This document shows, piece after piece, positions 1 through 64,000 of a stretch of 64,000 bases of DNA (position 1 is its first letter; every line of letters begins with the position of its first letter). The notes beneath the pieces were generated by a model. That model ran no database searches and was not told the origin of the DNA. It worked only from the letters and a program-made list of their open reading frames with translations. The translations under genes and the position numbers were made by a program. Source of the DNA: Chloroflexota bacterium (GTDB taxonomy: Bacteria; Chloroflexota; JAJPGV01); contig JBOGTU010000077.1 of assembly GCA_050695655.1 (NCBI GenBank), positions 20,397 through 84,396 on the forward strand. Reading direction: 5' to 3'.

Positions 1-782
1 ACCGTGCCGGCCCCGCTGCTGGCTGGCGCCACGAGCGTGTTAGGTGATCCAGGCGTGGGCACGTTGGTGACTGTCCAGCTCGATGCGTCGGGAATGCGTG
101 CATAGGTCTGCCCCGGCTGGGTGAGTGCTGGCTGCACGCTGTCCACCGGGTTGCCCGCGGCATCCGTGAGGGCGACGAGGGGCGCGGCAGCCAGCTCCAG
201 CAGCGTCTCGTGCTTGTACAGCACCAGGTAGCCGTGGCTCGACACCGCCGTTCCGTGCGGCAGCACCGCGCGCACTCCACCGGCGGAGATGGTCCAGCCC
301 GAAGCGTCTACCCCTCCCGCAGGGGCGAACAGCTCCACCCAGGTCTCGCCCAATGGCGATCCCACGGCGCTGCCCGGCACCACGGCCGTGAGCACTTCAT
401 TGATGAGCAGGCGCCCTGCCGCGGCGGCCGCTGCCACTGGTGTTGGCGGAGAGGTCGGTGAGCTGGTCGGTGCGGTCGCCGCGCTGATGGTGGGAGAGGG
501 TGTTCCCTGCCCACTCGTTGGCTGAGGGGCTGGTTGACCTGGCACCGGGGTCGGGGTGGCCGGAGTGGGTGGCGGAGCGGTTGCTGTGGCTGGCGGGACC
601 GTTCGCGTTGATGTTGGTGTGCTGTTGAGCTGGATGGTCGCGGTAGGGCCTGTGCTGGTCGCCGTTGGCGTCGGCGTGCAGGGAAAGCACGCCTCCGCCG
701 CCGCGGGCAGCACGGCCCCGAGCGCGAGGCAGAGCGCCACTGGCGCCCAGCCGCTGGCACGGATCCCTGGAAGCCGGCCCAT
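1..782 (-). CDS. Secreted lamin-tail-domain (LTD) protein, 3' end outside the window (partial). Not in the ORF track.
   Basis: Manual translation of the minus strand from ATG at 782..780 gives MGRLPGIRASGWAPVALCLALGAVLPAAAEA (signal peptide), then a Pro/Thr-rich linker, then LLINEVL...GETWVELFAPAGGVDASGWTISAGG...HGYLVLYKHE, typical of the lamin tail domain. GC3 is very high. GGGGG lies 8-12 nt upstream of the ATG and an in-frame TGA just upstream. The ORF runs off position 1. Confidence 0.6.
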   Translation of the reverse strand, partial: MGRLPGIRASGWAPVALCLALGAVLPAAAEACFPCTPTPTATSTGPTATIQLNSTPTSTRTVPPATATAPPPTPATPTPVPGQPAPQPTSGQGTPSPTISAATAPTSSPTSPPTPVAAAAAAGRLLINEVLTAVVPGSAVGSPLGETWVELFAPAGGVDASGWTISAGGVRAVLPHGTAVSSHGYLVLYKHETLLELAAAPLVALTDAAGNPVDSVQPALTQPGQTYARIPDASSWTVTNVPTPGSPNTLVAPASSGAGT

Positions 783-953
783 CAACCGTGCCCCCGGTTG
801 CACTTCGCCCGCTCGTCACAGGCGCCATTGGGCCGCCGACGTGTATCCAACCGAGCCGTGATTTAAGCACGAGTCGGCTCGAACTTCAAGCCTCTGGCGA
901 GCCCTTTGGGAACTCGCCGTAAAGCGAGCAATCTTTGACTGCTTCTCGGGAAC

Positions 954-1889
954 TTATGTACCGGCCAGCCGCCGCACAACCTGGCCAAAGGCACGCACCG
1001 CCGCTGGGTAGTCGCTGCCGCTGGGAAAGTAGGTGATGTAGGAGATGCCGTAGCGCTCGCGCTGTGCGATGAGCTTGTCCACAATCGCACTCACGCTTCC
1101 GGCTAGTGCACTCGGGGTGTCACGCCTGCTGGTGCCGCCGAATGGCTCCCGCGTTTGCCGGCCACTCGCCGGCGTCGCTCCCACGGGCCCGGGGCCGGCG
1201 CAATTGAGGCTCAACTCGATGTCGGCCAAGTGATCGCTCGCGAAGGCAGCCACCCAGCGCAAGCGGCCGTCCAGGACCTCATAGGGATCGCCGGGCGGGC
1301 TGGGCACGCTGGCAAAGCTCAGGATGTCGGCCTCGCGCGACGCCAGCTCCAGCACGCGGCGCCCGTAGCCGCCGATCATGATCGGCAGGCGCGGCTGCAC
1401 TGGTCGCGGCTGCTGCTCCAGTTCCTGAATCTGGTAGTACGTGCCCGAGAAGGTGAAGCTCGGCTGGCGCAGCAGGCCTTTGACCACGGCGACATATTCA
1501 GCGAAGCGTGCGAATCGCTCGGCGAAGGGCTCGAAAGCAATGCCCACCTGGGCCTGCTCCCGCGGCACCCAACCCGTTCCCAGCCCCAACTCCAGCCGGC
1601 CGCCGCTGAGCAGATCCACCGTGGCCGCCTCCTTGGCCAGCACGGCCGGGTGCCGCCACGCCTGGTTGATCACCAGTGTCCCCAGCCGGATGTGCGAGGT
1701 GGCCTGCGCAGCCGCCGCCAGCGCCGGCAGCGGGCTCAAAAACGGGGCAAAGTGATCCGGCGCCAGCAGCACCGCGTAGCCGATATCCTCCGCCATCCGC
1801 GCATGCTCCATCCAGGTCCTTGGATCCTGGAGTCCGAACCCCGCCCCGGCCTGAATGCCAAATCGAAACGGACGGGTCGTGCGCATCAA
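954..1889 (-). CDS. Luciferase-like monooxygenase (LLM) family oxidoreductase, probably F420-dependent
   Basis: 311 aa. Has the LLGTLV...LELGLGTGW motifs characteristic of the LLM/F420-dependent oxidoreductase family. Confidence 0.75.
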   Translation of the reverse strand: MMRTTRPFRFGIQAGAGFGLQDPRTWMEHARMAEDIGYAVLLAPDHFAPFLSPLPALAAAAQATSHIRLGTLVINQAWRHPAVLAKEAATVDLLSGGRLELGLGTGWVPREQAQVGIAFEPFAERFARFAEYVAVVKGLLRQPSFTFSGTYYQIQELEQQPRPVQPRLPIMIGGYGRRVLELASREADILSFASVPSPPGDPYEVLDGRLRWVAAFASDHLADIELSLNCAGPGPVGATPASGRQTREPFGGTSRRDTPSALAGSVSAIVDKLIAQRERYGISYITYFPSGSDYPAAVRAFGQVVRRLAGT

Positions 1890-2090
1890 GCCGGCGCAAT
1901 TCTACCTGGCCGCTGGCCGCCCGTCGAAAAGCCGCGCCGCGGCTGGAACGCCGTCCACCGCGCGGTGGCAACCTGGCGCGGTGCCCTGTTGAGCACCTGA
2001 CAGTTGTTGGCGAGACGAGGTACGCTTGCCCTGGCTGGCTGGGCGAGTGCCGGTCAGCCGGACATCGGACACAGGCGAGGAGACAAGAAC

Positions 2091-3377
2091 ATGCTGACCG
2101 CTGAAGAGAATGAGCTGTTGACGCGCACCAACGCGGGCACGCCGATGGGCGAGCTGTTCCGGCGGTTCTGGCTGCCGGCGCTGCTGCCCTCGGAGCTGCC
2201 GGCGCCGGACAGCGACCCCATTCGCTTTCGCATGCTGGGGGAGGATCTCATCGCCTTTCGCGACACCAACGGCCAGGTGGGCTTTCTGGCTAACGCCTGC
2301 CCGCACCGTGGGGCATCGCTGTTCTTTGGTCGCAACGAGGAGTGCGGCCTGCGCTGCGTGTACCACGGCTGGAAGTTCGACGTGACCGGCGCCTGCGTGG
2401 ACATGCCCAACGAGCCGGCGGAAAGCAGCTTCAAGCAGAAGATCAAGGCCACGGCCTACCCTGCGGTGGAACGGGGTGGTTTCATCTGGATTTACATGGG
2501 CCCCAGCGCCGAGCAGCCAGCCTTCCCCAACTACCAGTGGCTCAACCAGCCCGATGCCAGCTCCTACGTCGCCAGTAAGTGGCTGCAGGAATCCAACTAC
2601 TCGCAGGGTCTTGAGGGCAACATCGATTCCGCGCACGTGGGCATTCTGCACCGTACGCTGGCTCATCCCGTCTTCACCTCCGGCAACCTCCAGAGCGCGC
2701 AGGACGTGACTGTGGCCAAGGAAACGGAGTTCGGCTTCGTGTACGGCGCGCGCCGTCCCCAGCCGGACCAGAGCTACTACTGGCGCGTGACCACGTTCAC
2801 CATGCCCACCTTCACCCAGATCGCCAGCCAGTCCCGCGCGGGCGGTGGCCTGTTCGTGCTGCCACAGGACGACGAGCACAGCTGGTGGTTCACTATCAAC
2901 CCACCACGGCCGCCTGCTGGCGCTCCCGGTTCGCGGGACGCCGATTTCGGTGCGCTGCTCTCCGGCACCTCGATCGCCGATCCGGCCACCCTGGGCCTCA
3001 TTCCCGGCACCTTCAACCGCGTGCGCAACAAGAGCAACGACTACATGATCGATCGCCAGATGCAGCGGACCTTCAACTACACCGGCCTGCCCGGCAACCG
3101 CCCACAGGACCAGGCGGTCACCGAATCAATGGGCCCCATCTACGACCGCCGCAGGGAGCACCTTGGTACCAGCGACACCGCCATCATCCTCATGCGGCGC
3201 TACCTCATGCGGCTGGCACGTGACCTTGAAGGTGGCCAGCGGCCAGCGATGCTGACCTTTCCCGACCGCTTTCGTACCATTCCCATGGCCGTCAACTCGC
3301 CCGAGGGCGACTTCAACACGCTGTGGGATACGCACTACGATGCGTTTGCGCGGGAGTTGAACCTCACCCTGGGATAG
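2091..3377 (+). CDS. Rieske [2Fe-2S] non-heme iron oxygenase alpha subunit (phthalate dioxygenase/VanA/KshA-like class)
   Basis: Rieske motif CPHRG...(16 aa)...CVYHGW. Mononuclear iron motif NIDSAHVGILH. Start moved to ATG 2091 (MLTAEENELL), preceded by aggcgaggagacaag as RBS. The longer ORF from 2004 has no better support. Confidence 0.8.
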   Translation: MLTAEENELLTRTNAGTPMGELFRRFWLPALLPSELPAPDSDPIRFRMLGEDLIAFRDTNGQVGFLANACPHRGASLFFGRNEECGLRCVYHGWKFDVTGACVDMPNEPAESSFKQKIKATAYPAVERGGFIWIYMGPSAEQPAFPNYQWLNQPDASSYVASKWLQESNYSQGLEGNIDSAHVGILHRTLAHPVFTSGNLQSAQDVTVAKETEFGFVYGARRPQPDQSYYWRVTTFTMPTFTQIASQSRAGGGLFVLPQDDEHSWWFTINPPRPPAGAPGSRDADFGALLSGTSIADPATLGLIPGTFNRVRNKSNDYMIDRQMQRTFNYTGLPGNRPQDQAVTESMGPIYDRRREHLGTSDTAIILMRRYLMRLARDLEGGQRPAMLTFPDRFRTIPMAVNSPEGDFNTLWDTHYDAFARELNLTLG

Positions 3378-3475
3378 ATGCTTCGAGGGCCATGCAACCC
3401 CGCGGGCCAGGCGGTGCATAGTACACTCTAGGCTCGTGCGCCCGCGCATGGCGCAGCAGGAAAGGACACGAAAAG

Positions 3476-3667
3476 ATGGGCGCACTCCCCAAAGAACGCA
3501 TCCCCAAGGCCAAGCAGGGCAAGCGCCGCAGCCACTTGCACCTGGCAACGGTTCATCTGGTGAATTGCCCGCGCTGCCGGGCCTTGAAGCTGCCGCACCA
3601 CGCCTGCCCGGAATGTGGCACCTACAAAGGCCGGCAGGTGATCAAGGGCAGATCCGCGGAGAAGTAG
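3476..3667 (+). CDS. rpmF: 50S ribosomal protein L32
   Basis: 63 aa. RRSHLHL...CPRC...CPECG zinc-ribbon pattern of bL32. Confidence 0.85.
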   Translation: MGALPKERIPKAKQGKRRSHLHLATVHLVNCPRCRALKLPHHACPECGTYKGRQVIKGRSAEK

Positions 3668-3671
3668 CCCT

Positions 3672-4601
3672 TTGCCCCATACGGCCCTGCTGTTTCCCGG
3701 CCAAGGCAGCCAGTTCGTTGGCATGGTGCGGAACGTGTACGATGCCCTACCCGAGGCGCGGGCCGTGGTCGATCGAGCCGATGACATCCTCGGCGTCGAC
3801 CTCTCGCGCCTCATGTTTGAGGGGCCAGAAGCGTCCCTCACCCGCACAGACAATGCACAGCCAGCCATCTTTGTGGCCAGCGTCGCGCTGCTGCGCTGCG
3901 CCCAGGAGGCCCTGCCGGATGTGAGCTTCGTGGCCGGGCACAGCGTGGGCGAGTTCAGCGCGCTCGTCGCCGCGGGGTCTTTGGGGTTTGAGGAGGGCCT
4001 GCGGCTCGTGCGGCGCCGGGGCGAGCTGATGCAGGGCGCGGATTCCGCCACGCCCGGCGGCATGCTGGCGGTGCTGGGGCTGGACGATGAGGCCATTGAG
4101 GAGGCCTGCGCCAGCGTTGCGCCGCTGGTGGTGTGCGCGGCCAATTACAACGCCCCCGGGCAGACTATCGTATCCGGTGAGCTGGCGGGCTTGGACGCTG
4201 TGACACCCGTCTTGAAGGCGCGCGGGGCGCGGCGAGTCCTGCCGTTGAACGTGAGCGCCGCCTTCCATTCACCCATCATGCGGCAGGCAGCCGGGCAGTT
4301 GCGCCAGGCCCTTGCGGAGGCGTCCCTGGCGGCCCCGCGCTGGCCAGTGATCGGCAACGTGAGCGCGCAGGGCCTGACCGCCCCGGACGATCTGCGTGAG
4401 GAGCTGGCGGTGCAGATAGCGGCGCCCGTGCGCTGGCACCGCTCCATATCCTGGGCGCTGCAGCGTGACGTTACGCACTTTGTGGAGATCGGGCCGGGTT
4501 CGGTGCTGACCGGCCTGATGAAGCGCATCGCTCCGGCGGCCAGCGCCGCGAGCATCAGCCAGTTGGAGGACATTCAGGGCCTGCGTGTCCTTGCTGGCTG
4601 A
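3672..4601 (+). CDS. fabD: Malonyl CoA-ACP transacylase
   Basis: LFPGQGSQ and GHSVGEFSAL motifs. TTG start. Confidence 0.9.
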   Translation: MPHTALLFPGQGSQFVGMVRNVYDALPEARAVVDRADDILGVDLSRLMFEGPEASLTRTDNAQPAIFVASVALLRCAQEALPDVSFVAGHSVGEFSALVAAGSLGFEEGLRLVRRRGELMQGADSATPGGMLAVLGLDDEAIEEACASVAPLVVCAANYNAPGQTIVSGELAGLDAVTPVLKARGARRVLPLNVSAAFHSPIMRQAAGQLRQALAEASLAAPRWPVIGNVSAQGLTAPDDLREELAVQIAAPVRWHRSISWALQRDVTHFVEIGPGSVLTGLMKRIAPAASAASISQLEDIQGLRVLAG

Positions 4602-5328
4602 GCGCGTGGCGGTGGTCACCGGAGCGTCCGGCGCGCTGGGCGCCGCGGCCGCGCTGCGCCTGGCGGCGATGGGCGCGGCCGTGGTGCTGAATTACCACCA
4701 CCACGCTGAGGGCGCACTGGCGTGTATCGCGGCCATTGCCGCCAACGGCGGCAAGGCGGAGGCCGTTCAGGGTGACGTGAGCACCGCTGACGGCGTGGAG
4801 GCCGTGCTGCGGAAAGCCACAGACACCTGGGGCCGGCTGGACATCCTGGTGAATAATGCCGGCGTCACGCGTGATGGGCTGGCCTTGCGCATGTCCGAGG
4901 CGGACTGGGATACCGTACTGGATACGAACCTCAAAGGCGCCTTCTTGTGCTGCAAGGCGGCGCTGCGGCCCATGCTGCGGCAACGCTGGGGGCGCATCAT
5001 TAACATCAGCTCAGTGGCCGGCATAGCCGGCAATGCCGGCCAGGCCAATTACTCCGCTGCCAAGGCGGGGCTCATTGGCCTCACGCGGGCACTGGCGCGC
5101 GAAGTAGCAGCGCGGGGCATCACCGTGAACGCCGTGGCGCCCGGCTACATCCCCAGCGCCCTGTGGGACAGCGTGCCGAACGCCGCCAAAGAGGCGCTGC
5201 TCCAGCAGATCCCGCTGGGCAGGCCGGGCACCCCCACGGAGGTTGCGGCGGCCGTCGGCTTTTTCGCGTCGTCCGAGGCAGCCTACGTCACCGGCCAGGT
5301 GCTGGCGGTTGATGGCGGCCTGGTGTAG
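4585..5328 (+). CDS. fabG: 3-oxoacyl-ACP reductase (SDR)
   Basis: VAVVTGASG Rossmann motif and NNAG; YxxxK region present. GTG start overlaps the fabD stop by 17 nt. Confidence 0.85.
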   Translation: MSLLAERVAVVTGASGALGAAAALRLAAMGAAVVLNYHHHAEGALACIAAIAANGGKAEAVQGDVSTADGVEAVLRKATDTWGRLDILVNNAGVTRDGLALRMSEADWDTVLDTNLKGAFLCCKAALRPMLRQRWGRIINISSVAGIAGNAGQANYSAAKAGLIGLTRALAREVAARGITVNAVAPGYIPSALWDSVPNAAKEALLQQIPLGRPGTPTEVAAAVGFFASSEAAYVTGQVLAVDGGLV

Positions 5329-5343
5329 CGCGGTGGCACGCAG

Positions 5344-5790
5344 ATGACCCCCCGGCGCAGGGCCCGAATGGCTGCCCTGGAAGCGCTGTTCGAGATGGAC
5401 TTCCACGAGCGCGAAGAGGACGCGCTCATGGAGGAGCGGCTGCGGGTCACCCGCCTGAGCGCCGAAAACCGCGCCTTCGCCCAGCGGCTGGTGCATGGCG
5501 TAAGAGATCACCGCGGCGCCATTGATGGCTGCATCGGTGAGGCGGCGCCACAGTGGCCCGTGGACCAGCTGGCCCATGTTGACAAGAACGTCTTGAGGCT
5601 TGCAATCTACGAGCTGATGTTTGATAATTCTGCTCCGGCCAAGGTAGCAATCACTGAGGCGATTGAACTCGCCCGCCTGTTCGGCGGTGGAAGCTCTCCC
5701 AAGTTCGTGAACGGCGTGCTGGGTGCTGTCATGGCTCAATTGGAAAGATCGTCGAATGCGGCGGAATTGGCCGCCGGGGAGGTGAACTGA
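5344..5790 (+). CDS. nusB: Transcription antitermination factor NusB
   Basis: [15 protein letters not shown]...KFVNGVLG matches the NusB C-terminal signature. Embedded between fabG and acpP. Confidence 0.8.
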
Positions 5791-6029
5791 TGGCCGCGGA
5801 TGTGTACGACCGGATGAAGAAGATCATCGTGGATCAACTGGGGGCAGAAGAGGCGGACGTGACGCCGCAGGCGTCGTTCGTTGAGGATCTGAACGCGGAT
5901 TCGCTGGACCTGGTAGAGCTGATCATGTCGCTGGAAGAAGAGTTCAACCTGGAAATCTCGGACGAAGACGCCGAGAAGATCCACACCGTGGGCGATGCCC
6001 TGGAGTACGTCCAGGAGCACACCGACTAG
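5790..6029 (+). CDS. acpP: Acyl carrier protein
   Basis: 79 aa, acidic, with the [11 protein letters not shown] phosphopantetheine-attachment motif. Start overlaps the nusB stop (TGATG). Confidence 0.9.
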
Positions 6030-6378
6030 CTCTGCTTACGGCAGCAAACTTGTGCACTGAGTCAACGTTTGCGAGCGTAACTGGCCGTAACCATTGGCGC
6101 GGTGGGGTTCCGAGCAACATAGCCATCCTGTCGAGCGCTACCGCCTTGGGCCGCGCGACTCCAAGGGACAATGAGCGAGGCTGAAGCCCTTCCAAGGCAT
6201 CTGCATCTCGTCCGGTCTGAGACGCGGCGGCGAAGGTGGACGCCTCATTAGAATCGGAAGGTTTAGTCGGAGGGCCGCTGCGCGGTCAGCTAAAGTCGCC
6301 CGGCAACGTCCGTTCAGACTGGAAGCAGCCGCTTCTGAGGGTTGGGCGCGGGTCACTTATGGCTGTGCGGCCAAACTT

Positions 6379-7197
6379 CTAGCCAGGAGTCGGGGGTGGA
6401 ACTGCTGGCCGCCATAGGGTGTAGGCCACCACGACAGCCAAGCCGGCCAGCGGAATTGAGAGCGCGAAGAGCGCCCAGTGCAGCTGCGACCAGCCACCCA
6501 GGGCCGCGCCGCCCACGTAGGCCAGGCACATGGCCATGTACAGCACGGCACGCCGCGGCGCGGGCTGCCGGAGAGAGGTGCGCAGCAGCGAGCCAACCGC
6601 TGGGCGGCGGCGAGGCAGGCGATCTACCAGCCAGTAGCCATACTCGACCACCCCTTCGGCCATGTCGGTGAGCATCCCGGTCACGAACGTGGTGCGCACG
6701 GTGTGCTGCCCCACCCGCCGAACCGTCGCATTCTGGACGCCCAACGCCAGCGTGGGCAAAGCCAGCAGCAGGTAAAAGCGCCAGCCGTCCGCCGGCCGCC
6801 CGGACCCGTGCAGGGCTGTTTCACCCAGCGCGAGGAAGGCCACCAGGAGCGCCGCTTCCAGCATGAACACGGCGGCACGTCGCGACCGTGTCCCGTGCCG
6901 AATGCCCTGCTCGCCGAAGGCCGCACCCAGTGCTACGCCGAGCACGAAGAGGGGGATGGGGAAGGCCCGCAGAAGCACGGCGGCATAATCCCCCTGCCCG
7001 AGATGAAAGCCCAGCCTGATGCTGTTGCCACTCTGGTGACCGCTGAAGACGTGGAACATGGTGAGGTAAACGACACTGTCCGTGGCCCCGGCAATCCAGG
7101 CCAGCCACGCGGCCAGCCAGGCCTGCCCCGCCTCACGGTCCGAGCCCGTGCCAAACGAAACAGCCATCGTGTGGCTTTCCTGCAAGCGGCGGGCCAT
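6379..7197 (-). CDS. DUF1275 (YoaK-like) family membrane protein
   Basis: Multi-TM protein with the HVFSGHQSGN motif typical of DUF1275/YoaK. Divergent from ftsH. Confidence 0.6.
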   Translation of the reverse strand: MARRLQESHTMAVSFGTGSDREAGQAWLAAWLAWIAGATDSVVYLTMFHVFSGHQSGNSIRLGFHLGQGDYAAVLLRAFPIPLFVLGVALGAAFGEQGIRHGTRSRRAAVFMLEAALLVAFLALGETALHGSGRPADGWRFYLLLALPTLALGVQNATVRRVGQHTVRTTFVTGMLTDMAEGVVEYGYWLVDRLPRRRPAVGSLLRTSLRQPAPRRAVLYMAMCLAYVGGAALGGWSQLHWALFALSIPLAGLAVVVAYTLWRPAVPPPTPG

Positions 7198-7266
7198 AGC
7201 CGCCGCTTGAAGGAGTGCCGAGCGGGCACTAGGTTTGGCACGAAGGTTGCACTACTCTTTCTTGAG

Positions 7267-9504
7267 ATGGATGTCGATCCCGCGCCCGCATCCCGCCGGG
7301 GGTGGTTCATGGATGTCATCCGGGCCGCAACGCGGTGGCCGACTAAACTGAGTCGTGGGCCTGCGCCAACACCTCAGCGCGACATGCATCCCTGGATGAG
7401 AGCACAGGATCCGGCTGGCGGCCAGCGACCCAATGCGCCCCAGCCGCCACCACGCCGCGGCTGGTGGTTCAACCTGTGGTGGGTCGTGGCATTGGGCATC
7501 CTCATCTGGAACTTCAGCAGCCTGGTGAGCAGCAAACCCACCACGAATCCGGTGCTGAATCTGCCCTACAGCGTCTTCCTCCACCAACTCAACGGCGGCA
7601 ACGTATCCTCCGTGTCGTTTCAGGGCAACGACGTGAGCGGGCGGTTGAAGCAGGTCGTCACCTACAACCCCTCCAGCAGCGCTGTTGTGGCCGGCCCCGG
7701 CGCGGCAACGAGCCCCTCGGCCTCGGCCAAGCCATCGGCCTCGGCGAGCGCCAGCCCGGCGGCGTCCGCCGCGGCGAGCTCGAGCAGCCCGAAGCCGAAC
7801 CAGCAGTCCGATCGCTTCCAGACGCTGCTGCCCAGCTTTGGCGATCCCAACCTGCTGCCCAAGCTGGAGGCGCAGAACGTGCAGATTAAGGTCAACCCGC
7901 CGTCAAACCAGTCCGCCTGGCTGCTCGTGCTGGAGAACGTGCTCCCCTGGCTGCTGCTCATCGGCCTGTTCTTCTTCATGACGCGCAAGGCGGGGGCGGC
8001 GCAGCAGGGCATTTTCAGCTTCGGCAAGAGCAAGGCACGGCGTTACCAGCACGGCGAGCAACGCATCACTTTTGACGACGTGGCCGGCGTGGCTGAGTCC
8101 AAGGCCGACCTGATGGACATCATCGATTACCTGCGTTTCCCCAAAAAGTACACCCGCTTGGGTGGCCGGGTGCCGCACGGCGTGCTGCTCGTGGGCCAGC
8201 CCGGCACCGGCAAAACGCTGCTGGCGCGAGCGACCGCGGGCGAGGCCAACGTGCCCTTCTTCAGCATCAGCGGCCCGGAGTTCGTGGAGGTGCTGGTGGG
8301 CGTGGGTGCATCACGCGTGCGTGACCTGTTCGAGACAGCCAAGAAGGAAGGGCCAGCGATTATCTTCATCGATGAGATCGATGCCATTGGCCGCCGCCGT
8401 GGCGCGGGTCACGGCCTGGGCAGCAACGAGGAGCGCGAGCAGACCCTGAACCAGATCCTGGTTGAGATGGATGGCTTCGACGCAACGCACACAGTGATTG
8501 TGCTCGCCGCGACCAACCGGGCCGACGTGCTGGACCCGGCGCTGCTGCGCCCCGGCCGGTTCGACCGGCAGGTGACGGTAGACCGGCCGGATAGGACGGG
8601 CCGCGAGGCCATCCTCCGGGTGCACGCACAGCGCGTGCCGTTGCACGCCGATGTGGACCTACGCGCCATAGCTCGCGGAACACCCGGCATGGTGGGCGCG
8701 GATCTGGCCAACCTGGTGAACGAGGCCGCGCTGCTGGCGGCGCGCAACAGCGCTGATAAGGTGTCGCAGCAATGCTTCTGGGAGGCGTTGGAAAAGATCC
8801 AGCTGGGTGCCGAGCGGCCACTGGTGCTGAGCCAGGAGGATCGCCGCATTGTGGCCTACCATGAAAGCGGGCATGCGCTGGTGGCGCTCCTCTCGCCCAA
8901 CGCCGATCCCCTGAACCGCGTCACCATATTGCCCCGCGGGCACGCCCTGGGCGTGACGCTGCAGCTGCCCATGGATGACCGCTACAACTACAGCAAGGAT
9001 TACCTGATGACGCGCATCTCCGTGGCGCTGGGTGGCCGCGTGGCGGAGGAGACCATCTTCAACCAGGTCACCACTGGCGCCGAGAACGACCTGGACATGG
9101 TGTCGCGCATCGTGAAGCAGATGGTCACCCGCTGGGGAATGAGCGAACGCGTGGGCCTGCTTGTCCAGGCCGACCATCAAGGCGAGGAGCTGGGCCTGCT
9201 GGGCAGCAAGGACACCAGCGAGTATCTGGCGAAACAGGTTGACTCGGCCATGCAGGAGATCATCAAGGAGCGACTGGCCTACACCCGCGCCATGCTCAAG
9301 GAGAATGTGGAGCGGCTGCACCAACTGGCCGCGCTGCTGCTGGAGCACGAGTCTGTGGATGCCGAGGAGATTCGTAACAGGCTGGGCCTCAACCCACCGC
9401 CGCCCGATAGCCCCCCGCCGCGCGTGGAATCCATGGAAACGCCCCCTGTTACCGCGGATGTGCCATTCGTCCCCGTTGCCTCGCATAGCAAGCAGGCTCA
9501 ATAA
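7267..9504 (+). CDS. ftsH: ATP-dependent zinc metalloprotease FtsH
   Basis: Walker A GQPGTGKT, second region of homology, and HEAGH zinc site (HESGHALV). The ORF-track N-terminus (from 6478) overlaps the opposite-strand DUF1275 gene, so the start was moved to the first ATG after it. ATG 7384 is an alternative start. The periplasmic region carries an Ala/Ser/Pro-rich insert. Confidence 0.85.
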
Positions 9505-9600
9505 GCGTCGCTATAATCCGCTGCTGAGGGCCATGTGAGCGTTGTCGATGCCGTGACGGGCCATTCATCCCCTGCCGGGGAGGATGAACCGGAGAAGACG

Positions 9601-10287
9601 ATGACCATCCTCGAGCACCTCGAGGAGCTGCGCTTCCGCCTCACCATCTCGGTCATCGCCATTTTGCTGGGCATGATTCCCGGCTGGTTTCTGTCGGACG
9701 GCGTCATCAGCCTGCTCCGGCAACCGATTGCTGAGCTGGGCCCGTTGAACGTGCTGGGCGTGACCGGCATGTTCACACTGCGGCTCAAGGTGGGGGCGAC
9801 GCTGGCCGTATGCTTCGCCTTCCCGGTGCTGTTTTCGCAGATCTGGGCCTTCGTTGCGCCCGGCCTCACTCGCCGGGAGCGCCGGCACAGCCTGCCCTTC
9901 ATCGTCCTGGGCACGGTGCTGTTCGTGGCGGGCGTGTACACCGGGTACCGCATCGTGCCACTGGCAGTGAACTTCCTCCTCAGCTTCACGGACGCCAACC
10001 TGCGGCCCATGCTGGTGGCGGATCAGTACGTCGGCTTCGTGGCCATCGTGGCGCTCATCTTCGGTGTGTCCTTTGAGCTGCCCATGGTGCTGCTTTTCCT
10101 GTGCAGCATCAACGTCATCAGCTCTGGCTGGCTGCTCAAGAAGCTGAAGTTCGCCATCATCATCATCTTCATCGTGTCCACCATCATCACGCCGGGCGCG
10201 GACCTGGTGTCGCCCGTGGTGCTGGGCGTCATTCTGAGCGCGCTGTACCTGCTGGCCATCGTTCTGGCGAAGATCATCGGGAAGTAG
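9601..10287 (+). CDS. tatC: Twin-arginine translocase subunit TatC
   Basis: MTILEHLEELRFRL... is the typical TatC N-terminus, followed by six TM helices. GGAGAAG RBS 7 nt upstream of ATG 9601. The longer ORF from 9535 is also possible. Confidence 0.85.
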   Translation: MTILEHLEELRFRLTISVIAILLGMIPGWFLSDGVISLLRQPIAELGPLNVLGVTGMFTLRLKVGATLAVCFAFPVLFSQIWAFVAPGLTRRERRHSLPFIVLGTVLFVAGVYTGYRIVPLAVNFLLSFTDANLRPMLVADQYVGFVAIVALIFGVSFELPMVLLFLCSINVISSGWLLKKLKFAIIIIFIVSTIITPGADLVSPVVLGVILSALYLLAIVLAKIIGK

Positions 10288-10296
10288 GGCCGCGGC

Positions 10297-11766
10297 ATGC
10301 CCACCGGCCTGGTGCTCGGCTGTTTGCTGCCACACCCACCGGTGCTGCTGCCGGAGGTAGGCGGCGCCATGGCGAGGCCGGTACAACCCACTGTGGACGC
10401 CATGCGCCAGGTGGGGCGCCGCATCGCCGCCCACGAGCCGGATGTAGTGATTGTGCTCAGCCCGCATGGCCCGCTGCTGGCCGACCGCATGGGCATTGGC
10501 CTCAGCCCGGCCGCCAGGGGCGACTTCGCCAGCTTCGCTGCTCCCCAGGTGCAGCTGTCCGCGGAGTGCGACGTTGCCCTGGCCGAGGCACTTCAGGCGG
10601 CCTGTGCTCGTTCGGCGCTTCCGCTCGCCGCGGTTGATGCCCTCACTGGCCCGCCCCGTGAACCGGGCGTGTACCGCCTGGACCACGGAGCGGCCGTTCC
10701 GCTGCACATTCTGCAGCCGCTGATGGGCCGCGTGCCGGTGGTGCTCCTGGGTTTTTCCGCGCTGCCACGGGCCACGCATCGCGCCTTTGGCCAGCGCATT
10801 CGGGATGTTTGCGAGGCCAGCAGCAAGCGGGTGGTGTTCGTGGCCAGCGGCGATCTCTCGCACCGCCTCACGCCGGCCGCGCCAGCCGGGTACGACCCGC
10901 GTGGCCAGGTGTTTGACGATGCTGTGCTGGCTGCCGTGTCGGCGGGCGACTGGGAGGCGCTGGCGAGCATCCCGGAGGAGCTCGTGGAGGCCGCTGGCGT
11001 GTGCGGGTATCTTTCGCTGCTCACGCTGAGCGCCGCCCTGGGCGAGGCGCCGGCCAGCAGTCACGTGCTGAGCTACCAGGGCACCTACGGGGTGGGCTAC
11101 GCCGTGGCCGAGATGGTCCCAGTAGCGCCGCGGCCCGGCGTCACCCGGGGTGCGGCCGGCACCATGGAACCCCTCAACCAAACCGAGCCCGCTGGCAGCG
11201 GCGGCTTCGTGTTCCCCGAGGGCACGCCGGGCGAGCAGATGCTGGCCCTGGTGCGCGCGACGCTCGCGGCGTACACCGCGCGGAGAGATCGGTTGCAGCT
11301 CCCGAACGCCCTGCCCGCTGCGCTCGCGGAAGCCGGGGCCTGCTTCGTCACACTGCGCTCGCGGGGCCAGCTGCGTGGCTGCGTGGGCACCATCCTCCCG
11401 GTGCAGCGCAGCCTCGCCGCCGAGATCGTCGAGAATGCGATTGGAGCCGCCTCACGGGACCCGCGCTTTCTGCCGCTGCACGCCTCCGAGCTGCGCGGGC
11501 TGAGCTGTTCGGTGGACGTGCTCACTCCTCCTGAACCCATCACCTCGATGGATGCACTGGACCCTCAGCGCTTCGGCCTGATCGTGGTGCAGGAGGAGCG
11601 CGTCGGCCTGCTGTTGCCGGAGCTGGCGGAGATCACGACAGTGGATGCGCAGTACCTCGCCTGCCTGCAGAAGGCGGGCATCACCAATCCCACCAATGTC
11701 GCCCTCTACCGCTTCGAAGCAACGCGCTACGCGGAGCCGGAGCCGGCCAAAACCTCTGCGCAGTGA
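10297..11766 (+). CDS. Two-domain protein: N-terminal class III extradiol dioxygenase-like (LigB/MEMO1 superfamily) domain fused to a C-terminal AMMECR1 domain, matching AmmeMemoRadiSam system protein B plus protein A
   Basis: N-terminal half has LPHPPVLLPEVGG, VIVLSPHGP and SGDLSHRL motifs (LigB/Memo-like). C-terminal half has ACFVTLRSRGQLRGCVGTILP...RDPRF (AMMECR1 core). 489 aa. Confidence 0.65.
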   Translation: MPTGLVLGCLLPHPPVLLPEVGGAMARPVQPTVDAMRQVGRRIAAHEPDVVIVLSPHGPLLADRMGIGLSPAARGDFASFAAPQVQLSAECDVALAEALQAACARSALPLAAVDALTGPPREPGVYRLDHGAAVPLHILQPLMGRVPVVLLGFSALPRATHRAFGQRIRDVCEASSKRVVFVASGDLSHRLTPAAPAGYDPRGQVFDDAVLAAVSAGDWEALASIPEELVEAAGVCGYLSLLTLSAALGEAPASSHVLSYQGTYGVGYAVAEMVPVAPRPGVTRGAAGTMEPLNQTEPAGSGGFVFPEGTPGEQMLALVRATLAAYTARRDRLQLPNALPAALAEAGACFVTLRSRGQLRGCVGTILPVQRSLAAEIVENAIGAASRDPRFLPLHASELRGLSCSVDVLTPPEPITSMDALDPQRFGLIVVQEERVGLLLPELAEITTVDAQYLACLQKAGITNPTNVALYRFEATRYAEPEPAKTSAQ

Positions 11767-11772
11767 AGACCT

Positions 11773-12906
11773 TCAGCTGGGGCGCGAGATGCCCACAGGC
11801 CGGGCACGCTCGTGCAGGCGGCGGCGCGCCCACAGATCCACCTCAAGGATGTCGCCCAGGGTTGGGCTGGGCAGGCTTTCATGCTCGGTGAGCAGCTCCT
11901 CCACCAGGCGCGGGATGTCCAGAAAGCCGATCTGCTCCTCCAGGAACAGCTGCACCGCCTCTTCATCCGCCGCCGCCAGCACTGTGGGGTAGGTTCCGCC
12001 GCGGGTGCCGGCCTCCTTGGCCAGGCGCAGGCAAGGGAAGCGGCCGGCATCCACCTCCTCGAACGTGAGGTCGCGCGCGGCTACCTCCAGGCGCGGACTG
12101 CTGAGCGGCAGCCGCCGCGGATAGGCAATGGCGTAGGCAATGGGCACGCGCATGTCAGGCACGCCCAGCTGCGCCTTGATGGACCCGTCCACAAACTCCA
12201 CCATGGAGTGCACGATGGACTGCGGATGAATCACGGCATCCACGCGCGAGAGGGGCAGGTCGAACAGGTGGCGCGCCTCCAGCAGCTCCAGCCCCTTGTT
12301 CATGAGCGTGGCGGAATCAATCGTGATCTTGCGGCCCATCACCCAGTTGGGGTGCTTGAGCGCTTCGGCCGGGGTCACGCCGGCGAAGCGCTCAATCGGC
12401 AGGGTGCGGAAGGGCCCGCCCGAGGCGGTGAGCAGCAGCCGTTGGACGCTCTCGGAGCTCTCGCCAGCCAGGCACTGCCAGATGGCGCTGTGCTCGCTAT
12501 CGATGGGGTACACGCGTGCGCCGGTGGCCTTGGCCTGCCGCATCACCAGGTCGCCGGCCATGATCAGCGTTTCCTTGTTGGCGAGCGCCACATCCGTGCC
12601 GTGGGCCAGCGCGGCCAGCGTGGGCTCGAACCCCACCTTGCCCGAAGTGCCTACCACCACCAGGTCCAGGTCGTCGCGCTGAGCCAGAGCCTTCAGCTCC
12701 TCGGCAGACGTAGCCACCACGGCCGGCCGAAAGCGCTGAGTCTGCTGCTCCAACAGCGCCGAGAAGCGTGACGCCGCCAGCCCCACAACCTGGAATTGGT
12801 CGGGAAACTGGCTCACCACATCCAGCGTCTGCGTGCCGATGGAGCCGGTGCTGCCAAGGATTGCCAGTCGCTTGGGCTTGCCCTCGGCCAGACCCTCATT
12901 TGTCAC
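11773..12906 (-). CDS. dxr: 1-deoxy-D-xylulose 5-phosphate reductoisomerase
   Basis: LAILGSTGSIGTQTLDVV NADPH-binding N-terminus. GTG start at 12906 chosen, because the long ORF-track extension would overlap cdsA and has no homology. Confidence 0.85.
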   Translation of the reverse strand: MTNEGLAEGKPKRLAILGSTGSIGTQTLDVVSQFPDQFQVVGLAASRFSALLEQQTQRFRPAVVATSAEELKALAQRDDLDLVVVGTSGKVGFEPTLAALAHGTDVALANKETLIMAGDLVMRQAKATGARVYPIDSEHSAIWQCLAGESSESVQRLLLTASGGPFRTLPIERFAGVTPAEALKHPNWVMGRKITIDSATLMNKGLELLEARHLFDLPLSRVDAVIHPQSIVHSMVEFVDGSIKAQLGVPDMRVPIAYAIAYPRRLPLSSPRLEVAARDLTFEEVDAGRFPCLRLAKEAGTRGGTYPTVLAAADEEAVQLFLEEQIGFLDIPRLVEELLTEHESLPSPTLGDILEVDLWARRRLHERARPVGISRPS

Positions 12907-12941
12907 GCTGCTTTCACCCCACTCACCGGCCCCGAGGGCGC

Positions 12942-13727
12942 TTAATGCCCGGCTATCAGGTGGAAATAGTAGACGCCGATGCTGGAAAAGATGAGTCCGT
13001 CGATGCGGTCCAAGACGCCGCCGTGGCCCGGCAGCAGACTGCTCATGTCCTTGAGCCGCGCCTGTCGTTTCATGAGTGATTCCACCAGATCGCCCAGCTG
13101 GGCCAGCACAGCAATCAACAGGCCTAACCCCAATGCCAGAGGAATGCTGAGGTGCAGCAGCCGTACCAGGCTGAGCGCGGCGGCCATGGCTACGATTGCT
13201 CCGCCGGCGGTGCCCTCCCACGTCTTACCCGGGCTCACCGCGGGAAACAGGCGGTGCCGGCCCCAGGCGCGGCCCACGAGATAGGCGCCGGTGTCAAACA
13301 CCCAGGTGCCGATAAGCGCGGCACCCATCCACTGGAGGCCGTTGGGGCCCTGCCGCAGCAGGATGGTGTAGCCGAGCAGAAAGCCGCTGTACAGCGCGGC
13401 AGAGGTGGTGAGCGCCCAGCGCTCGAAGGCGGCGGCCTGGCGGTGGTTCACCAGCAGCAGCAGGAGCGACAGCGCCAGCACGGGCCCCACGAGCAGGAAA
13501 TACTGCTGCGTGGGCATCCAGTCCGCCCCCACCAGGAAGGCGAACACAATGAAGGGGCCCACCCAGGGCAGGGGCGCGCGCTCCAGTTTGAGCAGCAGGT
13601 TCAAGATTTCCGCGGTGGCGGCAATGGCCAAAATGGCGATCCAGAGGACGAACTCCCAATCGCCAAGCCACAAAAAGGCCAAATTCAACGGCACCCAGGC
13701 AACGGCGGTGGCGACGCGAAGCTTCAT
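12942..13727 (-). CDS. cdsA: Phosphatidate cytidylyltransferase
   Basis: Multi-TM protein with the C-terminal CTP-transferase motif GHGGVLDRIDGLIF. Confidence 0.85.
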   Translation of the reverse strand: MKLRVATAVAWVPLNLAFLWLGDWEFVLWIAILAIAATAEILNLLLKLERAPLPWVGPFIVFAFLVGADWMPTQQYFLLVGPVLALSLLLLLVNHRQAAAFERWALTTSAALYSGFLLGYTILLRQGPNGLQWMGAALIGTWVFDTGAYLVGRAWGRHRLFPAVSPGKTWEGTAGGAIVAMAAALSLVRLLHLSIPLALGLGLLIAVLAQLGDLVESLMKRQARLKDMSSLLPGHGGVLDRIDGLIFSSIGVYYFHLIAGH

Positions 13728-13752
13728 GCGGACGCTGGCGGGCAGCGGTGGG

Positions 13753-14496
13753 TCAGCGCGCGAGGCCGCCGAACTTGCGGTTGCGCTGGCTGTAGCTGCG
13801 GATAGCCTCCTCGAAATCCTCCTTCCCGAAGTCCGGCCAGTAGGTGGGTGTGGAGTAGTACTCGCTGTACGCCGCTTGCCAGATGAGGAAATTGCTCAGG
13901 CGCATTTCGCCAGCCGTGCGAATCACGAGATCCGGATCGGGCAGCTCGGCCGTGTAGAGGTAGCGGCTGAACAGCTCTTCCGTCACCAGGTTGGGATCCA
14001 CCTGGTCACGCAGCATGCGCTTGGTGGCGTCCAGTATCTCCGCGCGGCCGCCGTAATTGAAGGCGACGTTGAGCTTGAGGCCGTCGTTCCCGGCGCTCTC
14101 TTCCACCACCGCCTGGATTTCGCGCCACAAGCGGTGGGGCACGCGGCCCATCTGGCCCATGACGTGCAGCTGGATGTTGTTCTCCAGGATGGTGGCCCTC
14201 TCCTTGCGCACCGTCTCGCCAAAGATGCGCATGAGCGCCTGCACTTCCCAGCCGGGGCGAGCCCAGTTCTCGGTGGAGAAGGCGTAGATAGTGAGCACGG
14301 CCACACCCAACGCGTGCGCCGTTTCGGAGATGGGGCGGATGTTCTTGGTGCCCGCCTCGTGCCCCATGGCCCGCGGCAGCCCGCGTGCCTGAGCCCAGCG
14401 GCCGTTGCCATCCATGATGATGCCCACATGTCGCGGCACGTGCAGGCCGGCATCCCTTCCCGGCGGCCGCTGAGCTACGGTTTCCGCCGCTGTCAC
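13753..14496 (-). CDS. uppS: Isoprenyl transferase (undecaprenyl diphosphate synthase)
   Basis: HVGIIMDGNGRWA and RTAGEMRLSNFLIWQAAYSE motifs of cis-prenyltransferases. Confidence 0.9.
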   Translation of the reverse strand: MTAAETVAQRPPGRDAGLHVPRHVGIIMDGNGRWAQARGLPRAMGHEAGTKNIRPISETAHALGVAVLTIYAFSTENWARPGWEVQALMRIFGETVRKERATILENNIQLHVMGQMGRVPHRLWREIQAVVEESAGNDGLKLNVAFNYGGRAEILDATKRMLRDQVDPNLVTEELFSRYLYTAELPDPDLVIRTAGEMRLSNFLIWQAAYSEYYSTPTYWPDFGKEDFEEAIRSYSQRNRKFGGLAR

Positions 14497-14504
14497 CGGA
14501 GCGA

Positions 14505-15059
14505 TTACACCTCCATAACCTCGGCCTCCTTGGTGTGGCCGAGGTCGTCTATGTCTTTGATCCAGCGGTCGGTGAGCTTCTGCAGCCGTTCCTGGGCACG
14601 CTTGTCATCGTCGGCGGAGAGGGTTTTGGCCTTCTCCAGCTCCTTGAGATGGTCGTTCGCTTCGCGCCGGATGTTGCGCACGGCCACGCGGCCATCCTCC
14701 AATTGCTTGCGGACCATCTTCACCAGGTCTTTGCGGCGCTCTTCGGTGAGGCGCGGCACCGCCAGGCGAATCACCTGGCCATCGTTGTTGGGGGTCATGC
14801 CCAGGTCCGACTTGAGGATGGCTTTTTCGATGCTGGCCATGGCGTTGCGGTCGTACGGCTGAATCACCACGCTGCGCGGCTCCGGGACAGAGATGTTGGC
14901 CAGCTGGCGCAGCGCGGTTGCGGTGCCGTAGTAGTCTACGTGCAGGTGCTCCACCAGGCCTGGTGAGGCGCGGCCGGTGCGAATGGACGAGAGCTCCTTG
15001 CGCAGCACATCCAGGGAGGCTTGCATTTTGGCTTCGGCCCGGGTGACCACGTCATCCAA
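14505..15059 (-). CDS. frr: Ribosome recycling factor
   Basis: 184 aa. RTGRASPGLVE...YYG motif. Confidence 0.9.
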   Translation of the reverse strand: MDDVVTRAEAKMQASLDVLRKELSSIRTGRASPGLVEHLHVDYYGTATALRQLANISVPEPRSVVIQPYDRNAMASIEKAILKSDLGMTPNNDGQVIRLAVPRLTEERRKDLVKMVRKQLEDGRVAVRNIRREANDHLKELEKAKTLSADDDKRAQERLQKLTDRWIKDIDDLGHTKEAEVMEV

Positions 15060-15795
15060 CGAGCTGTGCCTCCTCCGCTACCAGCGTACCGATGCCCGCT
15101 TCGCCCATCACGATGCGGCGGAGGTTGTCATCGCCCGGCAGGTCAAACACGATGATCGGAAGGTGATGCTCGCCACACAGAGTGATGGCCGTTTTATCCA
15201 TGACCCCGAGATCGCGGTTGATGAATTCAATGTAGCTCAGCTGGCTGAGCTTTTTCGCCTGTGCGTTGCGGCGCGGGTCCGCATCGTAAATGCCATCCAC
15301 GCCAAACTTGGTCATCAGCAGCACATCCGCCTCAATCTCCAGCGCCCGCAGCGCACCGGCGGTATCCGTGCTCACGAAGGGGTTGCCTGTGCCGGCGGCG
15401 AAGATCACCACCCGCCCCTGCTCCAGGTGGCGGATGGCGCGCCGGCGGATGTATGGCTCGGCCACGGAGGCCATGGGTATGGCGGACTGCACGCGTGTGG
15501 GCACGTCGATCTTCTCCAGTGCGTCCTGCAGGGCCATGGCGTTCATCACGGTGGCGAGCATGCCCATGTAATCCGCTTGGGAGCGGTCCATGCCCACCTC
15601 GCTCGCGGCACGACCGCGCCAGATGTTGCCACCACCCACCACCACGGCAATGTCGATGCCTAGAGCCTTGGCGTTTTTGATCTGCCCGGCCACCATTTGA
15701 ACAGCCGTCCAGTCAAGGATGTCGTGGCTGCCCCTGAATGCCTCGCCGCCTTGCTTGAGCAGAATGCGCCGGTAGCGGGGCGCAGCGTTTGGCAC
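15052..15795 (-). CDS. pyrH: UMP kinase
   Basis: RILLKQGGEAF and GGGNIWRG motifs. 8-nt overlap with frr. Confidence 0.9.
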   Translation of the reverse strand: MPNAAPRYRRILLKQGGEAFRGSHDILDWTAVQMVAGQIKNAKALGIDIAVVVGGGNIWRGRAASEVGMDRSQADYMGMLATVMNAMALQDALEKIDVPTRVQSAIPMASVAEPYIRRRAIRHLEQGRVVIFAAGTGNPFVSTDTAGALRALEIEADVLLMTKFGVDGIYDADPRRNAQAKKLSQLSYIEFINRDLGVMDKTAITLCGEHHLPIIVFDLPGDDNLRRIVMGEAGIGTLVAEEAQLVG

Positions 15796-15806
15796 AGGCG
15801 CGGCCG

Positions 15807-16403
15807 CTAGCGCCCCAGCTCGAACCGGGCGAAGCGCCGGATGCGGATGGGCTCGCCGAACTTGCCGCTCTTCTCTTTGACCAGGTCCTCGATGGTGCGC
15901 GAAGGATCCTTGATGTGCGGCTGCTTCAGCAGCACCACCTCCTGGAGCTGCTTCTCGAGCCGCCCCTGGATCATCCTGTCCTGGATATCCGCCGGCTTGC
16001 CGGCCAGGTCGCCATCGGCTCGGAGCCGTGCACGCTGCTGCTCTACCCAGGCAGGATCTAGGTCCTCCATGCTCACCGCCAGCGGGTTGGCCGCGGCGAT
16101 CTGCAGGGCAATCTCGTGCACCAACTCCTTGAACTCGCCGTTGCGCGCCACGAAGTCCGTGCCGCAGTTCACTTCCACCAGTACGCCAATGTTGCCCACA
16201 CCATGCACGTAGGCATCCACCAGGCCCTGGCTGGCTTCGCGCTCAGAAAGCTTGTCGGCGCGCTCCAGGCCCTTGCGGACGATGACGGACTTGGCCTTCT
16301 CCAGGTCGCCCGAGGTTTCCAGCAGCGCCTTGCGGCAGTCCATCACGCCGGCACCGGTCGCCTCCCGCAGATCCTTGATCAGCGTTGCCGAAATGTCAGC
16401 CAC
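15807..16403 (-). CDS. tsf: Elongation factor Ts (short form, 198 aa)
   Basis: LREATGAGVMDCRKAL N-terminal UBA-like motif and dimerisation core. Confidence 0.9.
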   Translation of the reverse strand: MADISATLIKDLREATGAGVMDCRKALLETSGDLEKAKSVIVRKGLERADKLSEREASQGLVDAYVHGVGNIGVLVEVNCGTDFVARNGEFKELVHEIALQIAAANPLAVSMEDLDPAWVEQQRARLRADGDLAGKPADIQDRMIQGRLEKQLQEVVLLKQPHIKDPSRTIEDLVKEKSGKFGEPIRIRRFARFELGR

Positions 16404-16482
16404 GTGTCCCCTTTATTCCTCATCGTTTTCGGCCGGGCACGGCGGACCCGGCCCTCAAAGCTGGCGGCCTGGCTTCCAGCTT

Positions 16483-17319
16483 CTATTCGGCAGCGGCGGC
16501 CACTGGCTCCGCGTAGCCCTCGGCCGGCGGCACGTATTCGTCGCCCGGCTCGGCCACGTATTCGCCCGCATTCTGGTACTCCTCGTAGGCCGCCGCGATC
16601 TCGGCCTCCGCCTCTTCCTCCTTGCGCATGGCCTCGGCTTCGGCCTGGCCTTCGAGCACCGCGTCGGCGATCTTGGAGGTGAGCAGCTTCACCGCGCGAA
16701 TAGCATCGTCGTTGGCGGGAATGCCCCACTGGATCTCGTCCGGATCGCAGTTAGTATCCAGAAGCGACACGATCGGGATGCCGAGGCGGTTCGCCTCCTT
16801 TACGGCGATGTGCTCCTTGCGCGTATCGATGACGAACAACATGGACGGCAGCCGCTTCATCTGCCGCACCCCGCCCAGGATGCGATTCAGTTTGGACATC
16901 TCGTCCTGCAGCTTGAGCGTTTCCTTCTTGGTGAGCAAGTCGAACTCGCCCTTGGCTTTGCGCTCCTCCAGCTCGGTAAGGCGCCGCAACCGCTGCTGTA
17001 TGGTCTGGAAATTGGTGAGCATGCCACCCAGCCAGCGCTGGTTCACGAAGAACATGCCGCAGCGTTGCGCTTCGTCCTGCACCGACTCCTGTGCCTGCTT
17101 TTTGGTGCCCACGAAGAGCACCGTCTCGCCGTTGCGCGCCTGCTCCTTCACGTGGTTGTAGGCCTGGGTGAGCTTGGTCACCGTTTGTTGCAGGTCGATG
17201 ATGTGGATGCCATTGCGCTCGGTGAAGATGTAGCTCTTCATCTTGGGGTTCCAGCGCTTGGTTTGGTGCCCAAAGTGCACCCCTGCTTCCAGCAGCAGCT
17301 TCATGGAGACGATAGCCAT
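16483..17319 (-). CDS. rpsB: 30S ribosomal protein S2
   Basis: [25 protein letters not shown]. Start refined to ATG 17319, with AGGAG RBS upstream. Has an acidic C-terminal tail. Confidence 0.9.
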
Positions 17320-17415
17320 AGGTTTGCTTACTCCTGTGTGTTTAACCTCCGCCCTTGGCGCCGGCACCCCGTGAGGCACGCCCCGGCAGCCAGTGGTTGG
17401 GCGTGTGTACTTCGA

Positions 17416-18225
17416 CTACGCAGTATAGCGCTGGGCCGCTGGCTTCCCCGCGACGTCCACACGCGTGATGGTGAGGAAGGCGACGGCGACGACAATGAGC
17501 AGCGACAGGACGGGAGCAACCCGCTGGTCGCCCCAGCCCAGGCCGCCCAGATATGGCTTGCCGGTCCAATCCGCGAAGGTGGCGCCCAGCGGGCGGGTGA
17601 TGACATAGGCGCACCAGAACGCGAACACCGCGTTGATGCGCAGGTAGCGGAAGCCCAGCGCCGGCAGCGCAATGAGCACCACGAACAGGACCAGCGAAGG
17701 AAAGTACCCCAGGCCCAGCGTGGCCGCGGTAAGGTCACCCGCGGCGGTGCCCAGTGCGAACGTGGCCATCACCGTCGCCCAGTAAAAGAGCTCGCGCCGC
17801 CCACCGGTGATGGTGTGGATAGAGAGCGATTTCTCGCTGGCGTACCAGATGGCGAAGACGATCGCTAATATCGCCGCGAAAAAGATGGACGACGCCAAGT
17901 AGGGGACACCCAGCACCACGTGCAGTACGTCGGCTGCCATGGTGCCGAACACCGCGACCATGGCTACCGCCAGCCAGTAAATCCAGGGCACGTAGCGGCG
18001 TACCGCGAGCTGCAGCGCCAGCGCCACCGCCAGCGCTACGCAGCCCAGCACCACCGCCACGTACGGGTTGATCTGATAGACGAGGTAGTCGGATGTGGAT
18101 TCGCCCATGGCCGTGGTGAGCAGCTTGACGATCCAGAAGTACGCGGTCACCTCGGGCACCTTGCGCAGCGCCCCCGCCGCCAGCCCGCGCGACACACCCA
18201 ATTCTCCCGCCATGATCTTCCTCAC
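17416..18225 (-). CDS. Membrane protein with internal repeats (DUF347-like repeat family)
   Basis: Repeated motif AYFWIVKLLTTAMGESTSDYL / FWCAYVITRPLGATFADW within TM segments. Confidence 0.5.
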   Translation of the reverse strand: MRKIMAGELGVSRGLAAGALRKVPEVTAYFWIVKLLTTAMGESTSDYLVYQINPYVAVVLGCVALAVALALQLAVRRYVPWIYWLAVAMVAVFGTMAADVLHVVLGVPYLASSIFFAAILAIVFAIWYASEKSLSIHTITGGRRELFYWATVMATFALGTAAGDLTAATLGLGYFPSLVLFVVLIALPALGFRYLRINAVFAFWCAYVITRPLGATFADWTGKPYLGGLGWGDQRVAPVLSLLIVVAVAFLTITRVDVAGKPAAQRYTA

Positions 18226-18274
18226 CCTGAAGAAACGGGCCGCCAGCCGATGGCGAATGGCTCGACGAGCACCC

Positions 18275-19771
18275 TCACAGAATGTACTTGCCCAGATCCT
18301 GATCCTTCAGCAGGTCAGCGAGCCGCGCCTGCACATACGGGCGGTCCACCACAATGGTCTCGTCGGCGTGGTTGGCGGCGCCGAAGGACAGCTCCTCCAG
18401 CACGCGCTCCATCACTGTGTTCAGTCGCCGCGCGCCGATGTTCTCATGGCGCTCGTTGGCCAGCACCGCCACGTGCGCAATCTCCTCCAGACCATCGTCG
18501 CTGAACTGCAGCGTCACCTGCTCCACGGAGAGCAGCGCCTGGTACTGACGCGTGAGGGCATTCTCCGGCTCACGCAGGATGCGCAGGAAGTCCGCCTCAG
18601 TGAGCGGGCTCAGCTCCACCCGCAGCGGGAAGCGGCCCTGCAACTCGGGGATGAGGTCGTTGGGCTTGGCGTTGTAGAAGGCGCCCGCGGCGATGAACAG
18701 CATGTGATCCGTTTTCACCGGCCCGTAGCGCGTCATCACCGTGGAACCCTCGATCACCGGCAGCAGGTCGCGCTGCACCCCTTCGCCCGAAACGTCCACG
18801 TTGGCCTCGTGGCCTACGCGCGCGATCTTGTCGATCTCGTCGATGAAGACGATGCCGTCCTCCTCTACGCGGCGGGTGGCGCTTTCCACGACGCCGTCCC
18901 AGTCCACCAGCTTGTTGGCCTCCTCCACCGTGAGGATGCGCCGTGCCTCTTTCACGGATACCTGCTTGGCCCGGCGGCGGCCCTGGCTGACCTGGCTCAT
19001 GATCTCCTGGATGTTTTCCGTCACTTCTTCGGGCGTCATGCCGGATATGAACTCGAATACCGGCGGGAGGCCCTCATCGGAATCCGTCTCGATCTCAATG
19101 ATCTGCTCTTCCAGGCGGCTGGCGCTGAGCGCAGCGGAGATGGCGCGGCGGCGCCGCCGGATGCGCGCCTGCTCGCGCTTGGCCGTGCTGGTGGCCTGAC
19201 CTTCCGGCGTGGCAACCGGATCAGGCTCATTGATCGCGACAGCGCCGGCTTCAGTTGCCACACCAGCTTCATTTGCAGCGTTTACTTCGCTTGCGGCGCC
19301 GGCATCGCTCGGCGCGTTGGATGCGGGGAGCTGGCGCTGCTTGGAGAGCAGCGCCGTGATGATGCGCTCCTCGGCCAGCGCCTGGGCGCGGTCCTGCACC
19401 TCGGCCGTCTTGGCCTCGTGCACCATGTTGACGGCCAGTTCCACGAGGTCGCGGATGATGGAATCCACATCGCGGCCCACGTAGCCCACCTCGGTGAACT
19501 TGGTGGCATCGGTCTTGAGGAAGGGTGCGCCGGCCAGCTTGGCCAAGCGCCGGGCCAGCTCGGTTTTCCCCACACCGGTGGGCCCGATCATGATCATGTT
19601 CTTGGGCATGATCTCGCCGGCCATCTCGTCCGGCAGCTGCCTGCGGCGGTAGCGGTTGCGCAGGGCAACGGCCAGCGCACGCTTAGCCTCGGACTGGCCC
19701 ACCACATAGCGATCCAGCTGCTCCACTATGCGCTGAGGCGTAAAAGCATCCGCCGAGGCTCTATCAGCCAT
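18275..19771 (-). CDS. hslU: ATP-dependent protease ATPase subunit HslU
   Basis: Walker [10 protein letters not shown], sensor and I-domain. Start refined to ATG 19771 ([26 protein letters not shown]). Overlaps the hslV stop by 8 nt. Confidence 0.9.
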
Positions 19772-20321
19772 GGGAGTTGAGGACCTCAATGGAAATGTTG
19801 CGGTTGGTGTACACGCACAGTTGAGCCGCCGTTTCCAGGGCGATGCGGGCAATCTCGCTCGCCGGCAGCGACGAATGCGCGAGCAGTGCTATGGCGGCCG
19901 CTGTGGCATAGCCGCCGCCGGAGCCAATGGCGGCCACTTGATCGTCCGGCTCGATGACGTCGCCTTCACCGGAGAGCACCAACAAGTTGGAAGCGTCCGC
20001 CACCAGCAGCATGGCTTCCAGCCTGCGCAGAAAGCGATCGCCCCGCCATTCGCGCGTCAACTCAACAGCCGCGCGGCGGGTATTGCCGCCGTGCTGCTCC
20101 AGCTGGGCTTCGAACTTGTCGAACAGGGTGAGGGCATCTGCCACGGACCCGGCGAACCCTGCCAGCACCTGGCCGCGGTACAGCCGGCGCAGCTTTTTGG
20201 CGCCGTGCTTCATCACCATGTCGTTCACGGTTACTTGCCCGTCACCCGCCATGGCCACCTCTTCCCGAGCACGGACGGCCACAATTGTGGTGGCATGGAT
20301 CCGCCCCCCGACCCCTACCAT
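19764..20321 (-). CDS. hslV: ATP-dependent protease subunit HslV
   Basis: N-terminal TTIVAVR (catalytic Thr after propeptide removal) and GSGG motifs. Confidence 0.85.
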
Positions 20322-20414
20322 GAATAGAGCTTAGCGAAGGCTCCGGCCGGCACGTCCAGCAACATAGCCTGAACGGCGGCTGGCCGAGCAGGCGTTGACG
20401 CGAGCTTCGCGGGC

Positions 20415-20843
20415 GTGGTAGCGTGGCTTCCCGTGCAGAGGCGTCAGGTTCGGGCGGGGCGAGTGCCCGTGGCGAGCTTCACCGAGGCGCCCGGCTCCCC
20501 CTTCTCGCTGGCCACCCAGTACGGCAATCTGCTCTTCTTCTCCAACCTGGGCCCGATCGATCAGGCCACGCGCACAGTGCCCACGCAGGACGTGCGGCAG
20601 CAGGTGCGCATCACCCTGAGCAATCTGCGTCAGGCGCTTGAGGGCGCCGGGTCCTCAATGCAGTGCGTGCTCAAGGTGAGCTGTTATCTGCGGAACGCGG
20701 CCGATTTTACCGCCTATAACGAGGTCTATGCCGAGGTCTTCAAGGATGGCTTCCCCGCTCGCACCACCGTGATCGCCGCGCCGCCAAGAGCCGACGTGAG
20801 CGTGGCGATCGAGGCCGTCGCCTTCATCCCAGAGCCAGACTGA
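20415..20843 (+). CDS. RidA/YjgF/endoribonuclease L-PSP family protein
   Basis: YjgF-family signature region TRTTV...A.VE.EA at the C-terminus. Start uncertain; a GTG downstream is possible. Confidence 0.65.
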   Translation: MVAWLPVQRRQVRAGRVPVASFTEAPGSPFSLATQYGNLLFFSNLGPIDQATRTVPTQDVRQQVRITLSNLRQALEGAGSSMQCVLKVSCYLRNAADFTAYNEVYAEVFKDGFPARTTVIAAPPRADVSVAIEAVAFIPEPD

Positions 20844-21022
20844 GGCCCCGTTCGTGTTCTAAAGGGCCGCCCATCACGCCGCCGCGGACCGAGTGCAAGC
20901 TCCTGGCTGTGCGCGCCCGCCCCGCGTTACGATTCGGGAAGCACGGCATGCGCATTCGCTCTGGAGTTGCCACAAGTCAACATATGGCCGGCAAACCATT
21001 GAGCATAATCGATTATTACGAT

Positions 21023-21052
21023 TGACGATTGAGAATGCTGAATGCCTAGAAT
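21023..21052 (+). promoter_or_regulatory. Putative sigma-70-type promoter for pdhABC: TTGACG (-35), 18 bp spacer, TAGAAT (-10)
   Basis: Lies in an AT-rich 250-nt gap upstream of pdhA. Embedded in the tandem ACGATTGACGATTGAG direct repeat. Confidence 0.4.
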
Positions 21053-21096
21053 AAGTGTTGTAAGCATTTTGCGCTTGGCGGAGCTAGGACCGTAAC

Positions 21097-22122
21097 GTGA
21101 TGGCAATTCAAACCAAGAGCGCGGACAGCGCGCTGCCGCGGCACAGCCGCGACGAACTGCTGGCGCTGCACCGCACCATGCTGCTGAACCGCCGCTTCGA
21201 AGAGAAAGTGGGTGAGATGTACACCCGCTCGAAAATCGGTGGCTTCCTGCATTTGAACATTGGTGAGGAAGGCGCCTTCGTTGGCGCCATTCGCGCCCTG
21301 CAGCCGGGCGACTACGTGTTCAGCACCTATCGCGAGCATGGCCACGCTATCACCCAGGGCGTTGAGCCGCGCCGGGTGATGGCCGAGCTGTTCGGCCGGG
21401 TAGATGGCACCAGCAAGGGCCGAGGCGGCTCCATGCACCTGTTCGATGCGAACAAGCGCTTCATGGGCGGCTATGCCATCGTTGCCGGCTCCATCGCTCT
21501 GGCGGTGGGCGTGAGCCTGGCCTGCGTCTACCGCGGGACGGACGAGATTGTGATGTCGCTCTTTGGCGACGGCGCCACCAACAATGGCACCTTCCACGAG
21601 TCCATGAACCTGGCCAAGGTCTGGCACCTGCCGGTGGTGTTTGTCTGCGTGAACAACCAGTACGGCATGGGCACCGCGGTGGACCGCGCCTCGGCCGTGA
21701 GCGAGATGTACCGCAAGGCGGCTGGCTACGACATTCCGGCTGAGCGGGTAGACGGCATGGATGTGATCGCCACGTTGGACGCGGCGCGCAAGGCCGTCGA
21801 CTTTGTCCGGCATGAGAAAACGCCCTACTTTTTGGAAGCGGTCACCTACCGCTACCGCGGCCACTCCATGGCTGACCCGCAGACCTATCGGACCAAGGAA
21901 GAGATCGAGGAGTGGCGCCACCGCGATGCTATCGAAGGCTTCCGCAAGCGCCTGCGGGATGCCGCCCTGGCTTCGGAGCAGGATTTCGCCGCGCACGAAG
22001 CCGAGGTGGAACGCATCGTGCAGGAAGCGGTGGACTTTGCCGAGGCCAGTCGCGAGCCCGACCCGGCGACAGAGCTGCTGGACAATGCCTACGTGGGTGA
22101 CATTCCCGTGAGCTGGCGCTGA
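21097..22122 (+). CDS. pdhA: Pyruvate/2-oxoacid dehydrogenase E1 component alpha subunit
   Basis: ThDP-binding motif GDGATNNG. YREHGH. Confidence 0.9.
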   Translation: MMAIQTKSADSALPRHSRDELLALHRTMLLNRRFEEKVGEMYTRSKIGGFLHLNIGEEGAFVGAIRALQPGDYVFSTYREHGHAITQGVEPRRVMAELFGRVDGTSKGRGGSMHLFDANKRFMGGYAIVAGSIALAVGVSLACVYRGTDEIVMSLFGDGATNNGTFHESMNLAKVWHLPVVFVCVNNQYGMGTAVDRASAVSEMYRKAAGYDIPAERVDGMDVIATLDAARKAVDFVRHEKTPYFLEAVTYRYRGHSMADPQTYRTKEEIEEWRHRDAIEGFRKRLRDAALASEQDFAAHEAEVERIVQEAVDFAEASREPDPATELLDNAYVGDIPVSWR

Positions 22123-22123
22123 A

Positions 22124-23107
22124 TTGGCCGTCATCACCTACCGGGACGCGCTCAACCAGGCGTTGCGCGAAGAGATGCAGCGGGACGAGAGCGTGTTCCT
22201 CATGGGCGAGGACATTGGCGTGTGGGGCGGTTCCTTTGTGGTGACGCAGGGGTTGTACAAGCAGTTTGGCGAGCGGCGCGTGCGCGACACGCCCATCTCG
22301 GAGGATGGCTTCGTGGGGGCGGGTATTGGGGCGGCGCTGGCGGGCCTGCGGCCGGTGGTGGAGATCATGACCATCAACTTCTCGCTGCTGGCCACGGACC
22401 AGATTGTCAACTCGGCCGCCAAGATGCGCTACATGTTTGGCGGTAACGCCAAGGTGCCCATCGTCATCCGCATGCCGGGCGGCGGCGGCCATCAGCTGGG
22501 CGCCCAGCACTCGCAGAGCCTGGAGGTGTGGTACGCCAATATTCCCGGCCTGCTGGTGGTGGCCCCCGCGGTGCCGGCCGATGCGAAGGGCTTGCTCAAG
22601 GCCGCCATCCGCGACGACAACCCGGTGATTTTCATCGAGAACGAGGGCCTGTACACCACCAAGGGCGACGTGCCTGAGGAGGAGTACCTCACGCCGCTGG
22701 GCAAGGCCGAAGTGAAGCGTAACGGGCGCGACGTATCCATCGTCACCCATTCACGCATGGTGTTGCTGGCCCTCGAGGCGGCCGACGAGCTGGCCAAGGA
22801 GGGCATTGAGGCTGAGGTGGTGGATCTTCGCAGCCTGCGCCCTCTGGATGTCGCCACCATCAGCGCCTCCGTCCACAAGACCAACCACGCGGTGGTGCTG
22901 GAGGAGGGCTGGGGCAGCTACGGCATCACGGCCGAGGTGGCCGCCACGATCTATGATGTCGCCTTCGACTATCTGGATGCGCCACTGGTGCGTATCTCCG
23001 GAGTTGAGGTGCCCATGCCCTACAACCTCAAGATGGAGAAGGCTTGCATCCCCAGCCTCGAGCAGGTGGTGGCCGGCGCCAAGAAGACGCTGGGCAAGGC
23101 GGCCTGA
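22124..23107 (+). CDS. pdhB: Pyruvate/2-oxoacid dehydrogenase E1 component beta subunit
   Basis: Transketolase-like pyrimidine-binding domain. Immediately follows pdhA. Confidence 0.9.
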   Translation: MAVITYRDALNQALREEMQRDESVFLMGEDIGVWGGSFVVTQGLYKQFGERRVRDTPISEDGFVGAGIGAALAGLRPVVEIMTINFSLLATDQIVNSAAKMRYMFGGNAKVPIVIRMPGGGGHQLGAQHSQSLEVWYANIPGLLVVAPAVPADAKGLLKAAIRDDNPVIFIENEGLYTTKGDVPEEEYLTPLGKAEVKRNGRDVSIVTHSRMVLLALEAADELAKEGIEAEVVDLRSLRPLDVATISASVHKTNHAVVLEEGWGSYGITAEVAATIYDVAFDYLDAPLVRISGVEVPMPYNLKMEKACIPSLEQVVAGAKKTLGKAA

Positions 23108-23112
23108 GCGCA

Positions 23113-24357
23113 ATGCCGGAACAGGTCATCATGCCGCGCCTGAGCGACACCATGACCGAAGGCACGGTTTCCAAGTGGCTCAAGCGCCCCGGCGACGCGG
23201 TGAACAAGGGCGAGCCACTGGTAGAGATCGAGACCGACAAAGCGAACATCGAGCTCGAGGCCTACGCCAGCGGCACCCTGGCGCGTATCGTTTTGCCCGA
23301 GGGGCAGTCCGCCCCCGTGGGCGACGTCATCGGCGAGATTGCGCTGACCGGCGAGAAATTTGGCGCCAGCCCGGCCGCCCCGGCCGCGCCTGCACAGTCC
23401 GAGGTGGCACCTGTGCAGCCGGCGGTTGCACATTCCCAGGCAGCCGCGGCCCCAGCCGGTCAGCCACCCACGGCAAAACCTGCCGCCGTAACCCCGGCAC
23501 GCGAAGGTGCCCTGCGTGCCTCGCCCATGGCACGCCGCGTGGCCCGCGAGCTGGGCGTGCAACTTCAAGCCGTCCAGGGTTCGGGTCCACTGGGCCGCAT
23601 CCGCAAGGACGATGTCACCGCCGCGGCCAGCGCTGCACCGCCGGCTCCCACCGGCACGGATGGTGGCACCGAGGCTGAGGTGGTGCCGCTGTCGCGCATG
23701 CAGCAGACCATCGCCCGGCGGATGGTGGAATCCAAAACCACCATTCCGCACTTTTATGTGTCCATGGAAGTGGACATGCAGGCGGCCCTGGCCACGCTGG
23801 ATGGCCTGAACGATGGCCTGGAGCGAGAGCAAAAGGTCACCATCAACGACCTGATCCTGAAAGCGTGCGCGGTGAGCCTGCGGGCCTTCCCCGCCGTGAA
23901 CTCCTTCTACGCGGACGGCCACCTCATCCAGAACTCACACGTGCACGTAGGCTTCGCCGTTGCCGTGCCCAACGGGCTGCTGGTGCCGGTGGTGCGCGAC
24001 GTGGACCTCAAGAACGTGCGCGAGGTGGCGCTGGCCACCAAGGCGCTGGTCAAGAAAACGCGCGATGGCAAGTTGGAGCCGGCGGATTACGAAGGTGGCA
24101 CCTTCAGCGTGTCGAACCTGGGGATGTACGGCGTGGACGAGTTCACCGCCATCATCAATCCGCCGCAGAGTGCCATCGTGGCCGTGGGCGCCGTGCAGGA
24201 TAAGCCCGTGGTGCAGGATGGCCAGCTGGCCATCGGCAAGCGCATGATGCTCACCCTCTCGGCCGACCATCGCGTGTTCTATGGCTTCACCGGCGCCGAA
24301 TTCCTGCGCGACCTCAAAGGTCGCCTGGAGAAGCCCCTCAGCATCATCCTGTCGTAG
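23113..24357 (+). CDS. pdhC: Dihydrolipoamide acyltransferase E2 component
   Basis: Lipoyl domain EIETDKANIELEA, peripheral subunit-binding domain, catalytic DHRVFYG. Start refined to ATG 23113 (MPEQVIMPRLSDTM). Confidence 0.9.
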   Translation: MPEQVIMPRLSDTMTEGTVSKWLKRPGDAVNKGEPLVEIETDKANIELEAYASGTLARIVLPEGQSAPVGDVIGEIALTGEKFGASPAAPAAPAQSEVAPVQPAVAHSQAAAAPAGQPPTAKPAAVTPAREGALRASPMARRVARELGVQLQAVQGSGPLGRIRKDDVTAAASAAPPAPTGTDGGTEAEVVPLSRMQQTIARRMVESKTTIPHFYVSMEVDMQAALATLDGLNDGLEREQKVTINDLILKACAVSLRAFPAVNSFYADGHLIQNSHVHVGFAVAVPNGLLVPVVRDVDLKNVREVALATKALVKKTRDGKLEPADYEGGTFSVSNLGMYGVDEFTAIINPPQSAIVAVGAVQDKPVVQDGQLAIGKRMMLTLSADHRVFYGFTGAEFLRDLKGRLEKPLSIILS

Positions 24358-24413
24358 CTCGCTTCCTCCGGCGAAACGGGAGGTGCGCGTGCGAACGTAG
24401 CCGCCCTTGCACA

Positions 24414-24725
24414 TTGCGCATACGCGCCCGCCTCGATCCGCTCGTGGTTCACGAGCTGTCCTACGCTTTGCGGCACTACGTCAGAGGGATGGCGCTCGAA
24501 GATAGTGTGGACTACATTCTGGCTGTGCTTCAGTGGCCTGGAATCGATGCGGACAAACACCTTCAGATCGCTGCCTTGACGATTTGGCGATCGCGGCCTC
24601 ATCTTGGTTTCGTCGATGCGTATCTTGCTGCGGCGGCGAAAGAGCAGGCGTGCGGGGGTTTTCCGAAGAACGCTCGCGACTTTCGGGCAGCCGGTGTTGT
24701 TGTGCCAGACCAGCTGCCCAGCTGA
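24414..24725 (+). pseudogene. Truncated PIN-domain (VapC-like) remnant lacking the N-terminal catalytic Asp region
   Basis: C-terminal PIN signature FVDAYLAAAAKE...KNARDF (T/K-N-x-x-D-F). TTG start. No DTNV-type N-terminus and no upstream antitoxin; pdhC ends 56 nt upstream. Confidence 0.4.
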
Positions 24726-24778
24726 CGCACGCAGCGGAACCCTCGAACCGCCGCCGAGGTTCGCGACCGGACGCCAGG

Positions 24779-26148
24779 TGATCAACACGCAGCGAGCCAG
24801 CAGATCGCTCGCTCTTGCCCTGCTGGCCATCATGGTGGCACTCGCAGGCTGTTCGAATCGCGTAGCCGCGCCGGCACCGTCGGGCCCGCGAGGCACTCCC
24901 AGGCCCAGCGGCGCGATCGTCGCCAGCGCCCCACCGCCGGCTGCATCGCCCCCGCGGGACTCCACACCCACACCCACAACAACCAGCGTCCCCAAGCCCA
25001 CGGCCACTTCCACTGAGCCGTTCGACGACCAATCGCCCCTGGTGCCGCCCGGCTTTCCCACGCCCACCACGGCTGGCCAGCGCCTGGTGCCGGGCGGACC
25101 ACCCCGAGGTCCGGGGTCGCTGGCGTGGGCGCATCCCGGCCCCTACATCGCGCCGGGGTGGACAAACTTCCGCCTCAACAGCTTTCACTCCAGCCAGCGG
25201 CTGGCCACCACCTACTACTTCTACTGGCACGATCTCACCAATCCGGCGCGGCGGGCGCGTTTCGCCTCGGGCCACTTCGACAGCCCTCCAGACCCGGCGC
25301 ACTACAGCTTCCTCTTGCCACAAACGCACGAGCGGGAGTTTCGGGACATGATCGCCGCCGGGCTCGACTTTGTGCTGCCGGTGTACTGGGGCGAGCCGGG
25401 CCACCCCGGCCGCACCACGGCGGAAACCGTGCCGCGCTACTGGAGTACGGAGGGCATCCCGCCCATGGTGCAGGCCCTGCAAACCCTCGCCGCCCAGGGC
25501 CAGCACTTGCAGATGGGCATGTTCTACGACACCACCATCCTGGCCAATGCTGACCTCACCACGCCCGATGGCAAGGCCTACTTCTACGTCAACATCCGCG
25601 ACTACTTCTCCCGCATTCCGCCTCAGTTCTGGGCCGCCATCGACGGACATCCCGTCGTGTGGCTGTACGACACGCTGTGGGTGTCGCGCTTCGATCAGTC
25701 CACATTCGACTACGTCGATCAGCACTTCGCGCAGGACTTCGGCGGGCTCATGCCGTACGTGGTCCGCGAGTCACAGTGGGAAGTCAGCAAAGGTACGCCG
25801 CGCCCCGAGCCAATCCAAACCGCCGGCTTGTATGGCTGGGGCGCGGCGGCCAGCGGCTACAACCCCAACCCCAAGTTCACCGTGGCGGAGGTGGGCCCCG
25901 GCTTCAGCAACACCGCCTACTGCAGCGGCGGCGCCGCGGATAACTGCTTTGACGTTGGCCGCCAGGGCGGCGCCTACTACACGCATCAGCTGCAGCAGGC
26001 CGTCGCCAGCGCGCGCCACCTGCTGGCCGTCGAAACCTGGAACGAGTTCAGCGAAGGCACAGACGTGCAGGAAACAACCAAGTACGGCCGCCAGTACATC
26101 AACCTCACCCGCCAGTACGTCGACCAATTCAAAGCCCACGGCGGCTGA
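24779..26148 (+). CDS. Lipoprotein with Pro/Thr-rich linker and C-terminal domain of unknown function (possibly glycoside-hydrolase-like)
   Basis: GTG start, then RASRSLALALLAIMVALAGCS (lipobox LAGC). A ~90 aa low-complexity P/T/S linker precedes a ~350 aa globular domain (YYFYWHDL...). Start chosen downstream of the ORF-track start to place the signal peptide at the N-terminus. Confidence 0.6.
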
Positions 26149-26156
26149 CGCTGGCC

Positions 26157-26942
26157 TTACCAAAATCTCCCAATCAGCCCCCAGAGGGCGGCCGCGCGCT
26201 CCGGAGAACTCGTGGGATCGATGACGCAGCGGCAGGTGCGCGTGTAGGAGCCAATGGTTTGCAGATCGGAGCGCGCCGAGGGCCAGGCCCAGGGGCTGCC
26301 GGCGCGATCCCGCAGAAGCAGCTGCGCTTCGGCCCGGCCGATCGGGACGGCGCGGCGCAGCAAGCCGGATCGGACGGTACCGGCAAATACCCAGAAGCCG
26401 TCCCACCAGCGCGGGTCGGCCAGTGCGCGGCGGATGTGCGCGTTCGCGCCGAAGCGACGCATCTCCTCTGGCGCGGGCCGAGCGCGCACGTTGGGCAGGA
26501 TCGCTTCGACCTCCAGGATGCCGACCAAAGCGAACAGCGGCCCGGCCCCGCCGTGCAGCCGGGCGATGAAGACGATGCAGTCACCAGGGCGCACCTGGCG
26601 CAGTGCTGCCGCCCGCGCAGCGCGGCTGCAGTTGTCGCCATAGGTGCGCGTCTCGAACTCGGGATCGTAGTGCGTGGCCTGGGCATGCCGGCGCTCGGGT
26701 ACCAGGGTGGCCAGATCAGGCACGCTGCCGTAGGTGCGCAGACTTGCGCCACTCAGGCCGGCCGGCTCCGGGATCGTTACCAGCGTAAAGGTGCCATCGG
26801 CGTGGAGGGGGCTCCGGAGCCGGTGGCTCGCGTTCACGCCCACGTTGGCCAGGTAGATCTTGCCGGCGGGGACAGCTCCCCCAACCGCCCAGGCCGCCGG
26901 CCTCGGCTGAGATGCTGGCGTGAGCGCTCCGCTGCCAGACAT
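26157..26942 (-). CDS. Conserved hypothetical protein (261 aa, cytosolic; function unknown)
   Basis: N-terminal motif KIYLANVGVNASHRLRSPLHADGTFTLVTIPE. C-terminal TCRCVID. Resembles the nucleotide-modification-associated Nmad3-type N-terminus, but this could not be verified. Confidence 0.45.
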   Translation of the reverse strand: MSGSGALTPASQPRPAAWAVGGAVPAGKIYLANVGVNASHRLRSPLHADGTFTLVTIPEPAGLSGASLRTYGSVPDLATLVPERRHAQATHYDPEFETRTYGDNCSRAARAAALRQVRPGDCIVFIARLHGGAGPLFALVGILEVEAILPNVRARPAPEEMRRFGANAHIRRALADPRWWDGFWVFAGTVRSGLLRRAVPIGRAEAQLLLRDRAGSPWAWPSARSDLQTIGSYTRTCRCVIDPTSSPERAAALWGLIGRFW

Positions 26943-26979
26943 GAGCTCAGCCCGCCTGCCGCCACAGTAAGATTGTCAG

Positions 26980-28134
26980 GTGCTCCGCCTGTACAACAGC
27001 CTCAGCAAGCGCGTGGAGCCGTTCGAAGCGGCGGGCTCGCCCATCAGCCTCTACGTCTGCGGTGTCACCCCGTACGACACCACGCACGTGGGCCATGCCT
27101 TTCTGTACATCGTGTTCGACGTGCTCAGCCGCTACCTGCGCTTCGCCGGGCACAGCGTGCGCTACGTCTCCAACATCACCGACGTGGACGACAGCATTCT
27201 TGAGCGCGCACGCCAGCGCGGGGTGGATTACCGCGACCTGGGCGATCAGCAGACGCGCCAATTCCTGCAGGATATGCAGGCCCTGAACATCAGCCCGCCG
27301 GACGTGCGGCCACGCGCCTCTGAAGAGATCCCCAAGATGGTTGAGATTGTGACCCATCTGCTGGCCGAGGGTGTGGCCTACGCGGTGGATGGCTGGGTGT
27401 ACTTTCACGCCGGCGCATACCCCGCTTACGGCCAGCTGGGGGGCTATTCGCGGCAGGAGATGATCGCCCTCGGCGCGGAGCGTGGTGGCGATCCCAACGA
27501 CCCCCGCAAACAGGACGCGCTGGATTTTGTGCTGTGGCAGCCCTCCCAGCCGGACGAGCCGCGCTGGCACGCGCCGTGGGGCACTGGCCGTCCCGGCTGG
27601 CATTTGGAGTGCAGCGCCATGTCGCTGCGCTACCTGGGCGACACGATCGACATTCACGGTGGTGGAGCGGACCTGGTGTTCCCCCACCACGAGAGCGAGA
27701 TCGCGCAGTCCGAGCTGCACACAGGGGTGCAGCCCTTCGCGCGGCTGTGGATGCACGTGGGCATGGTGCGGCTGCACGGCGAAAAGATGAGTAAATCGCT
27801 GGGCAATCTGGTGCTCGCACGGGAACTGCTGGAGCGCCACTCGGCCGCCGCGGTGCGCCTGCACTTGCTGAGCTTCCCCTATCGCGACGGCTGGGACTTC
27901 GCTGAAGCCGCCATGGCGCCGTACGATGAGCTGGCCGCGCAGGTCGCCCAGCTGCGCCGCCCGGCCGAACACCAGCTGGCCGCGGGCGATGCCTTTGTCG
28001 CCGCCCTGGATGACGACATGGATACCCCACGCGCCATCACCGTGCTGCGCCAATGTGTGGATTCCGCTCGGCAAGGCAACGCCCAAGCCGCCGACCGCCT
28101 TTCCACTTACGCGGACATTCTCGGCCTGAGCTAG
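26980..28134 (+). CDS. Class I CysS-family ligase without anticodon-binding domain; MshC-like (L-cysteine:GlcN-Ins ligase) rather than canonical cysteinyl-tRNA synthetase
   Basis: HVGH (HIGH) and KMSKS motifs. Zinc ligands (C in [11 protein letters not shown] in GWHLEC, H..E in [15 protein letters not shown]). [21 protein letters not shown] insert typical of MshC. Only 384 aa, too short to hold the C-terminal DALR/anticodon-binding domain of CysRS. Confidence 0.6.
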
Positions 28135-28408
28135 GCGCAACGCGCAACGCGCAGGCCTGGGCCTGAATCACCTGCTCCGGAACAAGCACAACATCGAAGC
28201 ACCACAGATGATTCGGCGCCGCGATTCCGTGACAAATGGGCAACGGCGCAGCCGGAATTCTCGCGGCAAATCGCGAAACGTCTTCCACGCAGACCACCTG
28301 CAGAAGCTCCATCAGCGCCCCGTCCCGGATTGTCGTCAACGCGAGGGGCAACTGCTCGATTTCAGCCAAGGTCTCCGCCTGTTCCAAGGCTACGAGTCGC
28401 CGGGCGCT

Positions 28409-28921
28409 TCAGACCCCGGCCAGCAAGCGCTCCTGCTCGGCGAGGATGGCATCCACTGGCTGGTCCACGTTGATGCTTTTGCCGTAGGGCTGCTTCCACT
28501 GCTTGCCTGTGGCCCAGTAGAGCTCAATGATGTTGTCCTCGGGGTCGGAGAAATAGCAGCCGATGGCGATGCCGTGCGTGGTGATGTTGCGAATTGGCAC
28601 CTGCTCCGCCTTCAGCCGGCTGACGTACGCCCGCAGCACCTGCAGGTTCTCCACATGAAAGGAGATCTGGCCCACCAGGCGCGTGTCACGCGGCGCCGTA
28701 CGGCCGCTGCCGAGCAGCAGCTCATGGTGCTCCGAGTCGGGCTGTGAGCTCAGAAAAACCATGCCGGGCGCTTCGTCGGTGACGCTCATGCCAACGACTC
28801 TCGTATAGAAGTCGCGCATTTTGGGCAAGTCCTCGCAGGCCAGCCCCACATGGCCAAGCCCGGAGGGGTGCAGGTTCGCGGTGTCGGTCGATCCGTTCGG
28901 CGCTTTCATAGCTGCCAGCAT
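28409..28921 (-). CDS. VOC (glyoxalase/bleomycin-resistance/extradiol dioxygenase) family protein
   Basis: GLGHVGLACEDL and paired beta-alpha-beta-beta-beta module motifs. Start refined to ATG 28921 (GAAGG RBS), avoiding the 118-nt overlap with ddl implied by the ORF-track start. Confidence 0.65.
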   Translation of the reverse strand: MLAAMKAPNGSTDTANLHPSGLGHVGLACEDLPKMRDFYTRVVGMSVTDEAPGMVFLSSQPDSEHHELLLGSGRTAPRDTRLVGQISFHVENLQVLRAYVSRLKAEQVPIRNITTHGIAIGCYFSDPEDNIIELYWATGKQWKQPYGKSINVDQPVDAILAEQERLLAGV

Positions 28922-28965
28922 ATACCTTCGCTCGCCGGCAACGTCGAGTCCCTGCGTGGGCGCGG

Positions 28966-30078
28966 TTAGCGCGAGGGCGGTTCGAAGGTTGTGGACAGGT
29001 GAGCGCGCTCCTGGTGACGGGCGAGAGCCAGCTCGATAAGGCGGTCGATGAGTTGGGCATAGGGCAGCCCGGCGGCTTGCCACAGCTTGGCGTACATGGA
29101 GATGGAGGTGAAGCCGGGGATGGTGTTCACCTCGTTCAGGTACAGCTTGCCGGTGGTGCGAGAGAGCAGAAAGTCCACCCGGGCCATGCCGGAGCAGTCC
29201 AGCGCGGTGAAGGCGCCCACGGCCAGCCGGCGAATCTCGGCCGTGCGATCGGCATCGAGTGGCGCGGGGATGAGGAGCTCGGACGCGCCGTCCAGGTACT
29301 TGGCGGCATAGTCGTAGAACTCGCGACTGGGGATAATCTCACCCGGCACCGAAGCCTCCGGGTGGCCGTTGCCCAACACCGCGCACTCGATTTCGCGTGC
29401 CTCCGGAACGGCCCACTCCGCCACCAGCTTGGTGTCGTACCGAGCCGCCAGCTGCACCGCGCCGTCGAGTTCGCCCGCGTGGTGCACTTTGGACACCCCC
29501 ACGCTGGAGCCGAGGTTGGCCGGTTTCACAAAGCAGGGAAAGCCGCACACCCGCGCCACCTCGGCGCCCCTGGCGGCGCTCCACTCCACCGCGCGGAACG
29601 TGACCTCCGGCACCACGGGAAAGCCCGCCTCCCGAAACACTCGCTTGGACAGCACCTTGTCCATAGCCAGCGCGGAGCTGAGCACGCCGCAGCCCACGTA
29701 GGCCAGGCCCGCCATCTCCAGAAAACCCTGGAGGGCACCATCCTCGCCGTAGGTGCCGTGCAGCACCGGGAAGACCACGTCGACGGGGCCGCCCGCATCC
29801 TTCGCGGCCGAGGCGAGAGCCTGGCTCGGCTCCTGCCCCTCGCCCGCGTGGCGGCCGGCCAGCTGCGCCTGCGCATCCGCCGCGGCCAGCCACCGGCCGG
29901 TGCGATCGATGCCGATGGGCAGCACCGTGTAGCGATCGGGCGAGAGCGCCGCCAGCACGTTGGCGGCCGATGCCAGCGACACGTCGTGTTCGCCGGAGCG
30001 CCCCCCGAAGAGCACGGCCACGCGCAGGCGCCTGGTCACGCCGGCAGGAGGGGTGAGGCGGTGGTTCGCCTCAGCCAA
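28966..30078 (-). CDS. ddl: D-alanine--D-alanine ligase
   Basis: VAVLFGGRSGEHDVSL N-terminus and ATP-grasp motifs. Confidence 0.9.
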   Translation of the reverse strand: MAEANHRLTPPAGVTRRLRVAVLFGGRSGEHDVSLASAANVLAALSPDRYTVLPIGIDRTGRWLAAADAQAQLAGRHAGEGQEPSQALASAAKDAGGPVDVVFPVLHGTYGEDGALQGFLEMAGLAYVGCGVLSSALAMDKVLSKRVFREAGFPVVPEVTFRAVEWSAARGAEVARVCGFPCFVKPANLGSSVGVSKVHHAGELDGAVQLAARYDTKLVAEWAVPEAREIECAVLGNGHPEASVPGEIIPSREFYDYAAKYLDGASELLIPAPLDADRTAEIRRLAVGAFTALDCSGMARVDFLLSRTTGKLYLNEVNTIPGFTSISMYAKLWQAAGLPYAQLIDRLIELALARHQERAHLSTTFEPPSR

Positions 30079-32467
30079 GCCGTTCGAGGTGGGCGAAGGC
30101 GGCGGCCAGCTTTTTCACGCCATGGCCCTCGAAGGCCACCGTCACATTCTCGTCGCCATTCTCCAGGTCACTGCGCACCACCACGCCCTGCCCGAACTTG
30201 GCGTGGCTGACTTTGAGGCCGGCATGAAAGTTTTTCGTACCGGTCGCAGCAGCCGCGGGTGCCGCGCTGCCCGCCTGCACCTCCCAGTGGTGGCGCGCAC
30301 CGGTTTGGTTGTGCCCGCCGGGGCGCAGCAGCTCGCCCTGCGCCCAATGTGAGCTGCCGGACCAGCGCGCGGCCGCGCCGTACTCCCGCGTGCGCTGGTC
30401 CGGCGGGGCAGTGCCGCGCTCCGCACCGAAAAGCTGGAGCAACCCCGGCGGAATGGTGGCCAGAAAGCGGGAAGGGTGCGTGTCGATCATGCGCCAGCGC
30501 GTGCGGTCCGCACCTACCTCTAGGGGCATGCCCCACTGCGCGCGGGTTTCGGCATGCACCAGGTAAAGCTGGAGCTTGGCGCGCGTCATGGCGACATAGC
30601 ACAGCCGCCGCTCCTCCTCCATTTGCGCGGGATCGTCCTCCGCGCGCCGGTGGGGGAAGAGGCCCTCGGTCATGCCCACGATGAACACAATGGGGAACTC
30701 CAGCCCTTTAGCCGCGTGCATGGTGATGAGGGTCACCTGGTCGCCATCGTCCACGAGGCCGTCCTGATCGGAGCTGAGCGTCACCTCGTCCAGGAAGCGG
30801 GCAAGCTGATCGCGCGGCGGCTGCGACGGATCGACAGCGGTTTGCGCCGCGTGCCGCTCCAGCTCGGCCACGTTCTCGCAGCGATCCTGGCCCTGCAGTG
30901 AGTCGTCTCCGTTCAGCTGGGCGCGGTAGCCGGTCTCGTCCAAGACAGCTTCCAGTAGGGCCGTGAGGGGCAGCAGCTGGCTTGCCTCCCTGAGTCCCTG
31001 CACCGTCCTTCGAAAGGCGCCGAAGCTGGCGGCAGCGCGCGGGGTAAGCCCGCGCACCTCCTCGATCTGCTCCAGCGCCTGCCACAGCGTGGCGCTGCGA
31101 ATGGTGGCGAAGGCCTGCAGGAGCTCCATCGACTTGTCGCCCAGGCCGCGCGCGGGCACGTTCACCACTCTGCGCAGGCTGGCATCGTCGGCGGGGTTGG
31201 CGATGAGGCGCAGGTAGGCGAGCACGTCCTTCACTTCGGCCCGATCGTAAAATTTGAGGCCGGCCACCACCTGGTACCTCAGCGCGGCCTCGCTCATGGC
31301 GCGCTCCACCAGGCGCGACTGCGCGTTGGTGCGATACAGCACGGCGCAATCCCGAGCTTGGGCCTGGCCCCGGCCAACCAGCCGCCGAATCTCACGGGCC
31401 ACGAAATTGGCCTCTTCGATGTCCGTGGGCATGCGGTGCACCGCCGCCCGGGTGCCCTTGCCGTTGGCGGTCCACAGCTGCTTGTCCGTGCGGGCGTAGT
31501 TCTGGCTCACCACCGAGTGCGCCACGTCGAGAATGGTCTGCGTGGAGCGATAGTTCTGCTCCAGCTTGATGACTTTGGTTTCTGGATAGTCCTTGGTGAA
31601 GTCCAGGATGTTACGGATGTCCGCGCCGCGCCAGGAGTAGATGCTCTGGTCGTCGTCACCCACCACGCAGATGTTGTGGTGCTCGCGCGCAAGCAACTTG
31701 GTGAACAGATATTGCACGTGGTTCGTGTCCTGGTACTCATCCACCAGCACGTAGTGCCAGCGTTCCTGGTAGTGCCGCAGCGTGTCCGGCGACTCGCGAA
31801 AGAGGCGGACGGGAAAGGTGAGCAGATCGTCAAAGTCGAGCGAGTTGTTGAGGCGAAGTCGCTGCTGATAGGTCTGGTAGACCTGCGCCGCGATCTTCTC
31901 CAGGTAGCTTGAGGCGCGATCTGCCAGCTCGCCCGGCTCGACAAGTTCATTCTTGGCGTGGGAGATGCGCGCCAGGATGGCCGCCGGCGCGATGCGCTGC
32001 TCGTCGATGTCCTGCTCGCGGCAGATGACGCGCACCAGCGTGTGCTGCTGGCTATCGTCGGCGATGGTGAAGGCGCGGTCCCAGCCCAGCTTGTCCACGT
32101 CGCGCCGGAGCAGCCGCGCGGCCATGGAGTGGAAAGTGCCGATGCTCATGGAGTACGGCACCTCGCCCACCAACTGCTCCACGCGCTCTTTCATTTCGTG
32201 AGCTGCCTTATTGGTGAACGTCACCGCCAGAATGCTGCCGGGGTTGACGCCGCAATCGCGGATGAGGTGGGCGATGCGATAGGTGAGCACGCGCGTCTTG
32301 CCGGAGCCCGCGCCAGCCAGGATGAGCACGGGGCCGGCGACGGTTTCCACTGCCTGCCGCTGCTCAGGGTTTAGATCATCAAGCAGTGATCGATCCACCT
32401 TGGGCGAAGTATACGGCGCGGCCTTAGGCTGGCCCCAGCAAGCGTAGCGGCGCCATCGCGGCGCCAT
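30071..32467 (-). CDS. pcrA: ATP-dependent DNA helicase PcrA/UvrD family (with C-terminal Tudor-like domain)
   Basis: ILAGAGSGKT Walker A, TFTNKAA, DEYQDTN and helicase motifs III-VI. The start is probably internal (GTG 32398, VDRSLLDDLNPEQ). Confidence 0.85.
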   Translation of the reverse strand: MAPRWRRYACWGQPKAAPYTSPKVDRSLLDDLNPEQRQAVETVAGPVLILAGAGSGKTRVLTYRIAHLIRDCGVNPGSILAVTFTNKAAHEMKERVEQLVGEVPYSMSIGTFHSMAARLLRRDVDKLGWDRAFTIADDSQQHTLVRVICREQDIDEQRIAPAAILARISHAKNELVEPGELADRASSYLEKIAAQVYQTYQQRLRLNNSLDFDDLLTFPVRLFRESPDTLRHYQERWHYVLVDEYQDTNHVQYLFTKLLAREHHNICVVGDDDQSIYSWRGADIRNILDFTKDYPETKVIKLEQNYRSTQTILDVAHSVVSQNYARTDKQLWTANGKGTRAAVHRMPTDIEEANFVAREIRRLVGRGQAQARDCAVLYRTNAQSRLVERAMSEAALRYQVVAGLKFYDRAEVKDVLAYLRLIANPADDASLRRVVNVPARGLGDKSMELLQAFATIRSATLWQALEQIEEVRGLTPRAAASFGAFRRTVQGLREASQLLPLTALLEAVLDETGYRAQLNGDDSLQGQDRCENVAELERHAAQTAVDPSQPPRDQLARFLDEVTLSSDQDGLVDDGDQVTLITMHAAKGLEFPIVFIVGMTEGLFPHRRAEDDPAQMEEERRLCYVAMTRAKLQLYLVHAETRAQWGMPLEVGADRTRWRMIDTHPSRFLATIPPGLLQLFGAERGTAPPDQRTREYGAAARWSGSSHWAQGELLRPGGHNQTGARHHWEVQAGSAAPAAAATGTKNFHAGLKVSHAKFGQGVVVRSDLENGDENVTVAFEGHGVKKLAAAFAHLERLG

Positions 32468-32638
32468 CGCGGCGAGATCTCCAGTGCCCTCGCGCCTGCC
32501 AGTCCACCGATGCGGCCAGGCCAGTGCGCCGTAGGACCAGCGCGCCGTGGCCGGCCTGCCAATACGGTTCCCCCGTTTGGCCTACCGGCTGCTGGGAGCA
32601 GGCAGCCGAGCGCGAGCGAGGGGTACACTAACCGCGCC

Positions 32639-34048
32639 ATGGTTGGTGAAGGGATGCAGGGCGGCCGGCCTTCTATTGAGGCCGCACCGAAGGTCACGAT
32701 CGCGAACGACGGCAGCACGGCCTTTCTGACGGTGCCACGCTCCGAGGAACCCTTCTCGGACGAGGCCATCAAGCAGCTCCTGGAAGCTGCCGGCGTGGCT
32801 CACGGCGTGGATTGGCCGCAGCTGTCGCTGCTGCTGGCCAAGAATCTGGGCGGCGAAATGGTGCCCGTGGCACACGCGACGCCGCCCACGCCAGGGATTG
32901 ACGCGCGCATTGAGTACCTGTTCGATACCAGCTCCGGTCAGCTGAAGGAACGCGCCGGCCGCGTGGACTGGCGCGAGCTGAACCTGGTGACATCGGTGCA
33001 GGAGGGCAGCGCCGTAGCGCGCAAGCACCCAGCCCAGCCGGGAACGCCGGGCACCAATGTGCGTGGCCAGCCACTGAACGCCAAGCCGCCAAGGGACGTT
33101 CGAGTGGCACTGGGTCCCGGCACGGTCTTGGCCCCGGACGATCCCAACACCGTGCTGGCGGCTGTGTCCGGCGCGATTCGAGTGGACTCCACGGGCCGAG
33201 TGACGGTGGATAACACCTACGTGGTCAAAGGCGACGTCGACCTTGCAAGTGGCAACGTTGACTTTGTGGGCAGCGTGGTCATCCAGGGCGACATCAAGCG
33301 CGGCTTCGTGGTGAAAGCAACGGGCGACATCGAGGTGAAGGGCGCTGTTGAAGAGGCCACCATCATTGCCCAGGGCAGCGTCGTCGTGCAGGGTGGCATC
33401 CTGGGCGGGTCCACCACGCCCGTGCAGGCCGCGCAGGACATTCTGGCGCGCTTCGCGAACAACGCCGTGTTGCGCGCCGGGCACGATGTGGTGCTGGGGC
33501 AGGAGGCGCTCAACTGCGACATCGAAGCGGAGGGGCGGGTGGTCGTCGGCGGCAATCCCCCGAGCAAAGGCGCGGTGATGGGTGGCAGCATCCGCGCCGC
33601 GCAGGAAATCGCCGTGTACAACGTGGGGTCCTCAGGCGGGCAAACCACCAAGCTGCGAGTGGGCTACGACTGGCTGCTGCCGCGCAAGCTGCATTCGCTG
33701 GAGCACGAGATTCAGGACCGCAAGACTCAGCTGGAAAAGCTTCAAACGGGCATGAGCATGCTGATGGAGCGAGGCCAGGCCGACCTCACGCCCGAGCAGC
33801 GGCTGATGCTGGAGAAGCTGCGCCTCACCAGTGAGGCTGAGCGGCTCACCCTGCACGCGCTGGAGAACCGGCGCACCACGTGGATGAAGGTCGCCTCTGC
33901 AGCCTCGGGCGTTTCGGTCTACGGCACTGTCCACTCCGGTACGGATATCACGGTGGATGGCAAGAACCGCACCCTAGTGGATGATCGCGTCAAAGAGCGC
34001 TTCGTCGCCGAAGGCGGAGTGGTGATCGGCGTGCCGGTAAGGCTGTAG
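32639..34048 (+). CDS. FapA/DUF342 family protein (flagellar-assembly-protein-A-like beta-solenoid)
   Basis: Repeated G.V.F.GSVVIQGDI.RGF.V.A.GDIEV.G.V beta-helix repeats and a coiled-coil segment typical of DUF342. Start refined to ATG 32639 (MVGEGMQGG). Confidence 0.7.
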   Translation: MVGEGMQGGRPSIEAAPKVTIANDGSTAFLTVPRSEEPFSDEAIKQLLEAAGVAHGVDWPQLSLLLAKNLGGEMVPVAHATPPTPGIDARIEYLFDTSSGQLKERAGRVDWRELNLVTSVQEGSAVARKHPAQPGTPGTNVRGQPLNAKPPRDVRVALGPGTVLAPDDPNTVLAAVSGAIRVDSTGRVTVDNTYVVKGDVDLASGNVDFVGSVVIQGDIKRGFVVKATGDIEVKGAVEEATIIAQGSVVVQGGILGGSTTPVQAAQDILARFANNAVLRAGHDVVLGQEALNCDIEAEGRVVVGGNPPSKGAVMGGSIRAAQEIAVYNVGSSGGQTTKLRVGYDWLLPRKLHSLEHEIQDRKTQLEKLQTGMSMLMERGQADLTPEQRLMLEKLRLTSEAERLTLHALENRRTTWMKVASAASGVSVYGTVHSGTDITVDGKNRTLVDDRVKERFVAEGGVVIGVPVRL

Positions 34049-34131
34049 GCCGCCCCAGGCAAACCATTGTCTCGCCTTCACAGGGATGACGCCGCCGGAT
34101 TTCGTTGCCTGGTGAGGGCTGGCCAGCCTTC

Positions 34132-35748
34132 TCAGCTTGGCCCCTCGCGCGGGTTCTCCGTTGTTCGCGGGGTCAGGGGGCGGCTGGCTGGGTGCTCGGG
34201 CAGCGCGATGACGCGCGGGTCCTGGCCGCGGAAGTGGTTGGTCCAGGAGCAGGTGCCGCGGGTGCCGGGCACCGGCGGCACGAGCAGCGCCTCCAGCTCG
34301 GCCGTGCTGCTGAGGGCTTTGCTGAGGCGGTAGCGCTGGTTGTGGATGCACTCGCGGTCGCCGAACTCGCAGCGGTTGTTGCTGGTGCCGCCGCAGGGGC
34401 CGTTGGCCAGCCCCTTGGGGCACGTTTCCGGGCATACGTACTGGGTGTAGGGCAGGCGGCAGAAGCCGCAGCTGCGGCAGCCGACCAGGGGCTCTTTGGT
34501 GGTTTGCTCCAAGCGCAGCAGGGCGCGGTCCAGCACGGGGATGTGCCCCACCGAGAGCAGGCGCATCACGCCGGCCGCGGGCGCACGGTCCTGAAAGATG
34601 GCGCGATCGATCGCGTCCAGGAAGTGGAATTTGGCCTGGCCGCCGAAGCCGGCCTTCGCGGTGGAATCCACCTGCGCCCGCGGTCCGCTGAGCACCGCGC
34701 CCGCCTCGGCCAGATAGAAGCCGCCGGCTGGCGCGGTGGCGGCTACGCGGCCATCGTGTAAGCGCAGCGCCGCGTCCCACGCCTCCTGCCAGCTCGGCAG
34801 GTCGGGCAGGCTGGCCCGCAGCTCGGCCGCGGTGTCCAGCAGCTCCCGCGCGCCGGCCACCGTGTGCACGCCCGTGAGCTGCACGCCGGAGTAGCCAGCC
34901 AGCTCCAGGCCTACCATCTGAAGCGCTAAGCGGCGCCGGCGTGCCGCGCGCCCACCATCGGGCGCCTCTGCCTCCTCACCGCTCAGCCGCAGCAGATCGT
35001 CCGTCAGGCTCACGCCGGGTGCGCCGCCGGCGCGAATCCAGCGGGCGGTCCGTGGCGAGGGAGAGAGGATGGCCGCCAGCAGCGGCACGCCCGGCAGGCG
35101 CAGACGCGCCACCTCCAACAGTTCGCGATGCTTGGCGAAGTCCAGCCCGATCTGGGCGATGATGAAGTCCGCTCCGGCGCGAACTTTTTTGGCCATCTTG
35201 AAGTACTGGTTGAAGAGCTCTTCCTCGCGGTACTTGAAGCTGCTCACCACGGCGCCCACGTGCAGCCCCGCCTGGTCGCGCTTGGCCTGCGCCACCACGT
35301 TCACGGCGTCCAGGTACTCCACCTGGCGGTCACCTCGGTCGCGCTCCACGCGATCGCCAGTGATGGCCAGCAGGTTCTCCAGCCCCGCGGTCGCCAGGGC
35401 CTCCAGCGAGCGCTCCAGATCATCCGGCGTGCGATCCTTGCCCGCCCAGTGCACCAGAGGCTGCACGCCGCAGCGCTGCGCCACCCAGGCGGCCGTGGCA
35501 ACAGGATCGTGATCGCTATCGGACTTCACGCGATCGGTCACCGCCACGGCGGCGATCCGCTCGTCGCCGCCCATCGCGGTGGCGAACTCATGGAAAGGCT
35601 TCAGGGCCTCCGCCAGCGGCCGGTCGGCGCGCGGTGTCACCAGCTCCACGTTCACCGCGAACTGCCCGGCGGCGAGGCGCTGCCGGAAACGGTTCACCCA
35701 GCCACCGGCACTCGGGCTGGCTGGCTGCGTGCCCGACAGTTCAAGCAC
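34132..35748 (-). CDS. Methylenetetrahydrofolate reductase family protein with C-terminal Cys-rich zinc-ribbon (MTHFR_C-like) domain
   Basis: N-terminal TIM-barrel MetF-like region (FAVNVELVTPR...AITGD...). C-terminal CRSCGFCRLPYTQYVCPETCPKGLANGPCGG cysteine cluster. Confidence 0.65.
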   Translation of the reverse strand: MLELSGTQPASPSAGGWVNRFRQRLAAGQFAVNVELVTPRADRPLAEALKPFHEFATAMGGDERIAAVAVTDRVKSDSDHDPVATAAWVAQRCGVQPLVHWAGKDRTPDDLERSLEALATAGLENLLAITGDRVERDRGDRQVEYLDAVNVVAQAKRDQAGLHVGAVVSSFKYREEELFNQYFKMAKKVRAGADFIIAQIGLDFAKHRELLEVARLRLPGVPLLAAILSPSPRTARWIRAGGAPGVSLTDDLLRLSGEEAEAPDGGRAARRRRLALQMVGLELAGYSGVQLTGVHTVAGARELLDTAAELRASLPDLPSWQEAWDAALRLHDGRVAATAPAGGFYLAEAGAVLSGPRAQVDSTAKAGFGGQAKFHFLDAIDRAIFQDRAPAAGVMRLLSVGHIPVLDRALLRLEQTTKEPLVGCRSCGFCRLPYTQYVCPETCPKGLANGPCGGTSNNRCEFGDRECIHNQRYRLSKALSSTAELEALLVPPVPGTRGTCSWTNHFRGQDPRVIALPEHPASRPLTPRTTENPREGPS

Positions 35749-35861
35749 GGCTTCTACTCTGACGGAGCCACGCCATTAACGCAAATTACAGTTATCGCCC
35801 AAATCCAGTAGATAGAGCTGATGCCGCAGTCGCTAACGATAAATTCGTTTACACTAGAAGG

Positions 35862-37412
35862 ATGAAACAGTCGCAAAATCCTGCCGAACGAATCATCCGC
35901 CGCTTTGGCGGGCAGAGCTCCCTGGCGACGTTGCTGGGAAAACGCCAGAGCACTGTGCAGCACTGGGCATCTACCGGGCGCATTCCGGCGCAGTGGCACC
36001 AGCCACTGATCGCACTCGCCCGCCGGCAGGCCATTGCGCTTGAGGCCAAGGACTTTGTTGAGGCCGCGGCGCCCTCTATCGCGCCGGCTGAGGGGCGGCT
36101 GGGTGTGCTGCTGGTAGGTTTGGGCGCGGTTGCGTCCACACTCATCGCTGGGGTAGAGCACGTCAGGCGGGGCACAGGTGTGCCGGTGGGCTCGCTCACG
36201 CAGATGGGCACTATTCGCCTGGGCCGGCGCGACGAGAAGCGCAGCCCCTACATCAAGGATTTCGTGCCGCTGGCCTCGCTGGATCAGCTGGTCTTCGGCG
36301 CCTGGGACCCCTTCCCGGATAACGCCTACCAGGCCGCTGTCAAGGCGGGGGTACTGGACCGCCACAAGCACATCGAGCCCATCGGCGGTGCGCTGAAGGA
36401 GATCGAACCCATGGCCGCCGTGTTCGATCAGCACTACGTGAAGCGCTTGAACGGCAGCAACGTGAAGCCCGCCAGGTCCAAGCGAGAGCAGGTGGAGAGC
36501 ATCCGCAAGGACATCCGCGACTTTCAAGACATCAATGGCTGCAGCCGGTTGGTGATGGTATGGTGCGCCTCTACCGAAATCTTCCTTGAGCCGGGCCCAC
36601 AGCACCAGACGCTGGCCGCTTTCGAGGAGGCGCTGGCCAGGGACGATCCAGCTATCGCTCCCTCCATGCTCTACGCGTACGCCGCGCTGCAGGAAGGTGT
36701 CCCCTTTGCCAACGGCGCCCCCAACCTGACGGTGGACATTCCAGCGCTGGTGTCGCTCGCGACGAGCAGAGGCCTGCCCGTGATGGGCAAGGACTTCAAA
36801 ACCGGCCAAACGCTGATGAAGACGGTCATCTCGCCCATGCTCAAGGCCCGTATGCTTGGGCTGCGCGGCTGGTACTCCACCAATATCCTGGGTAACCGCG
36901 ACGGCGAAGTGCTGGATGACCCCGAGAGCTTCCGCACCAAGGAGGAATCGAAGCTGGGCGTCCTGGAGCACATTCTGCAGCCGGCGCTGTATCCCGAACT
37001 GTACGGCGACGTCTACCACAAGGTGCGCATCAACTACTATCCGCCCAGCGGCGACAGCAAAGAGGGCTGGGACAACGTGGACATCTTCGGCTGGCTGGGC
37101 TATCCCATGCAGATCAAGATCGACTTCATGTGCCGCGACTCCATCCTCGCCGCGCCGCTGGCCCTGGACCTGGCGCTGTTCATGGACCTGGCGCACCGCG
37201 CCGGGATGAGCGGCATCCAGGAGTGGCTGTCGTTCTACTTCAAGAGCCCGCAGCATCCGCCCTCGGTGTACCCGGAACACGACCTGTTCATCCAGCAGAC
37301 CAAACTCAAGAACACCCTGCGCTGGCTCATGGGTGAGGAGCAGATCACGCACCTAGGCCTGGAATACGCCCAGGAATCCGCCAACGCTGAGGAGCTGGCC
37401 GCCAGCGCGTAG
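35862..37412 (+). CDS. ino1: myo-Inositol-1-phosphate synthase with an in-frame N-terminal Cro/YdaS-like helix-turn-helix extension
   Basis: The MIPS core runs from RLGVLLVGLGAVASTLIAGV (NAD-binding) to the C-terminus. The first ~65 aa (GGQSSLATLLGKRQSTVQHWASTGRIPAQWHQPLIALARRQ) match the YdaS/Cro HTH pattern. No in-frame stop or canonical internal start separates the two parts. Confidence 0.75.
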   Translation: MKQSQNPAERIIRRFGGQSSLATLLGKRQSTVQHWASTGRIPAQWHQPLIALARRQAIALEAKDFVEAAAPSIAPAEGRLGVLLVGLGAVASTLIAGVEHVRRGTGVPVGSLTQMGTIRLGRRDEKRSPYIKDFVPLASLDQLVFGAWDPFPDNAYQAAVKAGVLDRHKHIEPIGGALKEIEPMAAVFDQHYVKRLNGSNVKPARSKREQVESIRKDIRDFQDINGCSRLVMVWCASTEIFLEPGPQHQTLAAFEEALARDDPAIAPSMLYAYAALQEGVPFANGAPNLTVDIPALVSLATSRGLPVMGKDFKTGQTLMKTVISPMLKARMLGLRGWYSTNILGNRDGEVLDDPESFRTKEESKLGVLEHILQPALYPELYGDVYHKVRINYYPPSGDSKEGWDNVDIFGWLGYPMQIKIDFMCRDSILAAPLALDLALFMDLAHRAGMSGIQEWLSFYFKSPQHPPSVYPEHDLFIQQTKLKNTLRWLMGEEQITHLGLEYAQESANAEELAASA

Positions 37413-37465
37413 CCGCCCTGGTGGCGCAAGATGCCCCGTCGCCCGCGGGCGGGTTACGCTGCCCC

Positions 37466-37497
37466 CTCTCCCGTCCGCCCATGGGCGGATGGGAGAG
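37466..37497 (+). terminator. Near-perfect 32-nt palindrome (stem ~14 bp) downstream of ino1; likely intrinsic terminator lacking a U-tract
   Basis: CTCTCCCGTCCGCCCATGGGCGGATGGGAGAG, 50 nt after the ino1 stop. Preceded by a 12-bp perfect palindrome CGCCCGCGGGCG. Confidence 0.4.
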
Positions 37498-37616
37498 TGC
37501 AGGGGTGAGGGCCGTGACCACCGTTTCCAGAAGGAGTCGCACGCTCGCAGAGGTGACGCAAAGCGCACAAGTTTTGTGCCGTAAGCGGAGCTGGCACACC
37601 TGGCCCGCAATCTATC

Positions 37617-38639
37617 ATGGTGCGCATGAGAGCGGTTGTGCTGGATGAATCCGGCGTGCACGTGGCGGAGCTGCCGCGCCCGGACATTTCGCCGGGCGAG
37701 GTCCTGGTGCGCGTCCATGCCTGCGGGGTAAACCGGCTGGATCTCCTGATCCGCGACGGACGCACGGCCAAGCCGCGCTTTCCGCACGTGCTCGGGTCAG
37801 AGGCGGCAGGTGTGGTGGAGGCCAGCGAGAGCAACCTGCCCGCGGCCAAGGTGGGCACGCGCGTGGCCATTGCGCCCTACCTGAGCGATCACCAGTGCGA
37901 GTTTTGCTTGCGGGGCGAAGAAGCGATTTGCCTGCGAGGCGACATCCTTGGTTTGGCGCGTGATGGAGGCTACGCGGAATACGTGGCCGTGCCCGCGTCA
38001 GCCCTGGTGCCGCTGCCGGATGAGGTGAGCTACGACGCGGCGGCAGCCGTGGGGCTGGCAACCATCACCGCCTGGCACATGCTGGTGCAGCGTGCACAGC
38101 TGCGCCCCGGCGAGACGGTGCTGGTGATCGGCGCCAGCGGCGGCGTAGGCTCGGCCGCCGTGCAGGTGGCCAAGCTGGCCGGCGCTCGTGTGATTGCCAC
38201 CGCCGGCAGCGCGGACAAGCTGCGCCAGGCGCAAGACCTCGGTGCCGACGTCACTATCAACTATCGCGATCAGGACTACGTGCAGGAGGTGCGGGCCCTC
38301 ACCGGCAAGCGCGGGGTGGATGTCGTGGTGGAGCACGTGGGCGAGGAAACGTGGGAGAAGAGCGTGGCCTGCCTGGCGCGCATGGGCCGGCTGGTCACCT
38401 GCGGCTCCATGACCGGTGACAACGGCCGCCTCAACCTGTGGAGCCTGTTCGCCAAGGAGATCAGCATCATCGGCTCCTACGGCGGCAGCCGCGCCGACCT
38501 CACCGCCGTGCTGCAACTGGTCGCCCAAGGCCGCCTGCGGCCCGTAATCCACTCCAGCTGCGGTCTGGAGGGCGTCCCCGAAGCCCACCACACCATGGAA
38601 TCCCGCGAGCACTTTGGCAAGCTGATCGTGAACCCCTGA
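37617..38639 (+). CDS. Zinc-binding alcohol dehydrogenase / quinone oxidoreductase family protein
   Basis: MDR superfamily: GEVLVRVHACGVNRLD and Rossmann GASGGVGSAAVQ. Confidence 0.8.
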   Translation: MVRMRAVVLDESGVHVAELPRPDISPGEVLVRVHACGVNRLDLLIRDGRTAKPRFPHVLGSEAAGVVEASESNLPAAKVGTRVAIAPYLSDHQCEFCLRGEEAICLRGDILGLARDGGYAEYVAVPASALVPLPDEVSYDAAAAVGLATITAWHMLVQRAQLRPGETVLVIGASGGVGSAAVQVAKLAGARVIATAGSADKLRQAQDLGADVTINYRDQDYVQEVRALTGKRGVDVVVEHVGEETWEKSVACLARMGRLVTCGSMTGDNGRLNLWSLFAKEISIIGSYGGSRADLTAVLQLVAQGRLRPVIHSSCGLEGVPEAHHTMESREHFGKLIVNP

Positions 38640-38907
38640 GCGCGGATCTGCCAGGTGTTGCGCTGCTTGAGGCACGGCACCGATGTTGCTTGCCACTGGG
38701 TGAGCGCCGACCGCTGGGTCCAACAGCTGATTGGCGGCCGCCCCAGCCGCGAGGCAATGCCGCAACTCGGACAGCAAGGCGCCTGGCGGGACTTCTTCGG
38801 TTTTATGGCTCCGAGTTTCCCGAAGAAGCGGCTGCCGCCTGGCCCATGGATACCGATGGCCGGCGCTTCGCATGGTAGCCCAGCCCGCCAGGGGCGCTCT
38901 CGCGCGA

Positions 38908-40320
38908 CTACAGGCCGCTCACCATCATCCGGCCGATTTTCACGGTGGGCGCCACCGTCGCGGAGCGGTAGTCCACGTCGTCGCCCACCATCTCCAGGGT
39001 GCGGATCATGTCCTTGAGGTTGCCGGAAACGTTCACCTCCGCCACCGGGAAGGTGAGCTGCCCGTGCTCGATCCACAGCCCGCCCGCGCCGCGTGAGAAG
39101 TCGCCGGTGGTGATGTTGTCGCCAAAGCCGAGCAGCTCGGTGAGATAGAAGCCATCGTCCACGGAGGCGACGATTTCCTCCGGGCTGGACTCGCCCGGCA
39201 GCAGCAGCAGGTTGGTGGTGCCAACGGTGGGCGGGCCGCCGGTGCCGCGCGCGGCATTGTGGGTGCTGGCCCTGCCCGTTTTCCGTGCGGTGTATGTGTC
39301 GAGCAGGAATTGCACGAACTGCCCCTGCCGGAAGATGTCGTTGTGGCGGCCAACCAGCCCTTCGCCATCGAACGGCTGTGTGCCCTGGCGCGAAACGAGC
39401 GTGGCATCGTCCACCAGGTTGAACAGTGGCGAGGCAATGAGCTGCCCCTCCAGGTCCAGCAAAAACGTCGCTCGCCGGTAAAGCAGCTCGCCACTCGCGG
39501 CGTGGGCAACCAGGCCGGCCAGCGTGCGCGACACTTGCGGGTCCCACACCACCGGAACCTGGCGGGTTGCCACCTTGCGCGCCCCGATCTTGCGCACGGC
39601 GCGCTCCGCGGCACGGCGCCCGACGATCTCGGGCGACTCCAACCGGTCCAGAAAGCGGTCGGCCGTGTACCAGTAGTCGTTCCGCTTCTTGCCTTCGGCG
39701 TCGTCCGCCATGACTTCGGCCGAAATGGAAGCGGAGCTGCCAGCGTACCAGCTCGAGAAGCCGCGCGAGTTCACCAGCGCGCGGAGACCCATGGTGCAGC
39801 CAAAGCCCGCGCCGCCGGAATTGGTGATGCGCGCATCGGCAGCGAAGGCGGCCCGTTCGCACCGGCGCGCCAGATCGATGGCCTGGTCGGCATCCACCTC
39901 GGCGAGGCGTGGATCGTACAGTTCCAGGCCGGCGGCATCCAGCGAACCGAATTCGCCCGCGTCCGGCAGGCCCGCCGCGGCGTCCACGTCGCTGATGCTG
40001 GCGCGCTCCACCGCGTCCGCGACGAACTGCCGCAACGCGGCCGGCGTGAAGTCGGAGGAGTAGCTGATGGACACGCAACCATCTTTGATGACGCGCAGCC
40101 CCAGCGCCCGAGAAGACGCCTCAACGATGCTCTCCACTTCATCCTTGCGGATGGTGACGGAGAGCTCGGTGCCAGAGCCAACGAGCACGTCGGCATCGGT
40201 TGCGCCCGCGGCCCTGGCCTGCCGGCACACGTCCTCGGCCACAGTCAGCAACTCGGCCGCCGCGGCCGGGCCAACCCCAGCGCGTACCTCGCTCCCCAGC
40301 GCCGGCGGGACGGCGCTCAT
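38908..40320 (-). CDS. pmbA: Metalloprotease PmbA (TldE)
   Basis: TldD/PmbA fold motifs. Start ATG 40320 overlaps the tldD stop (ATGA). The ORF-track upstream extension is rejected. Confidence 0.8.
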   Translation of the reverse strand: MSAVPPALGSEVRAGVGPAAAAELLTVAEDVCRQARAAGATDADVLVGSGTELSVTIRKDEVESIVEASSRALGLRVIKDGCVSISYSSDFTPAALRQFVADAVERASISDVDAAAGLPDAGEFGSLDAAGLELYDPRLAEVDADQAIDLARRCERAAFAADARITNSGGAGFGCTMGLRALVNSRGFSSWYAGSSASISAEVMADDAEGKKRNDYWYTADRFLDRLESPEIVGRRAAERAVRKIGARKVATRQVPVVWDPQVSRTLAGLVAHAASGELLYRRATFLLDLEGQLIASPLFNLVDDATLVSRQGTQPFDGEGLVGRHNDIFRQGQFVQFLLDTYTARKTGRASTHNAARGTGGPPTVGTTNLLLLPGESSPEEIVASVDDGFYLTELLGFGDNITTGDFSRGAGGLWIEHGQLTFPVAEVNVSGNLKDMIRTLEMVGDDVDYRSATVAPTVKIGRMMVSGL

Positions 40321-41783
40321 TGCTGTGTGCCGCCCACGGTGATGCCGGAGACGAGCACCGTGGGAATGCCCACGCCCACCGGCACGCTCTGCCCATCCTT
40401 GCCGCAGGTCCAGCGGCCATCGCTCAGGGTGAAGTCGTGCCCCACCATGGTGACCTTTGAGAGCGTGTCCGGGCCATTGCCGATGAGGTTCACGTTCTTG
40501 ACGGGATGAGTCACCTGCCCATCCTCGATGAGGTAGCCCTCGGTAACGGAAAACACGAAGTCGCCATTGCTGATGTTCACCTGGCCGCCGCTGAATGACT
40601 TGGCGTACAGGCCCTTCTTCACCGATCGGATGATCTCGTCCGGCGTGGACTGTCCCGCCAGCATGTAGGTGTTGGTCATGCGCGGCATGGGGTAGTGCCG
40701 AAAGCTCTCGCGCCGGCCGTTGCCGGAAGGGGCCACGCCGAAGTGCTTGGCGCTGATGCGGTCCTGCAGGTAGCCTTGAAGCACGCCGTCGCGAATCAGG
40801 ACGTTCTCCTGGCCCGCGTTGCCTTCGTCGTCCACGTTGATGGTGCCACGCCCGTGGCCGATGGTCGCGTCGTCCACCACGGTGCACAGCTCGGAAGCCA
40901 CCTGCTGACCCACGCGATCCGAGTAGTTGGAGGTTTTCTTGCGGTTGAAGTCGGCCTCCAGGCCGTGGCCCACGGCCTCGTGCAGGAGAATGCCGGACTC
41001 GCCCGCGCCCAGCACCACCGGCAGGTAGCCGGCGGGCGCATCCACCCCGCGCTGCAGCGTGACCGCCTGCCGCGCGGCCTCCCGCGCGATGCTCTCCGGC
41101 GGGTGGTCGATGAAGTACTCCATGCCTAGCCGCCCGCCACCGCCGTCCACGGCCATTTGCCGGCTGGTGCCAACTTCAGAGAGGCACTGCACGTTGAAGC
41201 GCAGCATGGGCTGGTAGTCCGCGGCCAGCCGCCCTTCGCTGGTGGCGACCAGCACGTGCTTCACCTCTTCCACGAAACTCACATTCACACGGATGATGCT
41301 GGGGTCGTAGGCGCGGGCGGCCTCGTCCGCCCGGCGGATGAGCGCGAGCTTATCCGCGCTGGACACTTCAATGGAGGGCTGGTCCACGCGATAGCGATCT
41401 GGCCGGGCCCCATCCGTTACGCCGGCTGGGCCGGGGTTGCTGCCCCTGTCGCAAATGCGGGCGGCAGTCGCGGCGGCTTGCCGCATGCTGGCCACGCTCA
41501 GGTCTTCGGTGTAGGCATAGCCCGTGCTGTCGCCGCTGAGCACCCGGACGCCCACCCCCTGGGTGATACCGCCGCTCGCTGTTTTGACCCTCTGCTCCTC
41601 GAAGGCAATGCTGCTGCTGGCGCGGTGCTCGAAATACAGGTCCGCGTAGTCACCGCCGCGGCTCAGCGCCACCTCCAGCAGCGAGCTCAGCACCTGCTCG
41701 TCAATCGCGTAGCGCTGGCCAAACAAGCGCCGCGCCGCGGCGGCCGAATAATCGTCCAGGGTGGGGCTGTTCTGCATGGTCAC
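40317..41783 (-). CDS. tldD: Metalloprotease TldD
   Basis: HEAVGHGLEADFN motif (HExxxH). Paired with pmbA. Confidence 0.85.
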   Translation of the reverse strand: MTMQNSPTLDDYSAAAARRLFGQRYAIDEQVLSSLLEVALSRGGDYADLYFEHRASSSIAFEEQRVKTASGGITQGVGVRVLSGDSTGYAYTEDLSVASMRQAAATAARICDRGSNPGPAGVTDGARPDRYRVDQPSIEVSSADKLALIRRADEAARAYDPSIIRVNVSFVEEVKHVLVATSEGRLAADYQPMLRFNVQCLSEVGTSRQMAVDGGGGRLGMEYFIDHPPESIAREAARQAVTLQRGVDAPAGYLPVVLGAGESGILLHEAVGHGLEADFNRKKTSNYSDRVGQQVASELCTVVDDATIGHGRGTINVDDEGNAGQENVLIRDGVLQGYLQDRISAKHFGVAPSGNGRRESFRHYPMPRMTNTYMLAGQSTPDEIIRSVKKGLYAKSFSGGQVNISNGDFVFSVTEGYLIEDGQVTHPVKNVNLIGNGPDTLSKVTMVGHDFTLSDGRWTCGKDGQSVPVGVGIPTVLVSGITVGGTQQ

Positions 41784-41964
41784 TGGTGGTCACTCTCCTC
41801 GTCACAGTGTAGCGATGGCGCCCACACGTAGCCTGGCAGGCCACTCAGCCTGTTGTGACGCCGCGCCGTTACCAGGCCATCGGAAGCGGCAGGATGACCG
41901 ACTTGGTGTTGCTGGTCAGCGGGAAGGAGGGGCGCTGAACCTGAAGCCCCAGGGTCGCGGCCGG

Positions 41965-42645
41965 TTAGAGCTTACGGAGGACCGCCATCACCTTGCCCTG
42001 TATCAGCACGCGGTCCGGCTCGACATAGATGGGCTGCATGGCGCTGTTGGCGGGCTGCAGGCGAATGCGCGTGCCCTCGTGATAGAAGCGCTTGAGGGTT
42101 GCCTCGCGCTCATCGCCTCGCTCGGAGGTGAGCGTGGCCACCACCAGGTCGCCATTCTCCGCGTGCTCCTGCGGGCGCACGATGATCCAGTCCCCATCGG
42201 CGATAAGCGCATCGATCATGGAGGTGCCCTTCACCTGCAGGGCAAACGCATCCGAATCCGGCGGTGCAAACTCGGCCGATACGGCAATCGATTCGCCGGA
42301 GCTGCGACGCGCCTCGATAGGCTCGCCGGCGGCGATGCGCCCCCACACGGGCACACTCACCACCTCGCTTTCCGGGTGCCGGGCGCTGGTTTTGAGCCGC
42401 AGGCCGCGAGAGGTGTTGCGGATGCGCTCGATGTAGCCCTTTTCCTCCAGGATGCGCAGGTGGTAATTCACGTGGCTGGTGGAGCGGATGCCCACCCCGT
42501 GGCCGATCTCGCGGTTGGTGGGGGGGCGGTCGTTCTGCGCGTGAAACACCTGGATGAAGTCCAGGATGCGAGCCTGCTTGTCGCTCAGTTCATCCTCAGC
42601 GGGCTGCACGCCCTGGAGCGCGTAGGGGATAGTCGTCGTCTCCAT
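41965..42645 (-). CDS. lexA: LexA repressor
   Basis: Winged-helix N-domain (REIGHGVGIRSTSHVNYHLRILEEKGYIER) and S24 peptidase domain (Ser in VKGTSM, Lys in LQPANS... region, GDLVVATL). Confidence 0.85.
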   Translation of the reverse strand: METTTIPYALQGVQPAEDELSDKQARILDFIQVFHAQNDRPPTNREIGHGVGIRSTSHVNYHLRILEEKGYIERIRNTSRGLRLKTSARHPESEVVSVPVWGRIAAGEPIEARRSSGESIAVSAEFAPPDSDAFALQVKGTSMIDALIADGDWIIVRPQEHAENGDLVVATLTSERGDEREATLKRFYHEGTRIRLQPANSAMQPIYVEPDRVLIQGKVMAVLRKL

Positions 42646-42647
42646 GC

Positions 42648-42663
42648 TAGAACACCTGTCCTA
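42648..42663. promoter_or_regulatory. Possible SOS-box-like imperfect palindrome immediately upstream of lexA
   Basis: TAGAACACCTGTCCTA matches 12/16 of the actinobacterial TCGAAC-N4-GTTCGA consensus. It overlaps the lexA RBS and lies within the 3' end of hspR. Confidence 0.2.
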
Positions 42664-42678
42664 TCTCGAACTGTACAC

Positions 42679-43071
42679 TCATGTGGCCAGCTTGTCCATC
42701 TTCCGGATCACCCGCTTCAGGCGCTCCAGCTCCCGTTCGTGCTCCTCCTGGAATTGCCGCAAGGCCGCTTCGTGTTCGCGCTGCAGGCGCTCCACGCGGT
42801 CGCCCATGTTGAGAATGACTTCCACGCCAGCGAGGTTCACCCCCAGCTCGTCGATGAGGCGTTGTATCTGGACCAGCCGCTCAATGTCCTCGTCGGAGTA
42901 GAGCCGGATGTTGCCCCCCGTTCGTGCTGGATTAACGAGACCGATACGCTCGTAGTGACGAAGCGTCTGCGGGTGCACGTGGACGATGCGCGCGGCCACG
43001 CTGATGACGTAGTGCGAACCGACAACTGCCGGCTGCTCCTCAGCGGCACTCAGCTCGCGGCGCCTCAGCAT
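42679..43071 (-). CDS. hspR: Heat-shock transcriptional repressor HspR (MerR family)
   Basis: MerR HTH (ISVAARIVHVHPQTLRHYERIGLV). Last gene of the dnaK operon. Start refined to ATG 43071. Confidence 0.8.
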   Translation of the reverse strand: MLRRRELSAAEEQPAVVGSHYVISVAARIVHVHPQTLRHYERIGLVNPARTGGNIRLYSDEDIERLVQIQRLIDELGVNLAGVEVILNMGDRVERLQREHEAALRQFQEEHERELERLKRVIRKMDKLAT

Positions 43072-43225
43072 GCGGCCGCCTCGGCGGGGGGCGCCGCGAG
43101 ACGCTTGGCCGGAACCATGCCGCGGCCGGAGTTGGATAGCCCAGGAACGGTCGCTGCAATTCGAGCTGGCTGCCGCGGAGAGGTGGCCGAGGGCCACTTC
43201 CGGCGAGGCGGCCAAAGTTCCAGGC

Positions 43226-44290
43226 TCACAGTGGACCCTCGCGGTGCTTCTTCAATTCCTGGAAGAGATCGCGCTCGCGAGCCGAGAGGTTGGTGGGTAG
43301 GATGACGCGCACCTTGGAGTACAGGTCGCCCTGCTCGTCACCGCGCAGCGCGGGCAGCCCCTGGCCGGTGAGGCGAAAAGTGCGGCCGTTCTGGGTTTCC
43401 GGCGGCACACGCATGCTCAAGCGGGTGCCCTTGAGAGTGGGCACCTCCACTTCGCCGCCCAGTACCGCCTTGAGCAGTGGCACAGGCACCTCCACGTACA
43501 GGTCATTGCCCTTGCGGTCGAACGTCGGGTGTGGCTGCACCTTGACGACCAGGTACAGGTCGCCCTTAGGGCCGCCGGTCGCGCCGGGGTTGCCCTCGCC
43601 ACTCAGCTTAATGCGCGACCCGTCGCGCACGCCGGGCGGAATCTTCACGTCGATGCGCCGGGCACGGGTCACGGTGCCGGCGCCCTGGCAGGTGGTGCAC
43701 AGCTTGCCATTCACCAGCGCGCTGCCGTGGCAGGTAGGGCACAGCTCCGGGATTTGGATGCTGAAGATGCGGTTGCCGCCGGAGAACACCTCCTCCAGTG
43801 TGACCTCGATGGGTTGCTCGATGTCGCCGCCGCGGGACGGCGGGGCCTCGGGCCGCGGCCGCGCGGCGGGAACTCCGTAGCCAGTGGCCGCGGCCCGCTC
43901 CGCCGCGGCGCCCTGGCCGAACAGTGCTTCGAAGAACTCTGAAAAGCCCGAACCCATGCCCCGAATCGTTGTCTCGGCTTCGAACTCTTTGGCAAAGTCG
44001 CGCGTGGTGTAGGCGTGCGGCGCGTTGCGGGGGCCGTAGCGGCCCTCGTGCCAGAAGCTGCCGTTGCGCAGGCTGGGGCCGAATTGGTCGTACTTCTTGC
44101 GTTTCTCAGGATCGCCCAGCACGGCGTAGGCCTCGCCGATCTCCTTAAAGCGATCCTCCGCTTTCGCGTCGCCAGGGTTGACGTCCGGATGGTACTTGCG
44201 GGCGAGGCGCCGATAGGCCTGCTTGATTTCCTTTTCAGGTGCGCCTTTGGCGACACCCAGGGTCTTGTAGTAATCCTTGTAATCCACCAT
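43226..44290 (-). CDS. dnaJ: Chaperone DnaJ (reduced zinc-finger: two CxxC pairs)
   Basis: J-domain DYYKTLGV...HPD. G/F region. CPTCHGS...CTTCQGAG. C-terminal substrate-binding domains. Confidence 0.85.
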   Translation of the reverse strand: MVDYKDYYKTLGVAKGAPEKEIKQAYRRLARKYHPDVNPGDAKAEDRFKEIGEAYAVLGDPEKRKKYDQFGPSLRNGSFWHEGRYGPRNAPHAYTTRDFAKEFEAETTIRGMGSGFSEFFEALFGQGAAAERAAATGYGVPAARPRPEAPPSRGGDIEQPIEVTLEEVFSGGNRIFSIQIPELCPTCHGSALVNGKLCTTCQGAGTVTRARRIDVKIPPGVRDGSRIKLSGEGNPGATGGPKGDLYLVVKVQPHPTFDRKGNDLYVEVPVPLLKAVLGGEVEVPTLKGTRLSMRVPPETQNGRTFRLTGQGLPALRGDEQGDLYSKVRVILPTNLSARERDLFQELKKHREGPL

Positions 44291-44304
44291 CTACTTCCTC
44301 GCCA

Positions 44305-45012
44305 TCACGCCCGCTCGCTTGGGCTGTGCCGCCGAGGAACAGCTCCCGCTACCGTCACCCTCGCCGGACGCAGCACCTCGTTTTCGTAGTACCAGCCCTT
44401 CTGCAGCTCGGCTGTCACGATGCCCGGCTCGGACTTGCCGCTGGTATCGATGTCCACCGCCTCATGAATCTTGGGGTCGAAGACACGCCCCACCGCTTCC
44501 ACCGGGCGCAGGCCCTCGCCCTCCAGCAGGTCGTTCAATTGCCAGTAGGTGAGGCGCAGCCCCGCTACCAGGCCGGCCGGATCGGTCACGGCGGTGTGCT
44601 CGTATTCCATTGCGCGCGCCAGGTTATCGAGCACGAGGAGCGCCTTGGAGAGGAGCGCTTTGCGGCCACTCTTAGCCTGCTCGGTTTGCGCGCGCTCGAT
44701 GCGCCTGCGCGAGGTCTCGCTGTCGGCGCCACCAAGCGGCTGGCGCTGCTCTCCCTCCTCGGCCTGCGTGGCCGCTTCGCGGGCCTGTTTCCGAGCGTCG
44801 GTGGCTTGCCTTTTGGCCTCAGCCGCGCTGGCTTGCGCCTGCTCCGCCACAGCGTTAGCCTGGGCGGCGGCCTGGCGCGCCTGGGCCACCTCCGCCCGCG
44901 CCTGCGCCAGCGCCGCCTCCAGGTCGCGGATGCGTTCCGCGGCCTGGTTCCGAGTGGAGGCCAGTTCTCCGCGCAGCCGCTGTATGCGGTTGGCGGCTTC
45001 GAAATCCATCAT
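44305..45012 (-). CDS. grpE: Nucleotide exchange factor GrpE
   Basis: Coiled-coil N-terminus and the C-terminal GrpE signature. Confidence 0.8.
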
Positions 45013-45030
45013 CGCGGTTCAGCGCTCAGC

Positions 45031-46932
45031 TCAGTGCTCGTCGGTGGTGCGAAACTCGGCGTCGATGACGTCGTCATGGGCGGGCTCGCGGTGGCGCTCC
45101 GGCTCGGAGCTGGGGCCGGACTCCGGCGCAGGTGCGTCGCGCAGGGCAGAGGTGAAGCGCTGCAGCGTATCCTGCAGCTCGTCCACCGCGCTCTTCAGGC
45201 GCGGCACGTCGTCGGTGCGCAGGGCCTCCTTCACCCGCTCCAACGACCGCTCCACCGCGGCGCGCGTCTCCGGCGTGGCGCGGTCACCGGCGTCCTTCAG
45301 GGCGCGCTCGGTGGTGTACACCAGGCTGTCCGCGTGGTTGCGGACCTCGGCCAGCTCGCGCCGGCGCTTGTCCTCGGCGGCGTTGGAAGCTGCCTCGCGC
45401 ACCATGCGGTCGACATCGTCCTTGCTCAGGTTGGTGGTCGCGGTGATGGTCACCTTCTGCTCGCGGCCCGTGGCCATGTCCTTGGCGGACACGTTTACGA
45501 TGCCGTTCACATCAATGTCGAAGGTCACCTCCACTTGCGGCACGCCGCGGGGCGCGGGGGCAATGCCATCGAGCCGGAACTTGCCCAGGGTGCGATTGTC
45601 GGTGGCCATCTCACGCTCACCCTGGAGCACGTGCACGTCGACCGCCTGCTGGTTATCCTCGGCGGTGCTGAATGCTTCAGATTTGCGCGCCGGAATGGTG
45701 GTGTTGCGATCGATGAGCCTGGTCATCACGCCGCCCAGCGTTTCCACGCCCAGGGAGAGCGGCGTCACATCCAGCAGGACTACGTCCTTCACCTCGCCAC
45801 TCAGCACACCGGCCTGGATGGCGGCGCCTACGGCCACCACTTCGTCCGGGTTCACGCCCTGGTGGGCGTCCCTGCCGGTGAGGCTCTTCACCAGTTGCTG
45901 AATCACCGGCATGCGCGTGGCGCCACCTACCAGCACCACTTCGTTGATGTCGCGCTCGGCCAGGCCGGCATCCTGCAGCGCCTGCTTGAAGGGGCCCACA
46001 GTGCGGTCGGTCAGGTCCGCGGTCAACTCCTCGAAGCGTGCCCGCGTGAGCTGAATCTGCAAGTGTTTGGGGCCGTTCTGGTCGGCGGTGACGAAGGGCA
46101 GGTTCACCTCGGTGGTCACCACGGAGGAGAGCTCGATCTTGGCCTTTTCGGCCGCTTCCAGCAGCCGCTGCAGCGCCTGGCGGTCTTTGCGCAGGTCGAT
46201 GCCCTCGTTCTTCTGGAACTCGCTGGCCAGGTAGTCCACAATGCGCTGGTCATAGTCATCGCCGCCCAGGTGCGTGTCGCCATTGGTGGCTTTCACTTCG
46301 AACACGCCGTCGCCCACTTCCAACACCGACACGTCGAAGGTGCCGCCGCCAAGGTCCCACACGAGGATGGTCTCAGTCTTCTTCTTGTCGAGCCCATAGG
46401 CCAAAGCAGCCGCGGTGGGCTCGTTGATAATGCGCAGCACCTCCAGGCCCGCGACCTTGCCGGCATCCTTGGTGGCCTGGCGCTGGGCATCATTGAAATA
46501 CGCCGGCACGGTGATGACGGCCTGGTTGATGCGCTCGCCGAGGTACTTCTCAGCATCCGCCTTGAGCTTTTGCAGGATCATGGCGGAGATCTCCTCCGGC
46601 ATAAGCTCCCGCCCGGCGTGTGGCAGCTTAATGGTGACGCCGGAGCTCTTGCCCTCTTCTACCTGGTACGGCACGCGCGAACGCTCGGCCGCTACCTCCG
46701 AGAGCTTGCGGCCCATGAAGCGCTTGATCGAGAACACGGTGTTCTCCGGGTTCACCACAGCCTGCCGGCGGGCGAGCTGGCCCACCAACCGCTCGCCGGA
46801 TTTGGTGAAGCCCACCACGGAGGGCGTGGTGCGCCCACCCTCAGCATTTGGAATGACGGTCGGTTCCCCGCCCTCCATGACCGCGATCACCGAGTTGGTC
46901 GTCCCAAGATCGATGCCCACGACTTTTGCCAT
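45031..46932 (-). CDS. dnaK: Chaperone DnaK (Hsp70)
   Basis: [18 protein letters not shown] and EEVD-like acidic C-terminus. 633 aa. Confidence 0.95.
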
Positions 46933-47004
46933 TTGTCTGTCTCCTAGCCAGCCCCGCTCATAACCCTGAGCTCACGGCTGTATGCGTACGCCCAAACAAT
47001 AAAC

Positions 47005-47025
47005 CTTGAGTCACATGATGTCAAG
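47005..47025 (-). promoter_or_regulatory. HAIR (HspR-associated inverted repeat) operator upstream of dnaK
   Basis: Minus-strand reading CTTGACA-TCATGTG-ACTCAAG, against consensus CTTGAGT-N7-ACTCAAG. Lies 73-93 nt upstream of the dnaK start. Confidence 0.55.
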
Positions 47026-47099
47026 TTAGGGAAGCCAGGTTCATACTCCGCGGGCAGGTGTCGACGACGAAGCGGGCAGGTCGGCAGCGGTGGCCCTGT

Positions 47100-47474
47100 T
47101 CACGCGGCGAGGGTCGGTACGTCGTAGGTCTGGAAACGGCTGTCTCTGGTGACCAGAGTGAGACCTTCCAGCTGAGCCTGCGCCACCAGCATCCTGTCGA
47201 AGGGGTCATCGTGATGCCGCGGCAGCGCCCCTGCCAGCAGGGCATGGACGATGTGAACCGGGAGTTCGGCGATGCCGCCAGCGGCCAGTTGATCCGTGAG
47301 ATCATCCGGCGCGGTGAGTTTATTGAGCGCCTTCTTGATGGCGATCTCCCACGCGCTCACAGCGGACAGCGCGACGTAGTTGTCGCGGTCGGCAATGGCG
47401 TCCCGCGCCTGCTCAGACAAGCCCTCGCCCGCCAACCACCAGAGCACGGCATGTGTATCGAGCAGGAGCCTCAC
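47100..47474 (-). CDS. vapC: Type II toxin VapC (PIN domain ribonuclease)
   Basis: LLDTHAVLWW (first Asp), conserved E, and DPFDRMLVAQAQLEGLTLVTRDSRF. GTG start overlaps the antitoxin stop (GTGA). Confidence 0.75.
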   Translation of the reverse strand: MRLLLDTHAVLWWLAGEGLSEQARDAIADRDNYVALSAVSAWEIAIKKALNKLTAPDDLTDQLAAGGIAELPVHIVHALLAGALPRHHDDPFDRMLVAQAQLEGLTLVTRDSRFQTYDVPTLAA

Positions 47475-47719
47475 TGGCTGTCTCCCTGGAACGCGGCGCC
47501 GATCTCCTCGGGCAGGTCGTCGAAGTCTGGTGCAAGGGCAACCCGCCCGCGCCACCCACCCGGCATGCGCCGCTCCTGCTGTGCCTCCAGCGGCACCAGC
47601 CGGGCGACCGGCCGCCCGCCCCTGGCGATCACAATCTCCTCCCCTCGCTCAACGCGTTCGATGAGCTGGGAGAGGTGCGTTTTTGCATCGTAGACGTTGA
47701 ACTGCGCAGTTGCTGCCAT
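47471..47719 (-). CDS. Type II antitoxin, Phd/YefM family
   Basis: 82 aa. DAKTHLSQLIERVERGEEIVIARGGRPVARLVP is the Phd/YefM fold signature. Confidence 0.7.
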   Translation of the reverse strand: MAATAQFNVYDAKTHLSQLIERVERGEEIVIARGGRPVARLVPLEAQQERRMPGGWRGRVALAPDFDDLPEEIGAAFQGDSQ

Positions 47720-47863
47720 GAGTCGTACAATAACAGATGGTCTAGGCTGGTCAAGTCAAAGCATGCCCTCGGTAAGCGGGACATTCAGGCCGCTGTGGCT
47801 GCGCCGGGATGACCGCGGTGGCATCGCGACTGGCCCAGACGCTTCGCGGGTCCCCGCGAAAGT

Positions 47864-47883
47864 GAGGCTGTTGCTGACAGCCT
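47864..47883 (-). terminator. Stem-loop (8 bp stem, 5 nt loop) just downstream of the GH5 gene
   Basis: GAGGCTGTTGCTGACAGCCTC, 5 nt after the stop of the minus-strand GH5 gene. Confidence 0.3.
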
Positions 47884-47887
47884 CGGC

Positions 47888-49108
47888 CTATAGTGAGAAC
47901 TCCTGAAAACGATCGGTCAGGCTGTGGGGCAGGTCGCGGTAGTAGCTTTCCAGGCCGGCGAAGCGGCGCGCTTCGGGCAGGGGGCGCAGGGGCCGCCGCT
48001 CCCGGGCTGCACGCTGGATCACCTCGGCCATGGGCTTGGGTGAGCCGTCGGCGCGAATAAGCCCAAAGCTGCGCTCGTGCACATGCGTATTCAGCGGCGG
48101 CGCGCCGAAGAGCGCGGGATCGTAGTCGGCCCAGCACCAGGCAAAGGCGCCCAGTGAACCGGCGTTCCACAGTTTCTCCAGCACCTCGTCGTAATAGGCG
48201 GCGGCCTCATCTTCGCCGGCCAGGTACTGGTGCAGCCGGCCGCCCCGCGTTGCGATGTCCACGAAATGGCCGGCGGCGCCGCGCTCGGCGGTGCACACGC
48301 CGAACTCCTCGAACAGCACGGGCTTGCGGCCCAAGCTTTCGGTGAGGATGTTCAGGAACGGGCACACGTCCGAATCCAGTGGCGCCTTGGCCCAGCTGGC
48401 GTAGACCGAGTAGCCGTGCATGCACAGGAAGTCGTTCGATTCGGCCATGCTGAGTGGGCTCAGCCGGCGGTCGGCCTCGAGATCCTGGCTGTGCAGGCCA
48501 CAGCTTACGAGCGCGCCGGAGGCGGCCGAGCGGATGGCCTCCGCCAGGCGATTTGCCCACTGCGCGGCCACCTCCTCGCTGGGTGGAAGCACCACGTTCG
48601 AGGACTCGTTGCCCAGGTCCCAGAAGAGGATGGCCGGGTGCTGCGCAAATGCACCCGCCAGCACGCGCGCCTGGAGCTCTTGCGCCTCCACCATGGCAGG
48701 CTCCGAGAAGAGGGGGCGCGTGAACCGGTTCGCCACGCTGTCGTTCACAATGGTGGCGAAACGGGAGGGGTTGTCGCCGATCTCCGTGGCCCAGTGCGGC
48801 AGCCAGTTGCAGCCGCTCATGTGCCCGGTGAAGAGCACTGGCACGACGCGCAGCTTGAGGTCATCGGCTATCTGGAGCACTCGCTCCAGGTTGTTCATCT
48901 GCTTCACATCCACCCGCTGCCGTTCCGGCTGGAAGTCCTCCCACAGCAGCGAGATGCGCACGGCCTCCAGGTTCAGACCCTTGATCTGCTCAAACTCCCG
49001 CTCCACCTCATCCACGGAGAAGTTCTTCCACCAGTACATGGCGGAGCGTTGAGGCCAGTAGTTCACCCCCAGCACGAAGTGGTCGAACGGCAGAGGCTGG
49101 TCAGGCAT
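47888..49108 (-). CDS. Glycoside hydrolase family 5-like (TIM-barrel; beta-mannanase/cellulase superfamily)
   Basis: VNYWP...EFEQIKGLNLEAVR. Catalytic acid region WDLGNESSN and nucleophile region VLFEEFG. Confidence 0.65.
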   Translation of the reverse strand: MPDQPLPFDHFVLGVNYWPQRSAMYWWKNFSVDEVEREFEQIKGLNLEAVRISLLWEDFQPERQRVDVKQMNNLERVLQIADDLKLRVVPVLFTGHMSGCNWLPHWATEIGDNPSRFATIVNDSVANRFTRPLFSEPAMVEAQELQARVLAGAFAQHPAILFWDLGNESSNVVLPPSEEVAAQWANRLAEAIRSAASGALVSCGLHSQDLEADRRLSPLSMAESNDFLCMHGYSVYASWAKAPLDSDVCPFLNILTESLGRKPVLFEEFGVCTAERGAAGHFVDIATRGGRLHQYLAGEDEAAAYYDEVLEKLWNAGSLGAFAWCWADYDPALFGAPPLNTHVHERSFGLIRADGSPKPMAEVIQRAARERRPLRPLPEARRFAGLESYYRDLPHSLTDRFQEFSL

Positions 49109-49144
49109 GCTTCACACCTGGTTGCCGTGGCGCTGTGATCGGCA

Positions 49145-50158
49145 TCAACCGATCAGCCGCTCGTACACCCGCAGGTAGCCGTCCACCATGTGATCCACGC
49201 TGAAGCGGCTGGCCACCCACGCTCGGCACGCGGCTCGATCGATGCGCTCGATGCCCCGCACGGCCTCCACGGCCTCGTCCACGGAGTGCACCAGCCGGCC
49301 ACTGATGCCGTCGCCCAGCACTTCGCGGGGTGAGCCGAGGTCCATCGCCACCACAGGAGTGCCGCAGGCCAGGGATTCCACCATGGTCAAGCCGAAGCGC
49401 TCCGGCCGGGTCACCAGGTGCAGGCAGGCCAGGGCATTGCCCATCAGCTCGTCGCGCTCGCGCGGACCGGCCTCACCCACGAAGCGGATCTGCCGTCCAT
49501 CCAGCCGCGGCGCGATGTCACGCTCCCAGTATTCCCGATCCTGGTGGATGCCGGCAATCAGCAACGGCAACCCCGTGCGCAACGCCACGTCGATCGCCAG
49601 GTGCACGCCCTTCTCCGGGTGAAAGCGGCCCAGATACAGCAGGTAGCCGCCGGTGGGATTGGCGCGAAAGGTGAACTCAGCGAGATCGATGCCGTTGTAC
49701 ACGGTGGCCAGGTAGTTCAGCCGCGGGTCGCGGTCCGCGTTGGAGATGGATACATAGGCGTTGTCCCAGTACTTGTGGTAGACGGCCTTGATGGCCTCGG
49801 AGGAGAAACCGTGAATGGTGGTCAACAGCGGCGTGGCAACCAGGCGCGAGTAGGTGAGCGGCAGGAAGTCCTGGTGGCTGTGCAGCAGGTCGAACTCCCC
49901 CGCGCGCTCCATCGCCTCCGAGATGTGCAGCGGCACCCACACGTTGGGATCGATTTCGGGATCCTCGGAATAAGGTCGCGGGCACACGGCGTGCAGCGTG
50001 GCCGCGGTGACGGAATCACCCGTGGCGAAGAGGGTGACGCGCTGCCCGCGTGCGACCAGCCCCTCCGTGAGGTTGTGCACCACCGTTTCCCAGGCACCAT
50101 AGCCACGCGGCGGGGTGCGCCAGGAAATGGGGCCCAACATGCCGATGTTCATCGCCAC
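49145..50158 (-). CDS. Glycosyltransferase family 4 (GT-B fold)
   Basis: EKGVHLAIDVA...LLIAG and E.FGLTMVESLACGTPVVA motifs. Confidence 0.75.
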   Translation of the reverse strand: MAMNIGMLGPISWRTPPRGYGAWETVVHNLTEGLVARGQRVTLFATGDSVTAATLHAVCPRPYSEDPEIDPNVWVPLHISEAMERAGEFDLLHSHQDFLPLTYSRLVATPLLTTIHGFSSEAIKAVYHKYWDNAYVSISNADRDPRLNYLATVYNGIDLAEFTFRANPTGGYLLYLGRFHPEKGVHLAIDVALRTGLPLLIAGIHQDREYWERDIAPRLDGRQIRFVGEAGPRERDELMGNALACLHLVTRPERFGLTMVESLACGTPVVAMDLGSPREVLGDGISGRLVHSVDEAVEAVRGIERIDRAACRAWVASRFSVDHMVDGYLRVYERLIG

Positions 50159-50183
50159 GTGCCGCCCATCGTCCCCATGCTCG

Positions 50184-51560
50184 CTACTGAGAGATGAGCC
50201 GCACGGCGCGGTCGAAGAAGAGATAGTCCCACGCCCAGTTCACCATGACCAGCAGCCGGTTGCGGAAACCCACCAGCAGCAGGATGTGCACTGTGAGCCA
50301 CAACACCCAGGCGAAGAAGCCCGTCACCTCCAGCCGGCCAATCTGAGCCACGGCGGCGTTGCGGCCGATGGTCGCCATAGTGCCGCGGTCCCGATAACGG
50401 AAGCGTTGTGCCGGCTGGCCGGCGAGGTTCCGGCGAATCATGGCCGCCGCGTGCTCCCCCTGCTGCATAGCCACGGGGGCCAGCATGGGCAGCGGGGCGC
50501 CCTTAAGCTCCAGGTAGGCCAGGTCACCAATGACGAAGACTTCGGCATGGCCGGCCAGCTGCAGCGTGGGCTGCACGGGTACGCGCCCGCCGCGCGCCAG
50601 TTCCACACCCAGCGCCTGGCCCAGGTCTGTGGCCCGCACCCCGGCATTCCACACCAGGGTGTGGCTGGCAATGCCGCTGCCATCGGACAGCGCGATGCGC
50701 TCGCCGTCGTAGCCCTTCACCAGGGTGCCCAGGCGCACTTCCACGCCCTTCTGCCGCAGCTTCTTCAGCGCGGATTTCCGGAGCCCATCGGCCATGGGCG
50801 GCAGCAGGTGCGGAGCACCCTCCACCAGCACCACCCGCACGTCTCGCGTATCCAGTGCGGGGTAATCCTGCACCAGCACCAGGCGGATGAGCTCGGCCAG
50901 CGCGCCGGCGTATTCCACGCCCGTGGGTCCGCCGCCGGCCACGACAAAGGTGAGCATCGCCGCGCGGCGCTGGGGGTCCGCTTCGGCACTCACCCGCTCG
51001 AACTGCTCCAGCAGATGGTTGCGCAGCGCCACGGCCTGGTCCAGGTTCTTCAGGCTGAGCGCGCGCTCCTCCAGGTGGGGGATGCCGAAGTAGTTGGTGG
51101 TGCTGCCGGAGGCCACCACCAGGTAGTCGTACGGCACGGGGCCGCCGTCCGTGAGCACGGTACGCTCGGCCAAGTCAAGGCCCTGCACGGCTGCCAGGCG
51201 GAAGCGCACGTTGCGCGTGCGCTTGAGGATGCGGCGGACTGGGTGCGCGATCTCCTCCGGCTCCACGGCGGCCGTGGCTACCTGGTACAACAGCGGCTGA
51301 AAGAGGTGGTAGTTGTGCTGATCCAGCAGTGTCACCTCGACCTCGGCGCCAGCCAGCGCGCGGGCCGTGCGGAGGCCGCCGAAGCCGGCACCAATCACCA
51401 CCACGCGCGGCCAGCCACCCAGGATGGGTGCGTCGGCGTCGCGCTTGCGTTCGCGGCCCACCAGGTACAGCAAGGCACCCACCAAGCCCGCGGCCATTTT
51501 TGCCGCCCACACCCGCGGCCACCGGCGCGACACGCGCATGCGCTGCATTATCCCGCGCAC
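50184..51560 (-). CDS. ndh: Type II NADH dehydrogenase (NDH-2) with C-terminal membrane anchor
   Basis: Two dinucleotide-binding motifs (VVIGAGFGG; VVAGGGPTGVE) and C-terminal hydrophobic helices. Confidence 0.8.
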   Translation of the reverse strand: MRGIMQRMRVSRRWPRVWAAKMAAGLVGALLYLVGRERKRDADAPILGGWPRVVVIGAGFGGLRTARALAGAEVEVTLLDQHNYHLFQPLLYQVATAAVEPEEIAHPVRRILKRTRNVRFRLAAVQGLDLAERTVLTDGGPVPYDYLVVASGSTTNYFGIPHLEERALSLKNLDQAVALRNHLLEQFERVSAEADPQRRAAMLTFVVAGGGPTGVEYAGALAELIRLVLVQDYPALDTRDVRVVLVEGAPHLLPPMADGLRKSALKKLRQKGVEVRLGTLVKGYDGERIALSDGSGIASHTLVWNAGVRATDLGQALGVELARGGRVPVQPTLQLAGHAEVFVIGDLAYLELKGAPLPMLAPVAMQQGEHAAAMIRRNLAGQPAQRFRYRDRGTMATIGRNAAVAQIGRLEVTGFFAWVLWLTVHILLLVGFRNRLLVMVNWAWDYLFFDRAVRLISQ

Positions 51561-51597
51561 AGCGTTTGGGCCTGCAAGTGTTGTGCCGTTGAAACGG

Positions 51598-51629
51598 TAA
51601 GGCCCGGCGCATTCCTCCGCCGGGCCTTA
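51598..51629. other. Perfect 12-bp stem / 8-nt loop hairpin in the 370-nt gap upstream of ndh
   Basis: TAAGGCCCGGCG-CATTCCTC-CGCCGGGCCTTA. Preceded by a second small hairpin, CCGTTGAAACGG. Confidence 0.35.
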
Positions 51630-51929
51630 CCGCAACTGGGTGCCGTGATGGGGGCTGGAATCCATTCCAGCTCACTCCGCTAGGAGCGCCTCACCCCGAG
51701 CATCCCTGCCTCAATCTCAACTATCGACGGCCTGTGCTCAAGCTTTACGACCAGGCGGCGATGCGAGGCCGGAGTATGCCATCCGCACGGACTCAATCCA
51801 GTTCCTTTCCCGACTGGGAGAGGCGAAGGCGAAGGCGAGGGCCTGGCCCTCGATCTCTATCCAGTCAGCAAGCTCCGGGCATTCGGTCATCAGATGGGGA
51901 GACCAGCCGCGGCGACGTGGCCGCGGCGC

Positions 51930-53246
51930 TCAACTGCCGGTGCACTGGTGGTGGTAAACCTGCGTCAGCTGCTGCACGAAGCCGCTGGGGTCGCTCATCA
52001 CCTCGGCGGCAATGCCATTCAAAAATTGATCCAGCTTGTCCACCGGGCCGGCTTTGCCGCCGGGGTAGAACCACAGCCACACGTCCGCCTGGTGGCGAAA
52101 GGCTGTGAGCTCGGTATCGTAGCAGCCCTGAACGCTGGTGATGTCCACTCCGCCCCAGTAGTCCAGCGCATGGGAGCTTTCGTGCGCAATGAGGTCGGCG
52201 ATGTCGTGCGCGTCCTCTCCAAGGCTCGTGCTGTTGATGCGGATCGTGTTGTCGTCCGGGCTGAAGTAGCCCAGTTCACCTGGCTGGCTGATCGTGGCGA
52301 CAATGACGTTGACCTGATGGTCGGCCAGGTTCTGCATGTAGGCGGTGTGGTGCGCTTGGTCGTACTGCCGCAGCAGGTCGACTGCCGGTTGCAGCACGGC
52401 CATGGCCTGCGCGGCGGGTGGTTGGCCGGGCGCCGCCTGGCCGGGGCTGAGGCCAACCTGCGCCGCCGTGGGGACCAGGCCAAACTGCTTGGCCAGGTCG
52501 CCCCCCAGAATCGGCACCACGGTGCCGGCCGCCGGCTGGCCCGGCACCCTATCGAGCCATAGCTGGAAGGCGGCACGCTGAAAGCGCTGCACAATGAACG
52601 GGCCAGCGCGCACCGGCAGCGAAGTGGGCAGGCCGTACAAGCTGATCGCATCCGCCGTGTTCCACGGGCCGGCTGTGGGGTTGGGATTGGCGAGGAACTT
52701 GGCCTTAATCGGTGCGTTGGTGAGCCAGCCGAAACGGATCTGCACTGCTTTGGCGTACTTGCCATCGGAGCCATCGTTGGCGATGGGCGGAGGAATGCCA
52801 AGCGCCTGGAGCCGCGCATCGTCGCCCTGCCGGCTGAGCTGATCGAACAGGTTGGCTAGCTCCACGCCATCGGCCTCCGGGTGCCACTGCAGCAGCGCGG
52901 TCTGGGTGGCCTGGTAAACGAAGCCGTCCGCGCCCAGGTAGCGGTTAGACGCGGGATAGCCCAGATCTGCCACGCCGCCCAGGTGGGCGAAGGCGGAGTA
53001 GAGCTTTATGGTTTGGCCGCGTCCATCCAGCCCCGTGTCCTGAATCTCAAAGCCCCGGCCGCCGCCCCCTCCGGCCTGGCTGTAGAACCAGCCCGAAGCC
53101 ACTTGGTAATCCACCGGCGCCGCCTGAACGCGCGGCGGGGCCAGCCACAGCAGAGTGGCGCCGATCAGCACCGCGACCAGCATTTTGCTCACGCATCGCC
53201 CGGCCGCGGTTGGAAAATGCCCCACAACGAACAGTAAACGCTGCAC
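51930..53246 (-). CDS. Secreted protein with a C-terminal HExxH (IAHESSHALDY) putative zinc-metallopeptidase-like domain
   Basis: Signal-peptide-like MLVAVLIGATLLWLAPPRVQAAP near the N-terminus. HESSH motif. Gly-rich segment. Confidence 0.5.
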   Translation of the reverse strand: MQRLLFVVGHFPTAAGRCVSKMLVAVLIGATLLWLAPPRVQAAPVDYQVASGWFYSQAGGGGGRGFEIQDTGLDGRGQTIKLYSAFAHLGGVADLGYPASNRYLGADGFVYQATQTALLQWHPEADGVELANLFDQLSRQGDDARLQALGIPPPIANDGSDGKYAKAVQIRFGWLTNAPIKAKFLANPNPTAGPWNTADAISLYGLPTSLPVRAGPFIVQRFQRAAFQLWLDRVPGQPAAGTVVPILGGDLAKQFGLVPTAAQVGLSPGQAAPGQPPAAQAMAVLQPAVDLLRQYDQAHHTAYMQNLADHQVNVIVATISQPGELGYFSPDDNTIRINSTSLGEDAHDIADLIAHESSHALDYWGGVDITSVQGCYDTELTAFRHQADVWLWFYPGGKAGPVDKLDQFLNGIAAEVMSDPSGFVQQLTQVYHHQCTGS

Positions 53247-53351
53247 GGTGCATAGAAGTTATCGCGAGGGTCACCGGGGGCAGGAAATCACCACCAGCAG
53301 GAACAGCATCGTGCCCGCTGGCGATGCTAGTGCTCAGACAGTCTGGGGCTT

Positions 53352-54377
53352 CTACACCACGACGTCGCCGCCACCACCGCGGATGACGACGATCTCATCC
53401 GCCTCTTCGAGCCGCCGGATGATCTTGACGATGCGCTGCTGTGCCTCTTCCACATTGCGCAGCCGCACCGGGCCGGACACGGCCATATCTTCCCGCAGCA
53501 TGTCCGCCGCGCGGGTGGACATGTTCTTGAAAATGCGCTCCTTCACGCCTTCGCTGGCGCCACGCACGGCCATGGCAAGCTCTTTGGCGTCCACCTCTTT
53601 CAGGACACGCTGAATGGACTTGTCGTCCAGCAGGGTCACATTTTCGAAGACGAACATGTGCTTCTTGATGTCTTCGGCCAGGTCCGGCGCATCCTGGTCG
53701 AGCGTATCCAGGATGTTTTTCTCGGTGACGCGGTCCACCTGGTTCATCACCTTCACCAGGTAGTCCAGTCCGCCCATCGTGGTGGTTTCCTGGGTGAGCA
53801 CGCCACCCAGCTTCTTCTCCAGCGCGGCGCCCACCACCTCCATGATGTCCGGGCTGGTGCGGTCCATGGTGGCGATGCGGCGGGCGACGTCCGGCTGGAT
53901 CTGCGCCTCCAGCGCCGCGAGAATGGCGGCGGACTGGATGGGTGTGAGGTTCGAGAGGATGAGGGCCAGCGTTTGGGGGTGCTCGTTCTGAAGGTAGCTC
54001 ACCAACTGCACGGGGTCGGCCTTCTTGATGAAGGCGAAGGGCGTGGCCTTCATGGACGAGGTGATCTTGTCCAGGATCTCGTCGGCCTTTTCTTTGCCCA
54101 GGGCGCGCATCAGCGCGTCTTTGGCAAAGTCCACCCCGCCGGAGCTCACGTATTCGTGGCCCAGGGAGAGCTGGTAGGCTTCCTCGAACAGCGCGTCGCG
54201 AACGGCCGGATCCAGCCGCTCCATGTTCAGCAGCTCAGTGGTGATCTTGTCGATCTCACCCTCGGGCATCACCTTCAAGATGCCGCCGCTGATCTCGGGG
54301 CCAAGGCCAATGAGCAGGCCGGCGGCCTTCTCCTTGCCGGTCAGGGTGGTGAGCGATGTGCTTGCGTTGACGGCCAC
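53352..54377 (-). CDS. fliG: Flagellar motor switch protein FliG (orphan)
   Basis: 341 aa. GKEKAAGLLIGLG...PEISGGIL. C-terminal torque-helix region (LLDDKSIQRVLKEVDAKELAMAVRGASEGVKERIFKNMSTRAADMLREDMAVSGPVRL). GTG start with [13 protein letters not shown]. Confidence 0.8.
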   Translation of the reverse strand: MAVNASTSLTTLTGKEKAAGLLIGLGPEISGGILKVMPEGEIDKITTELLNMERLDPAVRDALFEEAYQLSLGHEYVSSGGVDFAKDALMRALGKEKADEILDKITSSMKATPFAFIKKADPVQLVSYLQNEHPQTLALILSNLTPIQSAAILAALEAQIQPDVARRIATMDRTSPDIMEVVGAALEKKLGGVLTQETTTMGGLDYLVKVMNQVDRVTEKNILDTLDQDAPDLAEDIKKHMFVFENVTLLDDKSIQRVLKEVDAKELAMAVRGASEGVKERIFKNMSTRAADMLREDMAVSGPVRLRNVEEAQQRIVKIIRRLEEADEIVVIRGGGGDVVV

Positions 54378-54560
54378 GATGACGACCCCTCTCTCGCTGA
54401 GCTGCCGAGCTGCCCGAATCTTAGCGCCTGGCCCTACCCGCGCGCGCTAGTCACGCCGCGGCGCTAGGAGCCCTACCTTCAAGCATCGGCCAGAACACGC
54501 ATTTGGTCCACCGCCGGCTGCGCGCAGTGCCTGTTTCCTGCTTGATGTAGAGTCTCGCTC

Positions 54561-55277
54561 ATGGATGGAGAAGGGAATCCGCGTACGCTGGCCATCGACA
54601 TCGGCGGGACAGGGTTGAAGATGGAGGTCATTGACGTGAACGGGCAGCCGCTCACTCAGCGGGCGCGCGTAGTGACACCTCATCCGGCTAAGCCGGCCGC
54701 CGTCCTGGCCGCGCTCAAAGGGCTGCTCGCCAACCAGGGGACATTTGACCGCGTCTCCGCCGGTTTTCCTGGCGTGGTGGTGGACGGCGTCACCAAAACG
54801 GCGCCCAACCTGCACCCCTCCTGGCGCGACTTCAACCTGGCCGATGCCTTGCGGGAGATGACGCAGCGCCCGGTGCACGTGGCCAACGATGCCGACGTGC
54901 AGGGCTACGGCGACATCGAGGGCCAGGGCGTGGAGATGGTGCTCACCCTCGGCACCGGCCTTGGCTCGGCGGTCTACGTGGATGGCCGGCTGCTGCCGAA
55001 TCTGGAACTGGGCCACCAGCCGTTCGACCGCGGGCAAACCTATGAGGAGCGCCTCGGCAACGCCGCGCTGGACAAGGTTGGCCCCAGGCGCTGGCGCAAG
55101 CGCGTGCTGCAGGTGGTGCACCAGCTGGAGCCCATCTGGAACTACCGCCTGCTCTACTTGGGTGGCGGCAACGCGCGCCTCCTCCATAAGGGCGACCTAC
55201 CCGCCAACGTCCGCATCGCCTCCAACACCGCCGGCCTCCTGGGCGGCATCGCCCTCTGGCAAGACCGCGGCCGCTGA
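54561..55277 (+). CDS. ROK-family sugar kinase (polyphosphate glucokinase-like)
   Basis: LAIDIGGTGLK ATP-binding N-terminus and the ROK signature region. Confidence 0.6.
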   Translation: MDGEGNPRTLAIDIGGTGLKMEVIDVNGQPLTQRARVVTPHPAKPAAVLAALKGLLANQGTFDRVSAGFPGVVVDGVTKTAPNLHPSWRDFNLADALREMTQRPVHVANDADVQGYGDIEGQGVEMVLTLGTGLGSAVYVDGRLLPNLELGHQPFDRGQTYEERLGNAALDKVGPRRWRKRVLQVVHQLEPIWNYRLLYLGGGNARLLHKGDLPANVRIASNTAGLLGGIALWQDRGR

Positions 55278-55574
55278 GCCTACCCTTAATAGGCGGGTGC
55301 AGCGCGCCAAGGGGCTCTCGAAGGTCCCAACGTTCTACGGTAGTTATCCCGATGACACCAAGAATTGGGGCGCGTATAGGCCGAGTACCCACGCAGCCTG
55401 CACTTGCATAGCCCGCATGCGTAGCCCTTTCCACAAAGCCGATTCTTGTGGGTGATGGGCAAAGGTTGAGCACGATGCTTCGGCACGTGGAGTAGTTGAC
55501 TGGCGACCAGGAACTGCCTTACGATCATGCTCAGGAGATCAGTTCGCAGCGCGATCTTCCTGGGCGTGGAAATG

Positions 55575-55610
55575 AAACAGGCGCCCTCGGGAAGCTCAGG
55601 TGCCTGTTTT
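55575..55610 (+). terminator. Intrinsic-terminator-like hairpin (11 bp stem incl. one G-U, 13-nt loop) followed by TTTT, in a 440-nt ORF-poor gap
   Basis: AAACAGGCGCC-ctcgggaagctca-GGTGCCTGTTTT. No convincing upstream ORF; candidate sRNA 3' end or islet boundary. Confidence 0.35.
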
Positions 55611-55716
55611 CGGTAGGTACGAGTTCGACACCTAGGCTACGGCCTCCCGCTCAGAAACCAGGCTCCTCGGGAGGGGCTTACAGGGCTATGCCCACGCAGG
55701 CAAGAAAGGGACCGTA

Positions 55717-56016
55717 GTGGAACAGATCAGAGAGCCAGTCGAGGATGGACCTGTCGCCGATGTTTACGCTGATGCGATGGGATTGGCAGTCTCAGCGTTT
55801 ACCGTCACGCTGTTGTACAGTCAGGCAAGCTCCAGGCCGAATCAACCGCCCACGCTGAAGGCGCGAATCCGGATGAGTCCAGAGCACGCCAAGGTGATGG
55901 CCATCCTGCTGAAGAAGGCTATCCGGGGATACGAGGAACAATTCAGCGCACAGATAAACGTGCCGCCTCAGGTCCTGGCGGGGCTTGGTATTTCCCCGCA
56001 CGACGATTGGCTCTAG
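55717..56016 (+). CDS. DUF3467 family protein
   Basis: VYADAMGLAVSAFTVTLLYSQ and KARIRMSPEHAKVMAILLKKAIRGYEEQF. Lies in a lower-GC segment. Confidence 0.55.
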   Translation: MEQIREPVEDGPVADVYADAMGLAVSAFTVTLLYSQASSRPNQPPTLKARIRMSPEHAKVMAILLKKAIRGYEEQFSAQINVPPQVLAGLGISPHDDWL

Positions 56017-56028
56017 GCGTGTCCGGCC

Positions 56029-56358
56029 ATGACCGAGGGCGAATTGCTGTGTGACATCAGGGATGCCATTCGACGCTGTGGGCTTATCTACAGCGAGCAT
56101 GTGGCCCAGCGGATACTCGAGCGGAAACAGCCGAACCGGCTACAGATTGCCACGATCCTGACGACCATCACATCAGAGCTCCTTGAGCGTTATGTCCACC
56201 GGGGTGGGCCGGTAGCTCTTGTGCGCGGTTCCGCAGATGGTCGTGTAGGGCACGTGGTATGCTGCGAACCACGACCGGAGGTCTGCGTCATCACTGCCTA
56301 CTGGCCTTCTCCAGACCAATGGGACGCTGAGTTTAGACGGAGAGTGCAAGGCACATAG
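56029..56358 (+). CDS. DUF4258 family protein (putative toxin-like component)
   Basis: YSEHVAQRILERKQ...LLERYVHRGG...HVVCCEPRPEVCVITAYWPSPDQW pattern of DUF4258. 12-nt gap from the upstream gene; 2-nt gap to the downstream gene. Confidence 0.55.
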   Translation: MTEGELLCDIRDAIRRCGLIYSEHVAQRILERKQPNRLQIATILTTITSELLERYVHRGGPVALVRGSADGRVGHVVCCEPRPEVCVITAYWPSPDQWDAEFRRRVQGT

Positions 56359-56360
56359 CT

Positions 56361-56702
56361 ATGAACTGCCAAGCGTGCGGGGGCCACATGGAAGAACAAA
56401 CCACTCGGTTCTGCGCGTGTGAGAAAGCCATGCCGATCATTGTGGAAGATGTCCCGACTTACGTGTGTACCCAGTGCGGCGCGAAAGCGTTCAGCGATGC
56501 GACGCTGCAAATGCTGGAGCGCGCCACATCTGGCGCCGCACCATTGGCCAAGATGCTGACCCTCTTGGCCTATGACTTCAAAACGCTTGGACAAGAACAA
56601 CCAAATCCGCCGATTGTCTTCGAGTTCGACGGACTGCAGATGCCACCCGTTGCGTCGGCGACATTCGAGCTCCTCCCGCCGACAGCCGTACCGTTCGTCT
56701 AA
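56361..56702 (+). CDS. YgiT/MqsA-type zinc-finger protein (putative antitoxin-like DNA-binding component)
   Basis: MNCQACGGHMEEQTTRF...VPTYVCTQCGAKAFSDATLQMLE: the CxxC...CxxC YgiT-type zinc ribbon. Confidence 0.55.
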   Translation: MNCQACGGHMEEQTTRFCACEKAMPIIVEDVPTYVCTQCGAKAFSDATLQMLERATSGAAPLAKMLTLLAYDFKTLGQEQPNPPIVFEFDGLQMPPVASATFELLPPTAVPFV

Positions 56703-56928
56703 TTCATCAGCACCTCGAAACGCTCTGCGTCCGTAGTGTCGCGCGCGCTGCGGCGGCTCGTCGCCCCAACGCAGACGGGGCAGGTACTCGCGGTATTCCT
56801 GATCTGTCAAGCGCAGAATCGCCCGAAAGCTGAGAACCTGCTTCCCACGCATGTGGTCACGCTACTCCCCTAACTGATTCTCACGGGGATAATAACTGTT
56901 TACTTATGAAATAACGCCAAAATACCCC

Positions 56929-56957
56929 GTTGACTGTAATAGTTGCGCGCCATACAG
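56929..56957 (+). promoter_or_regulatory. Putative sigma-70-type promoter for folC: TTGACT, 17 bp spacer, TACAGT
   Basis: In the AT-rich gap. The -10 ends 13 nt before the folC ATG, implying a very short leader. Confidence 0.4.
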
Positions 56958-56970
56958 TGGCTGCCACAAC

Positions 56971-58371
56971 ATGGCGACACGGGCTGAAGGGCTGACCTGG
57001 AGGGCGAGCGCACCGGGGCAAGTGCCGGTTATAAGCTACGAGGAGGCGCTGCGCTACCTCTACTCCTTCACCAACTATGAGACGCGCGCCGCGCCACGGG
57101 GGGCTTTCAAGCTCACACGCATGGAGCGGCTGCTGGACGTGGCCGAGCGGCCGGAACGACGCTATCCATCGGTGCTCGTGGCGGGCACCAAGGGCAAGGG
57201 CTCCACGGCGGCCATGCTGGCGGCCATCGCCACGGCGGCCGGCAAGCGCGTGGGCTTTTACTCCTCGCCGCACCTGAACACTCACCGCGAGCGTTACCGG
57301 CTGCAGGGCGCGCCAATCGCGAAGGACGTGTTCGTACAGCAGGTGGCACAGTTGCCCGGGTTGCTGGCCGAGATGGAACGGCGCTGGCCGGAGCTGGGGG
57401 CGGTCACGCTGTTTGAGCTGTGCACGCTGCTCGCCTTCCGTTGGTTCGCCGAAGAGGTGGTGGATCTGGCGGTGGTGGAAGTGGGCGTGGGCGGCCGGCT
57501 CGACTGCACCAATGTGCTGCGGCCGCAGCTGTCGCTGATTGCACCCATCAGCTACGACCATCGAGACGTGCTGGGCAACACGCTGACTGAGATCGCGTTC
57601 GAGAAGGCCGGCATCATCAAGCCCGGCCACCTGGTGCTGTCTGCTCCGCAGACGGATGAAGCGGCGGCGGTGCTGCGGCGGGTGGCGGCCGAGCAAAGCG
57701 CGCCGTTGCGCATGGTGCCGCCGGGCGCGCCGGTGGGCGATCCACTGCGCATCGTGGCTGGGCCGCCACTGCCGCCGCGCCTGGGCCAGTGGTTCCGGCC
57801 CCAGCAGTGGCCCGAGGCCGAGGAGCCCTGCTGGCTCAGCCTGCTGGGCGAGCACCAGCTGACCAATGCCGCCGTGGCCGTCGAAGCCGCGACGGAGCTG
57901 GGCTTCGGAGAGGCCGCCATCCGCCAGGGGCTGGCGGATGTACGCTGGCCGGGGCGGCTCGAAGTGCTGCGCGCCCAGCCCCTGACTGTGGGTGATGGGG
58001 CGCAAAACGGTGCCTCCATGGAGCGCCTGGTCGAGGCGCTGCGCCGCCACTTCAGCTACCGCCGGCTGCGGCTGGTGCTGGGCTTCTCCGCGGACAAGGA
58101 AATTCCCGCAATGGCTCGGGTGCTCAACCCCGTGGCGGACGAGATTATCCTCACCCGCTCCCGCCATCCCCGCGCGGCCAACCCGGCTGCCCTGCGGGCG
58201 CACTTCCCGACCGGCCACATCACCGACTCGTTGGAAGAAGCGCTGGCTCTGGTGGATGCGCACGCCTGCCCCGAGGACCTGACACTCGTGACCGGCAGCC
58301 TCTTCCCCGTTGGTGGCGCCCGCTTTCTGTACGGCCTCGTTCCACCCGAAGAGCAAGATCCGCTCGACTGA
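56971..58371 (+). CDS. folC: Folylpolyglutamate synthase / dihydrofolate synthase
   Basis: Mur-ligase-family P-loop VAGTKGKGSTAAM. 466 aa. Confidence 0.85.
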   Translation: MATRAEGLTWRASAPGQVPVISYEEALRYLYSFTNYETRAAPRGAFKLTRMERLLDVAERPERRYPSVLVAGTKGKGSTAAMLAAIATAAGKRVGFYSSPHLNTHRERYRLQGAPIAKDVFVQQVAQLPGLLAEMERRWPELGAVTLFELCTLLAFRWFAEEVVDLAVVEVGVGGRLDCTNVLRPQLSLIAPISYDHRDVLGNTLTEIAFEKAGIIKPGHLVLSAPQTDEAAAVLRRVAAEQSAPLRMVPPGAPVGDPLRIVAGPPLPPRLGQWFRPQQWPEAEEPCWLSLLGEHQLTNAAVAVEAATELGFGEAAIRQGLADVRWPGRLEVLRAQPLTVGDGAQNGASMERLVEALRRHFSYRRLRLVLGFSADKEIPAMARVLNPVADEIILTRSRHPRAANPAALRAHFPTGHITDSLEEALALVDAHACPEDLTLVTGSLFPVGGARFLYGLVPPEEQDPLD

Positions 58372-58485
58372 CCGCATCCGCTCGCCCAGTGCCAGGCACG
58401 AGGACAACGCATCGGCGCATCTCGGCGTAGGAGTACCCTCACAGCTGATGCGCGTGCGTTTCGGGCTGCTCGCGGTCAAGGCGCC

Positions 58486-59163
58486 GTGAGCGAGCCGCTG
58501 CCAGCCGAGCTGGACGTTGCCGGCGCAGTGGTCGCGGCGGAAGGCACACGGCTGCTGCTGTGCCGGCACGGCCAAACCGCCATGAACGCGCAATCGCGCT
58601 ACCAGGGGCAGATCGATGCCCCGCTGGATGCCACCGGCCGCACCCAGGCGGCCGCGCTGGCGGTGCGGCTGGCTGGCGAGCGCATCGACGCCGCCGTCAG
58701 CAGCGATCTGCGGCGCGCTGCCCAGACCGCCGCCATTGCCCTGGGTGAGCGCAAGCTGCCCGTTGCGTGGGATGCACGCCTGCGCGAGGCTGCCTTCGGC
58801 CGCTGGGAGGGCCTCAACTTCGCGGAAATCGAGCAGCGTTATCCAGCCGACGCGGCGGCGCGCCGAGCCGATCCGGTTCGCTTTGCCATTCCTGGTGGCG
58901 GCGAGTCGCTGCTCGATGTCGCCGTGCGCGCCGCGGCCTTCCTGCGCGAGGCGCTGCCCCAGCACGCCGGACAATCCCTCTTGCTCGTGGCCCACGGCGG
59001 CACCCTCAATAGCCTCCTCACGGTGCTGCTGCGCCTGCCCCTCAGCTCCTGGTCCCGGCTGCGCAACCACAACGCCAACCTCAGCATGCTGGACATCCTC
59101 CAGGGGCGGCCTCGGCTGCTGATCTTCAATGAAACCTGGCACCTGGAGGAGCAGGTCCCATGA
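58486..59163 (+). CDS. cobC: Histidine phosphatase family protein (alpha-ribazole phosphatase CobC-like)
   Basis: RHG catalytic motif (LLLCRHGQTAMN) plus second His region. Translationally coupled to cobU. Confidence 0.65.
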   Translation: MSEPLPAELDVAGAVVAAEGTRLLLCRHGQTAMNAQSRYQGQIDAPLDATGRTQAAALAVRLAGERIDAAVSSDLRRAAQTAAIALGERKLPVAWDARLREAAFGRWEGLNFAEIEQRYPADAAARRADPVRFAIPGGGESLLDVAVRAAAFLREALPQHAGQSLLLVAHGGTLNSLLTVLLRLPLSSWSRLRNHNANLSMLDILQGRPRLLIFNETWHLEEQVP

Positions 59164-59699
59164 TCCCGCCAGACCGCCACCCCGGCAGCCTGACGCTGAT
59201 CACGGGCGGAGCGCGCGGCGGCAAGTCCGCCCAGGCCGAGAAGCTGGTTCGCCTGGCCGGTGGCCAGGTGGTCTACGTGGCCACCGCCGAAGCTGGAGAC
59301 GACGAAATGCGCACCCGTATTGCCGCCCACAAGGCGGCCCGGCCGGCCAGCTGGCACACCATTGAGGAGCCGCTGCACCCTTCACGGAGGCTGGCGGCCG
59401 CTGGGGCGGGCACCGTGCTGCTGGACTGCCTCACACTGCTGGTGAGCAATCTTCTCCTGGCAGGCGAGGCCATTCGCGCGGAGATCGATGCGCTGCTGGC
59501 CTGGCAGCGCGCCAGCGGCGCCACCCTGGTGGTGGTGAGCAACGAGGTCGGCTGGGGCATCGTGCCGGATAACCCGCTGGCGCGCCGCTATCAGGACGAG
59601 CTGGGCTGGGCCAACCAGCGGGTAGCCGCCGCCGCCAATGACGTCGTCCTGATGGTCGCGGGCATACCCATGCCCATCAAGGGCGCGCCGGCGGGGTGA
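59160..59699 (+). CDS. cobU: Adenosylcobinamide kinase / adenosylcobinamide-phosphate guanylyltransferase
   Basis: P-loop ITGGARGGKS. CobU/CobP fold. 4-nt overlap with cobC. Confidence 0.8.
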   Translation: MIPPDRHPGSLTLITGGARGGKSAQAEKLVRLAGGQVVYVATAEAGDDEMRTRIAAHKAARPASWHTIEEPLHPSRRLAAAGAGTVLLDCLTLLVSNLLLAGEAIRAEIDALLAWQRASGATLVVVSNEVGWGIVPDNPLARRYQDELGWANQRVAAAANDVVLMVAGIPMPIKGAPAG

Positions 59700-59786
59700 C
59701 AGCGTTCCAAGCCGAACCACTGCTCCACTTCCAGTTGGAGCGGTAGGATACGTACCGCCAGGCATACCTGAAGGAGGCCCAACATC

Positions 59787-61712
59787 ATGGCGCTAGCGTT
59801 TGAAGATACCAACCGCGTGCTGCAGGAGGATCGGCTCTTCACGCCGTCCGCCGGCATTGTGGAGCAGGCGAACGTTACCGCCTACGCACGCTCCAAGGGC
59901 TTCGGCTCCTACGAGGAACTGTACGCCTGGACCATCGAGCATCCGGAGGACTTCTGGGCAGACATGGCCAGCCGTCTCGAATGGTCCAAGCCATGGTCAC
60001 GCGTGCTGGACTGGAACCGCCCCTTCGCCAAGTGGTTCGTGGGGGCGGAGTGCAACATCGTGCACAACGCGCTGGACCGCCACATGGGCACGCCCGTAGA
60101 GCACAAGGTGGCCTATTACTGGGAGGGCGAGGGTGGCGTGTCCAAAACCGTCACCTATCGCCAGCTGTTCGACATGGTCAACCGTTTCGCCAGCGCCCTG
60201 AAGAAAATGGGCATCAAGAAGGGTGACCTCGTGGCGGTGTACATGCCGCCCATTATCGAAGAAGTGGTGGCCATGCTGGCCCTGGCCCGCATCGGCGCCG
60301 CCCACACCGTGGTCTTCTCCGGCTTCAGCGCGGAGGCGCTCCGCTCCCGCGTGGACGATGCCCAGGCCGTGGCCGTGATCACCGCCGATGGCTACTTCCG
60401 CCGCGGTCGCGCGGTGGCCACCAAGGCCGTGGTGGACGATGCCATCAGCGGCTCCACGGTGAAGCACGTCATCGTCGCCAAGCGTTCCGGCGCCGCCGCA
60501 CCCATGACCCCGGGGCGCGACCAGTGGTTCGACGATGTGATGGCCACGGGCGACGCGACCTGCCCCTGCGAGCCCATGGATTCGGAGGATCTGCTGTACA
60601 CCCTCTACACCTCCGGTACCACCGGCAAGCCCAAAGCCATCGTCCACGTCCACGGCGGGTACATGGTGGGCACGTACGCTACCTCGCACTTCATCTTCGA
60701 CCTCAAGCCGAACGATGTGTACTGGTGCGCGGCGGATCCGGGCTGGGTCACCGGCCACAGTTACATCGTCTACGGCCCGCTGCTGAACGGCGCCACCAGC
60801 ATCCTGTACGACGGCACGCCGGACTTCCCCGATCCCGGCATCTGGTGGGCGCTGGTGGAGAAATACAAAGCCACCATCCTCTACTGCGCACCCACGGCCA
60901 TCCGCGGGCTCATGCGCTTTGGCGACGAGCACCCCGCCCAGCACAACCTCTCCAGCCTGCGCCTGCTGGGCTCCGTGGGCGAGCCCATCAACCCCGAGGC
61001 GTGGATGTGGTATCGACAGATCACCGGCGACCGCTGCCCGATCATGGACACCTGGTGGCAAACGGAAACCGGGGCCATCATGATCAGCCCCGTGCCCTCC
61101 ACGCCGTTGAAGCCGGGCTCCGCCACGCGGCCCTTCCTGGGCATTGAGGCGGATGTGCTGAACATGAACGGCGAGCCCGTGGCCTCCGACAAGGGCGGCT
61201 TTCTGGTGATCCGCAAGCCGTGGCCATCCATGCTGCGTACCATCTACCGCGATCCCGAGCGCTACCAAGCGCAGTACTGGAGCCAGATTCCCGGTGTGTA
61301 CTTCGCCGGGGACGCGGCCCATCGGGACAAGGATGGCTACTACTGGGTGCAGGGCCGCGTGGACGACGTGATCAAGGTCGCCGGCCACCGCTTGGGCAGC
61401 TCGGAGATCGAGAGCGCCCTGGTGAGCCACCCGGCGGTAGCGGAAGCCGCCGTGATCGGCAAGCCGCATCAGCTCAAGGGCGAGAGCATCAAGGCCTTCT
61501 GCATCCTGCGGCAGGGGAACGAGCCCACGGATGCGCTGCTCACCGAGCTCCGCAACCACGTGCGCAACACCATCGGCCCCATCGCCCAGCCGGACGAGAT
61601 CGAGTTCGTGCTGTCGCTGCCCAAGACCCGCAGCGGCAAAATCATGCGTCGCTTGCTGAAGGCGCGCGAGCTCGGCGAGGACGTGGGCGACGTGAGTACG
61701 CTGGACGGCTAG
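59787..61712 (+). CDS. acs: Acetyl-CoA synthetase
   Basis: AMP-binding motif YTSGTTGKPK. C-terminal acetylation-site lysine in SGKIMRR. Strong GAAGGAGG RBS. Confidence 0.95.
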   Translation: MALAFEDTNRVLQEDRLFTPSAGIVEQANVTAYARSKGFGSYEELYAWTIEHPEDFWADMASRLEWSKPWSRVLDWNRPFAKWFVGAECNIVHNALDRHMGTPVEHKVAYYWEGEGGVSKTVTYRQLFDMVNRFASALKKMGIKKGDLVAVYMPPIIEEVVAMLALARIGAAHTVVFSGFSAEALRSRVDDAQAVAVITADGYFRRGRAVATKAVVDDAISGSTVKHVIVAKRSGAAAPMTPGRDQWFDDVMATGDATCPCEPMDSEDLLYTLYTSGTTGKPKAIVHVHGGYMVGTYATSHFIFDLKPNDVYWCAADPGWVTGHSYIVYGPLLNGATSILYDGTPDFPDPGIWWALVEKYKATILYCAPTAIRGLMRFGDEHPAQHNLSSLRLLGSVGEPINPEAWMWYRQITGDRCPIMDTWWQTETGAIMISPVPSTPLKPGSATRPFLGIEADVLNMNGEPVASDKGGFLVIRKPWPSMLRTIYRDPERYQAQYWSQIPGVYFAGDAAHRDKDGYYWVQGRVDDVIKVAGHRLGSSEIESALVSHPAVAEAAVIGKPHQLKGESIKAFCILRQGNEPTDALLTELRNHVRNTIGPIAQPDEIEFVLSLPKTRSGKIMRRLLKARELGEDVGDVSTLDG

Positions 61713-61753
61713 AAGTGCCTGTGCCTCCGCCCGAGCTACGCTGAAGGCTGCTC

Positions 61754-62292
61754 ATGATCACCCGAACGCGCCTCACCTACAGCGCCTATCGCGCCCTGCC
61801 GGAGAACGACCGCTACGAGCACGAGATGATCGCTGGGGAGGAATTTCTGTCCCCATCACCCAGTTGGCGGCACCAGCAACTTGCCAGCCGCCTGGCCGCC
61901 CGACTGGAAGCGTTCGCTCGCCCGAACAACCTCGGCGAGGTTGTCCAGCCGGTCGATCTGTATTACAACGAAACGACCTACGTTTCGCCGGACCTCTCGT
62001 TTTGGACGAACGACCAGATTGCCGTGCCAGGCACGCCGATCACCTGGACTTCCCGCCACCGCTGGTGGTTGAGATTTTGTCCAAATCTTCCATGCACTGG
62101 GACCGAGAGGAGAAGCGCGCGTTCTATCAGCGCTTCGGCGTGAGCGAATACTGGATCGTGGACCCCTTCCAGGAGACCGTTGAGGTGATCGACCTCACCG
62201 CGGGCACACCGGCAACAGTGGATCCCGCCGCTTCGCGTGTGCTGGCCGGCTTCTCCGTGTCGTGGGCCGAGCTCTTCGCCGACGAACGCTGA
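61754..62292 (+). pseudogene. Uma2-family (DUF820) restriction-endonuclease-like gene split by a frameshift
   Basis: ORF 61754..62143 encodes the N-terminal half (YEHEMIAGEEFLSPSPSWRHQ...PDLSFW). Overlapping ORF 61864..62292 in another frame encodes the C-terminal half (PPLVVEILSKSSMHWDREEKRAFYQRFGVSEYWIVDP). The junction is near 62040-62060. Confidence 0.6.
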
Positions 62293-62348
62293 TCCTGCTC
62301 GATGACGCTGCACGGGTAACGTTCAGCGAGCGGTTCCAGCCGCGGGGT

Positions 62349-62753
62349 TTACGCTTCCTGGCGGTAAATAACCTCTTCTTCCTTCACCGAGCCCTCCTCA
62401 ATCAGGAAGGCGCGGAGTACCGGCGGCTCGTTCTGGAGGGAAGCGATGAGGTAGTAGACGTCCGGCCAGTTGGCGGCGAAGCTGGTGTCGGTGCTGGAGG
62501 GGTAGGCGGCCGTGTGGGTGTGCGAGTGGAAGATGGCCAGCATCTCCCAGCCGTGGGCGCGCATTTCACGCTGTACGCGCAGCACCTCGGCGCCATCCAC
62601 CATGAAGCGCGTGGGGCTGTGCTCGATGTTGGTGGTGGGGTAGAAATGCGCCGGCACACAGTCCTTCCCAGCCACGATGCCGCAGGCCTCGTTCGGGAGC
62701 TCTGCCCGCGCGTGGGCGATCATCTCCTCCGCCAGCGCGGGCTCCAGGATCAC
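62349..62753 (-). CDS. mec: JAMM/MPN+ metalloprotease Mec+ (CysO C-terminal processing / desulfurase-associated)
   Basis: JAMM motif HSHTHTAAYPSSTD; E in EACGIVAG. GTG start 62753 (VILEPALAEEMIAHARAEL), parallel to the M. tuberculosis Mec+ N-terminus. The ORF-track extension into cysM is rejected. Confidence 0.75.
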   Translation of the reverse strand: MILEPALAEEMIAHARAELPNEACGIVAGKDCVPAHFYPTTNIEHSPTRFMVDGAEVLRVQREMRAHGWEMLAIFHSHTHTAAYPSSTDTSFAANWPDVYYLIASLQNEPPVLRAFLIEEGSVKEEEVIYRQEA

Positions 62754-62796
62754 TGGGCGCTCACGGCGGCCGGCCAAGCTTCCAGCCGCGGCCGAA

Positions 62797-63786
62797 CTAC
62801 CACCAGAACTTCTTCTCGGCGCTGGGTTCGTAACCGCGCGTCCACAGTTCGCTGCTAAGGTACTTCCAGCCGCCATCCGCCAGCAGGATGACGATGTTGC
62901 CTCGTTCAAGCCGGCGGCCGTAGCGCATGGCGGCGTGCAGCACGGCGCCACAGGAGACGCCGGCGAAGATGCCTTCGCGCCGCGCCAATTCCCGCGTGGC
63001 GGTGAAGGAATCCTCCACGGTCACCATGATCTTGCCGTCCAGCTCCTCCACGTTGAGCACCGGTGGCACGAAGCCATCGTCCAGCGATCGCAGCCCAGCC
63101 ACCAGCTCGCCCTGGTGGGGCTCCGCGGCCACAATCTTGATGGCCGGGTTATGCTCCCGCAGCCGGCGGCCGGTGCCCATGAGTGTGCCACCTGTGCCCA
63201 GGCCCGCCACGAACACATCCACCTCCGGCAGCGCGTCGAGAATTTCCGGCGCGGTGCCCTCGTAGTGTGCGCGAGGGTTGGCCTCGTTGGCGTATTGGTA
63301 GGGCATGTAGCAGGTGGGGTCCGCGGCGGCCAGCTCGCGGGCAACGGCAATGGAGCCGTTGGTGCCCTTATCTGGCGGCGAGTACACCATTTCCGCGCCG
63401 AAGATCTGCAGCAGGCGCGTGCGCTCCTCGGTGACGTTTTCGGGGATGACCACCTTTACGCGGTAGCCTTTCACCTGGCCGATCATGGCCAGGGCGATGC
63501 CCGTGTTGCCGCTGGTCGGTTCCAGGATAGTCATGCCGGGCTTCAGGTCGCCCGCGGCTTCCGCCGCATCGATCATCGAGCGGGCGATGCGATCCTTCAC
63601 GCTGCCGGTGGGATTGTGGCCCTCCAGCTTGGCGAAGATGTGGACGTCCGGCTTGGGGCTGAAGCTCTTCAGCTCTACCAGGGGCGTATGCCCAATCGCC
63701 TCGACAAGGCTGCCATACAGGCCGGGGCGAGGCACGGCGCGGTTACCCGCCAGCCATGGCCGGCAAAATGGATACCACGTCACCAT
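62797..63786 (-). CDS. cysM: CysO-dependent cysteine synthase CysM (O-phosphoserine sulfhydrylase type)
   Basis: PLP lysine motif NPTGSVKDR. LEPTSGNTGIALA. High similarity in pattern to mycobacterial CysM. The true start is probably a few codons downstream of 63786. Confidence 0.85.
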   Translation of the reverse strand: MVTWYPFCRPWLAGNRAVPRPGLYGSLVEAIGHTPLVELKSFSPKPDVHIFAKLEGHNPTGSVKDRIARSMIDAAEAAGDLKPGMTILEPTSGNTGIALAMIGQVKGYRVKVVIPENVTEERTRLLQIFGAEMVYSPPDKGTNGSIAVARELAAADPTCYMPYQYANEANPRAHYEGTAPEILDALPEVDVFVAGLGTGGTLMGTGRRLREHNPAIKIVAAEPHQGELVAGLRSLDDGFVPPVLNVEELDGKIMVTVEDSFTATRELARREGIFAGVSCGAVLHAAMRYGRRLERGNIVILLADGGWKYLSSELWTRGYEPSAEKKFWW

Positions 63787-64000
63787 CCTTCACCGGCGTT
63801 TCCATCCGCTGCAGAAAGCGCACGTCCTCGTCATTGACGTACAGGTTCACGAAGCGGTGCAGCTGGCCGCTTTCGTCGCTGATTTCGCTGGTGAAGCCGG
63901 GAAACTGCCGGTCCAGGTCCGAGAGCACCTGGTTCACGGTGCCCCCGCTGGCCCGGAGAGTCTTCACGCCGTTGGTGACCTTTTGCAGCAGCGGCGGCAC
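63743..64000 (-). CDS. cysO: Sulfur carrier protein CysO (MoaD/ThiS family), N-terminus may lie just outside the window
   Basis: Ends in a ...VVSILPAMAGG di-glycine terminus. 85 aa are visible. The ORF reaches the window edge. Confidence 0.7.
   Translation of the reverse strand: MPPLLQKVTNGVKTLRASGGTVNQVLSDLDRQFPGFTSEISDESGQLHRFVNLYVNDEDVRFLQRMETPVKDGDVVSILPAMAGG

What the first reader, a model, noticed from the sequence alone, without database searches (positions are those of the whole stretch)
10297..11766. Fusion of LigB/Memo-like and AMMECR1 domains (AmmeMemoRadiSam proteins B+A) with no radical SAM partner in the locus
The AmmeMemoRadiSam system is normally three genes: AMMECR1, Memo-like, and a radical SAM enzyme. 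Here the first two are fused into one 489-aa ORF. It sits between tatC and dxr with no radical SAM gene nearby. The biochemical function of this system is unknown, so a fused, orphaned version is a useful handle, perhaps a radical-SAM-independent variant.
Basis: partly seen in the sequence, partly recalled or inferred. Interest (0 to 1): 0.55.

Follow-up and report, generated by a model that had tools for sequence, protein, structure and literature searches.

The report
Fused LigB–AMMECR1 gene lacking radical-SAM neighbour
This is a real, functional gene fusing a metal-binding LigB/Memo-type domain to an AMMECR1 domain; the fusion is common and long known, but this soil Chloroflexota lineage lacks the usual adjacent radical-SAM partner and has lost one canonical metal-binding residue.

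Summary
Window 10297-11766 (+) is a 489-aa ORF with a LigB-type N-terminal domain and an AMMECR1 C-terminal domain. It lies between tatC and a convergent dxr. No radical SAM gene occurs anywhere in the 64 kb.

The fusion is not new: Balaji and Aravind described it in 2007, thousands of database proteins share the architecture, and NCBI and JGI already name them AmmeMemoRadiSam protein A or A/B. In most relatives (51 of 68 decidable loci) the fused gene abuts a TIGR04337 radical SAM gene, forming a two-gene cassette.

The partner-less state is also not unique. It characterises a large group of soil Chloroflexota and Acidobacteriota (Pyrinomonadaceae), where the gene sits among housekeeping genes.

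Two things are specific to the window's subclade. It is always linked to tatC. It also has Val in place of the Glu that aligns with the iron-ligand Glu of extradiol dioxygenases, leaving a MEMO1-like His/His/Cys set.

Both domains are under purifying selection. Whether the radical SAM enzyme is encoded elsewhere in the genome could not be tested. Verdict: a modest new variant of a known family, biochemical function still unknown.

The parts
10297..11766 (+). Whole fused gene, 489 aa plus stop codon
   Evidence: ORF list; Pfam and NCBIfam; 83-84% identical orthologues in L001 and L007; dN/dS 0.25 against L007
10297..11121 (+). N-terminal LigB-type (class III extradiol dioxygenase / Memo superfamily) domain, aa 1-275
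   Evidence: PF02900 134 bits; best PDB match TK2203 5HEE; dN/dS 0.16; confident AF2 model
10333..10335 (+). His13 codon (PHPP motif), predicted metal ligand 1
   Evidence: Aligns with the published ligand H13 of 3VSH_B; conserved in 88 of 89 fused proteins, the remaining one being N-terminally truncated
10465..10467 (+). His57 codon (SPH motif), predicted metal ligand 2
   Evidence: Aligns with the published ligand H62 of 3VSH_B; invariant
10852..10863 (+). Asp186-Leu-Ser-His189 (ASGDLSHRL motif), second-shell or catalytic residues
   Evidence: Nearly invariant across the family; aligns with MEMO1 D189 and H192
10999..11004 (+). Val235-Cys236: Val replaces the family's Glu (the canonical carboxylate ligand position); the Cys is invariant
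   Evidence: The family's Glu aligns with Fe-ligand E251 of 3VSH_B and with the GEGG Glu of DHPAO 8IQ8. Val in 26 of 26 closest relatives; Glu in 210 of 214 others. Cys236 aligns with MEMO1 C244
11122..11229 (+). Inter-domain linker, aa 276-311: disordered, variable in length, evolving neutrally
   Evidence: pLDDT below 50 for residues 279-301; dN/dS 0.94; length-variable alignment columns
11230..11763 (+). C-terminal AMMECR1 domain, aa 312-489 (AmmeMemoRadiSam protein A type)
   Evidence: PF01871 134.7 bits; TIGR04335 125.4 bits against a cutoff of 99; Foldseek PH0010 TM 0.78, rmsd 2.0 A; dN/dS 0.23
11380..11382 (+). Cys362 codon in the LRGCVG motif, the predicted catalytic Cys of AMMECR1
   Evidence: RGChG motif defined by Balaji and Aravind; LRGC[IVM]G present in 237 of 240 retrieved fused proteins
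11458..11466 (+). Asp388-Pro-Arg390 (DPRF), the second AMMECR1 active-site motif (DxRa)
   Evidence: Motif described in PMC2034487; conserved in all groups
9535..10287 (+). tatC, immediately upstream (9-nt gap), probably co-transcribed
   Evidence: PF00902 188 bits. tatC is directly upstream in the window and in L001, L002, L007, L010, L090, L091 and L092 of the V235 subclade, and in the more distant L012 and L043
11773..12906 (-). dxr, convergent; its stop codon lies 6 nt from the fusion's stop codon. A neighbour, not part of the system
   Evidence: DXP reductoisomerase domains; probable GTG start at 12906

Best explanation
The gene encodes a functional two-domain enzyme of the LigB-AMMECR1 fused family, in which one polypeptide carries both the 'protein B' and 'protein A' roles of the AmmeMemoRadiSam system. 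The N-terminal domain is a mononuclear-metal (Fe or Cu) site of the LigB/Memo superfamily. The C-terminal AMMECR1 domain carries the conserved cleft cysteine (Cys362) with Asp388 and Arg390. Because the two domains are fused across several bacterial phyla, I infer that they act together on one still unknown, probably housekeeping, substrate, with the metal centre supplying redox or Lewis-acid chemistry and the AMMECR1 cysteine acting as a nucleophile or radical carrier. In most lineages a PFL-activase-like radical SAM enzyme (TIGR04337) is encoded next door and presumably activates or modifies this module or its substrate. In the lineage of this window the gene has been uncoupled from that partner and is expressed with ftsH-tatC. 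Its metal site has also changed from His/His/Glu(+Cys) to a MEMO1-like His/His/Cys. Shown: architecture, conservation, purifying selection, absence of the partner in 64 kb, group-wide uncoupling, and the Glu-to-Val change. Inferred: metal binding, cooperation of the two domains, housekeeping role, and co-transcription with tatC. Unknown: substrate and reaction, and whether a radical SAM partner exists elsewhere in the genome. I put presence elsewhere and true loss at roughly equal odds.
For: Domain calls. The same architecture in every full-length listed homologue. Adjacent genes in L003, L005 and L006 verified as TIGR04337 (263-308 bits, cutoff 220), with glycyl-radical activases as the next-best families. 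51 of 68 decidable loci have the partner within 700 nt, and 16 of 68 have none within at least 1.5 kb on both sides. The partner-less loci group together in the tree: bootstrap 100 for the window's subclade, 99 for the acidobacterial group, and 66 for all partner-less sequences separated from all linked ones. Near-invariant motifs PHPP, SPH, LDHG, ASGDLSHRL, AGECG, LRGCIG and DPRF are kept in linked and unlinked groups alike. dN/dS is 0.16 and 0.23 for the domains and 0.94 for the linker. The Glu-to-Val change maps to the ligand position and is restricted to the subclade. MEMO1 binds Fe or Cu through H49, H81 and C244 (PMC11081632). Both domains are modelled confidently, and the fold matches are TK2203, class III dioxygenases and PH0010. 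The neighbourhoods are housekeeping: ftsH-tatC-[gene]-dxr-cdsA-uppS-frr here, and dnaA-dnaN-recF-gyrB-[gene] in Acidobacteriota.
Against: No biochemical activity is known for any AMMECR1, bacterial Memo or TIGR04337 protein, so the mechanism is inference only. There is a one-residue ambiguity: sequence alignment pairs Cys236 with MEMO1 C244, whereas structural alignments in the literature equate C244 with the dioxygenase Glu, which aligns with position 235. pTM is 0.64, so the relative orientation of the domains is uncertain. Only 64 kb of the genome was seen. The single-clade origin of the partner-less state has only 66% bootstrap support in a neighbour-joining tree.
Confidence: 0.6

Rival explanations
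1. The system is complete but dispersed: a TIGR04337 radical SAM gene is encoded elsewhere in the same genome and still works with this fused protein, so only the gene order differs from the usual cassette.
For: All catalytic motifs are identical to those of radical-SAM-linked relatives apart from E235V. One linked locus already has the partner 2.3 kb away rather than adjacent (L025), and the partner sits upstream in one group and downstream in another, so the arrangement is flexible. Only 64 kb of the genome was examined.
Against: No partner in 10 kb upstream or 52 kb downstream. None in any of 31 loci of the partner-less group, nine of the 16 decidable partner-less loci having at least 5 kb of flank on both sides, whereas adjacency is almost universal elsewhere (52 of 53 decidable). 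In my own knowledge, eukaryotes keep AMMECR1 and MEMO1 without any TIGR04337 orthologue, so a partner-free state is viable.
Confidence: 0.45
2. It is an ordinary aromatic ring-cleaving extradiol dioxygenase of the LigB family that happens to carry an extra AMMECR1 domain, and it serves catabolism of catechol-type compounds.
For: Strong Pfam LigB match. The best structural neighbours include aminophenol, homoprotocatechuate and DOPA dioxygenases. A Rieske/LigXa-type oxygenase is encoded about 7 kb upstream.
Against: The carboxylate ligand of the 2-His-1-carboxylate triad is replaced by Val. Every dioxygenase equivalog scores 16-40 bits against cutoffs of 286-549. No meta-cleavage pathway genes are adjacent; the neighbours are tatC, dxr, cdsA, uppS and frr. 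The same fused protein is paired with a radical SAM enzyme in lineages that I know to be strictly anaerobic (Dehalococcoidia, Eggerthella), where an O2-dependent dioxygenase makes no sense.
Confidence: 0.05
3. It is a decaying remnant of a former three-component system, left non-functional after loss of the radical SAM partner.
For: The Glu ligand is lost. One partner-less relative (L009) has degenerate LigB motifs.
Against: dN/dS is 0.16-0.23 in both domains while the linker is 0.94. 26 of 26 subclade members keep every other motif, and Val235 itself is invariant. The reading frame is intact. Synteny with tatC is conserved down to about 50% identity.
Confidence: 0.03
4. The conserved pairing with tatC reflects a functional link to the Tat export pathway, for example maturation of a cofactor or protein that is exported folded.
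For: tatC is directly upstream, with a gap of 9-170 nt, in all 10 Chloroflexota loci of the partner-less group where the upstream region is visible, down to 41% identity.
Against: The acidobacterial members are not next to tatC, nor are the radical-SAM-linked relatives. The protein has no twin-arginine signal at its N terminus (sequence). The two tatC-linked groups are not recovered as one clade (bootstrap 36), so inherited synteny within Chloroflexota is the simpler reading.
Confidence: 0.07

Closest known systems
LigB-AMMECR1 fused proteins of two-gene AmmeMemoRadiSam cassettes (for example Eggerthella sinensis P0049 and Dehalococcoidia P0043), named 'AmmeMemoRadiSam system protein A' by NCBI
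   Same: Same two-domain architecture, 37-42% identity over 97% of the length, and the same motifs: PHPP, SPH, LDHG, ASGDLSHRL, xCG, LRGCxG, DPRF.
   Different: Those genes abut or overlap a TIGR04337 radical SAM gene and carry Glu at position 235. The window's protein has no such neighbour, has Val235, and is linked to tatC.
Three-gene AmmeMemoRadiSam system (TIGR04335 + TIGR04336 + TIGR04337)
   Same: The C-terminal domain passes TIGR04335. The N-terminal domain belongs to the same superfamily as protein B and marginally passes TIGR04336.
   Different: Proteins A and B are fused. The B part is LigB-type, not canonical Memo-type (Pfam Memo 18.1 bits, below the 27-bit threshold). The radical SAM component is absent from the 64-kb window.
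Human MEMO1 (PDB 3BCZ, 7KQ8) together with AMMECR1
   Same: MEMO1 binds Fe or Cu through His/His/Cys, with Cys in place of the dioxygenase Glu and no dioxygenase activity detected (PMC11081632). The window's domain has the analogous His13, His57 and Cys236, plus Asp186 and His189 aligning with D189 and H192. In my own knowledge, the eukaryotic pair also works without a TIGR04337-type enzyme.
   Different: Only 12-14% identity and TM 0.54-0.59 to MEMO1. The eukaryotic proteins are separate polypeptides. The resemblance of the metal site appears to be a secondary change (E235V) within a LigB-type lineage.
TK2203 of Thermococcus kodakarensis (PDB 5HEE), a putative extradiol dioxygenase
   Same: Best sequence and fold match of the N-terminal domain (E 2e-25 with the family profile; TM 0.84).
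   Different: It is a stand-alone 262-aa protein. Where the family has E-C-G, TK2203 has P-D-S. Its function is also unestablished in the literature I could reach.
Archaeal AMMECR1 homologues PH0010 (1VAJ) and MM0484 (1ZQ7)
   Same: The C-terminal domain matches at 29-31% identity, with TM 0.78 and rmsd 2.0 A to PH0010, and has the same RGCxG and DxRF motifs.
   Different: Those are single-domain proteins. Their function is unknown.

Membership tests
AmmeMemoRadiSam system | Protein A: TIGR04335 at or above the trusted cutoff of 99 bits | tested here: met
   125.4 bits, aa 314-477, profile positions 2-174 of 175
AmmeMemoRadiSam system | Protein B: TIGR04336 at or above the cutoff of 26 bits, over the full length | tested here: inconclusive
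   28.9 bits (30.9 for the domain alone), but only profile positions 122-250 of 270. The N-terminal domains of radical-SAM-linked fused relatives score the same way, 24-40 bits
AmmeMemoRadiSam system | Radical SAM component TIGR04337 encoded in the same gene neighbourhood | tested here: not met
   None in 64 kb: six-frame HMM with --max gives a best score of 5.9 bits; the CxxxCxxC scan and Pfam on all main ORFs are also negative. Also absent from L001, L002, L007 and L090-L092
AmmeMemoRadiSam system | TIGR04337 present anywhere in the same genome | not testable with these tools
   Only the window is available. The genome scan did not return the source genome, and the partner-profile search gives no genome linkage
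Class III (LigB-type) extradiol dioxygenase | LigB fold and Pfam PF02900 | tested here: met
   134.2 bits over the full profile; TM 0.72-0.84 to solved members
Class III (LigB-type) extradiol dioxygenase | 2-His-1-carboxylate iron triad | tested here: not met
   His13 and His57 align with the ligand histidines, but the position aligned with Fe-ligand E251 of 3VSH_B is Val235
Class III (LigB-type) extradiol dioxygenase | Passes a curated equivalog model for a known dioxygenase | tested here: not met
   HpaD 37.6 against 316; MhpB 34.2 against 549; class III subfamily model 25 against 290
MEMO1 / Memo family | Pfam PF01875 at or above the gathering threshold of 27 bits | tested here: not met
   18.1 bits, partial; NF001987 MEMO1 family 15.5 bits against 295
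MEMO1 / Memo family | His/His/Cys metal site (H49, H81, C244) | tested here: inconclusive
   His13, His57 and Cys236 are present and invariant, and Cys236 aligns with C244, but the hhalign score is weak (E 0.035) and no coordinates were available to confirm the geometry
AMMECR1 family | PF01871 domain with RGChG and DxRa motifs and the two-lobed RAGNYA fold | tested here: met
   134.7 bits; LRGC362VG and D388PRF present; TM 0.78 and rmsd 2.0 A to PH0010; motifs as defined in PMC2034487

The most novel reading that the evidence does not exclude
The partner-less group, and the Val235 subclade in particular, may be a truly radical-SAM-independent, oxygen-compatible version of the AMMECR1/Memo pathway, the bacterial counterpart of the eukaryotic AMMECR1 + MEMO1 pair. 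On this reading the LigB/Memo-type metal centre, here remodelled to His/His/Cys, took over the activating step that the PFL-activase-like radical SAM enzyme performs in anaerobes. This would parallel other anaerobic/aerobic enzyme pairs such as HemN and HemF. If so, a single soluble bacterial polypeptide would be a tractable model for the unknown biochemistry of two human proteins with disease or cancer links.
Probability: 0.25. Interest if true: 0.65.

Novelty: new variant of a known kind. Interest (0 to 1): 0.35.

Why it matters
AMMECR1 (X-linked developmental disorder) and MEMO1 (cell motility, iron homeostasis, cancer) are conserved from archaea to humans, and neither has a known reaction. 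The fusion says that the two activities belong together, but that has been known since 2007. This locus adds a well-delimited group of aerobic soil bacteria in which the fused module sits among housekeeping genes without the radical SAM partner, as in eukaryotes. Within that group, one subclade has a metal site that has shifted to the MEMO1 pattern. If genome-wide searches confirm that the partner is truly absent, these proteins would be simpler models for biochemical work than the oxygen-sensitive three-component systems. If the partner is merely unlinked, the locus is an ordinary member of a known family.

Tried and rejected
1. Source genome. I scanned the species-representative genomes for it and its relatives. 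Only three loci came back, and the source genome was not among them.

2. Unlinked partner. I searched the protein database with a profile of Chloroflexota TIGR04337 enzymes to find one. More than 8,000 hits came back, the top 120 all Dehalococcoidia/Chloroflexi-type, with no way to link any of them to the window's genome. This was uninformative.

3. Alternative partner. I considered the 400-421-aa Radical_SAM gene next to obg, about 8 kb from the fusion in L002 and L090-L092. It is not TIGR04337 (best match MoaA, 51 bits), is absent from the window, and was rejected.

4. The only CxxxCxxC-bearing frame in the window (1501-2247, minus strand) has no Pfam hit and overlaps real genes. Rejected as non-coding.

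5. Model geometry. I looked for the AF2 coordinates to measure distances in the metal site and the orientation of the domains. They are not exposed.

6. Literature searches for AmmeMemoRadiSam, AMMECR1 + radical SAM, AMMECR1 + MEMO1, AMMECR1 since 2019, and TK2203 found no experimental function.

7. The sigma-70 promoter and terminator scan around the gene found nothing in the intergenic gaps and is of little value in this GC-rich, non-model organism.

8. Pseudogene and catabolic-dioxygenase readings were rejected on the selection analysis, the motifs and the gene context.
Full report
**Observation.** The window holds an uninterrupted 489-aa ORF at 10297-11766 on the plus strand. Pfam finds a full-length LigB domain (PF02900, aa 9-270, 134.2 bits) and a full-length AMMECR1 domain (PF01871, aa 317-477, 134.7 bits). 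Memo (PF01875) scores only 18.1 bits, below its 27-bit threshold. NCBIfam places the C-terminal half in TIGR04335 (AmmeMemoRadiSam protein A), at 125.4 bits against a cutoff of 99. The N-terminal half passes TIGR04336 (protein B) only marginally, at 28.9 bits against 26 and over profile positions 122-250 of 270. The gene follows tatC (9535-10287) after a 9-nt gap. Its stop codon lies 6 nt from the stop codon of a convergent dxr.

**No radical SAM gene in the window.** Three independent tests agree.
- Only one CxxxCxxC motif occurs in any open frame of at least 100 aa, and that frame has no Pfam match.
- An HMM built from three verified partner enzymes, run without filters on all six frames, scores 463-682 bits on the true partners and at most 5.9 bits (E 0.71) in the window.
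- Pfam scans of about 40 main ORFs show no PF04055 domain.

The window content is housekeeping: fabD, nusB, ftsH, tatC, dxr, cdsA, uppS, frr, tsf, rpsB, a 2-oxoacid dehydrogenase complex, ddl, uvrD, lexA, the dnaK operon and acs. It also encodes O2-dependent enzymes, namely a Rieske/LigXa oxygenase and a luciferase-like monooxygenase. This suggests an aerobic heterotroph. A 100% identical partial protein and 83-84% identical orthologues come from 'Chloroflexota bacterium' MAGs, one of which carries an SMAG isolate label that I take to mean a soil MAG catalogue.

**The fusion is common and already described.** All 119 full-length proteins among the best 120 homologues have the same PF02900+PF01871 architecture. 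They come from Chloroflexota, Bacillota, Eggerthellaceae and others, and NCBI or JGI already name them 'AmmeMemoRadiSam system protein A' or 'A/B'. A second search, seeded from a soil relative, found 7,991 of 8,000 scored candidates below E 1e-40, and all 120 listed have the fused architecture. Balaji and Aravind (2007, PMC2034487) had already reported the persistent neighbourhood of AMMECR1 with a radical SAM enzyme and a ring-opening dioxygenase homologue. They also reported gene fusions with the latter, and proposed the RGChG cysteine as catalytic. I found no paper that assigns a reaction to AMMECR1, to bacterial Memo or to the radical SAM partner.

**What the fused gene normally looks like.** In Eggerthella sinensis the fused gene overlaps a 280-aa radical SAM gene downstream. 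In two other Chloroflexota lineages a 341-347-aa radical SAM gene lies immediately upstream. All three pass TIGR04337 (263-308 bits, cutoff 220), and their next-best families are glycyl-radical-enzyme activases. No separate Memo gene is present in these cassettes, so the LigB-type domain takes the 'protein B' role. I scored 89 full-length fused loci with my own HMMs:
- 51 have the partner within 700 nt.
- 1 has it 2.3 kb away.
- 16 have none, with at least 1.5 kb of flank on both sides (9 of them with at least 5 kb).
- 21 are too short to decide.

**The partner-less state belongs to a whole group.** In a neighbour-joining tree, all partner-less loci but one fall together. This group comprises the window's subclade, two other tatC-linked Chloroflexota loci, a divergent Dehalococcoidia sequence, and a large 52-59% GC set. 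NCBI names identify relatives of that large set as Pyrinomonadaceae, Acidobacteriota. None of the 31 members has an adjacent partner. In the other two groups, 52 of 53 decidable loci do. Bootstrap support is as follows:

| Grouping | Support (of 100) |
|---|---|
| Window's subclade | 100 |
| Acidobacterial set | 99 |
| All partner-less sequences separated from all linked ones | 66 |
| The two tatC-linked Chloroflexota groups as one clade | 36 |

One to three uncoupling events are therefore possible. In Acidobacteriota the gene lies in the origin region (gidA-parAB-dnaA-dnaN-recF-gyrB-[gene]), next to a divergent FAD-dependent oxidoreductase. In the window's subclade tatC is directly upstream in every locus examined: window, L001, L002, L007, L010 and L090-L092.

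**Nature of the N-terminal domain.** Its closest solved relative by sequence and by fold is TK2203 (5HEE; E 2e-25 with the family profile; TM 0.84). Aminophenol, homoprotocatechuate and DOPA extradiol dioxygenases follow at TM 0.72-0.82. MEMO1 is clearly more distant, at TM 0.54-0.59 and 12-14% identity. N-terminal domains from all groups of the fused family, including those linked to a radical SAM gene, score alike: 24-40 bits on TIGR04336, and far below the cutoff of every dioxygenase equivalog. The domain is therefore a distinct branch of the LigB/Memo superfamily. It is neither a canonical Memo nor a catabolic dioxygenase.

**The metal site and the subclade-specific change.** Across the 89 fused proteins, these motifs are almost invariant, with or without an adjacent partner: PH13PP, SPH57, LDH130G, ASGD186LSH189RL, AG-E235-C236-G, LRGC362IG and D388PRF. 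The family profile was aligned to aminophenol dioxygenase 3VSG/3VSH chain B. There His13 and His57 pair with the published iron ligands H13 and H62, and the family's Glu pairs with ligand E251. It also pairs with the GEGG Glu of DHPAO (ligand numbering from PMC11081632). In the window this position is Val. Val is found in all 26 closest relatives (at least 49% identity) and one partial sequence, whereas 210 of 214 other fused proteins, including 120 of 120 Acidobacteriota, have Glu. The adjacent Cys236 is invariant and aligns with MEMO1 C244, which together with H49 and H81 binds Fe or Cu in MEMO1. The window's subclade has thus lost the canonical carboxylate and is left with a MEMO1-like His/His/Cys set. 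That these residues bind metal is an inference. Coordinates of the model were not available, and a one-residue register ambiguity remains between position 235 and position 236 as the true equivalent of MEMO1 C244.

**The gene is functional.** Against the 84% identical orthologue, dN/dS is 0.16 for the LigB domain and 0.23 for the AMMECR1 domain, but 0.94 for the 36-residue linker. The AlphaFold model is confident for both domains (mean pLDDT 82.6), and residues 279-301 are disordered. The C-terminal domain superposes on PH0010 with TM 0.78 and rmsd 2.0 A.

**Interpretation.** The best-supported reading is a functional fused 'B+A' module of the AmmeMemoRadiSam family. Its metal domain and its AMMECR1 cysteine cleft probably act on one unknown, probably housekeeping, substrate. 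In this lineage it has been uncoupled from the radical SAM gene and is expressed with ftsH-tatC. I could not test whether the partner is encoded elsewhere or has been lost, and I rate the two as about equally likely. A catabolic dioxygenase role is contradicted by the missing Glu ligand, the equivalog scores, the gene context, and the occurrence of the same protein with a radical SAM enzyme in lineages I know to be strict anaerobes. A pseudogene is contradicted by the selection analysis. A functional tie to Tat export is possible but weakly supported.

**Novelty and score.** The fusion and its genomic association are already known, and the protein is already named by annotation pipelines. What appears new is threefold: the delimitation of a partner-less group in soil Chloroflexota and Acidobacteriota, the Glu235-to-Val change that defines the window's subclade, and the constant tatC linkage. 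This makes it a new variant of a known kind, of moderate interest (0.35). It would become more interesting if genome-wide searches show that the radical SAM enzyme is truly absent. These single-polypeptide proteins would then be the closest bacterial analogue of the eukaryotic AMMECR1/MEMO1 pair.

Noticed in passing
L002:1636-2838(-), L090:104-1333(-), L091:103-1332(-), L092:788-2053(-): A conserved 400-421-aa Radical_SAM gene next to obg lies about 8 kb upstream of the tatC-fusion pair in part of the Val235 subclade. It is not TIGR04337 (best NCBIfam match MoaA, 51 bits, far below cutoff) and has no counterpart in the window.
   Followed up: partly
L047:6497-7753(-), L093:8492-9721(-) and 12 other acidobacterial loci: A divergent FAD_binding_3-type oxidoreductase of about 410-420 aa is conserved immediately upstream of the fused gene in the Pyrinomonadaceae-like group, beside gyrB-recF-dnaN-dnaA. 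It could be a functional partner or simply origin-region synteny.
   Followed up: partly
L009:10019-11350(+): A fused homologue from a Dehalococcoidia MAG (locus 71% GC) has degenerate LigB motifs (AAEDAV for AGECG, SADGSHA for SGDLSHR) but intact AMMECR1 motifs. Its metal domain may be inactive.
   Followed up: no
window 6478-9504 (+) and 6379-7197 (-): The ftsH reading frame stays open about 900 nt upstream of its likely start and overlaps a DUF1275 gene on the other strand. FtsH also carries a Ser/Ala/Pro-rich insert (..[32 protein letters not shown]..) in its extracytoplasmic part.
   Followed up: no
window 26950-28167(-), 50103-51680(+), 51933-53258(-), 56884-59199(-): Four long ORFs picked by codon-position GC have no Pfam hit. 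Three of them have unusually high first-position GC (0.81-0.84), so they may be low-complexity proteins or wrongly chosen frames.
   Followed up: no
window 53355-54446 (-): A full-length fliG (flagellar motor switch) stands apparently alone, with no other flagellar gene identified nearby in this Chloroflexota window.
   Followed up: no
window 11764-11775: The stop codons of the fused gene (11764-11766) and of the convergent dxr (11773-11775) are only 6 nt apart, which leaves no room for an intergenic terminator.
   Followed up: no
window 957-1901(-) and 2001-3374(+): A luciferase-like monooxygenase and a Rieske/LigXa-type oxygenase are divergently arranged about 7-9 kb upstream. The same pair is conserved in the 83% identical relative L001. 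They point to an aerobic lifestyle.
   Followed up: partly

Follow-up and report, generated by a model that had tools for sequence, protein, structure and literature searches.

A CysRS paralogue without an anticodon-binding domain in a Chloroflexota bacterium: a probable tRNA-independent cysteine ligase related to MshC

The window analyzed here, a 64-kb stretch of DNA from a Chloroflexota bacterium, contains a complete gene for a CysRS-like ligase of 384 aa (26980..28134, + strand; GTG start and TAG stop in the ORF list). On balance, this protein is most likely a tRNA-independent cysteine:aminosugar ligase, a non-housekeeping CysRS paralogue belonging to a short clade of homologs. The clade is a large family of ~380–420 aa proteins from Chloroflexota, Thermomicrobiales, Dormibacteraeota, and others, which has lost the anticodon-binding domain, shares ancestry with MshC, stands beside a canonical CysRS as a paralogue in one relative, and is fused or linked to PIG-L deacetylases in several. 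We infer the acceptor class for the target itself, and the cysteine:aminosugar ligase role is supported by the PIG-L fusions and linkage in relatives.

An intact catalytic core and a shortened C-terminus

The target ORF carries a strong coding signature (GC1/2/3 = 0.72/0.44/0.84), its Pfam tRNA-synt_1e match scores 354 bits, and its alignment to both E. coli CysRS and MshC begins at residue 1–2. An alignment-based AF2 model reached a pLDDT of 94.3. A reading of the gene as a pseudogene or relic was rejected, since the ORF is intact, shares 92% identity with P0001, and belongs to a large, conserved family. An exact look-up of the target protein gave no record.

Alignment and column statistics place the catalytic motifs along the + strand. 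The codon of zinc ligand C27 (27058–27060) lies just 5' of the segment GVTPYD...HVGH-AF (27061..27102, from column statistics), which contains the HIGH motif as HVGH (residues 36–39; 27085–27096). Downstream, DDSILERA occupies the place of the CysRS 'DDKIIKRA' (27187..27210), and the KMSKS loop, identified by alignment, spans residues 269–273 (27784..27798). Column statistics assign the cysteine/zinc site (W207, C211, H236, and E240), including DIHGGG, together with pocket residues H226 and Q243 and S239, to 27586..27708. The site is complete: C27, C211, H236, E240, and W207 are the counterparts of E. coli C28, C209, H234, E238, and W205. The initial annotation had described a protein of 384 aa with HIGH/KMSKS and the cysteine-binding zinc site intact, and the ORF list and alignment confirm all of this.

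The C-terminus is a helical bundle, a DALR_2 remnant with DDDMDTP that runs to the protein end (27904..28131, + strand; Pfam, AF2). Pfam DALR_2 matches residues 338–381 with 24.5 bits, and helices span 309–381 in the AF2 model. Absent are the ~80 terminal residues that form the anticodon-binding domain (Pfam CysS_C), and the target covers the cysS model at positions 1–380 of 466 only. The initial view that the protein has no room for a DALR domain is therefore half right: a DALR_2-type bundle is present, and the anticodon-binding domain is missing. A separate anticodon-binding ORF nearby, which the same annotation had named as evidence that would count against it, was sought across the whole window by tblastn with canonical C-terminal domains, a seed that detects every canonical cysS locus, and none was found. 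On this result, a split CysRS with the anticodon domain on a second ORF was rejected. The strongest identity elements of tRNA-Cys are the anticodon GCA and U73 (PMC9976931).

Residues shared with MshC and residues shared with CysRS

The target carries an MshC-type CP-insertion segment (27475..27540, + strand), with Q187 as its last residue, as determined by residue-level alignment to 3C8Z/8HFM versus 1LI5. Residues 166–177 pair one-to-one with M. smegmatis MshC 'AERGGDPDRPGK', AERGGDP being identical, and in 97% of 180 canonical CysRS the alignment shows a gap where this segment has its 2-residue insertion (AERGGDPxDP). The segment ERGGDP...LDFVLW had been put forward as characteristic of MshC; this holds for AERGGDP and the 2-residue insertion, but LDFVLW is a normal CysRS motif, and M. 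smegmatis MshC has LDALLW in its place.

Five residues that are 86–99% conserved among the 180 canonical CysRS (R42, K73, K185, N237, and N351) are lost in both the short clade and MshC, and read F, S, Q, S, and D in the target. Specifically, R42, conserved in 86% of CysRS versus 4% of the short clade, is F41; K73 (96% conserved) is S72, and P in MshC; K185 (99% conserved) is Q187; N237 is S239; and N351 is D348, MshC likewise having D. Because MshC performs the same adenylation, these CysRS residues appear dispensable for that step and are probably tRNA-related. Conversely, the short clade has gained 11 residues, and MshC has the identical residue at 9 of these positions, one of the two insertion positions among them. 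The family resembles MshC at P32, T36, T43, G170, M259, L274, V275, and D351 (E. coli numbering). The target carries 8 of the 9 shared residues, the exception being L42, rather than T, at E. coli position 43. Its P31 (E. coli V32) agrees with the P found there at 99% in the short clade and at 100% in MshC, whereas 78% of CysRS have V.

The active-site pocket, in contrast, is of the CysRS type in the target (H226, E240, Q243, and W257). At E. coli positions 224/237/238/241/254, the target reads H/S/E/Q/W against Q/(F/Y)/S/H/Y in MshC, the MshC reference here being mycobacterial plus one 61%-identity outgroup. The MshC-type zinc/acceptor pocket, with three protein zinc ligands and Ser for the fourth ligand Glu, was not found in the target, which keeps this Glu. 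Every non-actinobacterial family member likewise retains the CysRS-type pocket, and at columns discriminating CysRS from MshC the target is CysRS-like in 14 of 19. In net charge, the target is similar to high-GC canonical CysRS and unlike the strongly acidic MshC, a comparison that did not settle the role. The family looks like a CysRS-to-MshC intermediate, with the tRNA-binding parts gone and the CysRS pocket intact.

Curated models, structure comparison, and phylogeny

Profile scores place the target between the two enzymes. Against the MshC model TIGR03447, it scores 378.9 bits, below the equivalog cutoff of 485.1, and nine other family members score 330–409; against the cysS model TIGR00435, it scores 380.1 bits, above the cutoff of 340, over the partial coverage given above. 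A canonical Chloroflexia CysRS scores 489 for cysS and 248 for MshC, versus 380 and 379 for the target. By sequence, M. smegmatis MshC is the nearest solved structure (323.7 bits), E. coli CysRS scoring 310.6 bits. Foldseek with the AF2 model matched CysRS and MshC equally well and did not separate them: structural TM-scores are 0.91–0.93 for MshC, at an identity of only 45%, and 0.87–0.91 for canonical CysS (PDB 1LI5, 1U0B), at ~42–43% identity.

MshC and the target share a CysRS-derived core with HIGH and KMSKS, a length of ~380–410 aa, and the lack of an anticodon-binding domain. Canonical CysS shares the zinc/cysteine site and retains H224, Q241, and W254, but differs in having CysS_C, the five residues listed above (K73 within the KIIK motif), no MshC-type insertion, and a separate clade in the phylogeny. 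In neighbor-joining (NJ) trees, the target falls into one clade with M. smegmatis/mycobacterial MshC, and canonical CysRS, including enzymes of high-GC Actinobacteria and Chloroflexia, lies outside. Bootstrap support for the short clade plus MshC is 68 with 367 columns and 65 with the catalytic core only. This support is moderate and NJ-based, and the MshC references are shallow (mycobacterial plus the one 61%-identity outgroup) because an MshC-seeded homolog search gave mycobacterial MshC only (81–90% identical). The phylogeny with CysRS and MshC that the initial annotation had called for accordingly bears it out in part: the target groups with MshC apart from CysRS, but outside the actinobacterial MshC subclade (100% support).

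The short clade includes a paralogue of canonical CysRS

A DNA pattern built on the AERGGDP-type motif recovered 120 family loci and no canonical CysRS. A scan of GTDB with target patterns gave mostly canonical CysRS among the matches listed, and these served as reference and control loci; tblastn of the plasmid collection returned canonical cysS genes only and no family member. In locus L213, a family member (P0140) is followed 26 bp on by a full-length CysRS with DALR_2 and CysS_C, the two proteins being only 37% identical. Since a relative stands in tandem with a full-length canonical CysRS, we regard the family as paralogous to it. Canonical CysRS was also found in a Chloroflexia MAG (L018). 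The subclade nearest MshC lies in a thrS-pgsA-pimA context, which we take to be an actinobacterial-type cluster.

PIG-L deacetylases and other neighbors of family genes

Two family members, P0135 and P0390, are fusions of the ligase with a PIG-L (MshB/BshB-family) domain; they are 56% identical to each other, and the P0390 fusion is an intact ORF on its contig. Beyond these fusions, a PIG-L gene overlaps or abuts the ligase gene in L103 and L125 and lies 5.6–6 kb away in L212 and L214. PIG-L was counted five times in 1.07 Mb of family loci, whereas the canonical cysS loci, 1.25 Mb in all, had none (p = 0.02). The PIG-L-linked family members are 44–53% identical to the target. The L212 deacetylase resembles MshB (94.5 bits against the M. 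tuberculosis protein), but most linked PIG-L deacetylases are diacetylchitobiose-deacetylase-like. The fused domains have BshB1 as their best curated thiol-pathway model (90–96 bits) but fail the BshB cutoffs, and are nearest to diacetylchitobiose deacetylases among solved structures.

The commonest neighbors of family genes are housekeeping genes (TatD, S6, and ThrRS). A census of 139 flanking genes showed no enrichment of glycosyltransferases or GNATs, and an NCBIfam search of unannotated neighbor genes gave no match. In L125, the order is gltX-like gene (by N-terminal motif), PIG-L, ligase. In the window, and likewise in the subclade to which the target belongs (L082, L083, and L142), the ligase gene has a divergently oriented nucleotide-modification-associated Nmad3 gene as its immediate neighbor, and QueF lies two genes upstream of the ligase in Dormibacteraeota-type loci; both syntenies are lineage-specific rather than family-wide. 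Around the closest relatives (72% and 64% identity), the annotated genes included no PIG-L, MshA-like, MshD-like, or second cysS gene, and in nine relatives' loci no tRNA accompanies the family gene, save an unrelated tRNA-Glu in L005.

Genomic context of the target within the window

The ino1 gene (35862..37412, + strand) lies 7.7 kb downstream of the target, in agreement with the distance of ~8 kb first noted, and five unrelated genes on both strands separate the two. Its proximity had been taken to point to mycothiol biosynthesis, a conclusion that does not survive comparison: against the actinobacterial mycothiol-type Ino1 model, the window protein scores 22 bits with a cutoff of 638; blastp found no Ino1 homolog beside relatives in the first 80 pattern-scan loci (78 with at least two called genes); and the closest relatives, at 72% and 64% identity, had none in their annotated loci. 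The proximity is coincidental, and ino1 was rejected as pathway evidence. The GT4 gene of the window was similarly rejected as MshA (32 bits versus a cutoff of 462). A Pfam or NCBIfam scan of ~50 window ORFs gave no candidates for mshA, mshB, or mshD, and a PIG-L seed search within ±10 kb of the target found none; msh genes are normally dispersed in the genome. The 64-kb window yielded no second cysS, a result that bears on the question in neither direction. The window likewise contains no tRNA genes and no T-box, other RNA leader, or any other Rfam match, and regulation of the target by a T-box was rejected accordingly.

Proposed activity and alternative readings

In the mechanism that we favor, L-cysteine would be bound at the CysRS-type zinc site (C27, C211, H236, and E240), W207 being packed against the thiol, and ATP would be used to make cysteinyl-AMP, a step predicted from the complete conservation of the adenylation machinery in the sequence. 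The cysteinyl group would then pass not to a tRNA-Cys recognized by its anticodon but to the free amine of a small molecule; the likeliest acceptor is the 2-amino group on a glucosamine glycoside (GlcN-X) that a PIG-L-family deacetylase has produced. The overall reaction would be the cysteine-ligation step of a low-molecular-weight thiol of the mycothiol/bacillithiol type, and the short clade would represent a large family with actinobacterial MshC nested inside as a derived branch. We propose only tentatively, and with little expectation of being right in this detail, that the short clade could be the cysteine ligase of an undescribed cysteinyl-aminosugar thiol, neither mycothiol nor bacillithiol, with actinobacterial MshC as a late specialized offshoot of an older family. 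In that case a GlcN-GlcNAc-type or other GlcN-X glycoside might be the acceptor, as the likeness of the fused PIG-L domains to diacetylchitobiose deacetylases suggests.

As a sub-case of the aminosugar-ligase reading, the target may be a true MshC that adds Cys to GlcN-Ins, mycothiol being made with the nearby ino1; this is possible but doubtful. The possible mycothiol ligase of the initial annotation stands insofar as the target is a paralogue of CysRS that lacks the anticodon domain and has MshC as its nearest characterized relative, including by sequence score among solved structures. The common AERGGDP motif and insertion, the JGI label on most relatives, the thrS-pgsA-pimA context of the subclade nearest MshC, the MshB-like deacetylase 6 kb from relative P0125, and the presence of an ino1 gene in the window all favor it. 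Against this, the target fails the TIGR03447 cutoff (379 versus 485), lies outside the MshC subclade of 100% bootstrap, and has a CysRS-type pocket that lacks the Q/S/H/Y residues; the window ino1 and GT4 fall far below their cutoffs, no Ino1 homolog occurs in any of the relatives' flanks searched, and the majority of linked PIG-L domains are not MshB-like. MshC is also actinobacterial, whereas the target belongs to Chloroflexota and has no msh partners detected near it. Mycothiol synthesis is seen as a hallmark of Actinobacteria, and complete mshA-D sets are reported only in Actinobacteria (PMC6282198). With the MshC cutoff failed, a CysRS-type pocket, the ino1 argument lost, and no msh partners found, we treat mycothiol as possible but unproven.

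Two further readings would keep the substrate an RNA. It is unlikely that the target is a minimal CysRS, housekeeping or auxiliary, which charges tRNA-Cys through the acceptor stem and U73 alone, leaving the anticodon unread. Such an enzyme would fit the passed cysS cutoff (380 > 340), the complete conservation, throughout the family, of the four-ligand zinc site and the CysRS-type pocket, the CysRS-like electrostatics, the housekeeping and translation-related neighbors (ThrRS, S6, and TatD), and the L125 gene order, which recalls gltX-cysE-cysS; a precedent exists in CysRS*, which charges a tRNA without an anticodon domain (PMC9437257). However, one chromosome carries a family member beside a full canonical CysRS, the Chloroflexia MAG has canonical CysRS too, there is no T-box, R42, K73, K185, N237, and N351 have disappeared along with the anticodon domain, as in tRNA-independent MshC, and a tRNA synthetase fused to a GlcNAc-type deacetylase is hard to explain. 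Far less probable still is an RNA-directed paralogue, either CysRS*-like for a special tRNA or Glu-Q-RS-like and cysteinylating a modified nucleoside: a catalytic core without an anticodon domain does parallel Glu-Q-RS and CysRS* (PMC9437257), the CysRS-type, A76-like pocket is retained, and Nmad3 (window, L082, L083, and L142) or QueF (Dormibacteraeota-type loci) lies nearby, but these syntenies are lineage-specific, there is no linkage to a tRNA gene, a selB-like gene, or an RNA element, basic residues that CysRS conserves have been lost, and the fusions to PIG-L speak for a sugar as the substrate.

Relation to known systems and significance

The aminosugar-ligase proposal resembles the BshC/BshB route to bacillithiol, in which a PIG-L deacetylase frees the GlcN amine for the subsequent addition of cysteine. 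BshC is the enzyme to which genetics has assigned cysteine addition in bacillithiol synthesis, with BshB as its partner, but BshB differs in that the family's fused PIG-L domains fail its cutoffs; to our knowledge, BshC has no sequence relation to class I aaRS. The CysRS* of Desulfobacterales is, like the family, a CysRS paralogue without the anticodon domain beside a normal enzyme (PMC9437257). CysRS* is described as genetically coupled to a dedicated tRNA (SelC*) as well as to SelB* (Mukai et al. 2017, per PMC9437257), whereas the target window and nine relatives' loci are without a linked tRNA or selB-like gene. We found no paper on the target family in the literature on mycothiol and bacillithiol in Chloroflexota and on truncated CysRS paralogues, nor one on the major thiol of Chloroflexota or Dormibacteraeota in the literature searched. 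If the family makes a cysteinyl-aminosugar, a thiol-cofactor pathway would be identified for several abundant soil phyla, and the evolutionary route from CysRS to MshC would be revealed.

The family is very widespread, and its names in databases are inconsistent, reading "cysteine--tRNA ligase" (NCBI) or "MshC" (JGI/KEGG), the JGI annotation of most relatives being MshC; neither pipeline label rests on a test. Were the aminosugar-ligase reading true, thousands of database annotations would be corrected, and estimates of aaRS gene copy number in MAGs would be affected too. N-terminal 'extensions' in some relatives (P0059, P0112, and other long ORFs) contain no Pfam domain, and we judge them to be over-called starts in high-GC DNA.

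A short CysRS-like family without the anticodon-binding domain

The target ORF (26980..28134, + strand) begins with a GTG start, encodes 384 aa and has the codon-position GC of a genuine gene in a window of 66% GC. As first described, and as the ORF list, Pfam and alignment bear out, it carries the HIGH motif (HVGH, residues 36–39), KMSKS (residues 269–273) and the zinc/cysteine site (C27, C211, H236, E240 and W207). Pfam recovers the catalytic domain of class I CysRS (354 bits), followed by a weak DALR_2 match at residues 338–381. The NCBIfam cysS model (TIGR00435) aligns only over positions 1–380 of 466, and the terminal anticodon-binding domain is therefore absent. The proposed C-terminal loss accordingly narrows to the domain beyond the DALR-type helical bundle, the bundle itself being retained. 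The predicted structure (pLDDT 94.3) superposes equally well on MshC (TM 0.93) and on CysRS (TM 0.91).

The closest protein, 92% identical, comes from a Chloroflexota MAG, which places the host in this phylum. The target belongs to a very large family of ~380–420 aa proteins whose taxon names, all MAG labels, include Chloroflexota, Chloroflexia, Anaerolineae, Thermomicrobiales, Limnocylindria, Dormibacteraeota, Acidoferrales and one 'Actinomycetes' MAG. NCBI names these proteins 'cysteine--tRNA ligase' or, below the 340-bit cysS cutoff, 'class I tRNA ligase family protein', while JGI names them MshC. The target scored 380 bits against cysS and 379 bits against the MshC model (TIGR03447), and nine other members scored 325–425 and 330–409 bits, respectively; neither the target nor any of these nine reached the MshC cutoff of 485 bits. 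A genuine Chloroflexia CysRS of 488 aa (L018) gave 489 and 248 bits. A family-specific DNA pattern retrieved 120 more loci from metagenomes; family genes were found in 76 of the first 80, none with an anticodon-binding extension.

Phylogenetic placement and diagnostic residues

All trees were constructed by NJ. The principal tree comprised 274 sequences: members of the target family, representatives at 50% identity taken from an exhaustive search, and 76 named canonical CysRS of GTDB genomes. It was anchored on mycobacterial MshC and the PDB sequences of M. smegmatis MshC and E. coli CysRS. It resolved an 81-sequence clade (bootstrap 68) that includes 76 short proteins, the target among them, and within which actinobacterial MshC, represented by a shallow reference set, nests as a long subclade with 100% support. 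With only the catalytic core aligned (E. coli residues 1–325), the same clade was recovered at a bootstrap of 65, and the target's own subclade of nine sequences received 100% support. Canonical CysRS of both high-GC Actinobacteria and Chloroflexia fell outside the short clade and MshC, indicating that the grouping is not driven by amino-acid composition.

Measured against 180 canonical CysRS (E. coli numbering), the short clade lacks R42 (conserved in 86% of CysRS), K73 (96%), K185 (99%), N237 (95%) and N351 (85%), together with the entire C-terminal domain, and actinobacterial MshC shows the same losses. Because MshC catalyzes the same adenylation of cysteine, this step does not require the residues missing from both groups, which are most simply explained as tRNA-related. 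At nine of the 11 positions where the short clade has gained its own conserved residue, MshC has the same residue; one of the nine lies in a two-residue insertion for which 97% of CysRS have a gap. The initial annotation had treated an ERGGDP...LDFVLW segment as a mark of MshC. AERGGDP is a genuine match, identical in M. smegmatis MshC and replaced by unrelated sequence in E. coli CysRS, but LDFVLW is ordinary CysRS sequence.

The columns at which CysRS and MshC differ give a different picture: of 19 such columns, the target has the CysRS state at 14, the MshC state at two and neither at three. The CysRS state is seen, for instance, at the fourth zinc ligand (E. coli E238; Ser in MshC) and at H224 (Gln), Q241 (His) and W254 (Tyr). 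It is shared by all non-actinobacterial short proteins, including those that branch beside MshC, and the switch between the short clade and MshC is abrupt. The family consequently looks like an evolutionary intermediate that has shed the tRNA-recognition apparatus but kept the CysRS pocket intact.

One chromosome, 4.45 Mb long with 66% GC (L213; ERZ25072999 ctg322049_50x_c) encodes a short-clade ligase and cysS in tandem (L213:10001-12636). A gap of 26 bp separates the gene for the ligase P0140 (409 aa; 44% identity to the target) from the next one, which lies on the same strand and encodes a CysRS of 459 aa with DALR_2, CysS_C and the canonical residues; the two proteins are only 37% identical. 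At least one genome thus has both genes, marking the short clade as an ancient paralogue. The tandem may preserve the ancestral duplication.

Genomic context of the target and its relatives

The target's neighbors are housekeeping genes, among them a 2-oxoacid dehydrogenase E1a/E1b/E2 operon and a gene for a DUF5010 protein. Downstream follow a glyoxalase-fold gene, ddl, pcrA/uvrD, fapA, an MTHFR-like gene and ino1 (35862..37412, +, 516 aa). A divergent gene for Nmad3 (nucleotide-modification-associated domain 3; 26157-26942, −) lies 37 bp upstream, a pairing kept in the target's subclade (L082, L083, L142); Dormibacteraeota-type loci have QueF instead, two genes upstream of the ligase. The window contains no tRNA genes, no Rfam elements such as a T-box, no further cysS and no separate anticodon-binding ORF, the last having been named beforehand as evidence that would count against a mycothiol ligase. 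A seed search found no PIG-L within ±10 kb of the target.

The proximity of ino1 had been read as a link to mycothiol. Against the mycothiol-type Ino1 model (cutoff 638), its product reaches 22 bits, and blastp detected no Ino1 homologue beside relatives at the first 80 pattern loci; nor do the closest relatives of known genomic context (72% and 64% identity) have one at their loci. We therefore regard its closeness to the target as coincidental and dismiss it as pathway evidence. A GT4 protein in the window scores 32 bits against the MshA model (cutoff 462). The N-terminal ~60 residues of the ino1 product correspond to the 'carph-isopro' domain of NCBIfam (NF046037, 61.6 bits), reflecting either a genuine fusion or a start called too far upstream, so that a small preceding gene is included. 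The synthase part of the product is distant from the actinobacterial Ino1 type.

Across the family, PIG-L occurs five times in 1.07 Mb of family loci versus none in 1.25 Mb of canonical cysS loci (exposure-weighted p 0.02; Fisher's test by locus 0.11). Two proteins, P0135 (634 aa) and P0390 (648 aa), which share 56% identity, are ligases fused to a C-terminal PIG-L domain; P0390 is encoded by an intact ORF on its own contig (L089:3255-5201), with a diacetylchitobiose-deacetylase-like domain (128 bits). Elsewhere, PIG-L overlaps the ligase gene by 4 bp (L103:38-1245; 60% identity to the P0135 fused domain) or lies 12 bp upstream on the same strand (L125:5552-7489; Pfam PIG-L, 103 bits). More distant copies lie 6 kb from the ligase P0125 (L212; MshB-like, 94.5 bits to M. 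tuberculosis MshB over its full length) and 5.6 kb from P0139 (L214; diacetylchitobiose-deacetylase-like, 107 bits). The best curated thiol-pathway model for the fused domains is BshB1, at 90–96 bits, under its cutoff. In both known aminosugar-thiol pathways, the PIG-L enzymes MshB and BshB yield the free glucosamine amine that is then acylated by a cysteine ligase (PMC9736012); on the simplest reading, the fusions would join consecutive pathway steps.

The close fusions and operons (P0135, L089, L103, L125) occur in low-GC organisms (GC 0.40–0.45), and the PIG-L domains tested in this set are nearer archaeal diacetylchitobiose deacetylases than MshB or BshB. At L125, a gltX-like gene (assigned by its N-terminal motif only) precedes PIG-L and the ligase. 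At L212:17223-20082 (ERZ25039504 contig_35940), the MshB-like PIG-L lies near a GCS2-family (glutamate-cysteine-ligase-like) gene, 6–9 kb from the short-clade ligase, which could together form a small thiol-metabolism neighborhood. Locus L211 carries a thrS-pgsA-pimA cluster that we take to be actinobacterial (compare the M. tuberculosis Rv2614c-Rv2610c region).

Functional interpretation

The target probably acts most like MshC, a cysteine ligase that derives from CysRS and is independent of tRNA, and shares its clade. However, it misses the curated cutoff, the MshC subclade and the MshC pocket, and hence falls outside the MshC equivalog family; lacking the anticodon domain and several invariant residues, it is not a canonical CysRS either. 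The mycothiol ligase initially proposed is thus partly supported, more in its general mode of action than in its precise identity. We lean modestly towards a cysteine:aminosugar (or similar small-amine) ligase, bearing in mind that the PIG-L evidence comes entirely from members only 44–53% identical to the target; that the product of such a ligase is a mycothiol precursor is doubtful.

Against the ligase reading count the CysRS-like pocket, cysS score and electrostatics of the target, a predicted fold that fits MshC and CysRS equally well, and the housekeeping genes that are the family's commonest neighbors. A minimal tRNA-charging enzyme, which we consider unlikely, has a precedent in CysRS*, a known CysRS without the anticodon domain that does charge a tRNA (PMC9437257), although no tRNA gene is linked to the target or a family gene in the loci checked. 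The upstream Nmad3 or QueF genes leave a small chance for an RNA-directed paralogue with an RNA-modifying role of the Glu-Q-RS kind. Since full mshA-D sets have so far been reported in Actinobacteria only (PMC6282198), confirmation of the aminosugar ligase would extend aminosugar-thiol chemistry to Chloroflexota and related phyla.

Additional observations

Two 520-aa proteins, P0241 and P0271, are actinobacterial-type MshC (61% identical to M. smegmatis MshC) that exceed the typical length by ~100 residues; to judge by the alignment consensus, the extra length may stem from an insertion towards the C-terminus, and the cluster is abundant (134 member sequences). Within the window, a 438-aa ORF with a strong coding signature (51930-53246, −), located immediately upstream of fliG (53352-54377), matches nothing in Pfam or NCBIfam. 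An FtsH-type protease ORF (6478-9504, +, 1008 aa) has ~330 residues without a recognized domain ahead of the FtsH extracellular domain, which could be an over-called start or a genuine extension. Finally, a dnaK ... dnaJ-hspR run followed by lexA (42679-46932, −; ORF 44305-45012, between dnaK and dnaJ, fell outside the domain scan) has an HspR-controlled layout known best in Actinobacteria; the Chloroflexota window in which it lies also bears flagellar genes (fliG, fapA).

Follow-up and report, generated by a model that had tools for sequence, protein, structure and literature searches.

The closest described systems are the trigger enzymes, which include the biotin ligase/repressor BirA, PutA (an RHH domain with proline dehydrogenases) and NadR. 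The archaeal riboflavin kinase/regulator RbkR was discovered by comparative genomics (PMC5397151). In each of these proteins, an N-terminal DNA-binding domain is carried on a working metabolic enzyme of the pathway that it controls, and a conserved palindromic operator lies at the protein's own promoter; the gene described here, in which an HTH domain is fused to myo-inositol-1-phosphate synthase (MIPS), has the same layout, with a candidate in place of the operator. It differs from them in its enzyme, in its pathway (inositol) and in its all-alpha Cro-type HTH, where the known systems have a winged helix or RHH; moreover, its own promoter is the only target seen so far, and the operator is predicted.

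MIPS is the first, committed enzyme of inositol synthesis and forms homotetramers, and transcription of its gene is the main control point of the pathway. Dedicated regulators of ino1 are IpsA in Corynebacterium and Mycobacterium and Opi1/Ino2/Ino4 in yeast. To our knowledge, control of this gene, a classic case of tight regulation in both yeast and actinobacteria, always runs via separate regulators; whereas IpsA and Opi1/Ino2/Ino4 are separate proteins, the regulator of the HTH-MIPS gene would be part of the enzyme. The N-terminal extension of eukaryotic MIPS stabilises quaternary structure, and the Bacteroides MIPS gene sits in an inositol-lipid cluster, in contrast to the HTH-MIPS gene, which stands alone among unrelated genes (PMC9246714 for eukaryotes and Bacteroides). 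The closest solved structure to the fusion is the B. thetaiotaomicron MIPS BT_1526 (PDB 7NWR; E 2.7e-165, query residues 72-497); the alignment starts at chain residue 24 and query residue 72, leaving the HTH uncovered.

Cro/cI operators typically have the form of a 17-bp site with two-fold symmetry. Like the temperate-phage Cro proteins of Xfaso-1 (3bd1), N15 (2hin/6on0) and P22 (1rzs), the N-terminus of the fusion has a predicted four-helix fold with its HTH at helices 2-3, and it has 32% identity to 3bd1 and the (R)QS..(.)W recognition-helix signature in common with it. Unlike the stand-alone phage repressors, it shares a polypeptide with a housekeeping enzyme and lies in a non-prophage setting, and its dimerisation presumably comes from the enzyme. 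The matching NCBIfam entry (NF046037, 'carph-isopro domain'), as retrieved, gives a name without a function, and an operator and a link to MIPS autoregulation lie outside its annotation. The literature search, which covered the domain, MIPS fusions and trigger enzymes, found no paper using the name 'carph-isopro' and no description of an HTH-MIPS fusion.

An HTH domain and a complete MIPS in one polypeptide

The window, a 64,000-nucleotide stretch of DNA from a Chloroflexota bacterium, contains the fusion gene and its upstream region with the following features:

35834..35850, no strand: 17-bp palindromic candidate operator TAACGATAAATTCGTTT (consensus TAACGAAAAATTCGTTA; half-sites TAACGA/TCGTTA, 5-bp A/T centre)
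35850..35855, plus strand: -10-like hexamer TACACT, overlapping the palindrome's right end (TAnnnT at this place in 77 of 78 aligned loci)
35862..37412, plus strand: HTH-MIPS fusion CDS, 516 aa plus stop; its start lies 6 nt past the -10 box
35880..36026, plus strand: Cro-like four-helix HTH domain, aa 7-55 (NCBIfam carph-isopro match, aa 8-60)
35946..35975, plus strand: predicted recognition helix QSTVQHWAST, aa 29-38 (Q29, S30, T31 and W35 invariant)
36027..36095, plus strand: linker of about 23 aa, aa 56-78 (conserved LEAKDF and IAPAxG motifs)
36096..37409, plus strand: complete MIPS module, aa 79-516

Inspection of the ORF places ATG 35862 as the first in-frame start codon downstream of the preceding stop, and finds neither a stop nor a plausible internal start codon between the HTH and MIPS modules. 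An earlier note on this DNA had read the HTH as running into a complete MIPS without a stop or canonical internal start, and both the ORF and the full PF07994 match agree with that reading. In particular, residues 80-487 span the entire PF07994 profile (positions 1-321 of 321; 321 bits, cutoff 25, E 1.3e-95), PF01658 is matched with 112.8 bits (cutoff 27, E 1.1e-32), and the motifs GLGAVAST (aa 86-93, NAD-binding Rossmann), KDFKTGQT, STNILGNRDG and CRDSILAAP are invariant or nearly so in 60 homologues. We take KDFKTGQT, NILGNRDG and RDSILAAP to be catalytic-core motifs, in line with MIPS structures. The module is complete and looks active, with a predicted conversion of glucose-6-phosphate to inositol-3-phosphate. 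Overall, one polypeptide contains a DNA-binding-type HTH and an intact enzyme, which is the architecture of a trigger enzyme; the six-frame ORFs of the window include no further copy of the HTH domain. The AF2 model of the full-length fusion is poor (pLDDT 66, with residues 312-428 below 50), too poor for judging domain docking or oligomer geometry; within it, the linker (aa 56-78) has lower pLDDT and lacks regular secondary structure.

Family and predicted fold of the HTH domain

Residues 8-60 match NF046037 with 61.6 bits when the whole protein is searched, and the isolated N-terminus matches it with 67 bits, both above the curated cutoff of 38 and over the full model (positions 1-53 of 54). 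The same cutoff is passed by 149 of the 150 best matches of the domain profile, which collects 1627 relatives in many architectures, both with unrelated partners and as stand-alone proteins. The Pfam models P22_Cro (PF14549) and YdaS_toxin (PF15943) score 16-23 bits, below their gathering cutoffs of 30 and 30.2, and because of these low scores we file the fusion HTH as a relative of the two families and not as a member. A profile of the N-termini matches Xfaso-1 Cro (3bd1) with an E-value of 4.9e-7. The earlier note's observation of an HTH module is confirmed, and the module is Cro-like both in profile and in fold.

The AF2 model of the isolated HTH domain (pLDDT 86.6) contains four helices, at residues 7-14, 18-25, 29-38 and 43-55. 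The best PDB fold matches that Foldseek finds for it are all-alpha Cro proteins, namely 3bd1, N15 Cro (its operator complex 6on0 among the matches) and P22 Cro; for 3bd1, the TM score is 0.62-0.67 with an rmsd of 2.4 A and a probability of 1.00. The Foldseek E-values are only 0.02-3 because the domain is small. The helix at residues 29-38 aligns with the QSAISNW helix of Xfaso-1 Cro. Moreover, the invariant columns of the domain are residues of the turn and the recognition helix, and the recognition helix is nearly invariant. According to the model, the domain adopts a Cro-type all-alpha four-helix fold, with the HTH at helices 2-3.

A conserved palindrome in the fusion promoter

The palindrome, whose half-site centres are 11 bp apart, directly precedes the fusion gene in 78 of 79 loci. 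The median score of the real sites is 20.9 of a possible 21.5, compared to a maximum of 17.0 among 1453 control windows, and across 654 kb of related loci all 58 matches to the strict pattern TAACG-N7-CGTTA are at the fusion promoter, with none elsewhere. Its entropy is 0.38, versus 1.90 in the flanking intergenic DNA, which is the background value. The copy in the window differs from the consensus in its last base (T, consensus A), and a local repeat scan of the window locus reported one weak direct repeat and no inverted repeat. Further, in a metagenome scan for the exact 17-mer, HTH-MIPS follows at least 35 of the matches listed and one further match in reverse orientation; among the matches listed, nearly all contigs with a GC content of at least 0.55 are HTH-MIPS-linked, and those that are AT-rich or viral lack the HTH domain. 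The 10 viral matches were discarded, all being chance occurrences in AT-rich contigs where the domain is absent.

We interpret the palindrome as a conserved candidate operator at the gene's own promoter, which is where the known trigger enzymes have theirs. From the conservation of this 17-bp site the HTH is predicted to bind sequence-specifically to a two-fold symmetric operator. Direct autoregulation, which the earlier note had raised as an implication of the fusion, gains support from the conserved architecture together with the candidate operator. The palindrome is also found upstream of non-MIPS genes that encode a carph-isopro HTH (L179, L221, L223 and L224), so that the motif is tied to the domain and not to MIPS; among these four positive cases, two were picked with the motif already known, and L179, which has the exact 17-mer, was found through the motif scan.

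A -35-like TTG is present 17 bp upstream of the -10 in 37 of 78 aligned loci; in this window, no -35 is recognisable, and its weakness explains why a sigma-70 promoter/terminator scan called no promoter at the fusion gene. In 74 of 79 loci, the end of the -10 box and the start codon are 6-8 nt apart, and in 74 of 79 the start codon is offset from the palindrome by 27-29 nt. The palindrome takes up the spacer of the promoter and reaches into the -10 box at its first bases. A start codon 6-8 nt past the -10 box implies a leaderless mRNA, and the fusion transcript is probably of this kind, its transcription start being placed by geometry. The earlier note had remarked that the Shine-Dalgarno sequence abuts the ATG and suspected a wrong start; a leaderless promoter geometry would account for this oddity.

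Proposed autoregulation and alternative explanations

We propose, as the likely reading of these sequence comparisons, that the enzyme binds the palindrome as its operator and represses its own transcription, in a negative autoregulation of the trigger-enzyme type. In the proposed mechanism, a sigma-70-type promoter would direct a probably leaderless HTH-MIPS mRNA, and the palindrome would take up the 17-bp spacer and the first -10 bases of this promoter. Two HTH domains of the oligomeric enzyme would bind the operator half-sites and occlude RNA polymerase, so that the enzyme would repress its own synthesis, and this repression may be modulated by occupancy with NAD+, glucose-6-phosphate or inositol-phosphate. 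What the comparisons and the domain model show is the fusion, with its fold and its conservation, and the operator-like palindrome, with its place in the promoter. We infer the DNA binding by the HTH, the repression, the leaderless start and the oligomer-assisted binding; ligand control is speculative.

The palindrome could instead be the operator of a different regulator, either a stand-alone carph-isopro/Cro-like paralogue or an unrelated factor, with the fused HTH serving another role (other DNA targets, nucleoid tethering or hetero-oligomerisation with such a regulator). Such regulators are conceivable, as the domain's 1627 relatives occur in many architectures. In particular, L223 and L224 encode small proteins that stand alone, have a recognition helix nearly identical to that of the fusion and have the palindrome upstream of their own genes; at two further loci (L163 and L134), the exact site precedes other genes. 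However, site and fused gene occur together almost without exception (78 of 79 loci), no neighbouring regulator gene is conserved across 80 loci, and the fused domain has an invariant recognition helix and is as constrained as the enzyme, which a domain that did not read DNA would hardly be expected to show. We consider a separate regulator unlikely.

A single operator for the whole carph-isopro family was considered and rejected; the palindrome is absent at the fusion genes L201 (P63C), L203 (MEDS) and L204 (RibB), and at L215 and L222. Carph-isopro genes with a similar recognition helix and no palindrome are L201/L202, L203, L215 and L222, with L219/L220 marginal, and because there are several of them the relation of helix to operator specificity is not simple.

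It is improbable that the N-terminal module has ceased to bind nucleic acid and acts as a structural or oligomerisation extension of MIPS. The structural role of the eukaryotic N-terminal extension (PMC9246714) provides a precedent and the Pfam Cro and YdaS scores stay below threshold, but the proteins matched by fold and by profile are specifically DNA-binding Cro proteins, the invariant residues are those of the HTH turn and recognition helix, a cognate-looking palindrome lies in the promoter, and the same domain occurs on unrelated partners and alone. Lower still is the probability that the palindrome is an RNA hairpin in the 5' leader (controlling translation or attenuation, or serving as the protein's RNA target) in place of a DNA operator. 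Transcription from an upstream promoter would allow a 6-bp stem with a 5-nt loop; yet the palindrome overlaps the conserved -10 box with the start codon 6-8 nt beyond it and is probably untranscribed, and a search of the upstream region matched no Rfam family. Compensatory changes are also absent, and asymmetric deviations that would break pairing (e.g. T>G at position 14 while A2 is invariant) fit a protein operator and not an RNA stem.

If the proposed autoregulation is true, the fusion would add to the small set of trigger enzymes a new class that is phylum-wide, carries its own Cro-type repressor domain and has a near-invariant operator. It would provide the poorly studied Chloroflexota and Dormibacterota with a defined protein-DNA pair and a likely leaderless promoter, and would give a function to NF046037, a catalogued, uncharacterised domain found in more than 1600 protein clusters. 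A cultured host is available in Tepidiforma flava. More tentatively, the carph-isopro HTH may be a portable 'self-operator' module that makes any fused enzyme its own metabolite-gated repressor: MIPS in Chloroflexota and Dormibacterota would be a sensor-effector that reads glucose-6-phosphate, NAD+ or inositol-phosphate occupancy and sets ino1 transcription from a leaderless promoter. No trigger enzyme before it would have belonged to inositol metabolism or been of Cro type, and elsewhere the module would work in the same way on RibB, MBL-fold, MEDS and P63C partners. This generalisation is possible, though doubtful.

Conservation and genomic context

The HTH-MIPS fusion is present in all 120 of the best homologues (75-97% identity), so that comparison of orthologous N-termini finds the HTH in every one. 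Relatives are encoded in 440 species genomes, and all 80 loci kept carry the fusion; most of the taxa belong to the Chloroflexota and Dormibacterota, the cultured Tepidiforma flava is one of them (YIM 72310; CP115149.1, near 1.372 Mb), and complete genomes are among the loci. Across the genome loci, the HTH motif and the Rossmann motif are separated by a constant 71 codons. The entropies at codon positions 1, 2 and 3 are 0.48, 0.28 and 1.24 in the HTH, compared to 0.54, 0.41 and 1.13 in the MIPS core; this periodicity in the MIPS frame shows that the HTH is part of the translated product and under a constraint as strong as that on the enzyme. The earlier note's preferred view of a genuine enzyme-HTH fusion is supported by these homologues and loci. 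Its alternative, a frameshift, assembly error or mis-called start joining a small HTH gene to ino1, draws on the unusual lack of a spaced Shine-Dalgarno sequence as its sole support and is rejected, given the recurrence of one architecture in hundreds of independent genomes, the constant spacing, the in-frame periodicity and the absence of an earlier start codon.

One apparent independent fusion of an HTH to a short, mycothiol-type MIPS (P0157) was set aside as a singleton on a 916-bp contig, with no homologue of that architecture and no palindrome. Across the 80 loci, there are no conserved neighbours and no inositol operon; TruB and RbfA alone are found repeatedly, at about 10 loci. In the window, the context of the fusion gene is chromosomal and non-prophage, and its neighbours encode PcrA/UvrD, FapA, an MTHFR-like protein, Zn-ADH, TldD/PmbA, DnaJ and DnaK.

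Architecture and conservation of the fusion gene

The gene joins an N-terminal helix-turn-helix (HTH) module to myo-inositol-1-phosphate synthase (MIPS).

35862..37412, + strand: HTH-MIPS fusion ORF, 516 codons

ATG 35862 is the earliest start codon downstream of an in-frame stop. PF07994 (the MIPS family) matches residues 80-487 over its entire profile (E 1.3e-95), PF01658 is likewise matched, and the nearest solved structure is the Bacteroides thetaiotaomicron MIPS BT_1526 (PDB 7NWR, E 2.7e-165, query residues 72-497). Across the first ~60 residues, the Pfam families YdaS_toxin and P22_Cro score sub-threshold (18-23 bits, with cutoffs of 30); NF046037 ('carph-isopro domain-containing protein') is matched end to end at 61.6 bits, above its curated cutoff of 38. 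Together, the NF046037 and PF07994 matches confirm the earlier note's description of an HTH module in frame with MIPS.

The fusion is real, and its HTH module is translated in frame. In particular, the same module opens all 120 top-ranked database homologues (496-549 aa long, at 75-97% identity), with the pattern ...RFGGQSALA.LLG.RQST..HWA.TGRIPAQWH.PL..LAR..G..LEAKDF...; their source MAGs are labelled Chloroflexota, Dehalococcoidia, Thermomicrobiales and Dormibacteraeota. A genome scan with one genome per species found relatives in 440 genomes, and the fusion is present in all of the best 80 loci, which were kept. Among these loci are ones from the complete genome of Tepidiforma flava YIM 72310, which is in culture, from further complete chromosomes of MAGs, and from members of Ktedonobacterales, Chloroflexia and Thermoflexaceae. 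The spacing between the HTH and Rossmann motifs is a constant 71 codons, and across 79 loci the nucleotide entropies at codon positions 1/2/3 are 0.48/0.28/1.24 in the HTH region, a pattern repeated in the MIPS core (0.54/0.41/1.13). Because variability is concentrated at third codon positions and the architecture is constant, the module is translated in frame and is constrained as much as the enzyme. The earlier note's alternative, a wrong start or an assembly error, is excluded by this recurrence (120/120 homologues and 80/80 loci), spacing and codon periodicity, and the chance that assembly, a frameshift or a misplaced start codon produced the fusion is negligible. Six fusion-bearing loci (L007, L010, L016, L017, L028 and L032) carry record labels such as Actinomycetes, Solirubrobacteraceae, Terriglobales, Conexibacteraceae, Hyphomicrobiales and even Micrarchaeaceae, reflecting either mis-binning or mislabelling, or a distribution beyond Chloroflexota and Dormibacterota.

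The HTH module is a Cro relative

A profile built from 23 N-termini (A1) matches the Cro of Xylella prophage Xfaso-1 (3bd1, E 4.9e-7) and other Cro proteins, in an alignment that spans the helix-turn-helix (query RFGGQSaLAaLLgrRQStvehWaktGRiPa versus Cro KLGSVSALAASLGVRQSAISNWRARGRVPA). AlphaFold2, run on the N-terminal alignment, predicts a confident four-helix domain (pLDDT 86.6; helices 7-14, 18-25, 29-38 and 43-55), whose best PDB fold matches by Foldseek are all-alpha Cro proteins: 3bd1 (TM 0.62-0.67, rmsd 2.4 A, 32% identity), N15 Cro (also in its operator-bound form, 6on0) and P22 Cro. For a domain of ~60 residues, modest Foldseek E-values such as those obtained (0.02-3) are to be expected.

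Against 1.8 billion cluster representatives, the profile has 1627 protein matches at E<1e-3, of which 199 reach E<1e-10, and 149 of the 150 best matches pass the NF046037 cutoff. The carph-isopro domain, found alone or N-terminal to MIPS, P63C, RhuM, MEDS, IalB, RibB and MBL-fold partners, is thus a widespread, catalogued and functionally unannotated Cro relative. Some proteins carry several copies: P0223 and P0224 each have 4-5 divergent tandem HTHs. P0172 (701 aa) is made up of about 11 tandem ~61-aa repeats with partial matches to the domain profile, possibly a repeat array whose reading frame is open by chance. On a lone 916-bp contig, P0157 (L225 385-909) fuses the HTH to a short MIPS of the mycothiol/archaeal type (TIGR03450-like). 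This architecture is unique in the database, no palindrome precedes the gene, and the protein could be chimeric or stem from a rare fusion that arose independently. Short-type MIPS without an HTH also occur in Chloroflexota, as found in the P0157 homologue search.

A conserved palindrome in the fusion gene's promoter

Upstream of the fusion gene lies a 17-bp palindrome (consensus TAACGAAAAATTCGTTA), with the remaining intergenic sequence unalignable across the 78 loci compared. It was first noticed as recurrent upstream translations (NEKFV, RKIRY and TKNSL), which are three frames of one nucleotide motif.

35834-35850: palindrome, reading TAACGATAAATTCGTTT
35850-35855: -10 box TACACT, 6 nt ahead of ATG 35862
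34132-35748, - strand: MTHFR-like gene with C-terminal cysteine-rich DUF5981 (PF02219 plus PF12225)

Across the 654 kb of the 80 loci there are 58 matches to the strict pattern TAACG-N7-CGTTA, 58/58 directly upstream of the fusion gene and none at any other place. Real sites reach a median weighted score of 20.9, of a possible 21.5, compared to a maximum of 17.0 in 1453 control windows of 100 nt drawn from the same loci. Numbering the aligned 17-mer 0-16, A1, C3, G4, G13 and T15 are invariant in 78/78 loci and A2 is conserved in 77, with flanking columns at background; motif anchoring inflates these column statistics, an inflation from which the pattern count and control-window comparison are free. 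Among 79 loci, only L041 lacks the canonical site; it has TAACGG-N11-CCGTTA, with the same outer half-sites and a longer spacer. In L006, the palindrome and -10 box occur twice in tandem about 70-20 nt upstream of the start (GATAACGAAAAATCCGTTAGAAT ... TTAACGAAAAATTCGTTAGGAT), which may be a duplicated promoter/operator.

The site has a fixed place in a promoter-like arrangement. A -10-like TAnnnT begins with the last two palindrome bases in 77/78 loci, 37/78 have a -35-like TTG(C/A) 17 bp ahead of the -10, and the first in-frame start codon follows the palindrome's first base by 27-29 nt in 74/79, which is 6-8 nt past the -10 box. The window itself has no recognisable -35, and a sigma promoter scan made no call at this site. 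Between -10 box and start codon, the aligned upstream regions hold no Shine-Dalgarno information content. As the simplest reading, this geometry suggests that the fusion mRNA is leaderless across Chloroflexota and Dormibacterota, which would account for a puzzle of the earlier note, the purine-rich AGAAGG abutting the ATG. Spanning the spacer and reaching the -10 box, the palindrome occupies the classical position of a repressor site; MerR-type activators typically use a 19 bp spacer, compared to 17 bp here.

The window neighbours are unrelated housekeeping genes (PcrA/UvrD, FapA, MTHFR-like, Zn-dependent dehydrogenase, TldD/PmbA, DnaJ and DnaK); the MTHFR-like gene is divergent and shares with the fusion gene a 113-bp intergenic region containing the palindrome. 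Across the 80 loci no neighbour is conserved, TruB and RbfA being upstream in about 10, and promoter, candidate operator and gene travel together as one self-contained unit.

Association of the palindrome with the HTH family

An exact 17-mer scan of metagenome contigs returned at least 120 stretches. An HTH-MIPS ORF follows the motif within about 30 nt in 35 of those listed, and in one more, L197, the motif stands in reverse orientation; these are nearly all of the listed matches on contigs with a GC of 0.55 or more. The other listed matches are on AT-rich contigs, where chance occurrences are expected because the 17-mer is 70% A/T. In viral contigs there are 10 matches, all AT-rich, and none has the HTH domain.

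Further, the site precedes carph-isopro genes without MIPS. On the mid-GC contig L179 (2875-2891), an exact 17-mer lies about 50 nt upstream of an HTH fused to a P63C-type region. Close variants precede a gene for a 212-aa non-MIPS protein (L221 483-499, TAACGAAAAAAGCGTTC, score 19.2) and two stand-alone HTH genes (L223 1024-1040, CAACGAAAAACTCGTTC, score 19.2; L224 390-406, AAACGAAAATATCGTTA, score 19.9), the latter two being a biased sample chosen since over-called ORFs translated as the motif. Scores are marginal in L219/L220, and the palindrome was not found upstream of five non-MIPS cases (L201/L202, L203, L204, L215 and L222); some genes without the canonical site have different palindromes. 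By these comparisons, what the palindrome is tied to is one subgroup of the HTH family rather than MIPS itself, as expected if the HTH reads it. In L204 (about 830-850), a perfect palindrome, TTAGTTC-GATAG-GAACTAA, lies between a TATTAT box and the start codon of a RibB (DHBP synthase) fusion, whose recognition helix (NQSAIAHW) is unlike that of the MIPS fusion; this suggests that other enzymes may carry self-operators too.

Proposed autoregulation and alternative explanations

MIPS enzymes are homotetramers, and all-alpha Cro proteins bind as dimers to two-fold symmetric operators. The MIPS quaternary structure is conserved (PMC9246714), and 6on0, among the fold matches, is a Cro-operator complex of this dimeric, two-fold type. 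The enzyme oligomer would display pairs of HTHs on ~23-residue linkers, which would bind the half-sites TAACGA/TCGTTA, with centres 11 bp apart, and obstruct RNA polymerase at the leaderless promoter of the enzyme's own gene, creating negative autoregulation. That substrate, cofactor or product occupancy alters binding is speculation. Overall, the fusion enzyme probably binds the predicted operator and represses its own gene; the autoregulation proposed in the earlier note gains support from the conserved fusion and the conserved candidate operator in its promoter, from which we infer DNA binding.

The main rival, which we consider unlikely, assigns the site to a separate regulator, perhaps a stand-alone paralogue, and gives the fused domain another role. 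A purely structural role for the HTH module is less probable still. That the palindrome is an RNA element is very improbable: its departures from symmetry are uncompensated (6 loci have G at position 14, with its partner A2 remaining A, and 6 have T at position 12, with G4 invariant), an Rfam search gave no match, and the site would be outside the transcript if the mRNA is leaderless. The evidence favours a protein-binding DNA site.

The proposed logic is that of the trigger enzymes BirA, PutA, NadR and RbkR (PMC5397151); enzyme-repressor fusions are already known as a kind, and this is not a new principle. The NF046037 domain is already catalogued, with the fusion proteins annotated merely as inositol-3-phosphate synthase, and a non-exhaustive literature search found no published mention of the domain name, fusion or operator. 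What is new is the operator-like palindrome in the fusion gene's own promoter and, among enzyme-repressor fusions, the combination of a Cro-type HTH and MIPS with a near-invariant candidate self-operator and a predicted leaderless promoter, conserved across at least two phyla. If true, this would be a moderately surprising way of regulating a gene in little-studied phyla, and one that lends itself to a clean test.

Further occurrences of the site

Three exact 17-mers precede other kinds of genes. In L163 (108-124), the site has TTGACA at -35 and TAGCAT at -10, followed by an apparent remnant of the fusion's first codons (..GNP..) and, at about 205-225, a weaker second site (CAACGTAAAAATCGTTATAAT) that precedes a gene for a type-II GAPDH-like protein (Gp_dh_C, E 2.9e-11). 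The arrangement could reflect promoter capture, or the gene could be a second member of the regulon. In L134 (663-679, a 64% GC contig), it comes right after TTGAC, upstream of a gene for a polytopic membrane protein of 461 aa, which is similar to GT-C/PMT-type glycosyltransferases and has no Pfam match in its first 82 residues. In L119 (137-153), it precedes a gene for an excisionase-like HTH_17 protein and then a tyrosine-recombinase-like ORF, which hints that the operator/HTH system is also on mobile elements.
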